The notes under the pieces: generated by a model | The model's database searches: none | What the model saw: the letters and a program-made list of their open reading frames with translations, nothing else | What the model was told of the DNA's origin: nothing | Source of the DNA: Patescibacteria group bacterium | GTDB lineage: Bacteria > Patescibacteriota > Minisyncoccia > UBA6257 > HR35 | Length of the DNA: 55,273 nt | Assembly (NCBI GenBank): GCA_036741875.1 | Contig: DAINRM010000002.1 | Span: 27,845-83,117 of the forward strand | Direction of reading: 5' to 3' | Part shown: positions 1 to 55,273 of the stretch, one piece after another | Position numbering within the stretch: the first letter of the stretch is position 1 | Layout: every line of letters starts with the position of its first letter | Made by a program: the position numbers and the translations under genes

Positions 1-8
1 AATAAAAC

Positions 9-38
9 TTGACAAACTTAAAATTTTTGTAGTAAAAT
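9..38 (+). promoter_or_regulatory. sigma70-like promoter upstream of rpoB
   Basis: TTGACA at 9-14, 18-nt spacer, TAAAAT at 33-38. Motif match only. Confidence 0.4.
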
Positions 39-117
39 TAAATAAGGTTTTCGTTTTAAATGATTAGAAATTAAATTGTAAAACTTAATTTAGGGAGGGT
101 GCTTAAACCCCTTTTTA

Positions 118-3100
118 ATGTTTCGCGTTAAAAATTTTTCAAAATACTCTTATTTAGAACCGCCACATCTTTTGTCTGATATTCGTGATTCTTTTGAAAG
201 ATTTTTAAAAGAAGATATTAAAAGAGCTTTTATAGAGTTTTTCCCTATTTTTGATTATTCTGGAAAAGAGTTAAAGCTTGAATTTATCGATTTAGAAGTA
301 GGAGATCCTAGAATTAGTGAAGCAGAAGCTAAATATTATGGAGTTAATTATGATGCACCACTTAGAGTAACACTAAAACTTACTAATCTTTTAACTAAAG
401 AAGAAAAAATTCAAAAAATTTATTTCGGAGATCTTCCTTTACTTACCCCAAGGGGTTCTTTTATTATTAATGGTCATGAAAGAGTGATTGTTAATCAACT
501 TTTACGTTCCCCTGGTATTTATTTTGATTTTCTTCTTTACGGTGAAAAGAAAAGATGGGGAGCTAAAATAATTCCTCAACAAGGGGCTTGGCTTGAATTT
601 CAAGTTGAAGCTACTAATTTACTTCAGGTAAGAGTAGATAAAAGAAAAAAATTTCTTTTTTCTATTATTTTAAAAGCTTTTGGTTTTGAAACTAATGAAG
701 AAATTTTTGAAATACTAAAAGAACACGAAAATCCAGAGAATCCAATTTTGACAACTACATTAAAAAAAGATAAAACAGAAAATAGAGAAGAAGCTCTTTT
801 AGAAATTCATAGAAAAATGAAACCTATTGAGCCAAACACTTATGATAATGCTATTTACTACTTTGAATCAACATTTTTAAATCCTCAAAGATATAACCTT
901 TCAAGAGTAGGAAGATTTCATCTTAACAGAAGACTTAATAGAAACTCTGAATCATTAGTTTTAGAAAAAGACGACCTTATTAGCGTTGTTAAAGAAATTC
1001 TTAGATTGGAAAATGATCCTTTATCAGTCAAAGATGATGTTGATGCTTTATACAACCGAAGAGTAAGAGATTTGGGAGAGCTTTTAGAAAATCAAGTAAG
1101 AATTGCTCTTTCAAGACTTAAGAGAGATATCCAGGATAAAATGAGCTCTTTAAGTAAATTAGAAGAACTTACACCTTCTCAAATTATTCATCCAAGAAAA
1201 TTTTCTAATACTATTTTAGAATTTTTTAACACCTCAAGACTTTCTCAAGTTTTAGATCAAACTTCACCTCTTTCAGAAATAGAAAACAAAAGAGTGATTA
1301 CTGCTTCAGGACCAGGTGGTGTTTCCAAGGAAAGAGCTTCTTTAGAAGTAAGAGATGTTCATCCTTCTCATTACGGAAGAATTTGTCCTATTCAAACACC
1401 GCATGAAGGTCAAGGGGTTGGTATAAAACTTAATAAAGCTCTTTATTCTCGAAGAAATTCCTTAGGATTTTTAGAAACTCCCTATCTAAGAGTAAAAAAT
1501 GGAAAGGTTACTGATGAAATTATTTGGCTTACTTATGATCAAGAGCTTAATGAAGTAATTGCTTCAAGAAATGTAAGAATTAATGAGAAAGGAGATATTT
1601 TAGATGAATACTTAGAAGCCAGAGTAAATGGTGAAGCTACTATAGTTCATAAAAGTAAAGTTACTTTAATTGATGTTTCGCCCTTTCAAATGTTTTCTCT
1701 TTCGACATCACTTATTCCCTTCGGTAACCATGATGATGCTAATAGACTTCAGATGGGAACAAATATGCAAAGGCAAGCTGTTCCTTTGGTAAAACCAGAG
1801 ATTCCTTTAGTGATGACAGGACTTGAAAAAAAGGCTGCTTTTGAATCAGGTAGAGTTATAATTTCAGAGGTTGATGGTGTTGTCGTTGATGTTGACGCTG
1901 ATCATATAACTATTGGAACAAAAGAAGGAAAGAAAATAACTTATTATCTTAAAAAATTTGAAATGACTTCTAAATATACATGTTATAATCAAAAACCTAT
2001 TGTGAAATTAGGAGATAAAGTCAAAAAAGGAGATATTTTAACAGATGGTCCAGGAATTAAAGATGGGTATTTAGCCTTAGGCCAAAATCTTTTAGTAGGT
2101 TTTCTTCCTTGGAGAGGATATAATTTTGAAGATGCTATTATTATTTCAGAAAGACTTTTAAAGGAAGATATTTTTACTTCTGTTTATATTGAAGAATTTT
2201 TTGCTGATGTAGTAGATACTAAACTTGGCCCAGAAATGACAACAAATGATATACCAGGTGTGCCAGCGGAAAAATTAGCCAATTTAGATATTGACGGTAT
2301 AGTTAGGATAGGAACATACGTAAAGACTGGTGATATTTTGGTTGGTAAAATTACTCCTAAACAGACAGAAGAGATTACACCAGAAGAAAAACTCTTAAGA
2401 GCCATTTTTGGAGAAAAAGTTCAAGAAGTTAAAGATACTTCTCTTTATCTTGAACCAGGAAGATCAGGAAGGGTAATAGGAGTGAGAGTTTTAGAAAGAA
2501 GCAAAGGAGAAATTTCTGAAATTGGCGTGATTAAAAGAATTTTTGTAAAAATAGCTAAAATTAGAAAAATTCAAGTAGGCGATAAATTAGCTAACAGACA
2601 TGGAAATAAAGGAGTTATTTCTTTAATAGCTAAAGAAGAAGATATGCCCTTTTTACAAGATGGAAGAAGATTGGATATTATTTTAAATCCTGTGGGGGTT
2701 ATTTCCAGAATGAATTTAGGACAAATTTTAGAAACCCTTCTTGGTTTAGCTGCTAAAAATCTAGATTATCATGCAGTAGTACCTCCGTTTTCTGGAGTTA
2801 CAGTTGAAGAAATAGCGGAAGAACTTAAAAAAGCAGGTTTGCCTCCAGATGGTAAGATTGATCTTTATGATGGCGTGACCGGAGAAAAATTTCCCCAAAA
2901 AGTTTTAGTTGGCTATATGACAATTATGAAACTGGTTCATATGGTTGAGGATAAAATCCATGCTCGTTCAATTGGTCCTTATTCTCTTATTACCCAACAA
3001 CCTCCAGGTGGTAAATCAAGATTTGGAGGTCAAAGAATTGGTGAAATGGAAATGTGGGCTATTGAAGCTCATGGTGCTACTGAAATTTTACATGAGGTTT

Positions 3101-3333
3101 TGACAGTAAAATCTGACGATGTTAAAGGAAGAAATATCGCTTATCAAAGTATTATCAAAGGAGAAGATGTTACTTATTCATCTTTTCCTCACGTCTTTTT
3201 AGTTCTTATTAATGAACTTCGAGGTTTAGGTTTAAATATTGAAATTCGTTATCGAGAAAAAACCGAAGAAACACCTCCTACTTATCAAGAAGTCGAAGTT
3301 CAAAAAATTGAACCCCAAGGAACAGCTAAATAA
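118..3333 (+). CDS. rpoB: DNA-directed RNA polymerase subunit beta
   Basis: 1071-aa ORF with beta-subunit signatures (GPGGVSKERASLEVRDVHPSHYGR, NRHGNKGVIS, GGQRIGEMEMWA). rpoC follows 3 nt later. Confidence 0.97.
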   Translation: MFRVKNFSKYSYLEPPHLLSDIRDSFERFLKEDIKRAFIEFFPIFDYSGKELKLEFIDLEVGDPRISEAEAKYYGVNYDAPLRVTLKLTNLLTKEEKIQKIYFGDLPLLTPRGSFIINGHERVIVNQLLRSPGIYFDFLLYGEKKRWGAKIIPQQGAWLEFQVEATNLLQVRVDKRKKFLFSIILKAFGFETNEEIFEILKEHENPENPILTTTLKKDKTENREEALLEIHRKMKPIEPNTYDNAIYYFESTFLNPQRYNLSRVGRFHLNRRLNRNSESLVLEKDDLISVVKEILRLENDPLSVKDDVDALYNRRVRDLGELLENQVRIALSRLKRDIQDKMSSLSKLEELTPSQIIHPRKFSNTILEFFNTSRLSQVLDQTSPLSEIENKRVITASGPGGVSKERASLEVRDVHPSHYGRICPIQTPHEGQGVGIKLNKALYSRRNSLGFLETPYLRVKNGKVTDEIIWLTYDQELNEVIASRNVRINEKGDILDEYLEARVNGEATIVHKSKVTLIDVSPFQMFSLSTSLIPFGNHDDANRLQMGTNMQRQAVPLVKPEIPLVMTGLEKKAAFESGRVIISEVDGVVVDVDADHITIGTKEGKKITYYLKKFEMTSKYTCYNQKPIVKLGDKVKKGDILTDGPGIKDGYLALGQNLLVGFLPWRGYNFEDAIIISERLLKEDIFTSVYIEEFFADVVDTKLGPEMTTNDIPGVPAEKLANLDIDGIVRIGTYVKTGDILVGKITPKQTEEITPEEKLLRAIFGEKVQEVKDTSLYLEPGRSGRVIGVRVLERSKGEISEIGVIKRIFVKIAKIRKIQVGDKLANRHGNKGVISLIAKEEDMPFLQDGRRLDIILNPVGVISRMNLGQILETLLGLAAKNLDYHAVVPPFSGVTVEEIAEELKKAGLPPDGKIDLYDGVTGEKFPQKVLVGYMTIMKLVHMVEDKIHARSIGPYSLITQQPPGGKSRFGGQRIGEMEMWAIEAHGATEILHEVLTVKSDDVKGRNIAYQSIIKGEDVTYSSFPHVFLVLINELRGLGLNIEIRYREKTEETPPTYQEVEVQKIEPQGTAK

Positions 3334-3335
3334 AA

Positions 3336-6300
3336 ATGTCCATTATTAAAAAGTCAACTTCAGAAATAGAAAGCTTAGTTTTAAAGATAGCTTCTCCTGA
3401 AGAAATTTTAAGTTGGAGTCATGGTGAAGTTTTAAAGCCAGAAACAATTAACTACCGAACTGGTAAACCAGATAGACAAGGTCTTTTTTCTGAAGTTATT
3501 TTTGGTCCCATGAAAGACTTTGAATGTTCTTGTGGAAAATATAAAAAACCTCAAGTTAGAGGTATTATATGTGAAAGATGCGGCGTAGAAGTCACCCATT
3601 CTTCAGTAAGAAAAGAAAGAATGGGACATGTTACTTTAGTTACTCCTGTTGCTCATATTTGGTATTTAAAAGTCTATCCTTATCCCTTAAAGATATTTTT
3701 AGACATACCCTTAAGAGATTTAGAAAGAGTTATTTATTATTCTGCTTATATTATTACTCGCGTTGATGAAGAAAAAAAGAATAAACTTTTAGAGGAGGTA
3801 GAAAAAGAATATAAAGAATTTTTAGCCCAAGCAGAATCAAAGGAAGAAAAAAAACAAAAACAAGAAATCTATAGGCAAATTAAAGAAGAACTTAACTCTT
3901 TAAAACCCAAGAAAGTTTTATCTGATGCTGAATACTTCTATTTTTCAAAAAAATATGCTGGTATTTTTGAGGTAGATATGGGTGCCGAACCGATTAGAAA
4001 GTTTTTGGAAGAGATTGATTTAGAAAAACTAAGAGAAGAAACTATTAAAAAATTAGCTAAAGCAGATTCTAAAGAAAAAAAGATTCTTTCTTTAAAACTA
4101 AAATTTATTAATGCCTTTATTAAATACGGAAGAAGACCAGAATGGATGATTTTAACTATTTTACCTGTCGTTCCCCCAGATATAAGACCAATTGTTCAGC
4201 TTAAAGAAGGAAAAATTGCCTCTTCTGATCTTAACGATCTTTATCGAAGAATTATTAATAGAAATAATCGTCTTAAAAGACTCATAGAAATTAAAGCACC
4301 AGAAATAATTTTGAGGAATGAAAAAAGAATGCTTCAAGAAGCTGTTGATGCTCTCCTTGACGCTTCTTTAAAAAAAGAAAAAATTGTTGTTGGACAAAGA
4401 AAAGTTCTTAAATCTTTGGGTGACCTTTTAAAGGGCAAAGAAGGAAGATTTAGGCAAAATCTATTAGGAAAAAGAGTTGATTATTCTGGAAGATCAGTAA
4501 TTGTTGTTGATCCTAATTTAAGAATCAATGAATGCAGTTTGCCTAAAAAAATGGCTTTAGAAATTTTTAAACCCTTTATTATCCATGAACTTCTTAAAGA
4601 AGGAATAGTCACTACTTCTAAAAGAGCTAATTATCTTATTGAAACGATGAGCCCAGAAGCTGTAGCTGCTTTAGAAAGAGTGATAAAAGATAAATACGTT
4701 CTTTTAAACCGTCCTCCTACTCTTCATAAGCTCAGCTTTTTAGCTTTTAAACCTATTTTAACTGAAGGTTTAGCTATTAAAATTCCACCCCTTGTTTGCT
4801 CTGGCTTTAATGCCGATTTTGATGGTGACCAAATGGGGTGTTTCTTACCGCTTTCTTCAGAGGCTCAAAGAGAAGCAAGAGAACTTATGAATGCTGCTTT
4901 AAATGTTTTAAGACCTGGTACAGGAATGGTTGAAGCTAGACCTGACAAGGATATGATCGCTGGTCTTTATTATTTAACTCTAGAAATTCCCAATCAAAAA
5001 GGAGAGGGAAAGGTTTTTAATGACGAAAAAGATGCCATTTTTGCTTATGAAAATAAAATAATAAGTCTTCAAGCAAAAATAAAAGTAAGAAAAGTAAAAA
5101 ATGAAGAAAATATTGAAACCACTGTAGGAAGAATAATTTTCAATCAAAATTTACCTTCAGACTTTCCTTTTGTCAATGAAGTTATAAATAAAAAAACTAT
5201 TAACCCTATTCTTCTTAAAATTTTAGAAATTTACGGAGTTGAAAGATTGAGCATTGTTTTAGACAATCTTAAAGAACTAGGTTTTAAATATGTAACTGAA
5301 GCCGGTATTACTTTAAGTATTAGTGATTTAGAATCACCTCCAAAACTTAAAGAAATTTTAGAAAAAGCTTTAGATGAGCATAATAAGGTTTTAGGGGCTT
5401 ATCATAATGGTTTCTTGAGTCGAGAAGAAAAAAACTTAAAACTTCAAGAAATTTGGGTCAAAGCTAAAGTAGAAATAGAAAAAGATATTAAAGAAAACAT
5501 TTCTGTAACTAACAATGCTAGATTGATGATAGATGCTGGAGCTAGGGGAAGCTATGATCAGTTAGCACAAATGATTGCTTTTAAGGGTGTGGTTAAAACC
5601 CCAACTAATGAACCAATAGACTTAGCTATTTCTCATTCTTATAAAACAGGGTTAACACCCTTGGAATATTTCAGCTCAACTCATGGAGCTAGAAAGGGTG
5701 TAGCCGATAAAGCACTAAAAACACCTCATTCAGGATATCTTACCAGAATTTTAGCTTCGGCACTCGATGATGTAATTGTAAGAGAAGTTGATTGCGGAAC
5801 TGAAGAAGGAATTCTTATCAGTCGAGAAGAGGTTCAAAGAAGAGGTGTAAGCTTTGGTGACTCTATTTTTTCCCGAACCGCTTTAGAAGATATTAAAAAT
5901 TCTCAAGGAGAAGTTATCGTGAAAAAAGGAGAATATATCACTTATGAGCTTTCTAGAATTATTGATAAAGAAAGCTCTATTTCTCAAATTAAAGTAAGAT
6001 CTGTTTTTACTTGTAAAACTCTTTATGGTGTTTGTCAAAAATGTTATGGTTTAGATCTTAGCACCCATAAACCTGTAAGACTTGGAGAAGCTGTTGGGCT
6101 TATTACTACACACTCTATTGGAGAAAGATTAACTCAATTCGTTTTAAGATCTTTCCATGCTGGCGGTGTGATTTCCGCAAAAGATATTACTCAAGATCTT
6201 CCAAGAATAAAGGAACTTTTTGAAGCTACTACACCTCGTTCTGAAGCAATCCTTTCCCCTATTAAAGGAAAAATTGTAGAAATTAGAGAATTTCCTAAAT

Positions 6301-6908
6301 ATAACTTAGTGAAAATCAGGGGAGCAAGAAATAAAGAGATTTCTCTAAAAATTCCAAGCAAATTTAGGCTTTTAGTCAAAAAAGGACAAATAGTTGAAAA
6401 AGGGGACCTCTTAAATGAAGGTATTATCGATCCTAAATCTATTTATCGTCTTAAAGGTAAAATTGCTGCTTTCAAGTATATTTTGAATGAAGTAAGAACT
6501 GTTTACAGCAATCAAGGAGCCGATATTCATGAAAAGTATATTGAACTTGTTATAAGAAAAATGTTTTCTCGCGTAAGAGTGATAGATCCAGGCGATTCAG
6601 AATTTGTTGCTGGAGAAATAGTTGAGAAGGATATGTTTATTGAAAAAAATAGAGAGTTAGTCAAAAACGGCTTAAAACCAGCAAAAGGTGTTCTTCTTCT
6701 TCTGGGTATTAAAAGGGTTGCTTCTACACCTTATAGTTTTCTTTCTGCAGCTTCATTCCAAGAAACCTCTCGAGCTTTGGTAAGATCTGCTTTAGAATGC
6801 AGAGAAGATAGACTTAGAGGAATAAAAGAAAATGTTATTATAGGTAAAAAGCCTGTTATTGGAGAAGAATTTAGAAAGAGATATCTTAAAGAAAGCAATA
6901 TGGTATAA
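3336..6908 (+). CDS. rpoC: DNA-directed RNA polymerase subunit beta'
   Basis: 1190-aa ORF with a Zn-finger CSCGKYKK...CERCGVEV, the catalytic NADFDGDQM motif and YSGRSVIVV. Confidence 0.97.
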   Translation: MSIIKKSTSEIESLVLKIASPEEILSWSHGEVLKPETINYRTGKPDRQGLFSEVIFGPMKDFECSCGKYKKPQVRGIICERCGVEVTHSSVRKERMGHVTLVTPVAHIWYLKVYPYPLKIFLDIPLRDLERVIYYSAYIITRVDEEKKNKLLEEVEKEYKEFLAQAESKEEKKQKQEIYRQIKEELNSLKPKKVLSDAEYFYFSKKYAGIFEVDMGAEPIRKFLEEIDLEKLREETIKKLAKADSKEKKILSLKLKFINAFIKYGRRPEWMILTILPVVPPDIRPIVQLKEGKIASSDLNDLYRRIINRNNRLKRLIEIKAPEIILRNEKRMLQEAVDALLDASLKKEKIVVGQRKVLKSLGDLLKGKEGRFRQNLLGKRVDYSGRSVIVVDPNLRINECSLPKKMALEIFKPFIIHELLKEGIVTTSKRANYLIETMSPEAVAALERVIKDKYVLLNRPPTLHKLSFLAFKPILTEGLAIKIPPLVCSGFNADFDGDQMGCFLPLSSEAQREARELMNAALNVLRPGTGMVEARPDKDMIAGLYYLTLEIPNQKGEGKVFNDEKDAIFAYENKIISLQAKIKVRKVKNEENIETTVGRIIFNQNLPSDFPFVNEVINKKTINPILLKILEIYGVERLSIVLDNLKELGFKYVTEAGITLSISDLESPPKLKEILEKALDEHNKVLGAYHNGFLSREEKNLKLQEIWVKAKVEIEKDIKENISVTNNARLMIDAGARGSYDQLAQMIAFKGVVKTPTNEPIDLAISHSYKTGLTPLEYFSSTHGARKGVADKALKTPHSGYLTRILASALDDVIVREVDCGTEEGILISREEVQRRGVSFGDSIFSRTALEDIKNSQGEVIVKKGEYITYELSRIIDKESSISQIKVRSVFTCKTLYGVCQKCYGLDLSTHKPVRLGEAVGLITTHSIGERLTQFVLRSFHAGGVISAKDITQDLPRIKELFEATTPRSEAILSPIKGKIVEIREFPKYNLVKIRGARNKEISLKIPSKFRLLVKKGQIVEKGDLLNEGIIDPKSIYRLKGKIAAFKYILNEVRTVYSNQGADIHEKYIELVIRKMFSRVRVIDPGDSEFVAGEIVEKDMFIEKNRELVKNGLKPAKGVLLLLGIKRVASTPYSFLSAASFQETSRALVRSALECREDRLRGIKENVIIGKKPVIGEEFRKRYLKESNMV

Positions 6909-6953
6909 TAAATTATAATAAGATTAATTAACTAGTATTTTAATAAGTTCAAA

Positions 6954-7226
6954 ATGGCAACAAAAAAAGCAGGAGGTTCAGTTAAAACAGGAAGAGATTC
7001 TAATCCAAAATATCTGGGAGTGAAAGTACATGATGGTGAAATTGTTTTTCCAGGAATGGTTATTATCCGTCAAAGAGGTACTAAGTTTTTACCTGGAAAA
7101 AATGTTGCTAGAGGAAGAGATGATACCTTATATGCACTTAAATCAGGTAGAGTTAAATTTAAAACAATAAGAAAAACAACTTTTAGCGGCAAAAAAATAT
7201 GGAAAAAAATAGTTCATGTGATTTAA
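6954..7226 (+). CDS. rpmA: 50S ribosomal protein L27
   Basis: 90 aa. The N-terminus [21 protein letters not shown] is typical of L27. Confidence 0.93.
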
Positions 7227-7232
7227 GGGTAT

Positions 7233-8162
7233 ATGTTAAATGCCTTTAATAGGCTAAAAATTATCCTTTTAGTTATTTTAGTCTTAAGTTTTTTTATTTT
7301 TCCAAAACAAAGCATTTCTTTAGAAAAAAATAAAATACCCAAGAAGACTAATTTTAGATTTATAATATATGAGAAAAATCATTTTCGACCTTCAAATTTT
7401 ATTAAAGAATATGAAATAGATAATGTAAAAGTTAAAGTTTTGTCAATTTCAAAAAATAAAAATTCTTTCGAGACATATTTCGAAATCTATAGTAAAAGGA
7501 AAAGAGTTTTTAAATCAAAAAATTCTTATAACATTTACAACATTTTTGTATTTGAATACAACGAAAATAAATATTTAGTTATTACAGATTTTTCTGGAGG
7601 AACCCACTGTTGTTTTACTTCTTATCTTTTTTTAATCGACAAAAATGAAAATGTGAAACTAGTAAAAAGATTTGGAGAAGGCGATAACCCAAACGCTTTA
7701 GAACCGATTAGTTTCTTTATAAAAAATAATAAGCTTTATGTTTCTTGGTTGGATCCAAGATTTCAATATTTCGAAAATCTTGCCTTTGCTTATTCCACAG
7801 AAGCTTTTTTTGAAAGATTCTTTTTAATAGAAAAAGAAAAAGTTGTAGAAGTAAGCAAAGATTTTAAGGATGATTACATCAAAAAAGCTTTAAAATATGA
7901 AAAGGAAATAAAAGATATTATTGAATTGGCAACAAAAAGAGATAAAGAAAAACTTAAAGAAGAAAAATATATTTTATGGCAAGAATGGTTTAGCAAACTT
8001 TTAGCAAAAACAGTTAATTTAATAATGGCAGGAGAAAAAGAAAAGGCATTTAGAGAATTTGATAAAAACTTTGAAGAGTTTTATTCTCTTTTTAATATTT
8101 ATTATGAATCTCAACTAAAAGAAAAAATAAAAAAAGAAATTTTTAAAAAAATGAACAAATAA
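7233..8162 (+). CDS. hypothetical membrane-anchored or secreted protein
   Basis: 309-aa ORF with an N-terminal hydrophobic segment (LKIILLVILVLSFFIF). No recognisable family. Lys/Glu-rich C-terminal helix region. Confidence 0.55.
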   Translation: MLNAFNRLKIILLVILVLSFFIFPKQSISLEKNKIPKKTNFRFIIYEKNHFRPSNFIKEYEIDNVKVKVLSISKNKNSFETYFEIYSKRKRVFKSKNSYNIYNIFVFEYNENKYLVITDFSGGTHCCFTSYLFLIDKNENVKLVKRFGEGDNPNALEPISFFIKNNKLYVSWLDPRFQYFENLAFAYSTEAFFERFFLIEKEKVVEVSKDFKDDYIKKALKYEKEIKDIIELATKRDKEKLKEEKYILWQEWFSKLLAKTVNLIMAGEKEKAFREFDKNFEEFYSLFNIYYESQLKEKIKKEIFKKMNK

Positions 8163-8170
8163 CCTTTTAA

Positions 8171-9460
8171 AACATTTTTGATGAGATTTACGAATATTAT
8201 AAAAATGCAAAAATTTTAGTAGACATAAGCTCATCAACTGTTAAAGTTTATAAATATTCTAAGGAGAAATTGAATTTAATACTCCAAAGAAGTTTATATT
8301 TTAAAGAAGGTTTTGATCCAGAAGGCGGTATTTCTTCTGAAAACAAAAAAGAACTTTTAGAACTTTTAGAAGCAGTAAAAGATGAAAATAAAAATATTCC
8401 TATAAGAATTTATGCTACTGGTATTTTTATAAAATTAGTTCCAGAAACAAAAATTAATTTTATTGATGAGGTTTTTCTAAGAACAGGACTTTATTTTAAT
8501 ATTATTGATCAAGATTTAGAAAACTTTTATTTAGAAATGGCTCTTGTTGGAAAATATAATCTAAATGAACATTTACTTTTAATTAATATTGACGGAGGCT
8601 CAACAGAACTTTTAGTAATGTATGGCAAAGAAGCAATTAAAAGATTAAATTTAGATTTTGGAATTGGAAAAATAATTTCTGATTTTCCTCAAATAAATGA
8701 AGAGATTTAAAAAGTTAAATTAGAAGAAGTTGTAAATTATGTAAAAAATTTATTACCATCAATTCAAAACAAAGCAAAAATTGCCTTTTATACAGGAGGA
8801 GCGCTAACTTACATGAAACTTGCTAATTATCCTTTAAAGCAAAATAATTTATTTGGAGATGAAGACCATCCGTTTTTAATTGAATTTGAAGATTTCAAGA
8901 ATAAAAATAAAGAAATTTTTGAAAAGATAACCCTAAAAGAATTAGAAAATTTAATGCCTGAAAATTCAAAATGGATGCATGGAGCTAGATCCTGTTAAGC
9001 TATTGCCCAAGCAATTTGTGAAAAATATAATATTGAAAAAATTATCCCCTCTGATTCGAATATTATTAATGGAGTAATAAGACAAGAATTTAGATATGTT
9101 ACTCTAAGTGGTAGTTTTAGAAAACACTTAGATTATATTATAGAAGTAAAAAAGAAATTAGAAAATAACGGAATAGTAGTTTTAAGTCCACGATTTACAA
9201 CTCCCAAAACACCAAATGCAGAATTTGTATTCTTTCACGGTGAAGAAGGATTATCTCCTTTAGAGTTAGATAGGTATCATTTAAATTCAATAAAAAACTC
9301 AGATGCTTTAATAGTTTGTTATCCTAATGGTTATGTTGGTGCTTCTGCTTTATTAGAAATTGGCTTTGCTCATTCATTAGGAAAAATGATAATTTTTACT
9401 GAAAAACCAGAAGAATTTATTTTAAATAATCTTCCATTTGAAACAGGTTTATTAATTTAA
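8171..9460 (+). pseudogene. disrupted gene: Ppx/GppA-like (ASKHA) N-terminal part fused to a nucleoside 2-deoxyribosyltransferase-like Rossmann C-terminal domain
   Basis: A single reading frame runs 8171-9460, interrupted by in-frame TAA at 8708-8710 and 8996-8998. The natural ATG (8205) is out of frame by 1 nt at an A5T4 run; A6 or T5 would restore MQK(I/F)LVDISSSTVK. ASKHA-like motifs are ILVDISSSTVK, LINIDGGSTEL and FYTGGALTY. The C-terminal domain assignment (VTLSGSFRKH...) is weak. Confidence 0.6.
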
Positions 9461-10699
9461 ATATCTTTTAACAACCTTTAGCCACTTTCTATAAGGTAAA
9501 GGAAATTTTTTTGTTAAATTAATTACTTCTTTTTTTAACTTTTCTGGTTTTTCTTTTTTGATTAAGATTCTTTCAAAAAACTCAGCAATTTTAATCATTT
9601 CTTTTTCTTTCATTCCTCTTGAAGTAACAGCTGGAGTTCCAAGTCTAATTCCTGAAGGATTAAAAGGAGAAGTATCTGCGGGGAGGGAATTTCTGTTAGC
9701 GATGATATTTGCTTTTTCAAGTAAAACTTCAGCACTTTTTCCGTCTAAATTTAAAGGTTTTAAATCGACCATCATTAAATGATTATCTGTTCCACCAGTA
9801 TAAAGCTCAAAACCTCTTTTGATAAGTTCTTCAGCCAATTTTTGGGAATTTTTCAAAATTTGTTTTTGATAATTATAAAAATCTTTCTTTAAAGCTCTGC
9901 CAAAAGCGTAAGCAATGCCACTAATTGTATGCATATGAGGACCTCCTTGAAGTCCAGGAAAAACCGATTTATTAATTTTTTCTTCTAACTCTTTTTTCAT
10001 AAAAATAACTGCTCCTCTTGGTCCACGCAAAGTTTTATGAGTTGTCATGGTAACAATATCAGCATAAGGAAAAGGAGAAGGATGAAACCCAGCAATAACA
10101 AGTCCAGCAATATGAGCAATATCAGCTATATGATAAGCACCAACTTTTTTAGAAATTTCATAAAATTTTTTAAAATCTAAAATCTTTGGATAAGCAGTTG
10201 TTCCTGAAATAATAATTTTTGGTTTATGTTTTAAGGCTAATTTTTCTAACTCTTCATAATCGATGCCCTTATCTTTTACTCCATATTGAACTGAATTAAA
10301 TAATTTTCCTGTATAGCTTACTTTATGTCCATGGGTTAAATGGCCTCCATGAAAAAGATTAAGCCCCATAATTATCTCTCCTGGATTTATAAGACCAAGG
10401 TAAACAGCTAAATTTGCTGGAGAACCGGAATAAGGCTGAACATTAACTGACCACTCATTAGGATTCAATTTAAAAGCTTTCAAGGCTCTTTCTTTAGCTA
10501 AATTTTCAATTTCATCAATAAATTTATTTCCTGGATAATATCTTTTTCCTGGATAACCTTCAGCATATTTATTCATGAGTGGTGAGCCAACAATAAACAA
10601 AGTTTCTAAATCAACAAAATTTTCAGAAGGAATAAGTTCTAAAGTTTCTTCTTGTCTTTTAATTTCTTTTTCAATTATTTTCCATAAAACCTTATCCAT
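9452..10699 (-). CDS. glyA: serine hydroxymethyltransferase
   Basis: 415 aa with SHMT signatures (PSENF, YAEGYPGKRYY, TTHKTLRGPRG). Confidence 0.97.
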   Translation of the reverse strand: MDKVLWKIIEKEIKRQEETLELIPSENFVDLETLFIVGSPLMNKYAEGYPGKRYYPGNKFIDEIENLAKERALKAFKLNPNEWSVNVQPYSGSPANLAVYLGLINPGEIIMGLNLFHGGHLTHGHKVSYTGKLFNSVQYGVKDKGIDYEELEKLALKHKPKIIISGTTAYPKILDFKKFYEISKKVGAYHIADIAHIAGLVIAGFHPSPFPYADIVTMTTHKTLRGPRGAVIFMKKELEEKINKSVFPGLQGGPHMHTISGIAYAFGRALKKDFYNYQKQILKNSQKLAEELIKRGFELYTGGTDNHLMMVDLKPLNLDGKSAEVLLEKANIIANRNSLPADTSPFNPSGIRLGTPAVTSRGMKEKEMIKIAEFFERILIKKEKPEKLKKEVINLTKKFPLPYRKWLKVVKRYLN

Positions 10700-10801
10700 T
10701 TTTCCACAACCTTTTTAATTTTTAAAAAATTTTATGTTGTTATTTATATATTAATTATAAATTTTAAAAGGTCGATAAAAAAAATGAAAAAATGAAAAAA
10801 A

Positions 10802-11502
10802 ATGAAAAGATATATTATTTTTCCTTTTATTTTTTTAACCCTTTTAGGTCTTATTAACTTTTCTTTCGCTGAGCAAACCTCTTCAAAAACCACCATTTAC
10901 CTTAGTAGAAGCAAAACTGCCCCAAAAGGCTCAATATGTAATTACCCTTTCCCCTTACGTTCTATATACATGTAGTTATGGAATATCAAAAAACCTAGAA
11001 TTTACCTTAACTGAATTGGAGAAGTCAAAAGAATTAATCTAGAGTTTGAAAATGCCCAAACAGAAAACTATTTTTTCCTCATTTTTAATATTGACCCTAG
11101 AAATGTGTAAATAAAATAAAAGCTCATAGAAAAAGGGGTTTCTCTATAAATCTTTCTGTTAATCTTATAGAAGAAAGAAAAACAGGAGAAGGTGAATATT
11201 CATTCTACTTTAATGTATTTAGATTACCTAAAAAAGAATCGGAACTTAATAAAAATTATTTTGAAGGATATTTATTGGACAACGAAGGAAATTTTTATTT
11301 TATAGTTCCTGAAAAAATAACCTCAACAATGTTTAGCGTAAATATTAAATCAGCACGAAGCAAAACAGCTTTTGTTAATTTTAAAATAATTCCAAATTTT
11401 ATTCACGGAGCAGAAGAATTTAATTTATATTTAAATTCAAGTGAAGAATCTAAAGATCCAGATTATTATTTTAATGAAATTAAAAAATATCTTTTTTACT
11501 AG
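10802..11502 (+). pseudogene. remnants of a secreted-protein gene
   Basis: A 46-aa ORF (10802-10942) encodes only a signal-peptide-like start, MKRYIIFPFIFLTLLGLINFSFA. Stop-riddled sequence follows. A start-less open frame then runs about 11115-11502, of which the track ORF 11275-11502 is the tail. Confidence 0.4.
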
Positions 11503-11621
11503 TTTTTATCCTTTCGTTGAAATTGAAGGAATTAAAGTCCCTAAAAAATAACTTCCTATTATACCCAGGAATAAATTTCTTTGAAAATTTACATTTACTC
11601 TTGACTTAGAAAAATTTTTTA

Positions 11622-11650
11622 GGGCGGGTTTTTATCACGCCCGTTTTTCT
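11622..11650 (+). terminator. weak intrinsic-terminator-like hairpin
   Basis: GGGCG (11622-11626) pairs with CGCCC (11638-11642) and is followed by GTTTTT. The loop is long, so stability is modest. Confidence 0.3.
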
Positions 11651-11671
11651 TTCTGGAAAAAATTTTTAAGT

Positions 11672-11677
11672 TATAAT
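11672..11677 (+). promoter_or_regulatory. -10 box (TATAAT) 6 nt upstream of the DsbA-like ATG
   Basis: TATAAT at 11672-11677, ATG at 11684, no Shine-Dalgarno between them. Candidate leaderless transcript. Confidence 0.3.
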
Positions 11678-11683
11678 AAAAAG

Positions 11684-12328
11684 ATGAAGGTAGAAAATAA
11701 TAAAATTTTTTTGTGGGTATTTATAGGGATAACTATTTTTTCTTTAATTTTTATGGGTTTTGTAAGTAGTTTTAGAATTGTAAAAAAAGAATATGATTTA
11801 AAAATTAGAGAAAACGATCATATTTTAGGTAACCCAGAAAAAGCAAAAGTAATTATTTATGAATATTCTGATTTTGAATGTCCTGCTTGTAAAGCTTTTT
11901 ATCCAATTGTTAAAAACCTAAAGGAAAAATATGGAGATGAAATTGCTGTTGTTTACAGACATTTTCCTCTAATCGAAATTCATCCTAAAGCTCTTTATGC
12001 TTCCCAGGCAGCGGAGTCAGCAGGAAAACAGGGTAAATTTTGGGAAATGCACGATCTCTTGTTTTCAAGACAAGATGAATGGAAAAATTCGCAAAATTTT
12101 AAAGAATTATTTATGAAATATGCTCAAGAACTTAATTTAGATCTTAAAAAATTTGAAGAAGACTATGAGAGTCAAGAAGTAAAAAATAAAATTTTGGAAG
12201 AAAGAAAAGAAGCTTTAAGTCTGGGTCTTAATAGTACGCCAAGCTTTTTTGTTAACAATCGCCTTGTCAATTTGACCTCTTTTGATTCCTTAGAAAAAGA
12301 AATAGAAAAAGAAATAGAAAATAAATGA
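11684..12328 (+). CDS. membrane-anchored DsbA-family thiol:disulfide oxidoreductase
   Basis: 214 aa with an N-terminal TM segment and a thioredoxin-fold CPAC active site (DFECPACKAF). Paralogous to 45116-45823. Confidence 0.85.
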   Translation: MKVENNKIFLWVFIGITIFSLIFMGFVSSFRIVKKEYDLKIRENDHILGNPEKAKVIIYEYSDFECPACKAFYPIVKNLKEKYGDEIAVVYRHFPLIEIHPKALYASQAAESAGKQGKFWEMHDLLFSRQDEWKNSQNFKELFMKYAQELNLDLKKFEEDYESQEVKNKILEERKEALSLGLNSTPSFFVNNRLVNLTSFDSLEKEIEKEIENK

Positions 12329-13761
12329 AGCTCCCCAAAAAAGAAGATCTTATAAAGATTTCAGATTATATTTGGGAAATTCCTAAAAGTTTTCGTGAAG
12401 ATATGAAAGTACCAGCAAGAGTTTTTGCTGATGAAAAAATGCTTAATGATATTTTAGAAGATAAAAGTTTGTGGCAACTTGTTAATGTTGCTTCTCTTCC
12501 AGGGATTTATAAATATGCCTTAGCTATGCCAGACGTGCATGAAGGTTACGGTTTTTGTGTTGGCGGAGTTGCAGCTTTTGATTATGAAAATGGTATAATC
12601 TCTCCTGGAGGAATAGGTTTTGATATTAATTGTGGCGTAAGGTTGTCAGTTGCTGACTTAAATTATGAAGAAGTAAAAGAGAAAATTCCTAAGCTTACTG
12701 AAGAAATTTTTAAACAAGTACCTTCTGGAGTCGGACGAGGAGGTTTTTGGAAATTAAATAATGATGAGATGAAAAAAGTTTTAGAAAATGGAGCTCAATA
12801 TTTAGTTAAACTTGGTTATGGAGAAAAAGAAGATTTAGAAGCAACGGAAAGTTTTGGAAAATTAGATGGAGCCGATACTGAGACAGTTTCTAAAACAGCT
12901 AAAGATAGAGGCAGAGATCAATTAGGAACAATGGGAGCAGGGAATCATTTTGTTGAAATCCAGAGAGTACAAGAAATTTTTGATGAGGAGATAGCAAAAA
13001 AATTAGGTTTAGACAAAGGTAAAATTACAATTTTGATTCATTGCGGAAGTAGAGGTCTTGGTCATCAGGTTTGCAGCGATTATGTTAGAGAATTTTTAAG
13101 AGAATTAGATAGAAAAGGAATAGATTTAATTGACAAAGAACTGGCTTACGGTGATTTTCATTCAGAATTAGGCCAGAGATATTTTAAAGCTATGAAAGCT
13201 GCAGCTAATTTCGCTTTTGCCAACAGGCAACTTATTTTACACCAAGTAAGAAAAGCATTTAAAAAAGTTTTTGGTAAAGAAATAAGATTAAAGCAAGTTT
13301 ATGATGTAGCTCATAATATTGCCAAAGTAGAAGAATACGATGGCAAAAAATTAATTGTTCATCGAAAAGGAGCAACCAGGGCTTTTTGGAAAGGACATTC
13401 AGAGCTTTCACCAAAATATCGAGAAATAGGGCAGCCTACTTTAATTCCTGGATCAATGGGAACATCAAGTTATATTTTGATTGGTCAAGAGTTATCAAAA
13501 GAAATTTCTTTTGGTTCAGCTCCTCATGGAGCAGGAAGATTAATGTCAAGAGCAGAAGTAAAAAGAAAAATAAGAGGAAGTGAATTAAAAAAAGAACTTG
13601 AAGCAAGAGGAATTTCTGTTGCTGCTGGAAGTATGTCAGGACTTGCCGAAGAAGCACCTATGGCTTATAAGGATGTTTCTGAAGTTGTTGAGGTTGTCCA
13701 TCAAATTGGTATTGCTAAAAAATTAGCTAAATTAGTTCCTATAGGAGTAATTAAAGGTTAA
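12325..13761 (+). CDS. rtcB: RNA-splicing ligase RtcB
   Basis: 478 aa with RtcB motifs (MPDVHEGYGF, GFDINCGVR, GAGNHFVEIQ, HCGSRGLGHQ, APHGAGR). ATGA overlap with the upstream gene. Confidence 0.95.
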   Translation: MKLPKKEDLIKISDYIWEIPKSFREDMKVPARVFADEKMLNDILEDKSLWQLVNVASLPGIYKYALAMPDVHEGYGFCVGGVAAFDYENGIISPGGIGFDINCGVRLSVADLNYEEVKEKIPKLTEEIFKQVPSGVGRGGFWKLNNDEMKKVLENGAQYLVKLGYGEKEDLEATESFGKLDGADTETVSKTAKDRGRDQLGTMGAGNHFVEIQRVQEIFDEEIAKKLGLDKGKITILIHCGSRGLGHQVCSDYVREFLRELDRKGIDLIDKELAYGDFHSELGQRYFKAMKAAANFAFANRQLILHQVRKAFKKVFGKEIRLKQVYDVAHNIAKVEEYDGKKLIVHRKGATRAFWKGHSELSPKYREIGQPTLIPGSMGTSSYILIGQELSKEISFGSAPHGAGRLMSRAEVKRKIRGSELKKELEARGISVAAGSMSGLAEEAPMAYKDVSEVVEVVHQIGIAKKLAKLVPIGVIKG

Positions 13762-14801
13762 ATTTTGTGAAGTCTAAAAGGAAGGATAAGACCATAATAC
13801 ATATTTTGTAAAAAATTTTCTTTTCTAAGATTTATAATTCTTTCAAAATAACCCTTTTCATCTATAAATTTTAGTTTTATATCTTTTTTGAAAATTTTAT
13901 TTAAAAGAAAGAAGACATAGATTAATTCTTTATAAAGTACAAAAAGAGAGGCTAAAGAAATATCAAAAAAAGATATGTGATGATTTTTATAAATTTTATA
14001 AGCCCATTCAGGAAAATAAATCCTTTTTCCTTTAAAAATTAATCTATAAAGTGTTTTATTTTTAACTTTTGATTTTTTTAAATAAGGATTAAACTTAAAA
14101 GTAAGAATTATTTCATCTTTAAAGAAATCGGCTCTTTCAAATTTCCAAAGAGAGTTTATAAAAATATGTATATCTTTTTCTGTGATAAAAAATTTTTTGA
14201 ATTTAAAGTTTTTTATAGGAAGTCTATGGGGTCCTATATCTAAATTGTCAGCAATAAAAAGAAGTTTGCTTTCTTGAGGGAGTAAACGATTTAATTTTTC
14301 TATTTGTTTTTCAAATTTTTTAAAAGATAATAAATCTAATTTATTATTTTTAAAAAAACTTTCTAAAGGTTTTATCTTAAGGGGGGAAGATTTTATGCTT
14401 TCTAATTCATGAAAATAAACTGAAAAAATTATTTTTTCTTCTTCTAAATTTTTAAAATCATGGTTTTTAAATATTTCTTCAAGAATTTTTTGAGAAAAGA
14501 AATGATGATTTTTTCTTTCTATTAAATTGCCCACATCATGGTAAAGAATAGAAACAGCTAAAGCTTTTTTATTTATTTCCTTTTTTATTTCTTTATAGAA
14601 AAATAAAGCATTTTTAAAAACGCTTCTTATATGATCTTTGCCATGTAAATTGAAACCGTAAGTAAATTCATTATTCAGTTTGCTATCAATATAGTCAAAA
14701 ATATTTTTATTTAAATTAATCAAAAAATTTATTTCTCTTTCACTAAAATTAAAATTTTTTTTCCTGTCTAAATAAATAAGTGTTTTAATTATTTCTTTCA
14801 T
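13758..14801 (-). CDS. HD-domain phosphohydrolase-like protein
   Basis: 347 aa with His...His-Asp signature residues (HGKDHIRSV ... ILYHDVGN ... IADNLD). The C-terminal half has no recognisable family. Confidence 0.55.
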   Translation of the reverse strand: MKEIIKTLIYLDRKKNFNFSEREINFLINLNKNIFDYIDSKLNNEFTYGFNLHGKDHIRSVFKNALFFYKEIKKEINKKALAVSILYHDVGNLIERKNHHFFSQKILEEIFKNHDFKNLEEEKIIFSVYFHELESIKSSPLKIKPLESFFKNNKLDLLSFKKFEKQIEKLNRLLPQESKLLFIADNLDIGPHRLPIKNFKFKKFFITEKDIHIFINSLWKFERADFFKDEIILTFKFNPYLKKSKVKNKTLYRLIFKGKRIYFPEWAYKIYKNHHISFFDISLASLFVLYKELIYVFFLLNKIFKKDIKLKFIDEKGYFERIINLRKENFLQNMYYGLILPFRLHKI

Positions 14802-17245
14802 AAAGCTTCAGGAAATTTTCTATAGAAAATTATTTTTGAAATTTCTGTAAGTAACATAAAAATTATAAGCAAAATTAAAATAAAAACCGAATGTTTAAAA
14901 GAGATATCTTGAAAATCAAAAAGTTGAGATAAGAAGGGAATTTTAATAAAAGTTATAGTAAATACTAAAGCCAAGACAACGCTAAAGAAAAGAAAAGGAT
15001 TAAATTTTTGTTTAATAAAAATCCCTTTATTTCTAATCAGAAAAGAAACTAAAAGACCTGTTAAAGTAGTAATTAAAAATATAAAAGTTCTGACAGTTTG
15101 CTCATTCTCATTTCTTATATAAAGATAAGCTAAAATGTTCACCAAGGCCGCCGAAGATCCTAAAAGTAAAAGTAAAGTTAAAAGTTTTTTGTTATTAAAA
15201 TTAACTGGCTTAGCAATATCTTCATCGTTGACTTTGTCATTGGCAAAAGAGATCAAGGGAATATCAGTTAGGAAGTTTGTTAAAAGAACTTGAAGAGGTT
15301 TTAAGGGAAGATAATGAAGATATAAAGCAAGAAAAGAAACTGAGATTAAATTACCAAAATTATCACTCATTGTATGTTTAATATATTTGCCAATATTTTC
15401 CAAGGCCCTTCTTCCTTCATAAACAGCATCTACAATATCTTTTAAATCTTTATCAAGCATAATAATATCTGCTTCTTCTTTACATATTTCAGCAGCAGAA
15501 TCAACAACAATAGAAACATCTGCCACCCTTAATGCTAAAAGATCGTTTATGCCTTCCCCTAAAAAAAGTGTTGGTTTTTTATTTTTTAAAATTTTAATAA
15601 TCCTAAATTTGTCATCTGGATAAAGTCTAGCAAATATATGATACTTAAAGACAATTTCTTCTAAATCTTTTTCGCTTAAATTTCTAATTTCTTCACCTGT
15701 GATTATTTTTTCGTTTTTATCTATAATCCCTAAATCTAAACCTGCTTTTTTTGCCACTTTAGGCGAGTCTCCTGTCAAAATTTTTATTTCTACATTCATC
15801 TTTTTAGCTAATTTAACAGCTTCAAAAGATTCTTTTTTTAATGGATCTTCAAAAGAAGCTAATCCTAAGTATTTATAAGCGTTTTTTACTTTAATAGCTA
15901 AAGCTAAAGTGCGAAAACCGTTTTCATCCTCTTTGATGAATTCATTTAAATATTTTTCATTATTGTTAAAAAAATTTCTGATAATTTCCTCTGGTGCCCC
16001 TTTTATTATCTCGATAATCTCTTTATCACTTTTATTTTTAACTATTAACCTTTCTATTCTTTTCAGTGGATCAAAGGGAATATCTTCAATGAATTCTAAA
16101 TCGCTATAATCAGGCAAATCTTTTATTTTTTCTAGAATAGCTCTTTCGTAAGGTGTTTCTTCTTTTGAAAAATAAGAATCAGCTAAAAAAAATTTAATAA
16201 AAGCCTCTTTGTCTTCAGAAATTATATTTTTAAGTTTAAGCTTGTTAGTGGTAATAGTGCCGGTTTTATCTGTAGTAATAATTTCTATTGTGCCTAAATC
16301 TTCAATAACCGAAAGTCTTTTAATTAAAAGTCCCTTTTTAGAGAGTTTTTTTCCTGTAAGACTTAAAGTTAAAACTGTCATCGCAGGTAGAAACTCTGGA
16401 ACCATAGCTACAACTAAAACGATAACAAAAATTGCAAACTCTTTTATGCTTATAAAACTTCCTTTAGCGATATTACCTATAAAAAGAAAAATACCCAAAA
16501 ATAAAGCAAAATAAAATATTTTTTTAGCAAAATCATCTAAGATTTTTTTATAAACAGTTTCCTTTTTAATTTCTAAAATCTTTTTAGCTAAAGATCCGGC
16601 GAAACTTTCTTTGCCCGTAAAAATTACATAACCTTCTCCTTCTCCCTTAACTATGGAACTTCCTGAAAATAAAATATTAGATAAATTTTCATTATTTTTT
16701 TCACTTTTAAAGACAGGCACATTTTCTCCTGTTAAAATTGATTCGTCAACTAAAAGATCTTCAGATTTAGTTAAGATAATATCAGCCGGAACAATATCAC
16801 CGATTTTTACTTTAACTAAATCTCCAGGAACAAGAAATTTTTGTTCTACTTTTTTCCATTCTTTATCTCTTTTTACGTAAGCATAGTTTTTGAAAATTTT
16901 TATTAAATCCTCTAAAAGTTTTGATGATTTATAATCTTGAAATGTAGAAATGAAAACAGAAAGGAAAAAGAAGAAAATAATTAAAAATGATTCGGTTTTT
17001 GATTCTTGTAAGAAAAAAGAAAATAAACTAGCAAAAAGTAAAAGTAGATTGAAAAGATTTAGAAAATTTCTTTTTATTATTTCCAAAATATCTATTTTGA
17101 ATGTAAAAATAATATTCTCTCCGTATTTTTTTAACCTTTTTTCTGCCTCTTTTTCACTAAGACCGTTAGCATTAGTTTCTAGAAATTTTTCTATTTCTTC
17201 TAAAGTTTTTTTGTTTATTTCTCTAAATTTTTCTAAAAAATCCAT
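14798..17245 (-). CDS. cation-transporting P-type ATPase (MgtA/type II-like)
   Basis: 815 aa with the phosphorylation motif DKTGTITTN, A-domain TGEN, hinge GEGINDLLAL and about 10 TM segments. Confidence 0.9.
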   Translation of the reverse strand: MDFLEKFREINKKTLEEIEKFLETNANGLSEKEAEKRLKKYGENIIFTFKIDILEIIKRNFLNLFNLLLLFASLFSFFLQESKTESFLIIFFFFLSVFISTFQDYKSSKLLEDLIKIFKNYAYVKRDKEWKKVEQKFLVPGDLVKVKIGDIVPADIILTKSEDLLVDESILTGENVPVFKSEKNNENLSNILFSGSSIVKGEGEGYVIFTGKESFAGSLAKKILEIKKETVYKKILDDFAKKIFYFALFLGIFLFIGNIAKGSFISIKEFAIFVIVLVVAMVPEFLPAMTVLTLSLTGKKLSKKGLLIKRLSVIEDLGTIEIITTDKTGTITTNKLKLKNIISEDKEAFIKFFLADSYFSKEETPYERAILEKIKDLPDYSDLEFIEDIPFDPLKRIERLIVKNKSDKEIIEIIKGAPEEIIRNFFNNNEKYLNEFIKEDENGFRTLALAIKVKNAYKYLGLASFEDPLKKESFEAVKLAKKMNVEIKILTGDSPKVAKKAGLDLGIIDKNEKIITGEEIRNLSEKDLEEIVFKYHIFARLYPDDKFRIIKILKNKKPTLFLGEGINDLLALRVADVSIVVDSAAEICKEEADIIMLDKDLKDIVDAVYEGRRALENIGKYIKHTMSDNFGNLISVSFLALYLHYLPLKPLQVLLTNFLTDIPLISFANDKVNDEDIAKPVNFNNKKLLTLLLLLGSSAALVNILAYLYIRNENEQTVRTFIFLITTLTGLLVSFLIRNKGIFIKQKFNPFLFFSVVLALVFTITFIKIPFLSQLFDFQDISFKHSVFILILLIIFMLLTEISKIIFYRKFPEAL

Positions 17246-17282
17246 TTTGTTATAATATTATTTTAATTCCATAAATGTGTTT

Positions 17283-18011
17283 TTAAATCTCGGAATAAAT
17301 TTTTTCATAAATTTCTTTGATTTCTTCGGAGCTAAGCTGATAAACTCTTTTTTCTTTAAAGTTTTCTGGTAAATTTTTAATTTTATGTTTTAGTTTTTTG
17401 TTTGGTGAATTAAAAAGAATTTTTAAGAATTTAACAAATTTTTCAGGATCTTTTACAATAGGTTTTTCATAAAATTCAATTTTGATAATCATTGAATCTA
17501 CCTTAGGAATAGGAAAAAAATTTTCTTTTTTGATCGCCCCTAAATTCTTAACCGTTCCCCAAGTTTTTATCCAAATGTGCCAAAAACTAGTTTTTTCTTT
17601 GCCTATAATTTTTTCTCCAACTTCTTTTTGTAAGGTAAAAACAAGAAGTTTAGGCTTGTTTTTTTCATTAAGTACTTTTCTAAAAATTTTTCCGGTGATT
17701 TCGTAAGGGATATTTCCAATAAGCTTATAACTATTCTGATATTTACTTAGATCAGCTTTAAGAAAATCTTGATTCATAATAAGAACATTTTTAAAGTTTT
17801 TAAACTTTTCTTTTAAAATTTTTGCTAAGTTTTTATCAATTTCATAAACAATTAATTTTTTTGCTTTTGTTAAAAATTTTGTAAGCTCACCTCTACCGCC
17901 TCCAATTTCGACAATAAGGTCATTTTCGTTTATATCTAAAGCGGAAGCAATCTTTTTAAGATATTTTTGATTTTTTAGAAAAACTTGGCTAAACCTTACC
18001 CATTTTTTCAT
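17283..18011 (-). CDS. rsmA: 16S rRNA (adenine1518/1519-N6)-dimethyltransferase
   Basis: 242 aa with a SAM motif VEIGGGRGELT and GNIPYEITG, typical of KsgA/RsmA. Confidence 0.88.
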   Translation of the reverse strand: MKKWVRFSQVFLKNQKYLKKIASALDINENDLIVEIGGGRGELTKFLTKAKKLIVYEIDKNLAKILKEKFKNFKNVLIMNQDFLKADLSKYQNSYKLIGNIPYEITGKIFRKVLNEKNKPKLLVFTLQKEVGEKIIGKEKTSFWHIWIKTWGTVKNLGAIKKENFFPIPKVDSMIIKIEFYEKPIVKDPEKFVKFLKILFNSPNKKLKHKIKNLPENFKEKRVYQLSSEEIKEIYEKIYSEI

Positions 18012-18171
18012 TTTTAAAAAATTTTTTTATTTGGTATAATTATTTTACTAAGGACGAAAATAAAACTTAAAATCAAAAATTAGTACTTATTATTCAAGGT
18101 ACTTCTTTTATTTTATAGCCTTATTTTTTATTTTTAGATTAGCTTTAGCAGAAGACTTTCTTTCAATTGAT

Positions 18172-18879
18172 TTGAAAAGTGATTTAGGAAAGGTTTCTTA
18201 TTTCGAAAAGACAGAAATTGGTTTTTTAGATTATGAATATGAAATTAATGATGAAGAGCTAGAAAAAATAATTTCTCAAAAAATTAATCAAAAATTTTGG
18301 TTTTATAAAGTTAAAAAAGGAGATACTCTTTGGAGTTTGAGTAAAAAATTTAAAGTTTCTCTTGAAGATCTTATGATTTTAAATGGTTTTAAAAAAGAAA
18401 CAGATTTAATTTATGGTACAAAAATAAAAATTCCTGGAGAAAAATCTAATTTAGCAGAAGCAAATCAGAAAATTTTTATTGAACCAAAAAGTAAATATAA
18501 AGCTAAATTCGTTTCTGCTTTAGAAAGTTTAGGAAGCATTATTATCCCTGTTTCTGGATTTAATTTTGGAGAAAAACATGGAAATAATGCTACAGATATT
18601 GCTGCTCCTTGTGGTGAACCTGTTTATGCTTCTCAAAGTGGTTATGTAATTATATCCAAAGATGGTTGGAATGGAGGTTATGGAAATTATATAGTGATTT
18701 ATCATAATGGTTTTTCTACTCTTTATGGACATTTGAGTTTAAGAGTTGCTGAAGAAGGAGAATATGTAGAAAAAGGAGATCTTATAGGTTATGTAGGAAA
18801 CACGGGAAAAACTAAAGGACCTACAGGTTGTCATCTTCATTTTGAAGTTAGAGGTGCTCCTAATCCTCTTTTAAGATAA
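18172..18879 (+). CDS. LysM-domain M23 family metallopeptidase
   Basis: LysM motif (YKVKKGDTLWSLSKKFKVSLEDLMILN) plus M23 motifs (HNGFSTLYGH, GCHLHFEV). The TTG start comes from the ORF track. The frame is open from 18064 and encodes a signal peptide, so the true start is probably non-canonical (ATT 18079). Confidence 0.85.
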   Translation: MKSDLGKVSYFEKTEIGFLDYEYEINDEELEKIISQKINQKFWFYKVKKGDTLWSLSKKFKVSLEDLMILNGFKKETDLIYGTKIKIPGEKSNLAEANQKIFIEPKSKYKAKFVSALESLGSIIIPVSGFNFGEKHGNNATDIAAPCGEPVYASQSGYVIISKDGWNGGYGNYIVIYHNGFSTLYGHLSLRVAEEGEYVEKGDLIGYVGNTGKTKGPTGCHLHFEVRGAPNPLLR

Positions 18880-18912
18880 CTATAAAATTTTTAAAATTAG
18901 ATTTACTAATTG

Positions 18913-18921
18913 TGTTATAAT
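18913..18921 (+). promoter_or_regulatory. extended -10 promoter (TGtTATAAT) 8 nt upstream of the nusA ATG
   Basis: TG at 18913-18914, TATAAT at 18916-18921, ATG at 18930, no SD. Candidate leaderless mRNA. Confidence 0.35.
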
Positions 18922-18929
18922 TTTAGAAA

Positions 18930-20036
18930 ATGATTAATATTAAAAGTTTTCAAAATTATTTAGAAAAGATAGCTGAAGAGTATAATCTTCCCTTAAATGT
19001 TGTTGAAGAAGCTTTTTTAAGTGCTTTGAGTGCTGCTTATAAAAGAGATCAAAATATTAAAGAGGGAATAGTTAAAGCAAGAAAGACAGCTTCTGGAGAA
19101 ATAAAATTTTATTTAGCTAAAACTGTTGTTTGCGAGGAAGAACTTAAAAATAAAGATTTTGATGAAGCAAAAGAAATTATGCTTGAAGAAGCTAAAAAAA
19201 TAAACCCTCAAGCTGTTTGTGGTGAAGAAATTTTACTTGAACTTCCGGCTATAGAAGATTTTAGTAGAATTGGAGCTCAAGTAGCCAAGCAAGTAATTAT
19301 TCAAAAAATAAGGGAGGCAGAAAAAGAAAACTTATATGAAGAATTTAAAGCAAAGGAAGGTAGGGTTGTTTCAGGCACTATTGAAAAAAAAGATGTTAAT
19401 GGTAACATTCTCGTTAATTTAGGAAGAATTTTAGGAGTTATGTTTAAAAATGAAACTATACCTGGAGAAAATTATAAACCAGGACAAAGGATGAGATTTT
19501 ATGTTTATGCTGTTGAAAATACCTCTCAAGGAGTAAAAGTTTTTCTTTCTAGAGCTCATCCTCTTTTTATACCCGCTATTTTTTTAGTGGAGGTTCCAGA
19601 AATAGCTGAAGGTTTAGTGGAAATAAAGGGAGTGGCTAGAGAACCAGGAATAAGAAGCAAAATAGCTGTTTGGTCAAAATCACCCAATATTGATCCTATC
19701 GGTGCTTGCATTGGTGCTAAGGGAGCAAGAATTATTTCTATCATGAACGAATTAAATAATGAAAAAATTGACGTTGTTTTATGGGATGAAGATCCAACAA
19801 AATATGTAGCCAATGCTTTAGTCCCAGCTAAAGTTTTAGAGGTTAAACAAATGCCTAAAAGAACGATGCTTGTTTTAGTTGACGAAGCTAATTTACCCTT
19901 AGCTATAGGAATTAAAGGTCAAAATATAAAATTAGCAGCTCGTTTGACTGGTTGGAAAATAGATGTTCGTTTAGCTTCAGAACCAGAAAAATTAGTTGAA
20001 GGAGGCATAGCTGAACCAGTAGGGTCGGAAAGTTAA
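18930..20036 (+). CDS. nusA: transcription termination/antitermination factor NusA
   Basis: 368 aa with an S1-like region (GRVVSGTIEKKD) and two KH regions (GACIGAKGARI, AIGIKGQNIKLA). Confidence 0.94.
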   Translation: MINIKSFQNYLEKIAEEYNLPLNVVEEAFLSALSAAYKRDQNIKEGIVKARKTASGEIKFYLAKTVVCEEELKNKDFDEAKEIMLEEAKKINPQAVCGEEILLELPAIEDFSRIGAQVAKQVIIQKIREAEKENLYEEFKAKEGRVVSGTIEKKDVNGNILVNLGRILGVMFKNETIPGENYKPGQRMRFYVYAVENTSQGVKVFLSRAHPLFIPAIFLVEVPEIAEGLVEIKGVAREPGIRSKIAVWSKSPNIDPIGACIGAKGARIISIMNELNNEKIDVVLWDEDPTKYVANALVPAKVLEVKQMPKRTMLVLVDEANLPLAIGIKGQNIKLAARLTGWKIDVRLASEPEKLVEGGIAEPVGSES

Positions 20037-20054
20037 TTTCATTTTAGATTAAAA

Positions 20055-20579
20055 ATGGATCCTAAAAAAATAAATAACAATTTGGAATCTTTCGAAGAAT
20101 TTTATGTAATCGTTGAAATACCACAAGGTACAAGTGTTAAGTATGAGCTTGATAAAGAAACAGGTTTTTTAAAGGTTGATAGGTTTTTACATACAGCTAT
20201 GGTTTATCCTTTTAACTATGGTTTTATGCCTCATACTTTAGCTGATGATGGTGATCCTGTTGATGTTTTAGTAATTTGTGACCTTCCTGTTTTACCAGGA
20301 TCTCTTATAAAAGTAAAACCAATTGGAGTTTTAATTATGGAAGATGAAGCAGGTTTAGACGAAAAAATTTTAGCTGTTCCCGTTGAAAAAATTGATCCCA
20401 TTGAAGGTACCTATAAAAATATTAACGAAATTCCCGAGGCTATAAAAAATAAAATTAAGCACTTTTTTGAAAATTATAAAAGTTTAGAGCCAGGAAAATG
20501 GGTTAAAGTTAAAGATTGGCTTGATAGAAATGAAGCTATAAAAAGAATTGAAAAAGCATATAAAAATTTTAAAGATTAA
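20055..20579 (+). CDS. ppa: inorganic pyrophosphatase (family I)
   Basis: 174 aa with family I motifs ([27 protein letters not shown]). Confidence 0.94.
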
Positions 20580-21394
20580 TGCCTTTTTATGTTATTAAAA
20601 GCGATAAAACTAAAGAAGAATATAAAGAAGATAAGGTAATCTTTGCTCTAAAAAGAGCTAATGTTCCAGAAGAAGATATAGAAAAGATATTAAAAAAAAT
20701 AAAAGAAAATTTACCAAAAGTAGTGACAACTAAGGAGCTTTATAAATTTATTTTTGAAGAATTAAAAAAAGAAAAAAGAAGCACAGCTTATAGATTTAAT
20801 CTTAAAAATTCACTTTATCTTTTAGGACCTAGTGGCTATCCCTTCGAAAAATATGTGGCTCATCTTTTTAAAGAATTTGGATATTTTGCTAAACATAACC
20901 TAATTTTTAAGGGTTTTTGTTTAACTTATGAGATAGATCTTTTACTTGAAAAAGATGACGAAAAATTTTTAGGAGAATGTAAGTTTCACCAAGAAAAAGG
21001 TAAGAAGAATGATATTAAAACAGTACTTTACGCTTATGCCAGACATTTAGATATTTTGAAAATAAATAAAAATTATAAACTTCTTTTGGTTACCAACACT
21101 AAGTTTACTTCAGAGGCTATAGAGTTTGCTAAATGTTATTCTATTAATCTTCTTTCTTGGAATTTTCCTTCAGAAAAAAATTTGCCAAACCTTATAGAAG
21201 AAAAACGCTTTTACCCTTTAACTATTTTTGATTTTCTTTCTAAAAAGACACTTATCAGTCTTTTTAATTATGATATTGTTTCCATTAAAGATTTTTTAAA
21301 TAAAGATGATAACTATCTTAAAAAAATAAGCGGTTTAAATGAGAGGGAAATTAAGAATTTAAAAAGGATTATAGAGGAAATTTTAATGGTATAA
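20579..21394 (+). CDS. ATP-cone domain protein fused to an Mrr-like PD-(D/E)xK restriction-endonuclease domain
   Basis: 271 aa. N-terminal ATP-cone-like region (YVIKSDKTKEEYKEDKV...). Nuclease core GYPFEKYVAHLF...YEIDLLLEKDDEKFLGECK. C-terminal HhH-like ISGLNEREIKNLKRI. TAATG overlap with ppa. Confidence 0.65.
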   Translation: MPFYVIKSDKTKEEYKEDKVIFALKRANVPEEDIEKILKKIKENLPKVVTTKELYKFIFEELKKEKRSTAYRFNLKNSLYLLGPSGYPFEKYVAHLFKEFGYFAKHNLIFKGFCLTYEIDLLLEKDDEKFLGECKFHQEKGKKNDIKTVLYAYARHLDILKINKNYKLLLVTNTKFTSEAIEFAKCYSINLLSWNFPSEKNLPNLIEEKRFYPLTIFDFLSKKTLISLFNYDIVSIKDFLNKDDNYLKKISGLNEREIKNLKRIIEEILMV

Positions 21395-21405
21395 TAAAAA
21401 TGTAT

Positions 21406-21480
21406 GGTGGGCGTAGCTCAATTGGTTAGAGCGGAGGCCTGTGGAGCCTCAGGTTGCCGGTTCGAGCCCGGTCGCCCACC
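21406..21480 (+). tRNA. tRNA-His (anticodon GUG) with encoded G-1
   Basis: Manual cloverleaf: G-1, acceptor GTGGGCG/CGCCCAC, anticodon arm GAGGC-CTGTGGA-GCCTC, T-arm GCCGG-TTCGAGC-CCGGT, discriminator C. CCA is not encoded. Confidence 0.9.
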
Positions 21481-21482
21481 CC

Positions 21483-21511
21483 TTGACTTAAAATAATTGT
21501 AATGCTATAAT
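21483..21511 (+). promoter_or_regulatory. near-consensus sigma70 promoter for the secreted-protein island
   Basis: TTGACT at 21483-21488, exact 17-nt spacer, TATAAT at 21506-21511. It starts 3 nt after the tRNA-His 3' end. Confidence 0.5.
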
Positions 21512-21548
21512 ATAAATAAGTCTTAAATTAAACAATTTAAAATAAAAA

Positions 21549-22319
21549 ATGAAAAAATATTTTATTTTTATAATCCCCCTCTTTTTATTTTTTAATTTAT
21601 ATCAACTTGTTTTTGCAGGATATACACCGCCTTTTGGTGGAGAATATACTAATTTATGTGGATCTGGTACTAATGCAACTTTTTATTCCTGTTCTGCTGA
21701 TTGTAATATAAACGAAGGTAAATGTCGTGCTAGAAGCGGTGAGTGGATTTTTGTTTATACTTGTTCTGGAAGACAAATAGAATGTAGAAGTAATGAAGTT
21801 AAATTAGGTCCTGGAAACACTGCTTACGTTACAAATTATGCTTCTGTAGGTTCTGATAAAACTGTTCAAATAGATATTTTTAACAAAGATTGTCGAGCTG
21901 GAGGAGGTTGGTCTTGTGATAGTTCTAATTTAAAAGGTTATATAGTATGGTGGTCAGGAACTTCGGGTGGCGGCGGAGGTCAAATTCAATGTAATGAAAA
22001 CGAGGTTCAGCTTTCTGTTATTCCTAATCCTTCAAATGTTGGTGATTGGATAACTTTTAAGGTTACCGCAGGAGATGCTTCAACTTGGTGGAGAAATGAA
22101 TTTTCGGGTGGAGTCACAAATTGCACAGAAACTGTTTATGGTTGGGAAACAAAATGTAAGTCTTATACCTCAGGTACTTTTACGTGGACAAGATATTGGA
22201 AAAGATGTATTGGGGATATTAATAATTGTTCTCAAGAGTGCAGAAAATCTGTTAGTTTTACTATTAATAGATTGCTTCCTCCTGTAGTTATTACTTTACC
22301 ACCGGTCATTACTATTTAA
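21549..22319 (+). CDS. secreted Cys-rich protein with a degenerate PKD-like domain and PPVVITLPPVITI C-terminal tail
   Basis: 256 aa with a signal peptide (MKKYFIFIIPLFLFFNLYQLVFA), about 14 Cys and a Gly run. The segment PNPSNVGDWITFKV resembles the PKD domains of downstream paralogs. Confidence 0.8.
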   Translation: MKKYFIFIIPLFLFFNLYQLVFAGYTPPFGGEYTNLCGSGTNATFYSCSADCNINEGKCRARSGEWIFVYTCSGRQIECRSNEVKLGPGNTAYVTNYASVGSDKTVQIDIFNKDCRAGGGWSCDSSNLKGYIVWWSGTSGGGGGQIQCNENEVQLSVIPNPSNVGDWITFKVTAGDASTWWRNEFSGGVTNCTETVYGWETKCKSYTSGTFTWTRYWKRCIGDINNCSQECRKSVSFTINRLLPPVVITLPPVITI

Positions 22320-22335
22320 TCTTACTAGTTTAACC

Positions 22336-23016
22336 ATGAAGAGAGTACATATATTTCTAATAACCCCTCTTTTTTTAACAGGTCTTTTATTAACGCTTCA
22401 TCTTTCTCAAAATAATCAAACATTAGCACAAATTTCTTGTCCTTCTCAAACAACCTATGGTGATACGTGGGCAACTTTAGTTGGTGAAATTCAAGACAAC
22501 GGTGGTGATTCTAATATAACTGCTTGGTTTGAGTGGGGAACATCAAGTTTTTCACTTTCTAATACTACTCCTCAACAGTCGCTTTACGTTCCTAACACGC
22601 CATATAGATTTTGTGATCAGATTACAGGTTTAACGCCTTGTAGAACTTACTATTATAGAGCTGCGGCAAGAAACTCTGCCGGAACATCTAGAGGAACTGT
22701 TTATTCTTTCAGAACTCATTGTGCTCCCCTTCAAGTTTCATGCCATGCTTCACCTAATCCAGCTAATGTAGGTCAAACGGTTGTTTTTACTGCTAATGTT
22801 AGCGGAGGAACAGGAACATATTCTTATGTTTGGTCTGGTGCTTGCAGCGGTTCTTCTTCAACATGTTTTAGATCTTTTTCTTCTCCAGGAACTTATACAG
22901 CTACAGTGACTGTAACTTCAGGAAATCAATTTCAATCTGCTTCTTGCTCAGTGACCGTTAACCAACTAATACATCCACCAGTAGTTATTACTTTACCGCC
23001 AGTCACCACTTTATAA
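22336..23016 (+). CDS. secreted Fn3-like + PKD-domain protein with PPVVITLPPVTTL C-terminal tail
   Basis: 226 aa with a signal peptide. Fn3-like module (ATLVGEIQDNGGDSNITAWFEWGTSS...YYYRAAARNSAGTSRG) and PKD-like module (SPNPANVGQTVVFTANVSGGTGTYSYVW). Paralog of 23511-24914. Confidence 0.85.
   Translation: MKRVHIFLITPLFLTGLLLTLHLSQNNQTLAQISCPSQTTYGDTWATLVGEIQDNGGDSNITAWFEWGTSSFSLSNTTPQQSLYVPNTPYRFCDQITGLTPCRTYYYRAAARNSAGTSRGTVYSFRTHCAPLQVSCHASPNPANVGQTVVFTANVSGGTGTYSYVWSGACSGSSSTCFRSFSSPGTYTATVTVTSGNQFQSASCSVTVNQLIHPPVVITLPPVTTL
22456..22541 (+). repeat. near-identical paralog block 1, copy A (partner 23610-23695)
   Basis: About 86 nt with 4 mismatches by eye against copy B. Flanking sequence is much more diverged. 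Confidence 0.8.
22792..22898 (+). repeat. near-identical paralog block 2, copy A (partner 23946-24052)
   Basis: About 107 nt with about 5 mismatches by eye against copy B. Confidence 0.8.
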
Positions 23017-23029
23017 AAATTAATTGAGA

Positions 23030-23443
23030 ATGAAAAAAATTTTAACATTTTTTACTTTAACCATATTTGTTTTTTCAAGATTTGTTTTTGCTGAAACATG
23101 TCCGCCCAAAACAACAGCTGGTAGAAATTATATTGATTTTGTAGGTAAGTTAGAAGGTCTTGGAGGAGATGAAAAAGTTATTGTTTGGTTTGAATATGGA
23201 CTAAAAAAAGAAAATTTAAATAAAAAGACAAGAGAATTAGAAGTTAGAGAGCCTAAAATCTTTTGTTTAAGAGAAAAAAATCTTAAACCTTGTAGGGTTT
23301 ATTATTACCGTGCTGCCGCAAAAAATTCTGCTGGTACAAATTACGGTGAAATCAAAAGCATAAAAACCTTATGTGGAAAATCTTTAGAAAATAAAACTAA
23401 TCAAAATAAAATAGAAAAAATAATTAAATGGATAATTTTTTAA
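23030..23443 (+). CDS. secreted single Fn3-like module protein (divergent paralog)
   Basis: Start moved to ATG 23030 (MKKILTFFTLTIFVFSRFVFA signal peptide). Shares the family core VWFEYG...CRVYYYRAAAKNSAGTNYG. Confidence 0.75.
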   Translation: MKKILTFFTLTIFVFSRFVFAETCPPKTTAGRNYIDFVGKLEGLGGDEKVIVWFEYGLKKENLNKKTRELEVREPKIFCLREKNLKPCRVYYYRAAAKNSAGTNYGEIKSIKTLCGKSLENKTNQNKIEKIIKWIIF

Positions 23444-23446
23444 CTA

Positions 23447-23475
23447 TTGACATTTTTAAATTTTTATTTTATAAT
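23447..23475 (+). promoter_or_regulatory. consensus sigma70 promoter for the 23511 gene
   Basis: TTGACA at 23447-23452, exact 17-nt spacer, TATAAT at 23470-23475. Confidence 0.5.
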
Positions 23476-23510
23476 TAAAATATAATTAAATTAAATTGCG
23501 TAATTCAAAA

Positions 23511-24914
23511 ATGGTTTTCAAAAAAAAATTAATAGTAACAATTCTATTTTTAGTTTTGTTTTTCTTTGGATATGAAGTTTTTGCTCAATCTTGTCCAGCT
23601 AATACCCAATATGGTGATACATGGGCAACTTTAGTTGGTGAAATTCAAAACAACGGTGGTGATCCTAATATAACTTCTTGGTTTGAGTGGGGAACTTCTT
23701 CAAGTTTAGGAAACCAAACATCACCACAAAATCTTTACGTTGCTTCAGTTCCTTACAGATTTTGTGCTCAAATTTCAGGTCTTCAACCATGTCAAACATA
23801 TTATTACCGAGCTGTTTCAAGAAATTCTGCTGGAACAAATTATGGACAAACTTATTCTTTTAGAACTCAATGTGGAGCTCAACTTTACGTTTCTTGTTAT
23901 GCTTCACCTAACCCAGCTAACTTAAATCAAACAGTAACTTTTTACGCTAATGTTAGCGGAGGAACAGGAACATATTCCTATTCTTGGTCTGGTGCTTGCA
24001 GCGGTTTTTCTTCAACATGTTCTATATCTTTTTCTTCTCCAGGAACTTATACTGTTAACTTAACAGTAACATCTGGAAATCAGACACAATCTGCTTCTTG
24101 TTCGGTTAATGTTTCTTCTGGACAATCATTTCCTATTACTACAAATCAACCCCCAGTTCCTGTAATTGCTTTTGCACCTGATACGATTCTTCCAGGAACA
24201 ATTGTTACTTTTGATGCTTCTAATTCTTATGATCCTGATGGCTATATTGTGTTTTATGAATGGAGAGTTAATAATGTAATCGCTTCTACAAATAAAACCT
24301 TTTCTCGAGCTTTAGCTTCAGGAACGTATAGAATAAAACTTACTGTTACCGACAATCAAGGAGCTTCAGCATCTAAAGAAATTCTTATAAATGTTGGTAG
24401 AAACGTTTTTGTAACAAGAACAAGAGTTGTTACTCAAAATGTACCCGTATTAACTTCTCAAGTTAGATTAGTTGACATTCTTTTAGACTCTTCTTATCTT
24501 GTTTATGCTTGCGAAAAAAATGAAATTCAAGTTACTTTAGTTAATAATACTTCTGTCAATAGAAAGGTTACTTTGATTGCTTATGGTGATACTGAAAACT
24601 GGTTTAAACCTAATCCTAAGGTGCTAATATTAAAACCTCGTTCTACAACTTTAGTTAAATGGGAAGTAAATCCTAACTGTGATGTAAGAGAAGGAATTTA
24701 CACTTTTAAGATAAATCTTACTACTCCAGGAGGTAATTATGATAATGAGGGAATTTTAGAAGTGAAAACAAGAAATAATTTCTTTTCACCTCTTTTAGGT
24801 TTTATAGGAGGTTTATTACAGAATTTTTGGCTTTTACTCCTTCTTCTTTTAATTCTTCTTATAAATATTTATATGTGGTATAGATTTTTAAAGAGAAAGG
24901 AAGAAACTAAATAA
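23511..24914 (+). CDS. surface-anchored multidomain protein: signal peptide, Fn3-like, two PKD, CARDB-like domain, C-terminal TM anchor
   Basis: Start taken at ATG 23511 (MVFKKKLIVTILFLVLFFFGYEVFA). The second PKD domain has the canonical motif FDASNSYDPDGYIVFYEW. The C-terminus is LLQNFWLLLLLLLILLINIYMWY followed by RFLKRKEETK. Confidence 0.85.
   Translation: MVFKKKLIVTILFLVLFFFGYEVFAQSCPANTQYGDTWATLVGEIQNNGGDPNITSWFEWGTSSSLGNQTSPQNLYVASVPYRFCAQISGLQPCQTYYYRAVSRNSAGTNYGQTYSFRTQCGAQLYVSCYASPNPANLNQTVTFYANVSGGTGTYSYSWSGACSGFSSTCSISFSSPGTYTVNLTVTSGNQTQSASCSVNVSSGQSFPITTNQPPVPVIAFAPDTILPGTIVTFDASNSYDPDGYIVFYEWRVNNVIASTNKTFSRALASGTYRIKLTVTDNQGASASKEILINVGRNVFVTRTRVVTQNVPVLTSQVRLVDILLDSSYLVYACEKNEIQVTLVNNTSVNRKVTLIAYGDTENWFKPNPKVLILKPRSTTLVKWEVNPNCDVREGIYTFKINLTTPGGNYDNEGILEVKTRNNFFSPLLGFIGGLLQNFWLLLLLLLILLINIYMWYRFLKRKEETK
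23610..23695 (+). repeat. near-identical paralog block 1, copy B (partner 22456-22541)
   Basis: See copy A. Confidence 0.8.
23946..24052 (+). repeat. near-identical paralog block 2, copy B (partner 22792-22898)
   Basis: See copy A. Confidence 0.8.
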
Positions 24915-24919
24915 AAAAT

Positions 24920-26128
24920 TCATTCTTCAAGCATTTTCCAAAGTTTCTTAGGTTTTATAAGAGGAAATCTTAGAGATTCTAATTCACTTATTTCTTTGGG
25001 TTCATTTTCAGCTCCTTTGCTTTTTATCAAAATCAAGGGAAGAGGACCCCAAAGATGTTTTCCTGTTTTTGTGTCAGTTATATGGTCACCTGTAATAACA
25101 TAGACGGGGTCCTCTTTCTTTTTTATTTCTAAAAATAATTTTTTAAACCAATTATCAAAAAATTCAAAAAATTCTTTTTTCTTTTGAAAATTTTTATCAT
25201 GACTAGCCTCATCAGCTTCTTTTAAGTGTATATAAAGAAGATCGTAATTTTTTAAATTTTCTAAAATTTTTTCAAAATAAAAAATATATCTTTTTTTAAT
25301 ATCCTCTATTTCAGGTAAAGTTAAAGCATTAAAACCTGCCAATTTACATCCTCCTTTTAGAGCACCGTTTTCAGCTATCACCAAGCCATTTTTTATTTTA
25401 TTTATTTTAAAGAAATTTTTAAGTTTTGGAAATTTATTTCCCGCTTCTCTTGTTAAAAGAAAATTTGCTGGAAGAAAACCCCTTTTTATTCTTTTCTTAT
25501 TAACATCGCTTTTCTTTAAAATTTCATGCGTTAAAAGTAAAAATTTCCATAAAATTTCTGCTGTGTAGATAGATTTTTTATCTTTAGAAAGAGGTATTAT
25601 TTTTTTTACTTTTTTATTTTTTTCGTAAGGATCAGAATCTGAAATTTTTTCTGAAAGATTTTCTTTGAAAACTAAAACTCCTCGATGACCATAAGTGTGA
25701 TAGAATTTAAATGGTACTTCAAATTTTAGATTATTGATTTCTTTGCTTAATTTATCTAAACCGTAAAAGTTTCTTCCTGCTCTTCTGTCCAAAACAATTA
25801 AATTTTCATTAACAGAAGCAAAATCGACTCTTAAAGCTAACTCTCCTTCTTTATAATCTACATCGCTTCCTAAAGCTTCGAAAGGGCCTCTTTTAAATTC
25901 TTTTGGTTTTACTTTATATCCCAAAATACCTAAATTGGCTAATCCTGTAACACTTCTTTGGCCTAATTTAGGCCAATAATTTTTTTCTAATGGTAAAAAT
26001 CTAAAAAGAGATAAAATTTTTTCTTTTAATAATTTTTCTAAAAATTCTTTTTTGGCTAATCTAAGAGGAGTAAATTTTTGTGGCTTATCAGAAAATCCAT
26101 CAATTATAAAAAATAAAATCCTTGCCAT
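24920..26128 (-). CDS. apgM: cofactor-independent phosphoglycerate mutase, archaeal type (alkaline-phosphatase superfamily)
   Basis: 402 aa with an N-terminal metal-site motif ILFFIIDGFSD, HLKEADEASHD and VITGDHITD, typical of the ApgM family. Confidence 0.78.
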   Translation of the reverse strand: MARILFFIIDGFSDKPQKFTPLRLAKKEFLEKLLKEKILSLFRFLPLEKNYWPKLGQRSVTGLANLGILGYKVKPKEFKRGPFEALGSDVDYKEGELALRVDFASVNENLIVLDRRAGRNFYGLDKLSKEINNLKFEVPFKFYHTYGHRGVLVFKENLSEKISDSDPYEKNKKVKKIIPLSKDKKSIYTAEILWKFLLLTHEILKKSDVNKKRIKRGFLPANFLLTREAGNKFPKLKNFFKINKIKNGLVIAENGALKGGCKLAGFNALTLPEIEDIKKRYIFYFEKILENLKNYDLLYIHLKEADEASHDKNFQKKKEFFEFFDNWFKKLFLEIKKKEDPVYVITGDHITDTKTGKHLWGPLPLILIKSKGAENEPKEISELESLRFPLIKPKKLWKMLEE

Positions 26129-26142
26129 TTTATTTTATTTTA

Positions 26143-26151
26143 TGGTATAAT
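26143..26151 (+). promoter_or_regulatory. extended -10 (TGgTATAAT) upstream of rpmJ / the alpha operon
   Basis: TG at 26143-26144, TATAAT at 26146-26151. rpmJ ATG at 26196. Confidence 0.35.
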
Positions 26152-26195
26152 TTTAAATATTCTCTTCCTTGCCATTTTTATTTTATGTTTAAAAA

Positions 26196-26309
26196 ATGAA
26201 GGTTAAACCATCAATCAAAAAAAGGTGTCGTAAATGTAAAATTGTTAAAAGAGGGGTTTACCGTTATGTTATTTGTGAAAACCCCAAACACAAACAAAGA
26301 CAAGGATAA
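26196..26309 (+). CDS. rpmJ: 50S ribosomal protein L36
   Basis: 37-aa ORF absent from the track (below the length cutoff): [37 protein letters not shown]. The stop abuts the rpsM ATG. Confidence 0.92.
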
Positions 26310-26702
26310 ATGACCAGAATAGTAGGAGTAGATCTTCCAGATAATAAAAGAATTATTTTTGCTCTTCCTCGAATTTACGGAATAGGTTTTTCTTTGGCTA
26401 AAAAAATTTGTTTAGAGACCAAAATTGATCCTATGAAAAGAGTTGGTGAACTTACACCTGAAGAAATTAATAGAATTGAAAAGTATATAGAAAAAAATTT
26501 TAAAGTTGAAGGAGATTTAAGAAGAGAAGTTCAGGCCAACATTAAAAGACTTATTGATATTAACTGTTATAGAGGTATTCGACATGTTAAGAAACTTCCT
26601 GTAAGAGGTCAAAGGACAAGATCAAATGCCAGAACAAGAAAAGGTCCTCGTAAGACAGTAGCTACCGGTGCTCGAAGAAAAGCCGGTGCTGGTAAGAGAT
26701 AA
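26310..26702 (+). CDS. rpsM: 30S ribosomal protein S13
   Basis: 130 aa. [14 protein letters not shown] and [24 protein letters not shown]. Confidence 0.95.
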
Positions 26703-26703
26703 A

Positions 26704-27147
26704 ATGGGTAAAACCAGAACAAAACAGATTACTGGAGAAGAAGAAATTAAAAAAGAAGAAACCTCTGGAGTTTTTAAAGCCAAGAAAAAGAAAAAACTTT
26801 ATCTTAAAAGTGCGAGAATTTATATTAATTCCCATTTTAATAATACCATTATTACCTTAACTGATGATAATGGAAATGTAATTACTTGGTCTTCTGCTGG
26901 TTATGCTGGTCTTAAAAATACTAAGAAAGGAACACCCTTTGGTGGACAAAAAGCTATGGAAGTTCTTTTAGATAAAATAAAAGATTTTAATATTGATGAA
27001 ATTAAAGTTTTTGTTAAAGGTGTAGGTCCCGGAAGAGAATCCGCTTTAAGAGTTCTTTTTAGCAAAGATTTAAATATTACTTATATTGCTGATATTACAC
27101 CTGTTCCTTTTGGAGGGCCGACAAAACCAAAACCAAGAAGAGTTTAA
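26704..27147 (+). CDS. rpsK: 30S ribosomal protein S11
   Basis: Start moved to ATG 26704, because the track start overlaps rpsM. HFNNTIITLTDDNGNVITWSSAG and DITPVPFGG. Confidence 0.92.
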   Translation: MGKTRTKQITGEEEIKKEETSGVFKAKKKKKLYLKSARIYINSHFNNTIITLTDDNGNVITWSSAGYAGLKNTKKGTPFGGQKAMEVLLDKIKDFNIDEIKVFVKGVGPGRESALRVLFSKDLNITYIADITPVPFGGPTKPKPRRV

Positions 27148-27151
27148 AGAA

Positions 27152-27772
27152 ATGAGATTAGGACCAAAGTGTAAATATTGTAGAAGATTTGGAGTTAAAT
27201 TGGGTTTGAATGAAAGATGCTTATCTCATAAATGTGCTTTGGTAAGAAAAAGAACAAGACCAGGAATGCACGGAAGAAAACCAAAAGCTCTTTCTCTTTA
27301 CGGAAGACAACTTATGGAAAAACAAAGGCTTAAATTTTTCTACTTAGCTAACGAAAATCAAATGAAAAGATATGTAGAAATGGCTAAAAAACAAAAAAAA
27401 TCAGCCCCTGAAGCGCTTTTAGAAATTTTAGAAAGAAGATTAGATAATGTTATCTGGAGATTGGGTTATACATCTCATAAACTTCAAGCTCGTCAGCTTG
27501 TTTCTCACGGACATTTTTTGGTTAATGGCAAAAGACTTAAAGTACCGTCTTATCTAGTTAATCCTGGAGATATTATTGAGATTAGACCACAAAGCAGAGA
27601 CATCGAACCATTTAAAGATTTAGGAGAAAGACTCAAAAACTATACTCCCCCCTCTTGGCTAGAAATTGACAAAAATACTTTTAAAGCTAAAGTTTTACGC
27701 TTACCTCAATATGAAGAAATTCAACATAATTTTAATTTAAATATGGTCATTGACTTTTATAGTCGTCAGTAA
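27152..27772 (+). CDS. rpsD: 30S ribosomal protein S4
   Basis: Start moved to ATG 27152 (MRLGPKCKYCRRFG). S4 domain ARQLVSHGHFLVNGKRLKVPSY. Confidence 0.92.
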   Translation: MRLGPKCKYCRRFGVKLGLNERCLSHKCALVRKRTRPGMHGRKPKALSLYGRQLMEKQRLKFFYLANENQMKRYVEMAKKQKKSAPEALLEILERRLDNVIWRLGYTSHKLQARQLVSHGHFLVNGKRLKVPSYLVNPGDIIEIRPQSRDIEPFKDLGERLKNYTPPSWLEIDKNTFKAKVLRLPQYEEIQHNFNLNMVIDFYSRQ

Positions 27773-27788
27773 TTTATAAAATTAAAAA

Positions 27789-28484
27789 ATGTCAATTGTT
27801 AACGATTTAGTTTTTCCAGAAAAACCCAAACCAATTTTGTATGAAGAAAAAAAGGCTACTTTTGAAATTAAACCGCTTTTTCCTGGCTTTGGGGTAACCT
27901 TAGGAAATGCTCTCAGAAGAGTATTGCTTTCCTCTCTCTTAGGTTCAGCAATTACGAAGGTAAGAATTGAAGGAGTAGAACATGAATTTTCTACTCTGCC
28001 GGGTGTTTATGAAGATATTTTAGATATTTTACTTAACTTGAAGAAAATAAGAATAAAAATGGATTTAGATTACCCTGTTGAACTTAAACTTGAAGTTAAA
28101 GGTAAAAGAGAAGTTAAAGCCAAAGATATCGAAAAAGTAGCTGGTGTAGAAATAGTCAATCCTGAAGTCCATATTGCTACTTTGACAAGAGAGGATGCAG
28201 AACTTAGAATGTATCTTACAGTTGAAAAAGGAAGAGGTTATGTTTTATCTGAAAATCTTTCTAAAGAAAAACCAAAAGTAGGGGAACTTTATTTGGATGC
28301 TAATTTTTCCCCAGTTGTTAACGTTAGCTATGAAGTTGAAAATGTAAGATATTTAGAAAGAACAGATTTTGATCTTTTAAGGATTACTGTAGAAACAGAT
28401 GGTACAAAATCTCCCACAGAAGCTATTAATGAAGCTATTGAAATTCTTATTAATTATTTTGAAACTTTAAAAATAAAAGAATGA
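27789..28484 (+). CDS. rpoA: DNA-directed RNA polymerase subunit alpha, N-terminal domain only
   Basis: 231 aa with alpha-NTD motifs (FGVTLGNALRRVLLSS, EGVEHEFSTLPGV). The ORF ends where the linker and CTD would begin, and rplQ overlaps its stop. Confidence 0.9.
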   Translation: MSIVNDLVFPEKPKPILYEEKKATFEIKPLFPGFGVTLGNALRRVLLSSLLGSAITKVRIEGVEHEFSTLPGVYEDILDILLNLKKIRIKMDLDYPVELKLEVKGKREVKAKDIEKVAGVEIVNPEVHIATLTREDAELRMYLTVEKGRGYVLSENLSKEKPKVGELYLDANFSPVVNVSYEVENVRYLERTDFDLLRITVETDGTKSPTEAINEAIEILINYFETLKIKE

Positions 28485-28831
28485 GAAAATTAAAAAAAGG
28501 TAAAAAATTTGGATTAAAGAGAGATAAAAGAAAAGCACTTTTTAAAATTATGGCACATCATCTTATTATGAATCAAAAAATTAAAACAACCACACAAAGA
28601 GCTAAAGTTTTAAAAAGTTTTATTGAAAGACTTGTTTCTAAAGCTAAAAAAGGAGATTTAAGCTCTTTAAGATACCTTCTTTCTAAACTTCCTAAAAAAT
28701 CAGCCTATAAACTTTTTTATGACATCGCTCCTAAATATAAAGAAAGAGAAGGCGGTTATGTGAGGGTCGTTAAACTTCCTTTTACCAGAATAAAAGATAA
28801 CGCCGAAATGTCTATTATAGAATTTGTTTAA
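28481..28831 (+). CDS. rplQ: 50S ribosomal protein L17
   Basis: 116 aa. GLKRDKRKALFK...TTTQRAKVLKSFIERLV...GGYVRVVKL. Confidence 0.92.
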   Translation: MRKLKKGKKFGLKRDKRKALFKIMAHHLIMNQKIKTTTQRAKVLKSFIERLVSKAKKGDLSSLRYLLSKLPKKSAYKLFYDIAPKYKEREGGYVRVVKLPFTRIKDNAEMSIIEFV

Positions 28832-28833
28832 AA

Positions 28834-29073
28834 ATGTTAGTTATAAGATTTCAAAAAGTAGGTAAAAAAAATCAAAAAATTTTAAGATTGGTTCTTCAAG
28901 ATAAAAGATGGAAACTTAATGGAAAAGTAATTCAAGTTTTAGGTTGGTGGAATCCCTATCTTAAAAAAGGAGAATTTAAAAAAGATTTAATTGAATTTTA
29001 TATAAAAAACGGAGCTCAGCTTAGCGAAACGGCAAAAAGTATTCTCAAGAAAGCTTATGTTTTAGAAAAATAA
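28834..29073 (+). CDS. rpsP: 30S ribosomal protein S16
   Basis: 79 aa. MLVIRFQKVGKKNQKILRLV...LGWWNP. Confidence 0.9.
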   Translation: MLVIRFQKVGKKNQKILRLVLQDKRWKLNGKVIQVLGWWNPYLKKGEFKKDLIEFYIKNGAQLSETAKSILKKAYVLEK

Positions 29074-30393
29074 ATGAAATTCGAAATTTTCAGACTAAAA
29101 AATGGTTTAAGATGCCTTCTTTTTCCTAAAGAAGATTTTGAAAGTATTACTTTTAATTTTTACGTAAAGTTAGGAACAGATTATGAGAATAAAAAAGAAT
29201 TAGGTATCTCTCATTTTCTTGAACATATGATTTTTCGCGGTTCTAAAAACTTTCCTTCGGTCGAAAGTGTAAGAGAAGAATTAGAAAAAATTGCAGCTAT
29301 TTATAATGGAGAAACATCTCGAACAAAAACTCACTATTATATTAAAACTCTTTCTAATTTTAAAGAAAGATCAATCTTTCTTCTTTCAGATTTAATTAAA
29401 AACCCTCTCTTTAAAGATGAAGATATAGAAAAAGAAAAAAGCATTATTTTAGAAGAAATAAAGATGTCAAACGACGATAGAATAAAGAGAAATTTTCTTA
29501 GTCTTATGAGAATCCTTTTCAAAAACAAAATTTGGGGAGAAGATATAGCTGGTAAAGAAGAAACTATCAAAAATATAAATAGAAAAAAGCTTTTTAAATA
29601 TCATCAAAAATTTTATAATGCAAAAAATTCTCTTTTTATTGCTGTTGGTAAAATAGAAAACTTAAATAGAATAAAAAAATTAATTGAAGAAAACTTTAAA
29701 GATCTACCTCAAGGTAAAGAAATTTTTCATCCTTTTATAAGTGTTAATCCTCCTCAAAAGATACATTTTGAAATAGATAAAGAAATAAATCAAGTTTATT
29801 TTTCAATGGGAACATTTATACCCGTTTACGGTTTTAAAGATATAGTTAAAAATAAATTTTTTATAGATTTTATTACAGCAAATAGAATTTTAGGAGCCGG
29901 GAGTAAAAACAGGCTCTTCTCTAAAATAAGAGATGAACTCGGTTTAGTTTATTATATTGAATCTTCGCTTCTCTTTAATTACAATCGACTTATTTTTTTT
30001 ATTGCTGCAGGAATTAAAAAAGAAAAATTCTTAGAATGTATTCAAGCTATTTTTGAAGAAATCGAAAAAATTAAAAAAAATGGTTTTAGTAAAGAAGAAA
30101 TTGAAATAGCTTATAATTCTGAAATTAGCGAGATGCTAATGTATTTTGAAAATCCAATGAGACTAAGTAGTTTTTATGCTGATTTTTATCTCTACTTTCT
30201 TAAAGATTTTAAAAAAATTGATCTCAAGAATTTTTTAATCAAATTAATTCCGCCCAAGCCAAATTTTGAAGAAATAAATAAAAAAATTAAGTTTTTATTA
30301 AATAAAAATTTTTGTTTTTCTTTAACTTTAGAAAACGAAAAAAATAAAAAAGATTTTCATAAACTTTTAAAAAATTTTAATTATTTTAAGTGA
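29074..30393 (+). CDS. M16 (pitrilysin) family zinc peptidase
   Basis: 439 aa with the inverted zinc motif HFLEHMIFRGS. Confidence 0.85.
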   Translation: MKFEIFRLKNGLRCLLFPKEDFESITFNFYVKLGTDYENKKELGISHFLEHMIFRGSKNFPSVESVREELEKIAAIYNGETSRTKTHYYIKTLSNFKERSIFLLSDLIKNPLFKDEDIEKEKSIILEEIKMSNDDRIKRNFLSLMRILFKNKIWGEDIAGKEETIKNINRKKLFKYHQKFYNAKNSLFIAVGKIENLNRIKKLIEENFKDLPQGKEIFHPFISVNPPQKIHFEIDKEINQVYFSMGTFIPVYGFKDIVKNKFFIDFITANRILGAGSKNRLFSKIRDELGLVYYIESSLLFNYNRLIFFIAAGIKKEKFLECIQAIFEEIEKIKKNGFSKEEIEIAYNSEISEMLMYFENPMRLSSFYADFYLYFLKDFKKIDLKNFLIKLIPPKPNFEEINKKIKFLLNKNFCFSLTLENEKNKKDFHKLLKNFNYFK

Positions 30394-30407
30394 TAAAATA
30401 ATATTTA

Positions 30408-31379
30408 ATGGAAGTTCTTAAAAAAATAAGTTTTTGGCTTTTTCCTATTTTAATTATTGTTTTTTGGATTACCAAAGAAACAATTTTTGCTCTTTTTTTG
30501 GGAATAGTTTTAGGTTTTACTTTGCAAAACTTAGCTCGTTTTTTAAGTATTAAAACTAACCTTCCTTATTATCTTTTTGTCTTTTTACTTTACCTTTTTA
30601 TTTTTCTTTTCATAAGTTTTCTTTTTTATTCACTTTTCAAAGTAGTGACCAGCGAATTTCCTTCTTTTGTTTCTCATCTTAATGAAATTTTAAAAAGATA
30701 CAATCTTAAAATTGAAAAAGAAGAAACCTTTAAAAAATTAGACATCTTCAATATTTTTCAATCTTATTTTCCTAACATTTTTTATTTTCTTTATTCTTTT
30801 TTTGGTAATTTTATTTCAATTATTTTAATTTTTGTAATTTCTCTTTATGTAGCCCTTAGTCCTAACTTAGAAAGAGAAATTTTTTCTTATATTAGAAACG
30901 AAGAAAAAAGAGAAGAAATTTTTAATCTTTGGTTTAGAATAAAAAGAAAACTTGCTTTTTGGATTTTAGGACAAATTATACTTATGTTTTCTATAGGACT
31001 TTCCGTTTATTTTGTTTATGCAATTGTTTTCAATTTACCTTATAAGTTTTTAGTTAGCTTAACAGCCGGGGTTTTAGAAGCTGTACCAATCTTAGGACCA
31101 ATAGTTTCTACGTTAATAGCTGTTTTTATAGCCGTCATTGAAAAACCGGAATCTATTTTTCTTTTAATTTTATCTTTTTTTATAATTCAACAATTAGAAA
31201 ATCACATCTTAGTACCCTTAGTAATGAAGGGAACAGTTAAATTAAATCCTATATTAGTTATTATTAGCATTTTAATTTTTGGCAAACTTTTTGGTTTTTG
31301 GGGCGTTATTTCTGTTTTACCTATATTAGTTATAATTAGTGAAATTTTTAATTATTACTTCAAAGAAAAAATGAAATAA
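30408..31379 (+). CDS. AI-2E family transporter (PerM-like permease)
   Basis: 323 aa, polytopic, with a family-typical C-terminal region (EAVPILGPIVS...IIQQLENHILVPLVMK). Confidence 0.8.
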   Translation: MEVLKKISFWLFPILIIVFWITKETIFALFLGIVLGFTLQNLARFLSIKTNLPYYLFVFLLYLFIFLFISFLFYSLFKVVTSEFPSFVSHLNEILKRYNLKIEKEETFKKLDIFNIFQSYFPNIFYFLYSFFGNFISIILIFVISLYVALSPNLEREIFSYIRNEEKREEIFNLWFRIKRKLAFWILGQIILMFSIGLSVYFVYAIVFNLPYKFLVSLTAGVLEAVPILGPIVSTLIAVFIAVIEKPESIFLLILSFFIIQQLENHILVPLVMKGTVKLNPILVIISILIFGKLFGFWGVISVLPILVIISEIFNYYFKEKMK

Positions 31380-31397
31380 AATAAAATTAAATTTGTA

Positions 31398-31468
31398 TGC
31401 GGGGTGGTGTAAAGGTAGCACGCAGGGCTCTGGACCCTGAGGTTCTGGTTCGAATCCAGACCCCGCAG
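31398..31468 (+). tRNA. tRNA-Gln (anticodon CUG)
   Basis: Manual cloverleaf: acceptor TGCGGGG/CCCCGCA (U1:A72), anticodon arm CAGGG-CTCTGGA-CCCTG, T-arm TCTGG-TTCGAAT-CCAGA, discriminator G. Confidence 0.88.
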
Positions 31469-31494
31469 CTTAAGTTTAGTTTTATTTTTTGTTA

Positions 31495-31500
31495 TATAAT
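31495..31500 (+). promoter_or_regulatory. -10 box (TATAAT) 5 nt upstream of the rpsR ATG
   Basis: TATAAT at 31495-31500, ATG at 31506, no SD. Confidence 0.3.
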
Positions 31501-31505
31501 ATTAA

Positions 31506-31736
31506 ATGATGATTAATGAAATTATAAAACATAAAGAAAAAAAGACTTGTTATTTTTGTTCCCAGGCTGCTAAAGAAATTGATTATAAAGATGTTGAAAT
31601 TTTAAAAAGATTCCTTTCTGCTTCTTACAAAATTAAAAAAAGAAAACATACAGGTTTATGTTCTTTTCACCAAAGAAAATTTGCTAAAGCAGTTAAAAGA
31701 GCTAGACAAATGGCACTTCTTCCGTTTTTACCCTAA
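31506..31736 (+). CDS. rpsR: 30S ribosomal protein S18
   Basis: 76 aa. IDYKDVEILKRFLS...KIKKRKHTGLCSFHQRKFAKAVKRARQMALLP. Confidence 0.92.
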   Translation: MMINEIIKHKEKKTCYFCSQAAKEIDYKDVEILKRFLSASYKIKKRKHTGLCSFHQRKFAKAVKRARQMALLPFLP

Positions 31737-32398
31737 GAGTTTTTTAAAAAACTTTTTCTATGGTAATCGGAAAGACCATTCCTTTTAATTGCTTCAAGAT
31801 GTTCTTTGGTTCCATAACCTTTATTTATTTCCCATTTATAAAAATTGATTTTTTTCGCTAATTTTTTCATAAATCTATCTCTATACACTTTGGCTACAAT
31901 TGAAGCACCCCCTAAAGAATTTAATTTTTTATCACCTTTTACTACAAAAATTGCCTCCTTTATATTTTTATTTTCCTTACCGTCTAAAACCAAAATTTCG
32001 GGGACAAAAAATTTTCTTATTTTTTCGATACCTAAAATATAAGCTCTTCCTATACCTAATTTGTCTATTTTTTTGTTGGAAATAAAAACCTTTTTATAAG
32101 GAATCCCCATTTTCTTAATTATTTTTAAAAAAAACTCTCTTTTTTTCTCAGAAATTTCTTTAGAGTCAAGAAAAAATATTTTATTTTTTTCTAAAATTTT
32201 TAAAATGGTTTTGTCAATAAAAAGAGCTCCCAACGAAAGTGGTCCCGCTAAAGCACCTCTTCCAGCCTCATCGATACTTACAAGATTTTTATATTCTTTC
32301 AAAATATTTTTTTCAAAATGCCAACCTTTTTTATTTTTAATTCCTTTTGATAAAATTTTTATGAAATGAAATTCGTCCATCTTCATGTACATTCTCAT
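31733..32398 (-). CDS. rnhB: ribonuclease HII
   Basis: Catalytic motif SIDEAGRGALAGPL. The start is uncertain because several Met codons lie at 32380-32398 and overlap the dnaE start. Confidence 0.85.
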   Translation of the reverse strand: MRMYMKMDEFHFIKILSKGIKNKKGWHFEKNILKEYKNLVSIDEAGRGALAGPLSLGALFIDKTILKILEKNKIFFLDSKEISEKKREFFLKIIKKMGIPYKKVFISNKKIDKLGIGRAYILGIEKIRKFFVPEILVLDGKENKNIKEAIFVVKGDKKLNSLGGASIVAKVYRDRFMKKLAKKINFYKWEINKGYGTKEHLEAIKRNGLSDYHRKSFLKNS

Positions 32399-35300
32399 TA
32401 TAGCTTACTTGACGGTTTAGGCAAAATTGACGATTTGCTTCAAAGATCTAAAGAACTTGGATATTCCGCTTTAGCTCTGACTGATCATGGAAATCTTTAC
32501 GGTGCTATTGAATTTTATAAAAAAGCTAAAAGTTTAGGTATTAAACCAATTATAGGAGCTGAACTTTACGTAGCTAAAAGAACGAGATTTGATAAAACAG
32601 CAAAAATTGACTCTAAAAGTTATCATCTTACAGTTTTAGCAGAAAATGAAAAAGGATATAAAAACTTAATTAAACTAGTAAGTAAAGCTTATCTTGAAGG
32701 TTTTTATTATAAACCAAGAGTTGATAAAGATCTTTTAAGAGAATATAACGAAGGTTTAATTGTTCTCTCTGGATGTCCCAATGGCGAAATTCCTCGTCTT
32801 ATTTTAGAAGGAAATTATGATTTAGCTAAAAAGAAGGTTTTTGAGTATGTAGAAATTTTTGGTAAAGATAATTTTTTTATTGAAATTAACTATCACCCTA
32901 ATTTAGAAGATGCGAAAAAAATTAAAAAGGCTTTAATAGATCTTGCCAAAGAAACAAATCTTAAAATGGTAGCCACCTATGATGTTCATTACGTCTATCC
33001 TGAAGATAGAGAGGTTCATGATATATTTTTAGCTATTCAACAAGGAAAAGATATTGAAGAAGAAGATAGGCTTTCTATGAAAGAAGATGATTTTTCTTTG
33101 GCTGACGAAAAAAGAATTTATGAACTTTATGGAGATGTAGAATCTGCAATTTTAAATACCTTGGAAATAGCAGAAAGAATAAATTTAGAAATAGAATTAG
33201 GAAAACATAGATACCCTGTTTTTCCTTTACCGGCAGGCATGACAGAAGATGAATATTTAAAAAAATTAGCTTATGATGGTCTTAAAAAAAGAGGTTTGGA
33301 AAATAATCCAAAAGCTATAGAAAGAATGAATTATGAGTTAGAGGTAATTAAAAAAACAGGTTTTTCTGGATATTTTTTGATAGTTCAAGATGTTGTTAAT
33401 TTTGCTAAAAAAGAAGGAATTTTAGTTGGTCCAGGAAGAGGTTCAGCAGCTGGAAGTTTAGTCTCTTATCTTTTAGGTATTACCGAAATCAATCCTCTAA
33501 AGTATGACTTACTTTTTGAAAGATTTTTAAATCCTGAAAGAATAGAAGCTCCAGATATTGATGTTGATGTGAGTGACATCAAAAGGGATTTAATTTTTGA
33601 ATATTTGAAAAAAAGATATGGTGAAAATAGTTTTGCCCAGATAATTACTTTTGGAAAAATGGCTTCAAGAGCAGCCATCAGAGATATTGGAAGAGCTTTA
33701 GGTTTTTCATTTTCCTTTATTGATAAATTAGCACGTCTTATTCCTCAAAATATGAATTTAAGCGAGGCAGAAAATTTAAGTGATGTTCAAAAAATTCTTA
33801 AAGAGGAACCTAAATATAGAACAATTTTAGAGTATGCTAAAAGAGTGGAAAAAGTAGTTAGACATGTTTCTGTCCATGCTTCTGGTGTTGTTATTACGCC
33901 AGGAGATATTTTAGAAATTTTACCTCTTCAATTTGCTCCTCAAGAAACCTCAAGAATAATTACCCAATACGATATGAATGCTGTTTCCGATTTAGGAATT
34001 TTAAAAATGGACTTTCTTGGTTTAAGAACGCTTTCTATTATTGAAGATACACTCAAAATAATAAAAGAAAGACACGGCCGAGAAATAGATTTTAAAAAAT
34101 TAAATGAAGACAATTTTGAAGATGAGGTTAAAGAAATTTATAGTCAAGGAAAGACAGTTGGCGTTTTTCAAGTAGAAGGTAAAGGAATGACAGAAGCTTT
34201 AAAACAAATAAAACCAAAAAATTTAGAAGAACTTTCTGCAGTTTTAGCTCTCTATAGACCAGGACCAGTAAAACTTATCCCTGATTACGTGAAAAGAAAA
34301 TATGGAAAAGAAGAAGTCGAATATCTTCATCCTTTATTAGAACCGATTCTTTCTGTAACTTATGGTATTTTAGTTTATCAAGAACAACTTATGAGAATTG
34401 CTACAGATTTAGCTGGTTTTACTTTAGGCGAAGCTGATGTTTTAAGAAAAGCTGTTGGTAAAAAGAAAGTTGATTTACTTCAATCACTTAAGACAAAGCT
34501 TATCGAAGGAATGATAAAAAACGGAATTTCAGAAAATTTGGCTCAAAAAATTTGGGATTGGATAGAACCTTTCGGACAATATGGTTTTAATAAAAGTCAT
34601 TCAATTTCTTATGCTTATCTTTCTTATCTTACCGCTTATCTTAAGGCTTACTATCCCTTAGAATTTATCAATGCTTGTCTTATTCATGAAGGTCATGACG
34701 TAGAAAGAATATATGTTTATTTAGAAGAAGTTAAAAAATACGGTTTTAAGATTTTAGCTCCTGATATTAACGAAAGCGATTTTTATTTCAAAATTGTAAA
34801 CGACAACACAATTCGCTTTGGTCTTGGAAGTATTAAAAATGTAGGAAAACCCTTGGTCGAAGCTATCTTAGAAGAAAGAAGAGCAAATGGTCCATTTAAA
34901 TCTCTTTCTGATTTTTTTTCAAGAATAAAACACAAAGATTTAAATAAAAAATCTATTGAAAGCTTAATTAAAGCAGGTGTTTTTGATAGATTTGGAAAAA
35001 GAGAAGTTTTTATAAGCAATTTAGACAAAATTTTGGATTATGCAAGTAAACTTAAAAATTTTACTCTGAACAAAAGTTTATTTGGCAATAAAAATTACGA
35101 TTTAATTTTTCCTACCTCTATTTCTCTTTCAAAAATGGAGATTTATAAATATGAAAAGGAACTTTTAGGCATTTATCTTTCAGGACATCCTTTTGAAGAT
35201 TTTGAAAAAGTTTTAAGAGGAAAAGTAAAGAAAATAAGTGACATTTTAAATTACGGAGAAAATATTAAAATAAGCTTAGCTGGTGTTCTAAATGCTGTTG

Positions 35301-35545
35301 AAAGAAAGATAAATAAGGATAAAAAACCCTTTGCTTATCTTGAACTTGAAGATCTTTCAGGTAGGGTAGAAGTTTTTCTTCCACCAGAAGTTTATGAAAA
35401 TTATTTTGAAATTTTAAAAGAGGGCAATGTTTATTTTGTTGTTGGGGAAACAAGAAAAAAAGAAAAAATTTATATTATAGCTGATCTTATTCAAAACATA
35501 ACTGATCTTAAAAAAATTAAAAACCTCAAACCAACTTTCATATGA
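32366..35545 (+). CDS. dnaE: DNA polymerase III subunit alpha
   Basis: 1059 aa with a PHP domain (FVHLHVHSHYSLLDG), polymerase core (GRGSAAGSLVSY, PDIDVDV) and a C-terminal OB fold. Confidence 0.96.
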   Translation: MKFVHLHVHSHYSLLDGLGKIDDLLQRSKELGYSALALTDHGNLYGAIEFYKKAKSLGIKPIIGAELYVAKRTRFDKTAKIDSKSYHLTVLAENEKGYKNLIKLVSKAYLEGFYYKPRVDKDLLREYNEGLIVLSGCPNGEIPRLILEGNYDLAKKKVFEYVEIFGKDNFFIEINYHPNLEDAKKIKKALIDLAKETNLKMVATYDVHYVYPEDREVHDIFLAIQQGKDIEEEDRLSMKEDDFSLADEKRIYELYGDVESAILNTLEIAERINLEIELGKHRYPVFPLPAGMTEDEYLKKLAYDGLKKRGLENNPKAIERMNYELEVIKKTGFSGYFLIVQDVVNFAKKEGILVGPGRGSAAGSLVSYLLGITEINPLKYDLLFERFLNPERIEAPDIDVDVSDIKRDLIFEYLKKRYGENSFAQIITFGKMASRAAIRDIGRALGFSFSFIDKLARLIPQNMNLSEAENLSDVQKILKEEPKYRTILEYAKRVEKVVRHVSVHASGVVITPGDILEILPLQFAPQETSRIITQYDMNAVSDLGILKMDFLGLRTLSIIEDTLKIIKERHGREIDFKKLNEDNFEDEVKEIYSQGKTVGVFQVEGKGMTEALKQIKPKNLEELSAVLALYRPGPVKLIPDYVKRKYGKEEVEYLHPLLEPILSVTYGILVYQEQLMRIATDLAGFTLGEADVLRKAVGKKKVDLLQSLKTKLIEGMIKNGISENLAQKIWDWIEPFGQYGFNKSHSISYAYLSYLTAYLKAYYPLEFINACLIHEGHDVERIYVYLEEVKKYGFKILAPDINESDFYFKIVNDNTIRFGLGSIKNVGKPLVEAILEERRANGPFKSLSDFFSRIKHKDLNKKSIESLIKAGVFDRFGKREVFISNLDKILDYASKLKNFTLNKSLFGNKNYDLIFPTSISLSKMEIYKYEKELLGIYLSGHPFEDFEKVLRGKVKKISDILNYGENIKISLAGVLNAVERKINKDKKPFAYLELEDLSGRVEVFLPPEVYENYFEILKEGNVYFVVGETRKKEKIYIIADLIQNITDLKKIKNLKPTFI

Positions 35546-36111
35546 AAATAAGACTTTTTATTGGTCTTCCGCTTACTTACGGTTTTAAAAAAAAGATTGC
35601 TTTTTTGGAAAATGATTTAGAAAAAGAGATAGGCTTTAAAATTAACTGGATCAAATTGAAAAATTTACATTTGACTTTAATTTTTTTAGGTTATGTGAGC
35701 TTTGAGGATTTTTTAAAAATAGAAGAAATTTTTAAAACCTTTCCCTGGGGTAAAAGAAATCTCATGAAAGAATTTAGTTTAAAAATAAAAAAATTAGATT
35801 TTGGACCTCCAGGAAAAAACTCAATGATCTGGCTTTATTTTGAAAAAGAAAAAAGACTTGAAGATCTTAAAAAAGAATTCGAAGAAAAACTCGAAGAGTT
35901 TAAGGTTGCTTATAAGAGAGAAGAAAGAGATTTTTTACCCCATATCAACCTTTGCCGTTTAAAGGGAAGAAGAATAAATAAAAAAATAAAAAAAGATCTC
36001 AACTGGAGCGTTGTTTTTAATGAAATTGTTCTTTATGAATCTATTTTAAAAAAAGAAGGTGCTGAATATGAAGAAAAAATTAAAATAAAACTTATTTCTG
36101 AAGCGCTGTGA
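35542..36111 (+). CDS. thpR: 2H-phosphoesterase family protein (RNA 2',3'-cyclic phosphodiesterase / LigT-like)
   Basis: 189 aa with two H-x-(T/S)-x-like motifs, HLTL and a variant HINL. ATGA overlap with dnaE. Confidence 0.65.
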   Translation: MKIRLFIGLPLTYGFKKKIAFLENDLEKEIGFKINWIKLKNLHLTLIFLGYVSFEDFLKIEEIFKTFPWGKRNLMKEFSLKIKKLDFGPPGKNSMIWLYFEKEKRLEDLKKEFEEKLEEFKVAYKREERDFLPHINLCRLKGRRINKKIKKDLNWSVVFNEIVLYESILKKEGAEYEEKIKIKLISEAL

Positions 36112-36127
36112 TATAATTTAATTAAAA

Positions 36128-36212
36128 GCCCGGGTGGCGGAAATGGTAGACGCGGCAGACTCAAAATCTGCTGGCCGTTAAGGCCTTGTGGGTTCGAGTC
36201 CCACCCCGGGCA
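36128..36212 (+). tRNA. tRNA-Leu (anticodon CAA)
   Basis: Class II tRNA: acceptor GCCCGGG/CCCGGGC, anticodon arm GCAGA-CTCAAAA-TCTGC, long variable arm (GGCC...GGCC), T-arm GTGGG-TTCGAGT-CCCAC. Confidence 0.9.
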
Positions 36213-36233
36213 CTATTTTTTAAAACCAGTTTT

Positions 36234-36242
36234 TGTTATAAT
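36234..36242 (+). promoter_or_regulatory. extended -10 (TGtTATAAT) upstream of rpsL
   Basis: TG at 36234-36235, TATAAT at 36237-36242, rpsL ATG at 36275. Confidence 0.35.
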
Positions 36243-36274
36243 TAACTAAGCGTTTTTTAATTTTTTTCCAAAAA

Positions 36275-36688
36275 ATGCCAACCATTAATCAGCTTTTAAG
36301 AAAAGGAAGAGAGAAAAGAAGATATAAAGTAAAGGCAGCTGCTCTGCTTTACTCTTATAATTCGCTCAAAAGAAAACTTTATTATTCACCTTCTCCTTTT
36401 AAAAAAGGGGTTTGTATTAGAGTTTATACTATGACACCTAAAAAACCTAATTCAGCTTTAAGAAAAGTAGCTAAGGTAAGACTTTCGAATGGCATTGAAG
36501 TCACTGCTTATATTCCTGGTATTGGCCATAATCTTCAAGAGCACTCAATTGTTTTAGTAAGAGGAGGAAGGGTTAAAGACCTTCCAGGTGTTAGATATCA
36601 TATTGTAAGAGGTGTTTATGATGCTGCTGGAGTCGAAGGAAGAAGACAAGGTCGTTCTCTTTACGGAACTAAAAAACCTAAAGAATAA
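36275..36688 (+). CDS. rpsL: 30S ribosomal protein S12
   Basis: 137 aa. [11 protein letters not shown]...[20 protein letters not shown]...[18 protein letters not shown]. Confidence 0.96.
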
Positions 36689-37185
36689 TGCCCAGAAGAA
36701 GAATAAAAATCGAAAGACATTGGCAACCCGATCCTGTTTATAATAGCATTTTAGTTTCAAGATTTATAAATAATCTTATGAGAGACGGTAAAAAAATCAA
36801 AGCACAAAAAATTTTTTATAAAGCTATGGAAATTATTGAACAAAAAACAAATCAAGATCCATTAAAAGTTTTTCAGCAAGCTCTTAAAAATGTAGCTCCT
36901 CTTTTAGAAGTTTGGCCAAGAAGAGTTGGTGGTGCTACCTTTTTAGTGCCGAGACCTGTAAGATCAGAAAGAAGAATTTCTAAATCCATTAAATGGATAA
37001 TTGAAGCAGCTAGAAACAAAAAAGGAAAGCCTATGTTCGAAAAATTAGCTGAAGAAATTATTTTAGCAGCTAATGAGGAAGGAGAAGCCTATAAGAAAAA
37101 AATAGAAATACATAAATTAGCTGAAGCTAACAAAGCTTTTGCCCATTTTGGTTGGTGGAACCGAAAAAAACCTCCGCAAGAATAA
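36688..37185 (+). CDS. rpsG: 30S ribosomal protein S7
   Basis: 165 aa. DPVYNS..VSRFINNLMRDGKK ... RRVGGATFLVP. Confidence 0.94.
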   Translation: MPRRRIKIERHWQPDPVYNSILVSRFINNLMRDGKKIKAQKIFYKAMEIIEQKTNQDPLKVFQQALKNVAPLLEVWPRRVGGATFLVPRPVRSERRISKSIKWIIEAARNKKGKPMFEKLAEEIILAANEEGEAYKKKIEIHKLAEANKAFAHFGWWNRKKPPQE

Positions 37186-37212
37186 GGTCAGAATTATATG
37201 TTTTATCTTTAG

Positions 37213-39345
37213 ATGCCACGTCTTTACCCTATTGAAAAAACAAGAAATATAGGAATTATTGCTCATATTGATGCTGGAAAGACAACAACTACAGAAAGGA
37301 TTTTATATTATACAGGAATTTCCCATAAAATTGGAGAAGTTCATGAAGGAACTACTGTGACTGATTGGATGCCACAAGAAAGAGAAAGGGGTATTACTAT
37401 TACTGCTGCAGCAGTCACGTGTTTTTGGACGCAAAGTTATTTAAAACAAGCAGAAACAAGGGAAGAAAGAATTAAAGGAGAATATAAAATAAACATTATT
37501 GATACTCCAGGACATATAGATTTTACTGCTGAAGTTGAAAGATCTTTAAGAGTTTTAGATGGAGCCGTGGTTTTATTTGATGCTGTTCAAGGTGTTGAAG
37601 CTCAATCAGAAACAGTTTGGCATCAAGCTGATAAATATAAAGTGCCAAGAATTTGTTTTATTAATAAAATGGATAAAATTGGAGCTGATTTTGAAGATGC
37701 TTTAAATTCAATCTATGAAAAGCTTACGAGAAACGCTGTTCCTGTTTGTATCCCCATAGGTAAAGAAGAAAATTTTAGAGGAGTGATAGATTTGATTACT
37801 ATGAAAGAAGTTTATTTTGAAGGAGAAAAAGGAGAAAAAGTTATTTATAAAGAAATTGATCCTTCTTTAGAAAGCTATGCTCAAGAATGGAGAAATCATA
37901 TGTTGGAAAAATTAGCTGAAAGTGATGAAATTTTTATGGATAAATATTTTTCTGGAGAATTTAATGAAGATGATATTAGAAAAGCTATAAGAAGAGCTTG
38001 TATTAATTATCTTTTTATTCCTGTTTATTGTGGTTCTGCTTTAGATAACAAAGGTGTTCAACTTGTTTTAGATGGTGTGCTTGATTTTCTGCCTTCACCA
38101 ATTGATTTGCCTCCAGTTAAAGGTATCAATCCAATTACAGGAAGTGAGGAAATAAGAAAAGCTGATGACAACGAACCATTTTCAGCTCTTATTTTTAAAA
38201 TTATGGTTGATCCTCATGTCGGTACTCTTTCTTATTTTAGAATTTATTCTGGTACTTTAAAATCAGGAACAACAGTTTTAAATACTTCTACGGGGGAAAC
38301 TTATAGAATAGGAAGAATAGCTAGAATGCATGCTAATCATCGTGAAGAAGTAGATGAAATGTTTGCTGGAGATATCGGAGCGATTGTTGGAGGAAAGGAT
38401 CTAAAAACTGGAGATACTATTTGTGATCCTAAACATCCTATTATGTTTGAAAAAATCCAATTTGCTGAACCTGTAGTTTGGATGAAAGTTGAACCAAAAA
38501 CAAAAGCCGATCAAGAAAAAATGGGTTTAGCCCTTAAAGCGTTAGCCGATGAAGATCCAACCTTTAAAGTAGCTGTTAATCAAGAAACAGGAGATACGTT
38601 AATTGGTGGTATGGGAGAACTTCAGCTTGAAATTATGGTTGATAGGCTCAGAAGAGAATTTAAAGTAGATGTTAATATAGGTAAACCCCAAGTTGCTTAT
38701 AAAGAAACCATTACCCAAGTTGTTGAAAGAGTTGAAGGTAAATACATAAGACAAAGCGGTGGTAGAGGACAATACGGACATGTTATTGTTAGACTGGAAC
38801 CACTTGAAAGAGGAAAGGGTTTTGAATTTGTTAACGCTATTAAAGGAGGTATTATTCCTGATAATTTTATTCCTTCGGTGGAAAAAGGAATTAAAGAAGC
38901 TATGGAAAAAGGAGTTATTGCTGGCTATCCGGTAACAGATATAAGAGTAATTTTATATGATGGTTCTTATCATGAGGTTGACTCTTCTGATATCGCTTTT
39001 AAAATTGCTGGTGCTATTGCTCTTCAAGAAGGGGTTAAACAAGGAAATCCTGTACTTCTTGAACCTATAATGAAAGTAGAGGTCACTGTTCCTTCAGAAT
39101 TTGTTGGTGATGTTACTGGTGATCTTTCATCTCGAAGGGCTCGAATTGAAGAAGTTATTGATGAAGAAAAAGTTAAAATTATTCATGCTAAAGTGCCCTT
39201 AGCAGAGATGTTTGGATATGTAACTGTTTTAAGATCTTTAACCCAAGGAAGGGGTTCTTTCTATATGGAATTTTCACATTATGAAGTGGTACCACCACAA
39301 ATCAGAGAAGAAATTCTTCGTTTGAGAAATAATGTCAAAATCTAA
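37213..39345 (+). CDS. fusA: translation elongation factor G
   Basis: 710 aa with GTPase motifs [14 protein letters not shown] and NKMD, plus EF-G domains IV/V. Confidence 0.96.
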
Positions 39346-39769
39346 AGCTCAACTTCTTTTGGAAGTTGTTTTAATCTTAGGTTTGATAACAATTATTCTC
39401 GGTATTTTCGCTTCCGCTCTTGTTCTTTCTTTTAATGCTCTTCGTTATAGTAATATAAGCCAAGACATTACTATCTACGGTTTTGAAAAATACAGAAACG
39501 CTCTTTTTGATATTGCTCAAAGAAATTTCAATTATTTAAATTCACTTTCAACAACTACAGATTATTTTTTGACTTCAACAATTTCTGGTTGGCAAATTGT
39601 TCTAGGTAAGGAAAGTGTTAAATCTGGTTTAGAAGAATATTTTTTTAGTTTTAGAATTGATAATTTTCAAAACAATCCTGATGTAAAATTAATAAAAGTA
39701 ACAGGGGAATCTCAAAATATTATTTTTAACGATTATTTTCTTATACCTAAACTGAATGTTAGCTTTTAA
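39332..39769 (+). CDS. type IV pilin-like (pseudopilin) protein
   Basis: 145 aa with the class III signal-like N-terminus [17 protein letters not shown] (Glu at +5, Ala at -1). Overlaps the fusA 3' end by 14 nt. Confidence 0.6.
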
Positions 39770-40664
39770 AAAAGGTTTAACTCTTTTAGAAGTAGTTATT
39801 TTTTTGGGTGTTTTTTCAATTGTCGGCCTTATTGTTTTTCCTCTTCTTATTAATACTTTAAATTTTTATCAAGGAACTGTTGGAGAAGTAGATGTTTCTC
39901 GTGAGGCAAGAAATTTAATACTTACTTTTCAAAAAGAAGCTTATAAAAGTAAAAATATAAACTTCATCACCGACTATGAGCTTCTTTTTGAAAAATTTAA
40001 TGGAGATAAATCTATTCTTTTTCGAACCTCTCCTGTTTTTTTAAATTTTGAATCTTCTACTTTAGAAGGAATGATAAGCAATATAAGAATAGGCTCTGTA
40101 AGTCTTAAAGGAGAAAATTATTCTGTAAAATTTATAAACTCTTCATCTTGTCTTATTTCTTCAGGCAATTCAGTGACTTCGCTTTATGCTCTTTCAGATT
40201 ATGCTTGGTCACCTCAACTTGGTTGGATAAGTTTTAGAAACTCTTCCGGAGAAAGCATTGTTTACGGAGTTTGTATTACCTCTAGTACTCAACCAGAACT
40301 TAGAGGTTATGCTTATAATGATATTATTGGCTTTATAGTTTTTAATTGTTTAGATTTAGGTGTTTGTTCTTCAAGTAATTTTAAAGTTGAGTTAGTAGAA
40401 GGAAAATATTTACAAGGTTTTGCTTGGAATGATATTTTAGGTTGGCTCTTTTTTGATGGACCTCGAGGACAAGTTTACTTGGCTGAATTGGACAGTAATT
40501 ATAATTTAAAAAAAATTTTCCGAATTGTTGATAAAAGAATTAATGTTAAAAACTTAAGTTTTCAAAAATTAAATGGTTCTTATAAAACCTCCTTTACCAT
40601 AAGTGACGAAACTAATAAAAAGGAAGTTAGTTATGAAACAGCTATTAGTTTACCTTTTAAATAA
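39756..40664 (+). CDS. type IV pilin-like protein with three GW-type repeats
   Basis: 302 aa with the prepilin N-terminus [18 protein letters not shown]. Three copies of the G(Y/F)AW-x4-GW(I/L)-x-F motif. Confidence 0.75.
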   Translation: MLAFKKGLTLLEVVIFLGVFSIVGLIVFPLLINTLNFYQGTVGEVDVSREARNLILTFQKEAYKSKNINFITDYELLFEKFNGDKSILFRTSPVFLNFESSTLEGMISNIRIGSVSLKGENYSVKFINSSSCLISSGNSVTSLYALSDYAWSPQLGWISFRNSSGESIVYGVCITSSTQPELRGYAYNDIIGFIVFNCLDLGVCSSSNFKVELVEGKYLQGFAWNDILGWLFFDGPRGQVYLAELDSNYNLKKIFRIVDKRINVKNLSFQKLNGSYKTSFTISDETNKKEVSYETAISLPFK

Positions 40665-41066
40665 ATGAAAAAAGGACAAATTTTGTTAGGTTTTTTAGGT
40701 ATAATCTTGATTTTTTTTAGTTTTTTAGTTATAATAGTACTAAATTATCTTTCTTTTTCTTATAACTTATCATTCATTTTTCAAAGAAACATTTCTTTAA
40801 AATCTTTAGAAATAAGCGGTTTACGTTATGCCTTATATAGAATTAATCAAGATAGAGATTTTACTACGACTTCAATGCAAATAAACCTGCCACAAGGTTA
40901 CGTTGATATTTCTATTACTACTACTTCTTTAAGCTCTAATTTAAGGCTTATTTCTTTAACTTCAACTCTTACTTCAACAGCTATATCTAAAAATCTTTTC
41001 GCTACCGCTACTATTGATATAAGCTCAGCAAGTTCAACTATTTTAAACTTAGAGGTGTCAGATTAG
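40665..41066 (+). CDS. minor pilin-like protein lacking Glu+5 (PilX/GspK-like)
   Basis: 133 aa. N-terminus MKKG/QILLGFLGIILIFF, with a Ser/Thr-rich C-terminal part. Confidence 0.5.
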   Translation: MKKGQILLGFLGIILIFFSFLVIIVLNYLSFSYNLSFIFQRNISLKSLEISGLRYALYRINQDRDFTTTSMQINLPQGYVDISITTTSLSSNLRLISLTSTLTSTAISKNLFATATIDISSASSTILNLEVSD

Positions 41067-41148
41067 GGCAGGTGGCGGAATTGGCAGACGCGCAAGGTTC
41101 AGAGCCTTGTGGCTTAAGGCCGTGAGGGTTCGAATCCCTCCCTGCCCA
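41066..41148 (+). tRNA. tRNA-Leu (anticodon CAG)
   Basis: Class II tRNA: acceptor GGGCAGG/CCTGCCC, anticodon arm CAAGG-TTCAGAG-CCTTG, T-arm GAGGG-TTCGAAT-CCCTC. Its first nt is the last nt of the preceding TAG stop. Confidence 0.9.
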
Positions 41149-41176
41149 AAAGGTCAAATTAAAAAATCTAATTTAA

Positions 41177-42955
41177 ATGAGTGCGGATATCAAGCAAATT
41201 GAAGAAATAAAAAAAGAAGAATTTAAATTAAGAAGAAAAGAAAAAAATAAAGAAAAAAGATATTTTGGAACTTTAAAAATCATTCCTTTGGGCGGTTTAG
41301 AAGAAGTAGGAAGAAATCTAACAGCTTTTGAGCTTAATGATAAAGAAATCCTTATTATTGATATAGGTTTGGGTTACCCATTTTTTGAAGAAATGCCAGG
41401 CGTTGATTTTCTAATTCCTAATGTTGAATATTTAGAGAAAAATAAAGAAAAAATAGTAGGTATTGTTATTACTCACGGGCATTACGATCATATCGGAGCT
41501 ATTCCTTATCTTATTGATAAATTGGGTAATCCTCCTATTTATGCCACACCGCTTTCAAAAGGAATTATTTTAAAAAGACAAGAAGATTTTCCTTCCTCCC
41601 CAAAATTAGAAGTTATAGAATTTAGAAAAGACATTTATAAACCATTAAAAATAGGTTCTTTTATTATCGATTATTTCCATGTTAATCATAATATTCCTGA
41701 TTCGGTAGGACTTTTTATTCAAACCCCTGTTGGTAATATTATGCACACTGGAGACTTTAAAATAGATTTTACTCCCTTCTTTGATAAACCCGCTGATCTT
41801 TCAAGAATTGTTAAACTTTCTTTAAGAGGTGTAAGACTTTTGATGATAGACTCAACTAATTCCTATCAACCAGGTTTTGTTATTTCCGAAAGAAAAATTA
41901 TGGAAACCCTAGAAGAAATTTTTAGAAAAGCTAATGGAAGAATTATCGCTGTAACCTTCGCTTCTCTTTTAGAAAGAATACAACAACTTATTTATCTTTC
42001 CGCTATTTATGGAAGAAGAGTTGTTGTTGATGGACATACCATGAGAATGAATGTCGAAGTAGCTAGAAATTTGAGATATCTTCAGATGCCCAAAGGAACA
42101 ATTATTAAACCAGAAGAATCTTTTAAACTTAAACCTCATCAAGTAACTATTATTTGTACAGGTTCTCAAGCTGAGGAAGGTTCAGCTTTAATGAGAATTG
42201 TTAACGGTGAGCATAGATATTTCAAACTAATAAAAGACGATACAGTTATCTTTTCATCTTCAATTATTCCTGGTAATGAAAGAATTGTTCAAGAATTAAA
42301 AGATGATATTTTAAAACAAGGAGCTAAAGTTGTCCATTACCAAATGATGGACATTCATGCTTCTGGACATGCTTTTTCTGAAGAAGTAAAGCTTTTTATT
42401 AGTTTAGTTAAACCAGAATACGTGATGCCGGTTCATGGCCATTATTTTATGCTCAAAGCTGTTGAAGAAATAGCTGTTAATTTGGGCATGCCTCAAGAAA
42501 AAATTATTATCGCCCAAAACGGCGATGTGATTAAAATGGTACCAGAAAAAATATTTAAAACTGAAGAAAAAATACCAGCTTATACAGTTTATGTTGATGG
42601 TTTAGGCATGGGTTCAGTCGAAAGTGTTGTTTTAAGAGATAGAAAAAATTTAGCTAAAGAAGGCATGTTTCTTATTATAGTCACTATTGATAGTCAAACT
42701 GGAGAAATTAGAAAAAATCCAGAAATTATCTTCAAGGGTTTTGTTTATTCTAAAGAATCAAATAAGGAATTAATCCAAGAACTTTCACAACTCATTAAAA
42801 AAATTGTTAAGAGAAATATAAAATTTTTAGGAGAAGAAGCTCCTCTAATTCAAGAAGAACAAATTAAATATCACTTAAGAGAAGAAATAGCTGATTTTCT
42901 TTATCACAAAACAGGAGGAAGACCAATGATTTTACCGGTAGTGATAAAAATTTAA
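41177..42955 (+). CDS. rnj: ribonuclease J
   Basis: 592 aa with the metallo-beta-lactamase motif THGHYDHIG, a beta-CASP region and a C-terminal domain. Confidence 0.9.
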   Translation: MSADIKQIEEIKKEEFKLRRKEKNKEKRYFGTLKIIPLGGLEEVGRNLTAFELNDKEILIIDIGLGYPFFEEMPGVDFLIPNVEYLEKNKEKIVGIVITHGHYDHIGAIPYLIDKLGNPPIYATPLSKGIILKRQEDFPSSPKLEVIEFRKDIYKPLKIGSFIIDYFHVNHNIPDSVGLFIQTPVGNIMHTGDFKIDFTPFFDKPADLSRIVKLSLRGVRLLMIDSTNSYQPGFVISERKIMETLEEIFRKANGRIIAVTFASLLERIQQLIYLSAIYGRRVVVDGHTMRMNVEVARNLRYLQMPKGTIIKPEESFKLKPHQVTIICTGSQAEEGSALMRIVNGEHRYFKLIKDDTVIFSSSIIPGNERIVQELKDDILKQGAKVVHYQMMDIHASGHAFSEEVKLFISLVKPEYVMPVHGHYFMLKAVEEIAVNLGMPQEKIIIAQNGDVIKMVPEKIFKTEEKIPAYTVYVDGLGMGSVESVVLRDRKNLAKEGMFLIIVTIDSQTGEIRKNPEIIFKGFVYSKESNKELIQELSQLIKKIVKRNIKFLGEEAPLIQEEQIKYHLREEIADFLYHKTGGRPMILPVVIKI

Positions 42956-42957
42956 AA

Positions 42958-43299
42958 ATGAAAGAAAGAAAAAAATTTGAAGTTATTAAAGCTCTTTCAA
43001 AAATTATGCAAAAATTTAATATTTTTAGAAATGATCTTTTTACTATTGTTGACGTAAAACTTCCTAAAAAAGGGGGTTATTTAAGAGTTTATCTTAGCGT
43101 TTTTCCAGAAAAGAAAAAAAATGAAATTGTTTCTTATTTTCAAAAAATAAATTCTACTCTTAAAAATGAATTAAAAAAAGAAGTTTATTTAAGACATTTA
43201 CCTTCTAAAATAGTTTTTTACACTTCTCAAGAATTTGAAGAAGCAGAAAAGGTTTATAAAATTTTAGAAAAAATAAAGGATGAAGAAAAAAGTAAATAA
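42958..43299 (+). CDS. rbfA: ribosome-binding factor A
   Basis: 113 aa with an RbfA-like pattern (TIVDVKLPKKGGYLRVYLSV ... YLRHLPSKIVF). Confidence 0.65.
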   Translation: MKERKKFEVIKALSKIMQKFNIFRNDLFTIVDVKLPKKGGYLRVYLSVFPEKKKNEIVSYFQKINSTLKNELKKEVYLRHLPSKIVFYTSQEFEEAEKVYKILEKIKDEEKSK

Positions 43300-43591
43300 A
43301 GTTTTACGTGGTAAAAAAGTAGAAAAATTGGCTTTAGAGATTTTGAAAAAAAGAAACTATCTCGTTTGGAAACCGCCTAAAGTAAAATTTTATTCTCAGG
43401 ATATTTTAGGTTTTTTTGATATTATTGCTTTAAGTAAAAAAGATTTAAAACTTATTCAAGTTCAAAAAGAAAGATTAAGGCCTTATAAAATAAAAAAAAT
43501 ATTTAAACTTCCTAAACCTAAAAAAATTTCTTATGAGGTCTGGGTTTATGATCCCCATTTAAAAAATTTTAAAATTTATGATAAAATGTGA
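43280..43591 (+). CDS. small PD-(D/E)xK-fold protein (YraN/Hjc-like), tentative
   Basis: 103 aa. GKKVEKLALEILKKRNYLV ... FFDIIALSKKDLKLIQVQKE matches the YraN/Hjc layout, but QVQK replaces the usual EVK. Overlaps rbfA by 20 nt. Confidence 0.4.
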   Translation: MKKKVNKVLRGKKVEKLALEILKKRNYLVWKPPKVKFYSQDILGFFDIIALSKKDLKLIQVQKERLRPYKIKKIFKLPKPKKISYEVWVYDPHLKNFKIYDKM

Positions 43592-43597
43592 ATTAAC

Positions 43598-43954
43598 ATG
43601 ACACATAATCTTATAAAAGTTGTTGAAGAAAAATATTTAAGAAAAGATCTTCCTGAAATAAAACCGGGTATGGTGGTAAGAGTTTGGCAAAAAATTAAAG
43701 AAAAGAAAAGAGAATTTTTACAAAAATTTGAAGGTTTAGTGATTTCCGTAAAAAGAAAAAGGGGGACAAGGGTGATGTTTACAGTTAGAGGAGAAGCTGC
43801 CGGCCAAATGATAGAAAAGATATACCCTTTGCATTCTCCAATTATAGAAAAAATTGAGATTTTAGGAAAAGCAAAAACAAGAAGAGCAAAACTTTATTTT
43901 GTAAGAAATTTTCATCCAAGGGAAATAAAGAAAAAATTAAAGGTTTCAATTTAA
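43598..43954 (+). CDS. rplS: 50S ribosomal protein L19
   Basis: 118 aa. LPEIKPGMVVRVWQKIKEKKREFLQKFEGLVI... Confidence 0.92.
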   Translation: MTHNLIKVVEEKYLRKDLPEIKPGMVVRVWQKIKEKKREFLQKFEGLVISVKRKRGTRVMFTVRGEAAGQMIEKIYPLHSPIIEKIEILGKAKTRRAKLYFVRNFHPREIKKKLKVSI

Positions 43955-44871
43955 ACTTTATTTTTGTTAAGATAATTTATAACACCTAAACCAGCAGCAA
44001 TTCCTTGTCCGACGGCTATACCTATTTGTTTGTGAGGAAAATCAGTGACATCTCCAGCAGCAAAAAAGCCAGGAATATTAGTTTCACAAAATTTATTAAC
44101 AATAATTTCGCCAAATTCATTTTTTACTTTCCACTCATCTGGAATCATTTCTGAATTTGGTTTTAAACCTATATGAATAAAAACCCCATCAACTTTTAAA
44201 TCTTTCATTTCATCTGTATTTTTGTCTAAATACTTTATACCCCTAACAAAATCATCACCATAAATTTCTTGTGTTAAAGCATTATAAATTATTTCAATAT
44301 TTTCTTTTTTGGAAATCTCTTCAATTAAAATTTTATCACCTTTAAATTGAGGATTTTTGTTGATAATATAAGCCTTAGGACAAATATTAGAAGCCATAAT
44401 TCCTGCTTCTAAAGCAGAATTCCCTCCACCTACAATAGCAACAACTTTTCCCTTAAAAAGCGGCATGTCACAAACAGAACAATAGCTTACACCTTTATGA
44501 TAAAATTCGTTTTCTCCGGGAACATTTAACTTTTTAGGTGTTGCTCCTGTAGCTAAAATTAAGGTTTTAGAAAAATATAAATTGTTACTTTTAGTTTGAA
44601 CTTTAAAAATATTTCCTTCCTTTTCTATTTTGATAACTTCATCAATTATAGGTTCAACCCCATAACTCTTAAGATGTTCTTCAAATTTTTCTGCTAATTC
44701 AAATCCACTAGTTTTTGGAAAACCCGGATAATTTTCTACAATACCAGAAAGAGCCATCTCACCACCGATGTCTTTAGCAATAATAATAAAATTAAGTCCT
44801 TGTCTTTTTAAATAAATAGCTGAACTAATTCCACCAGCTGAAGCGCCAATAATAATTGAATCGTAAATCAT
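43951..44871 (-). CDS. trxB: thioredoxin-disulfide reductase-like flavoprotein
   Basis: 306 aa with the FAD motif IIGASAGG, redox-active CSVC, GGGNSALE and GFFAAGD. The NADPH 2'-phosphate motif HRRxxxR is replaced by NKNxxxK. Confidence 0.85.
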   Translation of the reverse strand: MIYDSIIIGASAGGISSAIYLKRQGLNFIIIAKDIGGEMALSGIVENYPGFPKTSGFELAEKFEEHLKSYGVEPIIDEVIKIEKEGNIFKVQTKSNNLYFSKTLILATGATPKKLNVPGENEFYHKGVSYCSVCDMPLFKGKVVAIVGGGNSALEAGIMASNICPKAYIINKNPQFKGDKILIEEISKKENIEIIYNALTQEIYGDDFVRGIKYLDKNTDEMKDLKVDGVFIHIGLKPNSEMIPDEWKVKNEFGEIIVNKFCETNIPGFFAAGDVTDFPHKQIGIAVGQGIAAGLGVINYLNKNKV

Positions 44872-44873
44872 CT

Positions 44874-45119
44874 TTATTCTAAAGCTTCTCTAAGAGAAAG
44901 AGGATCGTAGCCAATAATTAATTTTTCTTTTCCGTTTTCATCAATAATTAAAGTGACAGGAACACCCATTTGACCAGATTTTTCTATAAGTTCTTTTTCC
45001 CACTGAGGATTTACTTCCACATTTCTTTCTTCATAAAAGTAACCTAAACCTTCTAAGAACTTTTTTGTTTTTTGACACCAAGGACACCAGCTGGTAGTAT
45101 AAATAATTATTTTTTTCAT
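44874..45119 (-). CDS. glutaredoxin/NrdH-like small redoxin
   Basis: 81 aa with a CPWC active site and a GVPVT cis-Pro loop. Confidence 0.85.
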   Translation of the reverse strand: MKKIIIYTTSWCPWCQKTKKFLEGLGYFYEERNVEVNPQWEKELIEKSGQMGVPVTLIIDENGKEKLIIGYDPLSLREALE

Positions 45120-45823
45120 TTCTCGATAATGTTTTTAAATTCAGAAATTAATTCAGGAACAAAGCCTGCCCCTTGATAAACCTTTCCATTTTTAATTATA
45201 AAAAACGTTGGTGTGCCTTCAACTCCGTAACTACTTCCTTCAGCAATATCTTTATTTATATCAGACTCGTATTTTTTCTCTTGAAGACAAGTTTTAAATT
45301 TTTCTTCATTTAATCCTAGGCGAGAAGCTAAATTTAAAAGATATTCATCACTACCAGTAAAGAAATAGTCTCTTCTTTCATTCATAGCTTTAAAGACTTC
45401 CTTATAAACTTCTTTATGAAATTCCCAATATTTTCCTTCTTCATTAGCACATCTTGAAGCTAAATGGACCTTTTTAGCTTGAGGATGAATACCTTCTAAA
45501 GGAAAGTCTCGAAAATAAAAAACAACTTTTTGTAAAAAAATATATTTTTCAAGCTCAGGATAAAGATAATTAGCTGCTAAAGCACAAAAGGGGCAGTGAA
45601 AATCACCAAATTCTACTATTTTTACTTCGGCGCCTTCAAAACCTAAAGGAGGCAAATTGCCTAAATTTACATTTAAATTAACTTCTTGAAAAAAATTGTT
45701 TTTAGATTCCTCTTGTTTGTTTAAATTAGTTAAAGAAACATTCTTTAAAAGAAAATAAGATCCCAAAGATAAAATCAAAATAGTGGTTCCCAAGTAAACA
45801 AGGTTTTTGTAATTTTCTCCCAT
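45116..45823 (-). CDS. membrane-anchored DsbA-family thiol:disulfide oxidoreductase
   Basis: 235 aa with an N-terminal TM segment and a CPFC active site (DFHCPFCALA). ATGA-type overlap with the redoxin gene. Confidence 0.85.
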   Translation of the reverse strand: MGENYKNLVYLGTTILILSLGSYFLLKNVSLTNLNKQEESKNNFFQEVNLNVNLGNLPPLGFEGAEVKIVEFGDFHCPFCALAANYLYPELEKYIFLQKVVFYFRDFPLEGIHPQAKKVHLASRCANEEGKYWEFHKEVYKEVFKAMNERRDYFFTGSDEYLLNLASRLGLNEEKFKTCLQEKKYESDINKDIAEGSSYGVEGTPTFFIIKNGKVYQGAGFVPELISEFKNIIEK

Positions 45824-45870
45824 TTTTTAATCTTTTTAATTTCGACAGAATTAATTTTAAAGTGTTTTTT

Positions 45871-46341
45871 TTAAAATTCCAAACAAGTAGAAGTTGTTGA
45901 AAGAAAAGGAGAAGAACTTGTAGGTATACAAAGATATTTTATCTCATTGGTTAAATTATTTTTTATAGAAATAATAGTGCTTATTGAAGGAACACCATTA
46001 AATTTAGAAAATTTTACTGAAAGAGTACTATTTTCTGCTGGATTTAAAAAACTGAATCTTTTATTCATAGTAAGTTGATAATAAATATTAGTAGGAGATC
46101 CTTTATAAAGAAGAACGTAGTCTGTTGAAGTATTAACAAAACTTACTCCCCAATCACTATTTTCTTCTCCTAAAATTGCTTTTTCTCGTGCTGTTTTTAC
46201 TAAATCTAAAATTCTTTTGTTTGTTTCTTCAAAGAGAAAATTCATTTGGCTTATTTGATTAAAATAATAAAAACCAAAACCTAAAATAATAGAAATAATA
46301 ATTAAAACTAAAAGTGTTTCAAAAAGAGTAAATCCACTCAT
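45871..46341 (-). CDS. type IV pilin (prepilin-type N-terminal cleavage/methylation domain)
   Basis: 156 aa. MSG/FTLFETLLVLIIISIILGF carries canonical G-1, F+1 and E+5. Confidence 0.8.
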   Translation of the reverse strand: MSGFTLFETLLVLIIISIILGFGFYYFNQISQMNFLFEETNKRILDLVKTAREKAILGEENSDWGVSFVNTSTDYVLLYKGSPTNIYYQLTMNKRFSFLNPAENSTLSVKFSKFNGVPSISTIISIKNNLTNEIKYLCIPTSSSPFLSTTSTCLEF

Positions 46342-46363
46342 TTTGTTTTAAAATTTTAATTAA

Positions 46364-46963
46364 ATGTTAAAAGATATTCTTTTTTTAGATATTTATTATC
46401 CTTTCAGTCTTCTTTTTTTAATTTTAAGCTTTTTATCTTATTTTTTCAAAGAGGAAAAAAGAATAAACTACTTGAGTCTTCTTTTAGTTTCTCTTATTTT
46501 TACTTTTCTTTTTTATTCTTTCTTTCTTTCTTTTCTTCAATATCTTATTTGGAAAAATAATAATTTCTCAAAATTTCTTTTACCACCTTATACCCCAATT
46601 TCTTATTTTTTAAATTATGCTTTTTTTATTTTTTTTCGAGATTTTATTTTTAGACTTTTTGGTTTTTTACTTGTTTTTGTTTTTCTTTATCTTATTTTTT
46701 TTATTTTGAAACGAGATCCATTTTATGATGATGAAAAATACTTTATTCTCATTTCCTCTCTCTTTTTTTCTTTTCCCTATAATTTCTTCTTTATTTCTTT
46801 TTCTTTTTTTATACTATTATTAATGGCAACTTTATCTATTTTTTTTAAAGAAGAAAAGTATTATTCGTTTAGATTTTTTTGGCTTATTTTAAGTTTTTTA
46901 CTTTTAATTTTAGAAATCCCGCTTTATAAAAAATTCTTCTTTCTTGTCCAAATAAAACCATGA
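46364..46963 (+). CDS. hypothetical polytopic membrane protein coupled to pilB
   Basis: 199 aa, Phe/Leu-rich, about 5-6 TM segments. Internal repeat LS(Y/I)FFKEEK at aa 24-32 and 157-165. ATGA overlap with pilB. Confidence 0.6.
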   Translation: MLKDILFLDIYYPFSLLFLILSFLSYFFKEEKRINYLSLLLVSLIFTFLFYSFFLSFLQYLIWKNNNFSKFLLPPYTPISYFLNYAFFIFFRDFIFRLFGFLLVFVFLYLIFFILKRDPFYDDEKYFILISSLFFSFPYNFFFISFSFFILLLMATLSIFFKEEKYYSFRFFWLILSFLLLILEIPLYKKFFFLVQIKP

Positions 46964-48666
46964 TTTTGCCAGAAGAAAAAATTAAAAATATTTTAATAAG
47001 CAAGGGTATTATAGATGAAGACTTATATGAAAGAATTAGAGAAGATTCAAAAAGATTAGGAATACCCTTTTATGAAGTTTTGATTCAAAGAAGACTTTTA
47101 GATTTAAATTATTTTTATGATCTTATCGCTGAAGAAATTAAAGTTCCAAGGATTTCTTTAAAAAGCATTTCTATACCAACCTTTGTTCTTTCTTTAGTAC
47201 CTGAAAGATTAGCTTTTGAAAAAAAACTTATTCCCTTTGCTTTAGAAAATGATGTTTTAAAAATAGGAATGGTTAATCCTTTAGATTTAGAAACTATAAA
47301 AATTCTTGAAGAGGTAACCCATAAAAAAATAGAAGTTTATTTAATCACTCCCGAAGATTTAAGAATAGCTTTAATAAATTATCAAATATTTTATGCAGAA
47401 GAATATAAAAGAAAATTTCAATCAGATATTAAAACTCTTCATTCTGCTGGTTTAATTACTGAAGAATCTACTGTTAGTTTGGTAAATAACTTAATAGGTT
47501 ATGCTTTTAGCTCTCGAGCTTCTGATATTCATATTGAGCCATTAGAAAAAGAAATTTTAGTAAGATTTAGAATTGATGGTATTTTAAGAGAAATTATGCA
47601 CCTTCCCAAAGAATTTTTAGATCCTATTATTGCCCGAATTAAAGTAATTTCTAGTCTTCAACTTGATGAACACTTTAGACCCCAAGATGGAAGATTTAAA
47701 ACAAAAATTAGTGATTTTGAATTTGATATTCGTGTAGCTATTATGCCTACTCTTTATGGAGAGAAAGCTGTCTTAAGAATTCTTTCAGGAGCAGTTAAGC
47801 CAACATCTTTAGATGAGTTAGGTATACTTTCTCCGCTCAAAGAACTTGTTTTAGACTCCATAAAGAAAACTTTTGGCATGATTTTAGTTACCGGTCCCAC
47901 AGGATCTGGTAAAACGACAACACTTTACACTATTATAAATATTTTAAATAAACCAGAAGTTAATATTGTAACCATAGAAGATCCAATTGAATATGCTATT
48001 CCTTACGTTAATCAAACTCAAGTAAATCTTAAAGTAGGACTTAATTTTGCTGTTGGTTTAAGAGCTTTTCTTAGACAGGATCCAGATATTATTATGGTTG
48101 GTGAGATTAGAGATGCAGAAACAGCTGATGTGGCTGTTCAAGCTGCTTTAACTGGTCACCTTGTTCTTTCAACTTTACACACTAACGACGCACCTACAAC
48201 TATTCCTCGTTTAATTGATTTAGGTGTTCCTCATTATTTAGTTGCTGATAGTTTGACTTTAATTTTAGCTCAAAGATTAGTAAGAAAGATTTGCCCTGAT
48301 TGTATCGTTTCTGAAGAAATTTCTGAATATAAGAAAAAAATAATCTTAGAACAGCTTAAATCTTTAGAAGTACCTCAAGAAACTTTTGAAGAATATAAAA
48401 ATAAACTTGAAAAAGCCTATCTTTTTAAAGGAAAAGGCTGTCAAAATTGTGGTTATAGTGGCTATCGAGAAAGAACTGGTATTTTTGAAGGATTGATTAT
48501 GAATGATGAACTTAGGGAAATTATTGCTTCTAAAGAGTTTACCTTATCAAAAATTAAAGAAATAATAAGAAAAAATGGCTATAGAACTCTCTTTGAAGAT
48601 GGTTTGGAGAAAGTTCTTATAGGAATAACCACGGTCGAAGAAATTTTAAGAGTGATTAGAGAATAA
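46960..48666 (+). CDS. pilB: type IV pilus assembly ATPase (GspE/PilB family)
   Basis: 568 aa with Walker A GPTGSGKTTT, Asp/His boxes and the tetracysteine motif CPDC...CQNC. Confidence 0.9.
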   Translation: MILPEEKIKNILISKGIIDEDLYERIREDSKRLGIPFYEVLIQRRLLDLNYFYDLIAEEIKVPRISLKSISIPTFVLSLVPERLAFEKKLIPFALENDVLKIGMVNPLDLETIKILEEVTHKKIEVYLITPEDLRIALINYQIFYAEEYKRKFQSDIKTLHSAGLITEESTVSLVNNLIGYAFSSRASDIHIEPLEKEILVRFRIDGILREIMHLPKEFLDPIIARIKVISSLQLDEHFRPQDGRFKTKISDFEFDIRVAIMPTLYGEKAVLRILSGAVKPTSLDELGILSPLKELVLDSIKKTFGMILVTGPTGSGKTTTLYTIINILNKPEVNIVTIEDPIEYAIPYVNQTQVNLKVGLNFAVGLRAFLRQDPDIIMVGEIRDAETADVAVQAALTGHLVLSTLHTNDAPTTIPRLIDLGVPHYLVADSLTLILAQRLVRKICPDCIVSEEISEYKKKIILEQLKSLEVPQETFEEYKNKLEKAYLFKGKGCQNCGYSGYRERTGIFEGLIMNDELREIIASKEFTLSKIKEIIRKNGYRTLFEDGLEKVLIGITTVEEILRVIRE

Positions 48667-49907
48667 TGAAAGTTTTTAGATTTAAAGCTTATGATGAAAG
48701 GGGTAATTTAAAATCGGGCAATCTTTTTATGAATTCTCAAGAAGAATGTTTAGCTTTTCTTTTAAGAAATAATTTAACTCCCGTAGAAATAAAAGAAATT
48801 CCAGAAAACTTTTTTTTGAAGTTATATTTAAAAATCTTTTTTAGACTTTCTCTTTCTCAAAAAATATTTTTTGCTCGTAATCTTTATTTGATTTTAAAAT
48901 CAGGACTTGATATTAATCGAGGATTAAAAATTTTACTTCGAGAATCTAAAGGAAGTTTAGCTGATTTTCTTTATTATTTAAATTATAGTTTGCAAAAAGG
49001 AGAACCTCTTTATAAAACCTTAGCTTCTTTTCCGCACATTTTTTCAGAAGTAGAAATAGAAACAATTAGAGCTGGAGAAATTTCAGGAAATTTAGCAGAA
49101 AACTTACTTCGCTGGGTAGAAAACTTAGAAAAGAAAAGACAAATACAAGCTGAAATTATAGGTAACTTACTTTATCCAGCTATAGTTTTTTTAATGTCTT
49201 TAGGAGTTATCTTTCTTCTTATCACCTTTGTAATGCCTAAAATAGGCATCTTGATAAAAGAATTAACAAAAAACCCTCCTTTACTTACAAGATTGCTTCT
49301 TTTTCTTTCGGAATTTACCAATGCTTATCTTTTTCAGATAATTCTTTTTTCCTTTTTCTTTTTAATTTTTTTAATTATTTTGATTTTGCTTAAAAGTACA
49401 AGAAAAATATTTACTCAAATTTTTATGAGGCTTCCTCTAATTTCAAAAATCTATCTTTATCTTGCTTTAAGTGACTTTTTGTTTATTTTGAGTTCTCTTC
49501 TTAAAGCCGGCATTTCACTCCCTCAAGCTTTAAGACTTAGTTATCGAAGTGTTAATTATCCTGGAGTTAGTGAGGCTATTTTGAATGTAGAGAAAAAAAT
49601 AGTTTCTGGAAAAAGATTTGGTGAAGCTTTATCAGAAGAACCCTTATTTCCTCCTATTTTAGCTAATATTTTAGGTGTAGCTTCAGAAACTGGAAATTTA
49701 GAAGAAACCTTAGAAATTATGGAAGAACATTACAGACAAGAATTTAGGAATTTAGTAAATAATTTTTTAACACTTCTCCAACCGATGCTTCTTATTTTTG
49801 TTGGTATTTTTGTCGGTTTTGTAGCTATTGCTGTTTTAGTTCCTATTTATCAGCAAATTTCTACTCAACTTCAATCACCATCAGGAGTTAGTCCCGCTGG
49901 TTTTTAA
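48666..49907 (+). CDS. pilC: type IV pilus platform protein (GspF/PilC family)
   Basis: 413 aa with two GspF repeats (SGLDINRGLKIL and AGISLPQALRL) and 3 TM regions. Confidence 0.88.
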   Translation: MKVFRFKAYDERGNLKSGNLFMNSQEECLAFLLRNNLTPVEIKEIPENFFLKLYLKIFFRLSLSQKIFFARNLYLILKSGLDINRGLKILLRESKGSLADFLYYLNYSLQKGEPLYKTLASFPHIFSEVEIETIRAGEISGNLAENLLRWVENLEKKRQIQAEIIGNLLYPAIVFLMSLGVIFLLITFVMPKIGILIKELTKNPPLLTRLLLFLSEFTNAYLFQIILFSFFFLIFLIILILLKSTRKIFTQIFMRLPLISKIYLYLALSDFLFILSSLLKAGISLPQALRLSYRSVNYPGVSEAILNVEKKIVSGKRFGEALSEEPLFPPILANILGVASETGNLEETLEIMEEHYRQEFRNLVNNFLTLLQPMLLIFVGIFVGFVAIAVLVPIYQQISTQLQSPSGVSPAGF

Positions 49908-49916
49908 GTTAATTTT

Positions 49917-49925
49917 TGATATAAT
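49917..49925 (+). promoter_or_regulatory. extended -10 (TGaTATAAT) 8 nt upstream of the lysS ATG
   Basis: TG at 49917-49918, TATAAT at 49920-49925, ATG at 49934, no SD. Confidence 0.35.
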
Positions 49926-49933
49926 TTTTAAAA

Positions 49934-51394
49934 ATGACAAAAGAAGAAAAACTTAAAATTATCAAAGAAGAACTAAATTACAATCCTTATCCAGATACTT
50001 CTCCTAAAAAAACAGATATTAAAGAATTTTTAGACAATTTTAATAAAAATTTAAAAAATAAAAAAAATTTTTGGCTTTGTGGAAGAATTATGGCTTTTAG
50101 AGATCATGGTAAAATAGCTTTTATAGATCTTAAAGATTTTTCAGGTAGGGTACAGATTATCTTAAAAAAAGAAGAAACTAAGGACTACGAAAATTTTGTC
50201 AAAATAGCTGATATAGGAGATTTTTTTGGGTTTTATGGTTTTGCTTTTTTACCGTCAAGTAAAGAAAAAAGCCTTTTAGCTAAAAAATGGCTTTTACTTT
50301 CTAAGTCTATAAAAAATTTTCCCAAAGAATATTATAAAGTTAGAGATGAAGAACTTTTAGTAAGAAACCCTTATCTAAAAACAATTTTTTATGATGAAGA
50401 AAAAGAAACTTTTTATTATCGCTTTAGACTTTTAGAAGAATTAAGAAAAATTTTATGGGAAAGAGGTTTTGTTGAAGTAGAAACTCCTATTCTTCAAAGC
50501 CATTATGGAGGAGCTTTAGCAAGACCCTTTATTACTTATCTTGAGGCTCTTAAAGAAAAACTTTATCTTAGAATAGCTCCAGAGCTTTATCTTAAAAAAA
50601 TGATAGTCGGTGGTTTTGAAAAAATTTTTGAAATAGGTAAAAATTTTAGAAATGAAGGTATTGATAGAGAACATAATCCAGAATTTACTATGATGGAACT
50701 TTATTTTGCTTATCAAGACAGAGAAGGTTTAATAAAATTTACTGAAGAGATTTTAAAAGAATTAGTGAAAAGGTATAATAAAATGAGAGGTAAAAAGGGT
50801 TTAGAAATTGAATATCAAAATAGAAAAATAAACTTAGCTAAAAAATGGAAAGTTTTAAAGTATGTAGAACTTTTAAAAGAAAGAACCGGTTTAGATTATT
50901 TTGAAAACGCCTTGGAAGATTTTTTGAAACTGGCAGAAAGAGAAAAAATTGAATTTAATCCTAAAATAATTACTAAAGGAAAAATAGTTGACGAAATTTT
51001 TAAAAAACTTATAAGACCAACATTAATAGAACCTACTTTTTTAATTGATCATCCTAAAGATATTTCTCCTTTAGCTAAATCTCATCCCGAAAATCAAGAA
51101 CTTACTTTAAGATTCCAATTTTATCTTTTTGGTTTCGAAATTGCTAATGCTTTTGCTGAGCTTAATGATCCTTTTGATCAAAAAGAAAGATTTTTAAAAG
51201 AAGTTGAAGAACTTAAAAAAGGAAATCTTGAGGCTCATCCTTATGACGAAACTTTTATTGAGGCATTAGAGTATGGCATGCCACCAACAGCAGGACTTGG
51301 TATAGGGCTTGATAGGCTTTTTACCGTTCTTTTAAATAAAAAATCTTTAAAAGACGTAATTTATTTTCCTTTTGTTAAAAGAGAAAATGATTAA
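49934..51394 (+). CDS. lysS: lysine--tRNA ligase (class II)
   Basis: 486 aa with an OB anticodon-binding domain and class II motifs (FRNEGID..HNPEFTMME, GLGIGLDRL). Confidence 0.94.
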   Translation: MTKEEKLKIIKEELNYNPYPDTSPKKTDIKEFLDNFNKNLKNKKNFWLCGRIMAFRDHGKIAFIDLKDFSGRVQIILKKEETKDYENFVKIADIGDFFGFYGFAFLPSSKEKSLLAKKWLLLSKSIKNFPKEYYKVRDEELLVRNPYLKTIFYDEEKETFYYRFRLLEELRKILWERGFVEVETPILQSHYGGALARPFITYLEALKEKLYLRIAPELYLKKMIVGGFEKIFEIGKNFRNEGIDREHNPEFTMMELYFAYQDREGLIKFTEEILKELVKRYNKMRGKKGLEIEYQNRKINLAKKWKVLKYVELLKERTGLDYFENALEDFLKLAEREKIEFNPKIITKGKIVDEIFKKLIRPTLIEPTFLIDHPKDISPLAKSHPENQELTLRFQFYLFGFEIANAFAELNDPFDQKERFLKEVEELKKGNLEAHPYDETFIEALEYGMPPTAGLGIGLDRLFTVLLNKKSLKDVIYFPFVKREND

Positions 51395-52664
51395 ATCAGA
51401 AGAAATAAGAAAATTATTTTTAAGTTTTTTTGAGAAAAGAGGACATAAAATTGTACCTTCTTCTTCTTTGATTCCCTATGATGATCCTTCGGTTCTTCTT
51501 ACCACTGCTGGTATGCAACAATTTAAAAAATATTACACTAGAGAAAAAGATCCTTATAAGGATTTTGGCACGCAAAGAACTGCTTCTATCCAAAAATGTT
51601 TTCGTACTACTGACATTGATGAAGTTGGAGATGAAAGACATCTTACTTTTTTTGAAATGTTAGGAAATTTTTCTTTTGGTCCTGTGGAAAGCGATGATCC
51701 TCAAGATTTTGGAACTTCAGGTTATTTTAAAAGAGCAAGTATTTATTGGGCTTATGAATTTTTAACTAAAGAACTTTCTTTAAATATTGATTATGTCACT
51801 ATTTTTGGAGGCGAAAAAGATGTTCCTTTAGATAAAGCCTCTTTGAGAATTTGGCAAGAAATTGGTATTAATAAGATTGAAAAAAGGGGTAGGGAAGACA
51901 ATTTTTGGGGACCAACAGGAGATGAAGGACCTTGTGGACCAACAACAGAAATTTATTTAGAAGGAATAGAGGTTTGGAATCTTGTTTTTAATGAGTATTA
52001 TCAAGATAAAAATAAAAAGTTAAAAAAACTTGAATTTCCTGGTGTTGATACAGGAATGGGTTTTGAAAGACTTATGAAAGTTTTACAAAAAACAGAAACT
52101 ATTTTTGAAACAGATCTTTTTATGCCTCTTTTTAAAGTTTTAGAAGATATTCAAGGAGAGATAAGAAGAAAAAGAATCATTATGGATCATATAAGAGGAA
52201 GCGTTTTTTTGGTAGCCGATGGTCTTTATCCAAGCAATTTAGAAAGAGGTTATATTTTAAGAAGAATTTTAAGAAGAACTTTACTTCATTCTAAATTTTT
52301 GAATCTTTCTTTTGAAAAAATTGAAGAAATGATAAAAAAAACAATAGAAAAATATCAAGAATTTTATCCAGAACTTCAAAACTTTGAGAAAATTAAAAAA
52401 GTTATTTTTGATGAGTTAAATACTTTTGAGGAAACTTTAAAAAATGGTCTTAGAGAATTTGAAAAAAGAATTAAAGAAAGTGATAGTGAAGAAATTTTAG
52501 GAGAAAAAGTATTTTATCTTTATACTTCTTATGGTTTGCCTTACGAAATAAGCAAAGAACTTTTAAAAGAAAGAGGTATAATATTTTCAGAAAGAGCAGA
52601 AAAAGTTTTTCAAGAACTTTTTGAAAAACACCGACAAATTTCAAAAGGAGAAAATAATGGCTAA
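51387..52664 (+). CDS. alaS: alanine--tRNA ligase, catalytic and tRNA-recognition domains only
   Basis: About 425 aa from ATG 51387 with AlaRS N-terminal motifs (FFEKRGHKIVPSSSLIP, LLTTAGMQQFK, FFEMLGNFSFG, DTGMGFERL). Terminates before any editing or C-Ala domain. Confidence 0.88.
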   Translation: MIKSEEIRKLFLSFFEKRGHKIVPSSSLIPYDDPSVLLTTAGMQQFKKYYTREKDPYKDFGTQRTASIQKCFRTTDIDEVGDERHLTFFEMLGNFSFGPVESDDPQDFGTSGYFKRASIYWAYEFLTKELSLNIDYVTIFGGEKDVPLDKASLRIWQEIGINKIEKRGREDNFWGPTGDEGPCGPTTEIYLEGIEVWNLVFNEYYQDKNKKLKKLEFPGVDTGMGFERLMKVLQKTETIFETDLFMPLFKVLEDIQGEIRRKRIIMDHIRGSVFLVADGLYPSNLERGYILRRILRRTLLHSKFLNLSFEKIEEMIKKTIEKYQEFYPELQNFEKIKKVIFDELNTFEETLKNGLREFEKRIKESDSEEILGEKVFYLYTSYGLPYEISKELLKERGIIFSERAEKVFQELFEKHRQISKGENNG

Positions 52665-54225
52665 ATCAAAAACTTATATTTATTTAGAAGGAAAAGAAGA
52701 GCTTGGAGATATTGTTTATTTAATTTGTGAAAATAAAAACGATGAAATTGTTTTAGTTGTTCCTCCTAACTTTAAGGTTTTAAAAAACTTAAAAAACTTA
52801 GAACTCTTAAAAAAAGAAATTTATGCATGTAAAAAGAAGGTTTATTTTGATTCCCAGGATGATGAATTTTTAAGTCTTTGTGAATCTTCAGGTTTAGAGG
52901 TTTTTTTGAAAGATTATAAAGAAGAAAAAAGAGTTTTTGATATTAAGCCTCCACAAAAAAGGGAGGAAAAAAGAGAAGTTAAAGTAACTTTTAAAGAAGA
53001 GGATAAAAAAACTTTTTCGCAAAAAACTTTTTCTCTTAAACCTTCCTTTAATTTTTCCTTTTTTAAAGTCTTTAAAAAAATATTTATCATTGGAATTTTA
53101 TTTTTTGTTTCTTACCTTTTTCTTAATTTTATTTTAGGCTTTCTTCAAACCAAAGCAAAACTTACAGTTGTTTTAGATAAAAAAGATATGAGCTTTGAAG
53201 AAGTTATCACTATAAATGAAAATTCTGCCTTGCCTGATTATGAAAATAAAATTTTACCTGGTCAGAAGGTGAAGATTGAAAAAAATTTAACGGAAAGCAT
53301 CGAACCAACAGGAAGAGAAATCTATGAATTTTTGCCTAACCTTAAAGTTTATATTTATAATAAATTACCATCTAACTTTCCTTTGATTGCAGGGACAAGA
53401 CTTGGTTTTGAAGGAAATATTTTTAAAACTCTTCAAAGAGTTAATCTCCCTGAAGGAAATGAAATTAATCCAAGTAAAGCAGAAGTCGAAGCTTTTCCTT
53501 TTGAAATAAAAAATCAAAATTTAAATTTACCTAAAGGCACTAAGCTTTCTCTAGTAGCTCTTGAAGGCAAAAAAATGGATGACGGCAGGCTTTGGTCAGA
53601 TTATATTTATGCAGAAGTAGCTGAAGACTATAAAATTTCTGAAAAAACTTCTGAGGTTAAAATTGTCACACAAGATGATTTAACTAATTTAAGAATAGGT
53701 TTAGAAGAAAAAATTAAAAAAGATCTTCAAAGTGAACTTTATTTTCGTTATCCGCAAAGTTATCCTATTTTTGATGAATCTCTTATTTCTTTTAAAATTA
53801 CTAACATTTCACATACCATCGGAGAAAAAACTAATCAACTTTCAGGTATTGTTGAAGGAAAATTAGAAACTTATGTTTTAAATAAAAAAGAAGTCGAAGA
53901 TTTAGTTAAAGAAATAACTTTTAAATCTTTAGGTGAAGATAAAAATCAATTCATTATTGAAAAAGTGGAGGTGCTATCTCTTAATCTTCTTGATTTTGAT
54001 TTCAAAAAAGGAATCATGAAAGTTTCAATAAAGGCTAAAACTTATCTTAAACCTAATTTAAACGAGGAAATTTTAAAGAATATGATTAAAGGAAAGCCAT
54101 TAAAAGATTTAAACGAAACTCTCTACAATCTTAAAGGTATAAAAAGTATTAACTTTAAAATTTGGCCCTATTGGCGAGATAAATTACCATCTGATCCAAA
54201 AAGAATAGAGATTAGCTTTGAATGA
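52657..54225 (+). CDS. hypothetical single-pass membrane protein
   Basis: Start taken at ATG 52657, preceded by SD AAGGAG (52645-52650). One TM segment (IFIIGILFFVSYLFLNFILGFL) and a large C-terminal domain of unknown family. Confidence 0.6.
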   Translation: MAKSKTYIYLEGKEELGDIVYLICENKNDEIVLVVPPNFKVLKNLKNLELLKKEIYACKKKVYFDSQDDEFLSLCESSGLEVFLKDYKEEKRVFDIKPPQKREEKREVKVTFKEEDKKTFSQKTFSLKPSFNFSFFKVFKKIFIIGILFFVSYLFLNFILGFLQTKAKLTVVLDKKDMSFEEVITINENSALPDYENKILPGQKVKIEKNLTESIEPTGREIYEFLPNLKVYIYNKLPSNFPLIAGTRLGFEGNIFKTLQRVNLPEGNEINPSKAEVEAFPFEIKNQNLNLPKGTKLSLVALEGKKMDDGRLWSDYIYAEVAEDYKISEKTSEVKIVTQDDLTNLRIGLEEKIKKDLQSELYFRYPQSYPIFDESLISFKITNISHTIGEKTNQLSGIVEGKLETYVLNKKEVEDLVKEITFKSLGEDKNQFIIEKVEVLSLNLLDFDFKKGIMKVSIKAKTYLKPNLNEEILKNMIKGKPLKDLNETLYNLKGIKSINFKIWPYWRDKLPSDPKRIEISFE

Positions 54226-54284
54226 AATTTATGTTAAAATTTTAATAATAGTTATTTTTGGTCGAAGTAAGAAAGAAATGAAAG

Positions 54285-54608
54285 ATGACAAACGAAATTC
54301 CTGTTTATCAAAAAATTTTAGAAGAAATTTTAAGGTCATTAGTTAATCATCCAGAAAATGTGGTTATCACTAGAAAAATTGATGAAATGGGTGTTCTTTT
54401 AAGTATAAAACTTCATCCTCAAGATATGGCTCTTGTTATAGGTCGAAATGGAGAAACTATTAATGCTATAAAAAAAATAATTAAAGCAATCGGTAAAAGA
54501 CATTTTGCTCGAGTGAATATTAAAGTCGAAGAACCCACACCACTTGAAAGAGAAACTTCACTTCTTAAATCTGATGAAATTATTAAAAAACTTAAGGAGG
54601 AAGCTTAA
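54285..54608 (+). CDS. KH-domain RNA-binding protein (YlqC/UPF0109 family)
   Basis: 107 aa with a KH GxxG loop (VIGRNGETINAIKKI). Confidence 0.8.
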   Translation: MTNEIPVYQKILEEILRSLVNHPENVVITRKIDEMGVLLSIKLHPQDMALVIGRNGETINAIKKIIKAIGKRHFARVNIKVEEPTPLERETSLLKSDEIIKKLKEEA

Positions 54609-55264
54609 TGAGGTTTGATATTATTACTCTCTTTCCAGAAGCTTTTTCTTATCTGCAAACTTCAATTATAAAAAAAGCTCAAGAAAAAGGAATTATAAAA
54701 ATAAAATTTTGGAACCCAAGGAATTTTACTTTTGATAAACATAAAACTGTTGATGATCGTCCTTATGGTGGTGGTCCCGGAATGGTTATTAAATTTGAAC
54801 CCGTTTATTTAGCTTTAGAAAAAGCTAAAAAAGAATACCAAACAAAAAAAAGAAAAATTATCTTAACATCACCTGCAGGAAAAGTATTTAATCAAAATTT
54901 AGCCCAAAAACTTAGCCGAGAAAAACAAATTATTATTATTTGTGGTCATTATGAGGGAATTGATTCCAGAATAGAAAAATTTGTTGATTTAAAAGTTTCT
55001 TTAGGTAAATTTATGCTAAGTGGCGGAGAAATACCAGCTATGGCTATTGTTGATGCTGTTTCAAGGTTTTTGCCAGGTGTTTTACACAACCCCTTATCTC
55101 AAGAAGAAATAAGATTCGGAAAACTTTATTCTTTGCCTGTTTATACGCGTCCTCAAGTAATAAAAGTAAAAAATAAAATTTTAAAAGTACCTAAGGTTTT
55201 ACTTTCAGGTAATCATAGGTTGATTGAGAAGTGGCGAAAAAAGCATCTAAAAAAAATTCTTTAA
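54608..55264 (+). CDS. trmD: tRNA (guanine37-N1)-methyltransferase
   Basis: 218 aa. MRFDIITLFPE, DDRPYGGGPGMV, CGHYEGIDSR. SD AAGGAGG lies at 54594-54600. Confidence 0.93.
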   Translation: MRFDIITLFPEAFSYLQTSIIKKAQEKGIIKIKFWNPRNFTFDKHKTVDDRPYGGGPGMVIKFEPVYLALEKAKKEYQTKKRKIILTSPAGKVFNQNLAQKLSREKQIIIICGHYEGIDSRIEKFVDLKVSLGKFMLSGGEIPAMAIVDAVSRFLPGVLHNPLSQEEIRFGKLYSLPVYTRPQVIKVKNKILKVPKVLLSGNHRLIEKWRKKHLKKIL

Positions 55265-55273
55265 TTTTTGTTA

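Follow-up and report, generated by a model that had tools for sequence, protein, structure and literature searches.

A conserved four-gene operon in Patescibacteria encodes exported Ig-like proteins that may form one membrane-anchored surface structure

Chaperone-free donor-strand filaments are formed by TasA/TapA of B. subtilis and by archaeal bundling pili. WxL/Csc clusters of Lactobacillales encode several secreted surface proteins with a short C-terminal module for non-covalent retention, and adjoin a membrane-anchored partner protein. In the archaeal threads (Saci_0406/0405), Sec-exported beta-sandwich subunits likewise form donor-strand filaments without a chaperone, and one member of the thread cluster, which possesses the extension but no acceptor, was proposed to be a cap (PMC9715654). 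In cultured Saccharibacteria, Tn-seq of Southlakia epibionticum revealed surface proteins, one with an Fn3 domain, that are needed for epibiotic growth (PMC10633639).

Here we analyzed a cassette of four genes in a 55,273-nucleotide stretch of DNA (the window) from a Patescibacteria group bacterium. A tRNA-His(GTG) gene was detected using ARAGORN at 21407..21482, and four ORFs, P1 to P4, follow it, all on the same (+) strand. The initial annotation had described four consecutive signal-peptide proteins that were built from the same modules, each bracketed by Cys, and of which only the last is anchored in the membrane. The ORFs were confirmed, and each predicted protein possesses a Sec-type N-terminus, in which basic residues and a hydrophobic core precede VFA|G, LA|Q, VFA|E or VFA|Q. 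Further, AF2 models, which cover the P1 and P4 monomers, contain a helix at the predicted signal peptide. A TM helix was found in P4, and P1 and P2 have no anchor. The description of a common set of modules applies to P2 and P4 (Fn3-like plus PKD) but not to P1, which has a distinct Cys-rich head and no Fn3-like module, or to P3, in which the Fn3-like module stands alone. These results support the view that P1-P4 are exported, disulfide-rich, Ig-like surface proteins. An attachment role is plausible, adhesion being what one would generically infer from Ig-like surface proteins. The two DsbA-like genes that had been noted were both present: a thioredoxin-fold protein with an N-terminal TM segment and a CPAC motif (11684..12328, + strand; PF13462, E 5e-29; PF01323, E 1e-17), and a second protein with a TM segment and a CPFC motif (45116..45823, - strand; PF13462, E 1e-22; PF01323, E 6e-18). 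Since they are encoded in the window, they are plausible partners of the cassette proteins and candidate oxidants for their disulfides.

The locus had also been interpreted as an accessory, variable island at tRNA-His. However, the gene order of the cassette was the same in L001, L002, L003/L011, L004/L012, L006, L007, L008, L009 and L010, and P4 identity in syntenic relatives was 85, 76, 69, 50 and 43%. In seven loci beyond the window (L001, L002, L007, L008, L009, L010 and L109), the cassette follows tRNA-His, and this linkage held down to approximately 45-50% protein identity. The GC3 of the cassette (0.13-0.17) was native to the genome (0.151±0.022), and the extra GC lies at codon position 2, indicating that it reflects amino-acid composition. 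Further, the divergence of the cassette parallels that of neighbouring core genes. In the window, no repeat of the tRNA-His 3' fragment, for which a search had been suggested, was detected, and no large ORF (an integrase, for example) separates the cassette from the housekeeping genes that flank it. The proximity to a tRNA and the higher GC of P1 and P2 are features that an island would share, as is the placement of the cassette elsewhere in the genome in L003, L004 and L006, although there it is intact as a unit. Synteny in distant relatives, which the initial annotation had regarded as evidence against an island, was thus largely observed, but the locus does vary to some extent: gene conversion occurs between P2 and P4, and the P2-P3 pair is duplicated in one metagenomic contig and reciprocally deleted in another. 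We concluded that the locus is an inherited, conserved operon and not a mobile island, and that tRNA-His is its conserved upstream neighbour and not an integration site. That a strain-variable accessory island was acquired horizontally and integrated at tRNA-His is highly improbable, and this reading is largely refuted. We tentatively favour the reading that this vertically inherited operon of Paceibacteria/Parcubacteria (Patescibacteria) encodes subunits that would assemble into one membrane-anchored, disulfide-stabilised, Ig-like surface structure.

Both promoters that had been claimed correspond to sites present in the sequence. Site 1 (21483..21511, + strand) reads TTGACT-N17-TATAAT with a TG extension and scored 11/12 in the consensus scan; TTGACA-N17-TA(T/A)AAT occurs at the equivalent position in six relatives. 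Site 2 (23447..23475, + strand; TTGACA-N17-TATAAT) scored 12/12 and is kept in L001, L002 and L009, and in L003 with TAGAAT. In the same scan, the total of promoter-like sites across the region equalled chance expectation. Judged by sequence and position, these are two conserved sigma70-type candidate promoters, one for P1-P2-P3 and the other for P4.

P1 (256 aa; 21549..22319, + strand; signal peptide, residues 1-23) was modelled by AF2 as two beta-sandwiches with a pLDDT of 87.5. The first is the Cys-rich head (residues ~24-137; nt 21618-21959) and the second is a divergent PKD-like domain (residues ~147-240; nt 21987-22268). P1 had no match in Pfam, and its fold had none below E 1e-3 in PDB and BFVD. 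The second domain resembles PKD at the profile level only (97% probability against PKD1 of P4 using hhalign). The P1-head family comprises 252 clusters. The head is optional, being absent in L010 and L006, and differs among lineages in which the C-terminal tail described below is kept; variation of the head with a constant tail is expected of a tip subunit.

P4 (23511..24914, + strand) comprises 467 aa from ATG 23511 or 472 aa from TTG 23496, from which its residues are numbered here. Four beta-sandwiches in series, an Fn3-like module (31-126; nt 23586-23873), PKD1 (131-207; nt 23886-24116), PKD2 (217-300; nt 24144-24395) and D4 (323-425; nt 24462-24770; defined by AF2 and assigned to no family), are followed by the TM helix (444-462; nt 24825-24881) and a short basic cytoplasmic end. 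The Cys residues that bracket the modules (C33/C90/C99/C126, C134/C168/C175/C202 and C339/C395) are invariant in 22 orthologs. Thus, of the extra PKD, CARDB-like and TM segments ascribed to the last gene, the PKD, a fourth beta-sandwich and the TM helix were verified, but the CARDB-like label had no HMM support.

P2 (226 aa; 22336..23016, + strand) corresponds to the N-terminal half of P4, and their common unit of Fn3-like module (P2 residues ~33-129; nt 22432-22722) and PKD domain (~135-210; nt 22738-22965) is 70.6% identical over 194 aa. In some genomes, gene conversion between these modules has raised identity up to 93%, which would keep acceptor sites alike. The PKD domains of P2 and P4 scored above the Pfam threshold (PF00801/PF18911), and their closest solved relatives are the PKD domains of collagenases ColG/ColH. 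The matches of the Fn3-like modules to PF16656 were sub-threshold (26-27 bits against a cut-off of 30) and began at profile position 17-23, so that no canonical first strand can be recognised, which is consistent with the docking proposed below.

P3 (137 aa from ATG 23030, with an alternative start at 23024; 23030..23443, + strand) consists of a signal peptide, the Fn3-like module and a Lys-rich linker, and terminates in WIIF (nt 23429-23440) ahead of the stop codon. Behind a linker of variable length, (K/N/D)W(I/F/V)(I/V)F-stop was found in 16 of 21 P3 homologs, and in L007, L022 and P0164 the P3 equivalent bears a TM anchor instead of this end. P3 also limits two statements on composition: mature P2 contains no Lys and the GC of P1 and P2 is raised, but P3 is neither K/E-poor (14.4% K, 8.6% E) nor less AT-rich (GC 0.26).

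The domain architecture bears on whether the proteins might instead form an S-layer-like lattice, with P4 as membrane stalk and P1/P2 as canopy, by analogy with SlaB/SlaA, and no fibril or adhesin. Like several S-layer proteins, P1-P4 consist of Ig-like domains throughout; the S-layer protein SbsB was among the fold matches; residues 340-458 of P4 weakly matched a putative S-layer protein model of NCBIfam (E 0.005, far under the cut-off); and the near-consensus, conserved promoter-like sites may suggest high expression. However, these matches lack specificity or fall below threshold, P1-P4 are small proteins, and a lineage-variable, optional P1 head fits a tip adhesin better. We therefore consider a lattice improbable.

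The feature on which the proposed assembly depends is a tail shared by P1 (PPVVITLPPVITI; 22278..22316, + strand) and P2 (PPVVITLPPVTTL; 22975..23013, + strand), which runs up to the stop codon in both and is 81% identical between them at the nucleotide level. The consensus of the two families is P-x-V-I-T-L-P-(P/A)-V-x-T-(L/Y)-stop. The tail is the exact C-terminus of all P1 and all P2 orthologs and the most conserved element among P1 orthologs. Its codons vary synonymously between relatives, showing that selection acts on the peptide. It persists when the preceding domain is lost (P1 of L003, 157 aa) or doubled (P0131), and when the PKD domain of P2 is swapped for another Ig-like domain (L004, L006 and L007). 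In the AF2 model of P1, the tail is extended, with moderate confidence only.

Using hhalign, the tail was aligned with the linker of P4 and the first strand of PKD2. This homology, the correspondence of P2 to half of P4 and the ongoing recombination between them would also be expected if the four, having arisen from a P4-like gene that was duplicated and truncated, were independent surface or secreted proteins that do not assemble with one another and in which the tail is a PKD strand remnant capping or stabilising the last domain. A tail graft before the Fn3-like module did not lengthen the Pfam match (+0.6 bit, equal to scrambled controls); this neutral result agrees with independent proteins and counts against docking, as does the consideration that the tail could be a leftover of a cut-down PKD domain, kept for folding or stability. 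However, the tail lies straight after the Cys-rich head in L003, P0179 and P0173 and after other Ig-like types in L004, L006, L007 and L127, and transfer to unrelated domains is not expected of a domain-specific cap. Further, conservation of the tail exceeds that of the corresponding linker in P4, whose length and sequence both vary, and the linkage of tail genes to an anchored Fn3 gene would be left unexplained. Independent proteins are accordingly a rather unlikely explanation.

That linkage favours a docked assembly. In a metagenome-wide scan with the DNA pattern of the tail, real ORFs were found only in cassettes of this kind, and in all loci where the sequence extends downstream, an Fn3 protein anchored in the membrane by its C-terminus is encoded after the tail genes. 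In the wider-clade anchored proteins of 420-441 aa, a strict TM filter missed the helix, which a looser scan and the sequences show. The same A-B-D arrangement was present around P0176 and P0179, whose loci come from distant Patescibacteria and were chosen independently of tail and P4, the tail proteins being ascertained by head-domain homology only. Consistent with docking as a means of retention, some members of the P1-head family carry a TM segment or sortase signals in place of the tail, just as WIIF of P3 is exchanged for a TM anchor.

An alternative is that the tail is itself an enzyme signal, by which a sortase-like transpeptidase or a protease joins P1/P2 covalently to the next subunit or the wall. 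In four wider-clade loci (L130/L128, L120, L022 and L136), the cassette is directly preceded by a sortase gene (PF04203; E 5e-15 and 6e-22), so that an enzymatic role of the tail is conceivable. Among relatives of the P1 head are many classical sortase substrates that combine (Q/T/L)PxTG with a TM segment and a basic tail, and the invariant Thr of the tail, with a variable position before it and one residue after, loosely resembles x-T|G of the sortase motif. In contrast, searches of the 55-kb window and of 6-7 kb around the cassette in L001-L012 yielded no sortase, and the tail of P1/P2 has no PxTG motif, TM segment or basic retention segment. With their PTG-plus-TM signal, the anchored D proteins of the wider clade are more obvious candidates for a sortase; further, mature P2 offers no Lys nucleophile for a pilin-type isopeptide bond. 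We regard an enzyme signal as unlikely.

In the docked structure that we favour, P1-P4 would be exported and then oxidised, possibly by the DsbA-like proteins. The tail, a proposed derivative of the first strand of a PKD domain, would act as a docking or donor-strand peptide and probably add a strand to the Fn3-like module common to P2, P3 and P4. P1, with a variable head and only a donor, would be the distal head; P2, with acceptor and donor, a docked and possibly repeated shaft; and P4, with only an acceptor and a TM helix, the anchored stalk or base. For P3, we propose a short additional base subunit, which the Lys-rich linker and the WIIF end would keep at the membrane. The structure as a whole would likely serve to contact a host cell or a substrate.

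The cassette resembles the archaeal threads in its small beta-sandwich subunits with SPase-I signal peptides, its short conserved cluster with no dedicated assembly ATPase and its conserved terminal strand-like extension, and P1 recalls the extension-only putative cap. It differs in that the candidate donor is C-terminal and not N-terminal, that the folds are canonical Fn3/PKD with disulfides, that one subunit is TM-anchored, and that a filament and an incomplete fold are hypothetical for the cassette. With sortase-assembled pili of monoderms it shares the operon logic of variable tip, shaft and anchored base, all Ig-like, and, in other Patescibacteria clades, an adjacent sortase gene. However, P1, P2 and P3 lack an LPXTG-type signal, TM segment or basic tail, mature P2 lacks Lys and the window lacks a sortase. 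A cluster of secreted proteins with a short C-terminal module and an anchored partner recalls WxL/Csc, but lineage and folds differ and the cassette has no WxL domain; the sole match to the host-binding domain of WxL-interacting protein was sub-threshold (E 0.0017). The Southlakia adhesins, compared by description, are likewise patescibacterial surface proteins, one with an Fn3 domain, although neither tail nor cassette was described for them (PMC10633639). Finally, P2 and P4 share bona fide PKD domains with tandem Ig-like surface proteins that combine PKD and Fn3-like (PF16656-type) domains; unlike these long single polypeptides, the cassette distributes its domains among several genes and has conserved terminal peptides.

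In the window, tRNA-His(GTG) (21407-21482; ARAGORN) is followed by four consecutive genes on the same strand, which we term P1 (21549-22319; an ORF of 256 aa), P2 (22336-23016; 226 aa), P3 (23024 or 23030 to 23443; 139 or 137 aa) and P4 (23496 or 23511 to 24914; 472 or 467 aa) and, jointly, the cassette. The deduced N-terminus of each protein is basic, continues into a hydrophobic stretch and ends in an A-x-A-like site, and AF2 modelled these signal segments as helical. No lipobox precedes the conserved N-terminal Cys in the sequences, which argues against lipoprotein anchoring. We also considered recoded stop codons, or one long gene that was split, and rejected both, because a separate signal peptide is encoded by each gene, all use TAA as the stop, and their orthologs terminate at the same point.

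Two near-consensus promoters had been proposed in the initial annotation. Their positions are kept in relatives, as TTGACA-N17-TA(T/A)AAT was present 3' of the tRNA in six of them and TTGACA-N17-TATAAT in the P3-P4 interval of three or four. However, the total number of promoter-like matches equaled the chance expectation, and the positional conservation is therefore better evidence of promoter function than the consensus itself. No terminator-like site was detected after P3 or P4 within 20500-26500; the only terminator-like hairpin in that interval lies at 25958-25976 (+), inside the minus-strand apgM. The cassette is a conserved, co-oriented and promoter-equipped operon, the products of which possess export signals and an Ig-like architecture and include one member anchored by a transmembrane (TM) helix.

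The initial annotation further described P1-P4 as paralogs built from the same two modules, one Fn3-like and one PKD-like. Pairwise alignment and Pfam searches bear this out for P2 and P4, but only by half for P3, and P1 mostly departs from it. P2 and P4 were 70.6% identical over 194 residues, P3 was ~40% identical to P2 and to P4 in the Fn3-like module only, and the likeness between P1 and P2 was confined to the C-terminal 125 residues of P1 (31%). Pfam detected one PKD domain in P2 (PF00801/PF18911; 28 bits against a cut-off of 23.5) and two in P4 (67.9 bits on PKD_4, in two stretches), and collagenase PKD domains in the PDB matched at E 5e-18. P1 had no Pfam match, and its second domain matched PKD at the profile-profile level only (97%). 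The Fn3-like family PF16656 matched P2, P3 and P4 at about 13-30 bits (cut-off 30). Because these matches begin at profile position 17-24, the canonical first strand of the Fn3-like module is unrecognisable by HMM. AF2 modelled the module as a confident beta-sandwich with six clear strands, compared with the seven expected for an Fn3-like domain. When the tail peptide that ends P1 and P2 was grafted before the module, the chimera scored 30.6 bits in Pfam versus 29.2-30.0 for two scrambled controls, which is no meaningful gain.

In P4, the Fn3-like module is followed by two PKD domains (PKD1 and PKD2), a fourth domain (D4) and the TM helix, and the AF2 model (pLDDT 79.5) comprised four beta-sandwich domains, with D4 confident among them, and the helix. 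The CARDB-like domain formerly assigned to P4 was not recovered: neither P4 nor isolated D4 matched CARDB (PF07705) at E<=1, and D4 had no significant HMM match of any kind. DUF11 occupies the position equivalent to D4 in homologous proteins of a wider clade. The model of P1 (pLDDT 87.5) comprised two beta-sandwiches and an extended tail; it had no fold match below E 1e-3 in the PDB or BFVD, and a search of PDB sequences with the P1 profile found nothing. A fold search with the P4 model returned only generic multi-Ig proteins as PDB neighbours. An S-layer-like stalk and canopy would be compatible with the strong promoters and the Ig-like domains, yet such matches are generic and we consider this explanation very unlikely.

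The bracketing of the modules by Cys residues, which had been pointed out before, was invariant in 22 P4 orthologs. In the anchored proteins of two wider-clade loci (L127 and L130), the equivalents of C99 and C126 of P4 were both missing and those of C33 and C90 were kept. This joint loss suggests that the disulfides of P4 are C33-C90 and C99-C126, a pairing predicted from sequence comparison. The two DsbA-like genes reported earlier are indeed present in the window. Type IV pilus components are encoded at 39332-41066, 45871-46341 (-) and 46960-49907. There are three consecutive pilin-like ORFs with hydrophobic N-termini, of which only the middle one had a weak N_methyl match, and a further prepilin-like gene adjoins the second DsbA-like gene. 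Two putative T2SSE and T2SSF ORFs were named by the annotation of relatives.

The locus had been regarded as an accessory island inserted at tRNA-His, with a composition poor in Lys and Glu and less AT-rich than its surroundings. The conserved synteny, the GC3 and the lack of att-like repeats rule against an island. The contigs of relatives carry the cassette in unchanged order, with proteins of roughly 260, 225, 130 and 470-500 aa. Every relative that was recovered had the cassette in synteny, down to 43% identity of P4 (full-length P4 orthologs extend down to about 44%), and an empty site was seen in none of them. In six relatives (L001, L002 and L007-L010) the cassette lies 3' of tRNA-His and adjoins the same block of NusA, pyrophosphatase (PPase) and ATP-cone/Mrr genes; in KatS3mg096, KatS3mg097 and JAUQQN01 it is intact at other sites. 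The neighbours in the window are NusA, PPase, the ATP-cone/Mrr-like protein, apgM and rpsM, and no integrase or mobility gene was found, P1-P4 being the only ORFs of at least 100 aa between the flanking housekeeping genes. The 21-nt 3' end of tRNA-His occurs once in the 55-kb window even when 3 mismatches are allowed, and a repeat search of the window detected only the paralogy of P2 with P4 and of the tails. The GC3 of P1-P4 (0.13-0.17) is that of the window background (0.151+-0.022). The GC excess of P1 and P2 sits in codon position 2 and therefore comes from a composition rich in Gly, Ser, Thr, Pro and Cys; P3, contrary to the earlier description, is Lys/Glu-rich and AT-rich. The cassette proteins were 82-86% identical to those of the closest relative, slightly under NusA, PPase and RpoA (95-97%) and on a par with the M23 peptidase, ATP-cone and M16 genes. 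Full-length P4 was found in only five of 185,579 species-representative genomes, all of them Paceibacteria/Parcubacteria MAGs. We concluded that the locus is an operon for surface proteins that is conserved and specific to its lineage. In the gene immediately 5' of tRNA-His (20579-21394), an ATP-cone, the core of an Mrr-type restriction endonuclease and a C-terminal AF1548-like domain are fused, and this fusion gene is kept beside the cassette in relatives.

Within the operon, gene content varies among relatives. P1 is absent from two loci (L010 and L006). Two metagenomic relatives differ further: in L109 (5127-7950), a 1161-bp tandem duplication yields the order P1, P2, P3, P2', P3', P4, and in L116 (4960-6399, minus strand) a deletion leaves P1 and a P2/P4 hybrid; either may be an assembly artefact at the repeat. 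If they are not artefacts, the two represent the reciprocal outcomes of unequal crossing-over in which the P2 and P4 repeats recombined. Identity between P2 and P4 of one genome ranged from 42 to 93% depending on the genome (L002, L008, L009 and L011; in the window, 22435-22959 versus 23589-24113), whereas orthologs between the same genomes were ~70-75% identical, which indicates that P2 and P4 undergo recurrent gene conversion. In L007, the P3 homolog (6066-7004) carries a near-identical copy of D4 and the TM anchor of P4 in place of its usual ending, and P4 (7001-8173) has no PKD1. This arrangement is another product of recombination within the cassette.

In addition, conserved terminal peptides were demonstrated on the unanchored members. 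Every P1 and P2 ortholog ends in P-x-V-(I/V)-T-L-P-(P/A)-(V/I)-x-T-(L/Y), exactly at the stop codon, and we call this peptide the tail. It is kept where the domain upstream is deleted (P1 of KatS3mg096, 157 aa, is head plus tail), swapped for a different Ig-like domain (P2 of L004, L006 and L007) or doubled (the homologous protein P0131). Each fixed residue of the tail uses several synonymous codons among 33 distinct tail DNAs, a set partly ascertained by the motif itself, and selection therefore acts at the level of the peptide. For the same reason we rejected the tail as a DNA element or ribosome-binding site for the next gene. A PDZ class-I ligand was rejected because the invariant Thr is at -1 instead of -2, and a variant of LPXTG because PxTG is lacking. 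The last residue of the tail often differs between P1 and P2 of one genome (Y versus L or H). P3 orthologs end instead in (K/N/D)-W-(I/F/V)-(I/V)-F, hereafter WIIF, preceded by a linker that is rich in Lys and varies in length from 9 to about 70 residues, and a TM anchor replaces this ending in the equivalent proteins of L007, L022 and P0164.

Profile-profile alignment paired the second domain and tail of P1 with a stretch of P4 that runs from PKD1 through the linker into the first strand of PKD2 (97% probability, E 3e-11), with VVITLPPVITI of the P1 tail opposite PVPVIAFAPDTIL of P4. From this pairing, the tail is apparently an orphan PKD first strand. The P4 linker equivalent to the tail is variable. 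This origin would fit a reading in which P1-P4 are unlinked surface proteins and the tail is a structural leftover. However, that reading, which we consider unlikely, leaves unexplained both the transfer of the tail to unrelated domains and its linkage with an anchored partner.

The linkage was seen across clades. A scan of 241 million metagenome records with the tail DNA pattern returned 47 stretches, and the real ORFs among them all came from cassettes of the P1-P4 kind. A wider clade among them has three genes: in the product of gene 1 (289 aa), another type of head is combined with an Ig-like domain and the tail; gene 2 (218 aa) joins an Fn3-like module to an Ig-like domain, again with the tail; and gene 3 (about 420-441 aa) encodes Fn3-like, Ig-like and DUF11 domains, a TM helix, which was missed by a strict TM filter and seen by a looser scan and in the sequences, and a cytoplasmic helix. 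Tail genes were followed by a C-terminally anchored Fn3 protein in every locus with downstream sequence. The family of the P1 head (252 clusters at 50% identity) has four endings, namely a classical sortase signal ((Q/T/L)PxTG, TM and basic tail), a TM helix then (F/Y)(I/L)W(Q/E)xR(E/Q)F, CxxV(K/R)F(K/R/Q)F at the very end (the latter two among P0165-P0309), and the tail, which about 10 of 145 members carry. As an independent test, two tail-bearing proteins (P0176 and P0179) were picked through head homology alone, and their cassettes encode head-tail, then Fn3-Ig-tail, then an Fn3 protein ending in a TM helix. Since relatives of the P1 head end in anchors or sortase signals instead of the tail, the tail takes the position held by membrane or wall anchors. 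The initial annotation missed this C-terminal peptide, which, to judge from these comparisons, is transferable and is coupled with an anchored Fn3 partner wherever the downstream sequence is available.

The anchored proteins of the wider clade also have in common V(A/L)G(I/V)AT-x-(V/I/Q/A)PTG(L/V) before the TM helix and an amphipathic segment, KS(R/H)I(L/I)K(W/F)EEWLD, after it (L127 3580-4872 (-), L130 3630-4955, L022 6649-8541 and L135 1845-3566); P4 of the window has neither. The first cassette gene of Parcubacteria GBS-2 (L022 5104-5862) encodes a head made of a run of CGNG(I/V)CESGETCSNCSIDCGSCGP repeats, unrelated to the P1 head of the window, and ends in a variant tail, PPTVITKGAVVTY.

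Some of these wider-clade loci have a sortase gene (PF04203) directly 5' of the cassette (L022 3353-3964, L120 1956-2579, L128/L130 with the gene at 1405-2052 in L130, and L136 1-540), as expected if the tail is an enzymatic signal of the sortase type. Against this, neither the window nor the surroundings of the cassette in L001-L012 yielded a sortase homolog, the tail has neither PxTG nor a retention segment, and the anchored proteins of the wider clade have a PTG and TM signal of their own. Further, a tripartite sorting signal of the LPXTG, PEP-CTERM, GlyGly-CTERM or similar kind was not found, as the tail stops at the stop codon with no TM helix and had no NCBIfam sorting-domain match, and the single Lys of P2 (K2) is inside the signal peptide, so that mature P2 has none. 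We regard an enzymatic signal as quite unlikely.

A more novel reading, which is possible rather than probable, is that the cassette encodes an undescribed kind of surface fibre of Patescibacteria. Sec-exported Fn3/PKD subunits would self-assemble by donating the conserved C-terminal strand, VITLP(P/A)VxT(L/Y), to the next Fn3-like module, with a P1 head, a P2 shaft that is possibly repeated and a P4 TM base; the fibre would reach or hold a host cell, and the universal tail would let lineage-specific heads be exchanged. The mechanism that we tentatively favour is a single surface assembly of the products, in which P4 would be the base and P2, with an Fn3-like acceptor and a tail donor, would dock on P4 and perhaps on P2 too. 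P1, whose head varies by lineage and which has a donor tail but no acceptor, would therefore be the distal subunit. P3 may be a second, short subunit of the base, with its Lys-rich linker and WIIF ending holding it there. Only the Fn3-like module is common to all anchored partners across clades, which makes it the prime candidate for docking. The variants without P1, with doubled P2-P3 or with P1 and a hybrid are consistent with an assembly, as are the differences at the tail end and the homogenisation of P2 and P4. Such an assembly could plausibly serve in adhesion to a host or substrate.

An attached life on other cells is generally assumed for Patescibacteria, and to our knowledge few of their attachment structures are defined apart from type IV pili. 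The cassette is a concrete candidate, comprising a few soluble Ig-like proteins with disulfide bonds and a tag of 10-13 residues, which may suffice to mount varied heads on a stalk anchored in the membrane. If the tag is a docking or donor strand, monoderm bacteria would have a new route for assembling surface structures, and the tail with an adjacent anchored Fn3 gene would provide a sequence handle for host-contact proteins in uncultured genomes. Otherwise, the locus encodes PKD/Fn3 surface proteins of an ordinary family that is specific to the lineage. In cultured Saccharibacteria, the one genetically tractable lineage, several adhesins are essential, including one with an Fn3 domain (PMC10633639). 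We found no description of the cassette in the literature on donor-strand or Fn3/PKD surface systems in Patescibacteria.

Among known systems, sortase pili with tip, shaft and base are one close analogue. However, LPXTG with TM and basic tail, a sortase at the locus and the shaft pilin Lys are all missing in the window: P1-P3 end in the tail or WIIF with no TM helix and had no NCBIfam sorting-signal match, and the pilin-motif Lys is absent from the mature form of P2, the proposed shaft. The fibre proposed here would need no chaperone, usher or ATPase nor, in this clade, a sortase. Closest in logic are the chaperone-free donor-strand filaments of Sec-exported beta-sandwich subunits. In the gene cluster of archaeal threads, one member that has a donor strand and lacks an acceptor has been proposed as the cap (PMC9715654). 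With such filaments the cassette shares, at the level of sequence, a conserved strand-like extension, here C-terminal and homologous to the first strand of a PKD domain.
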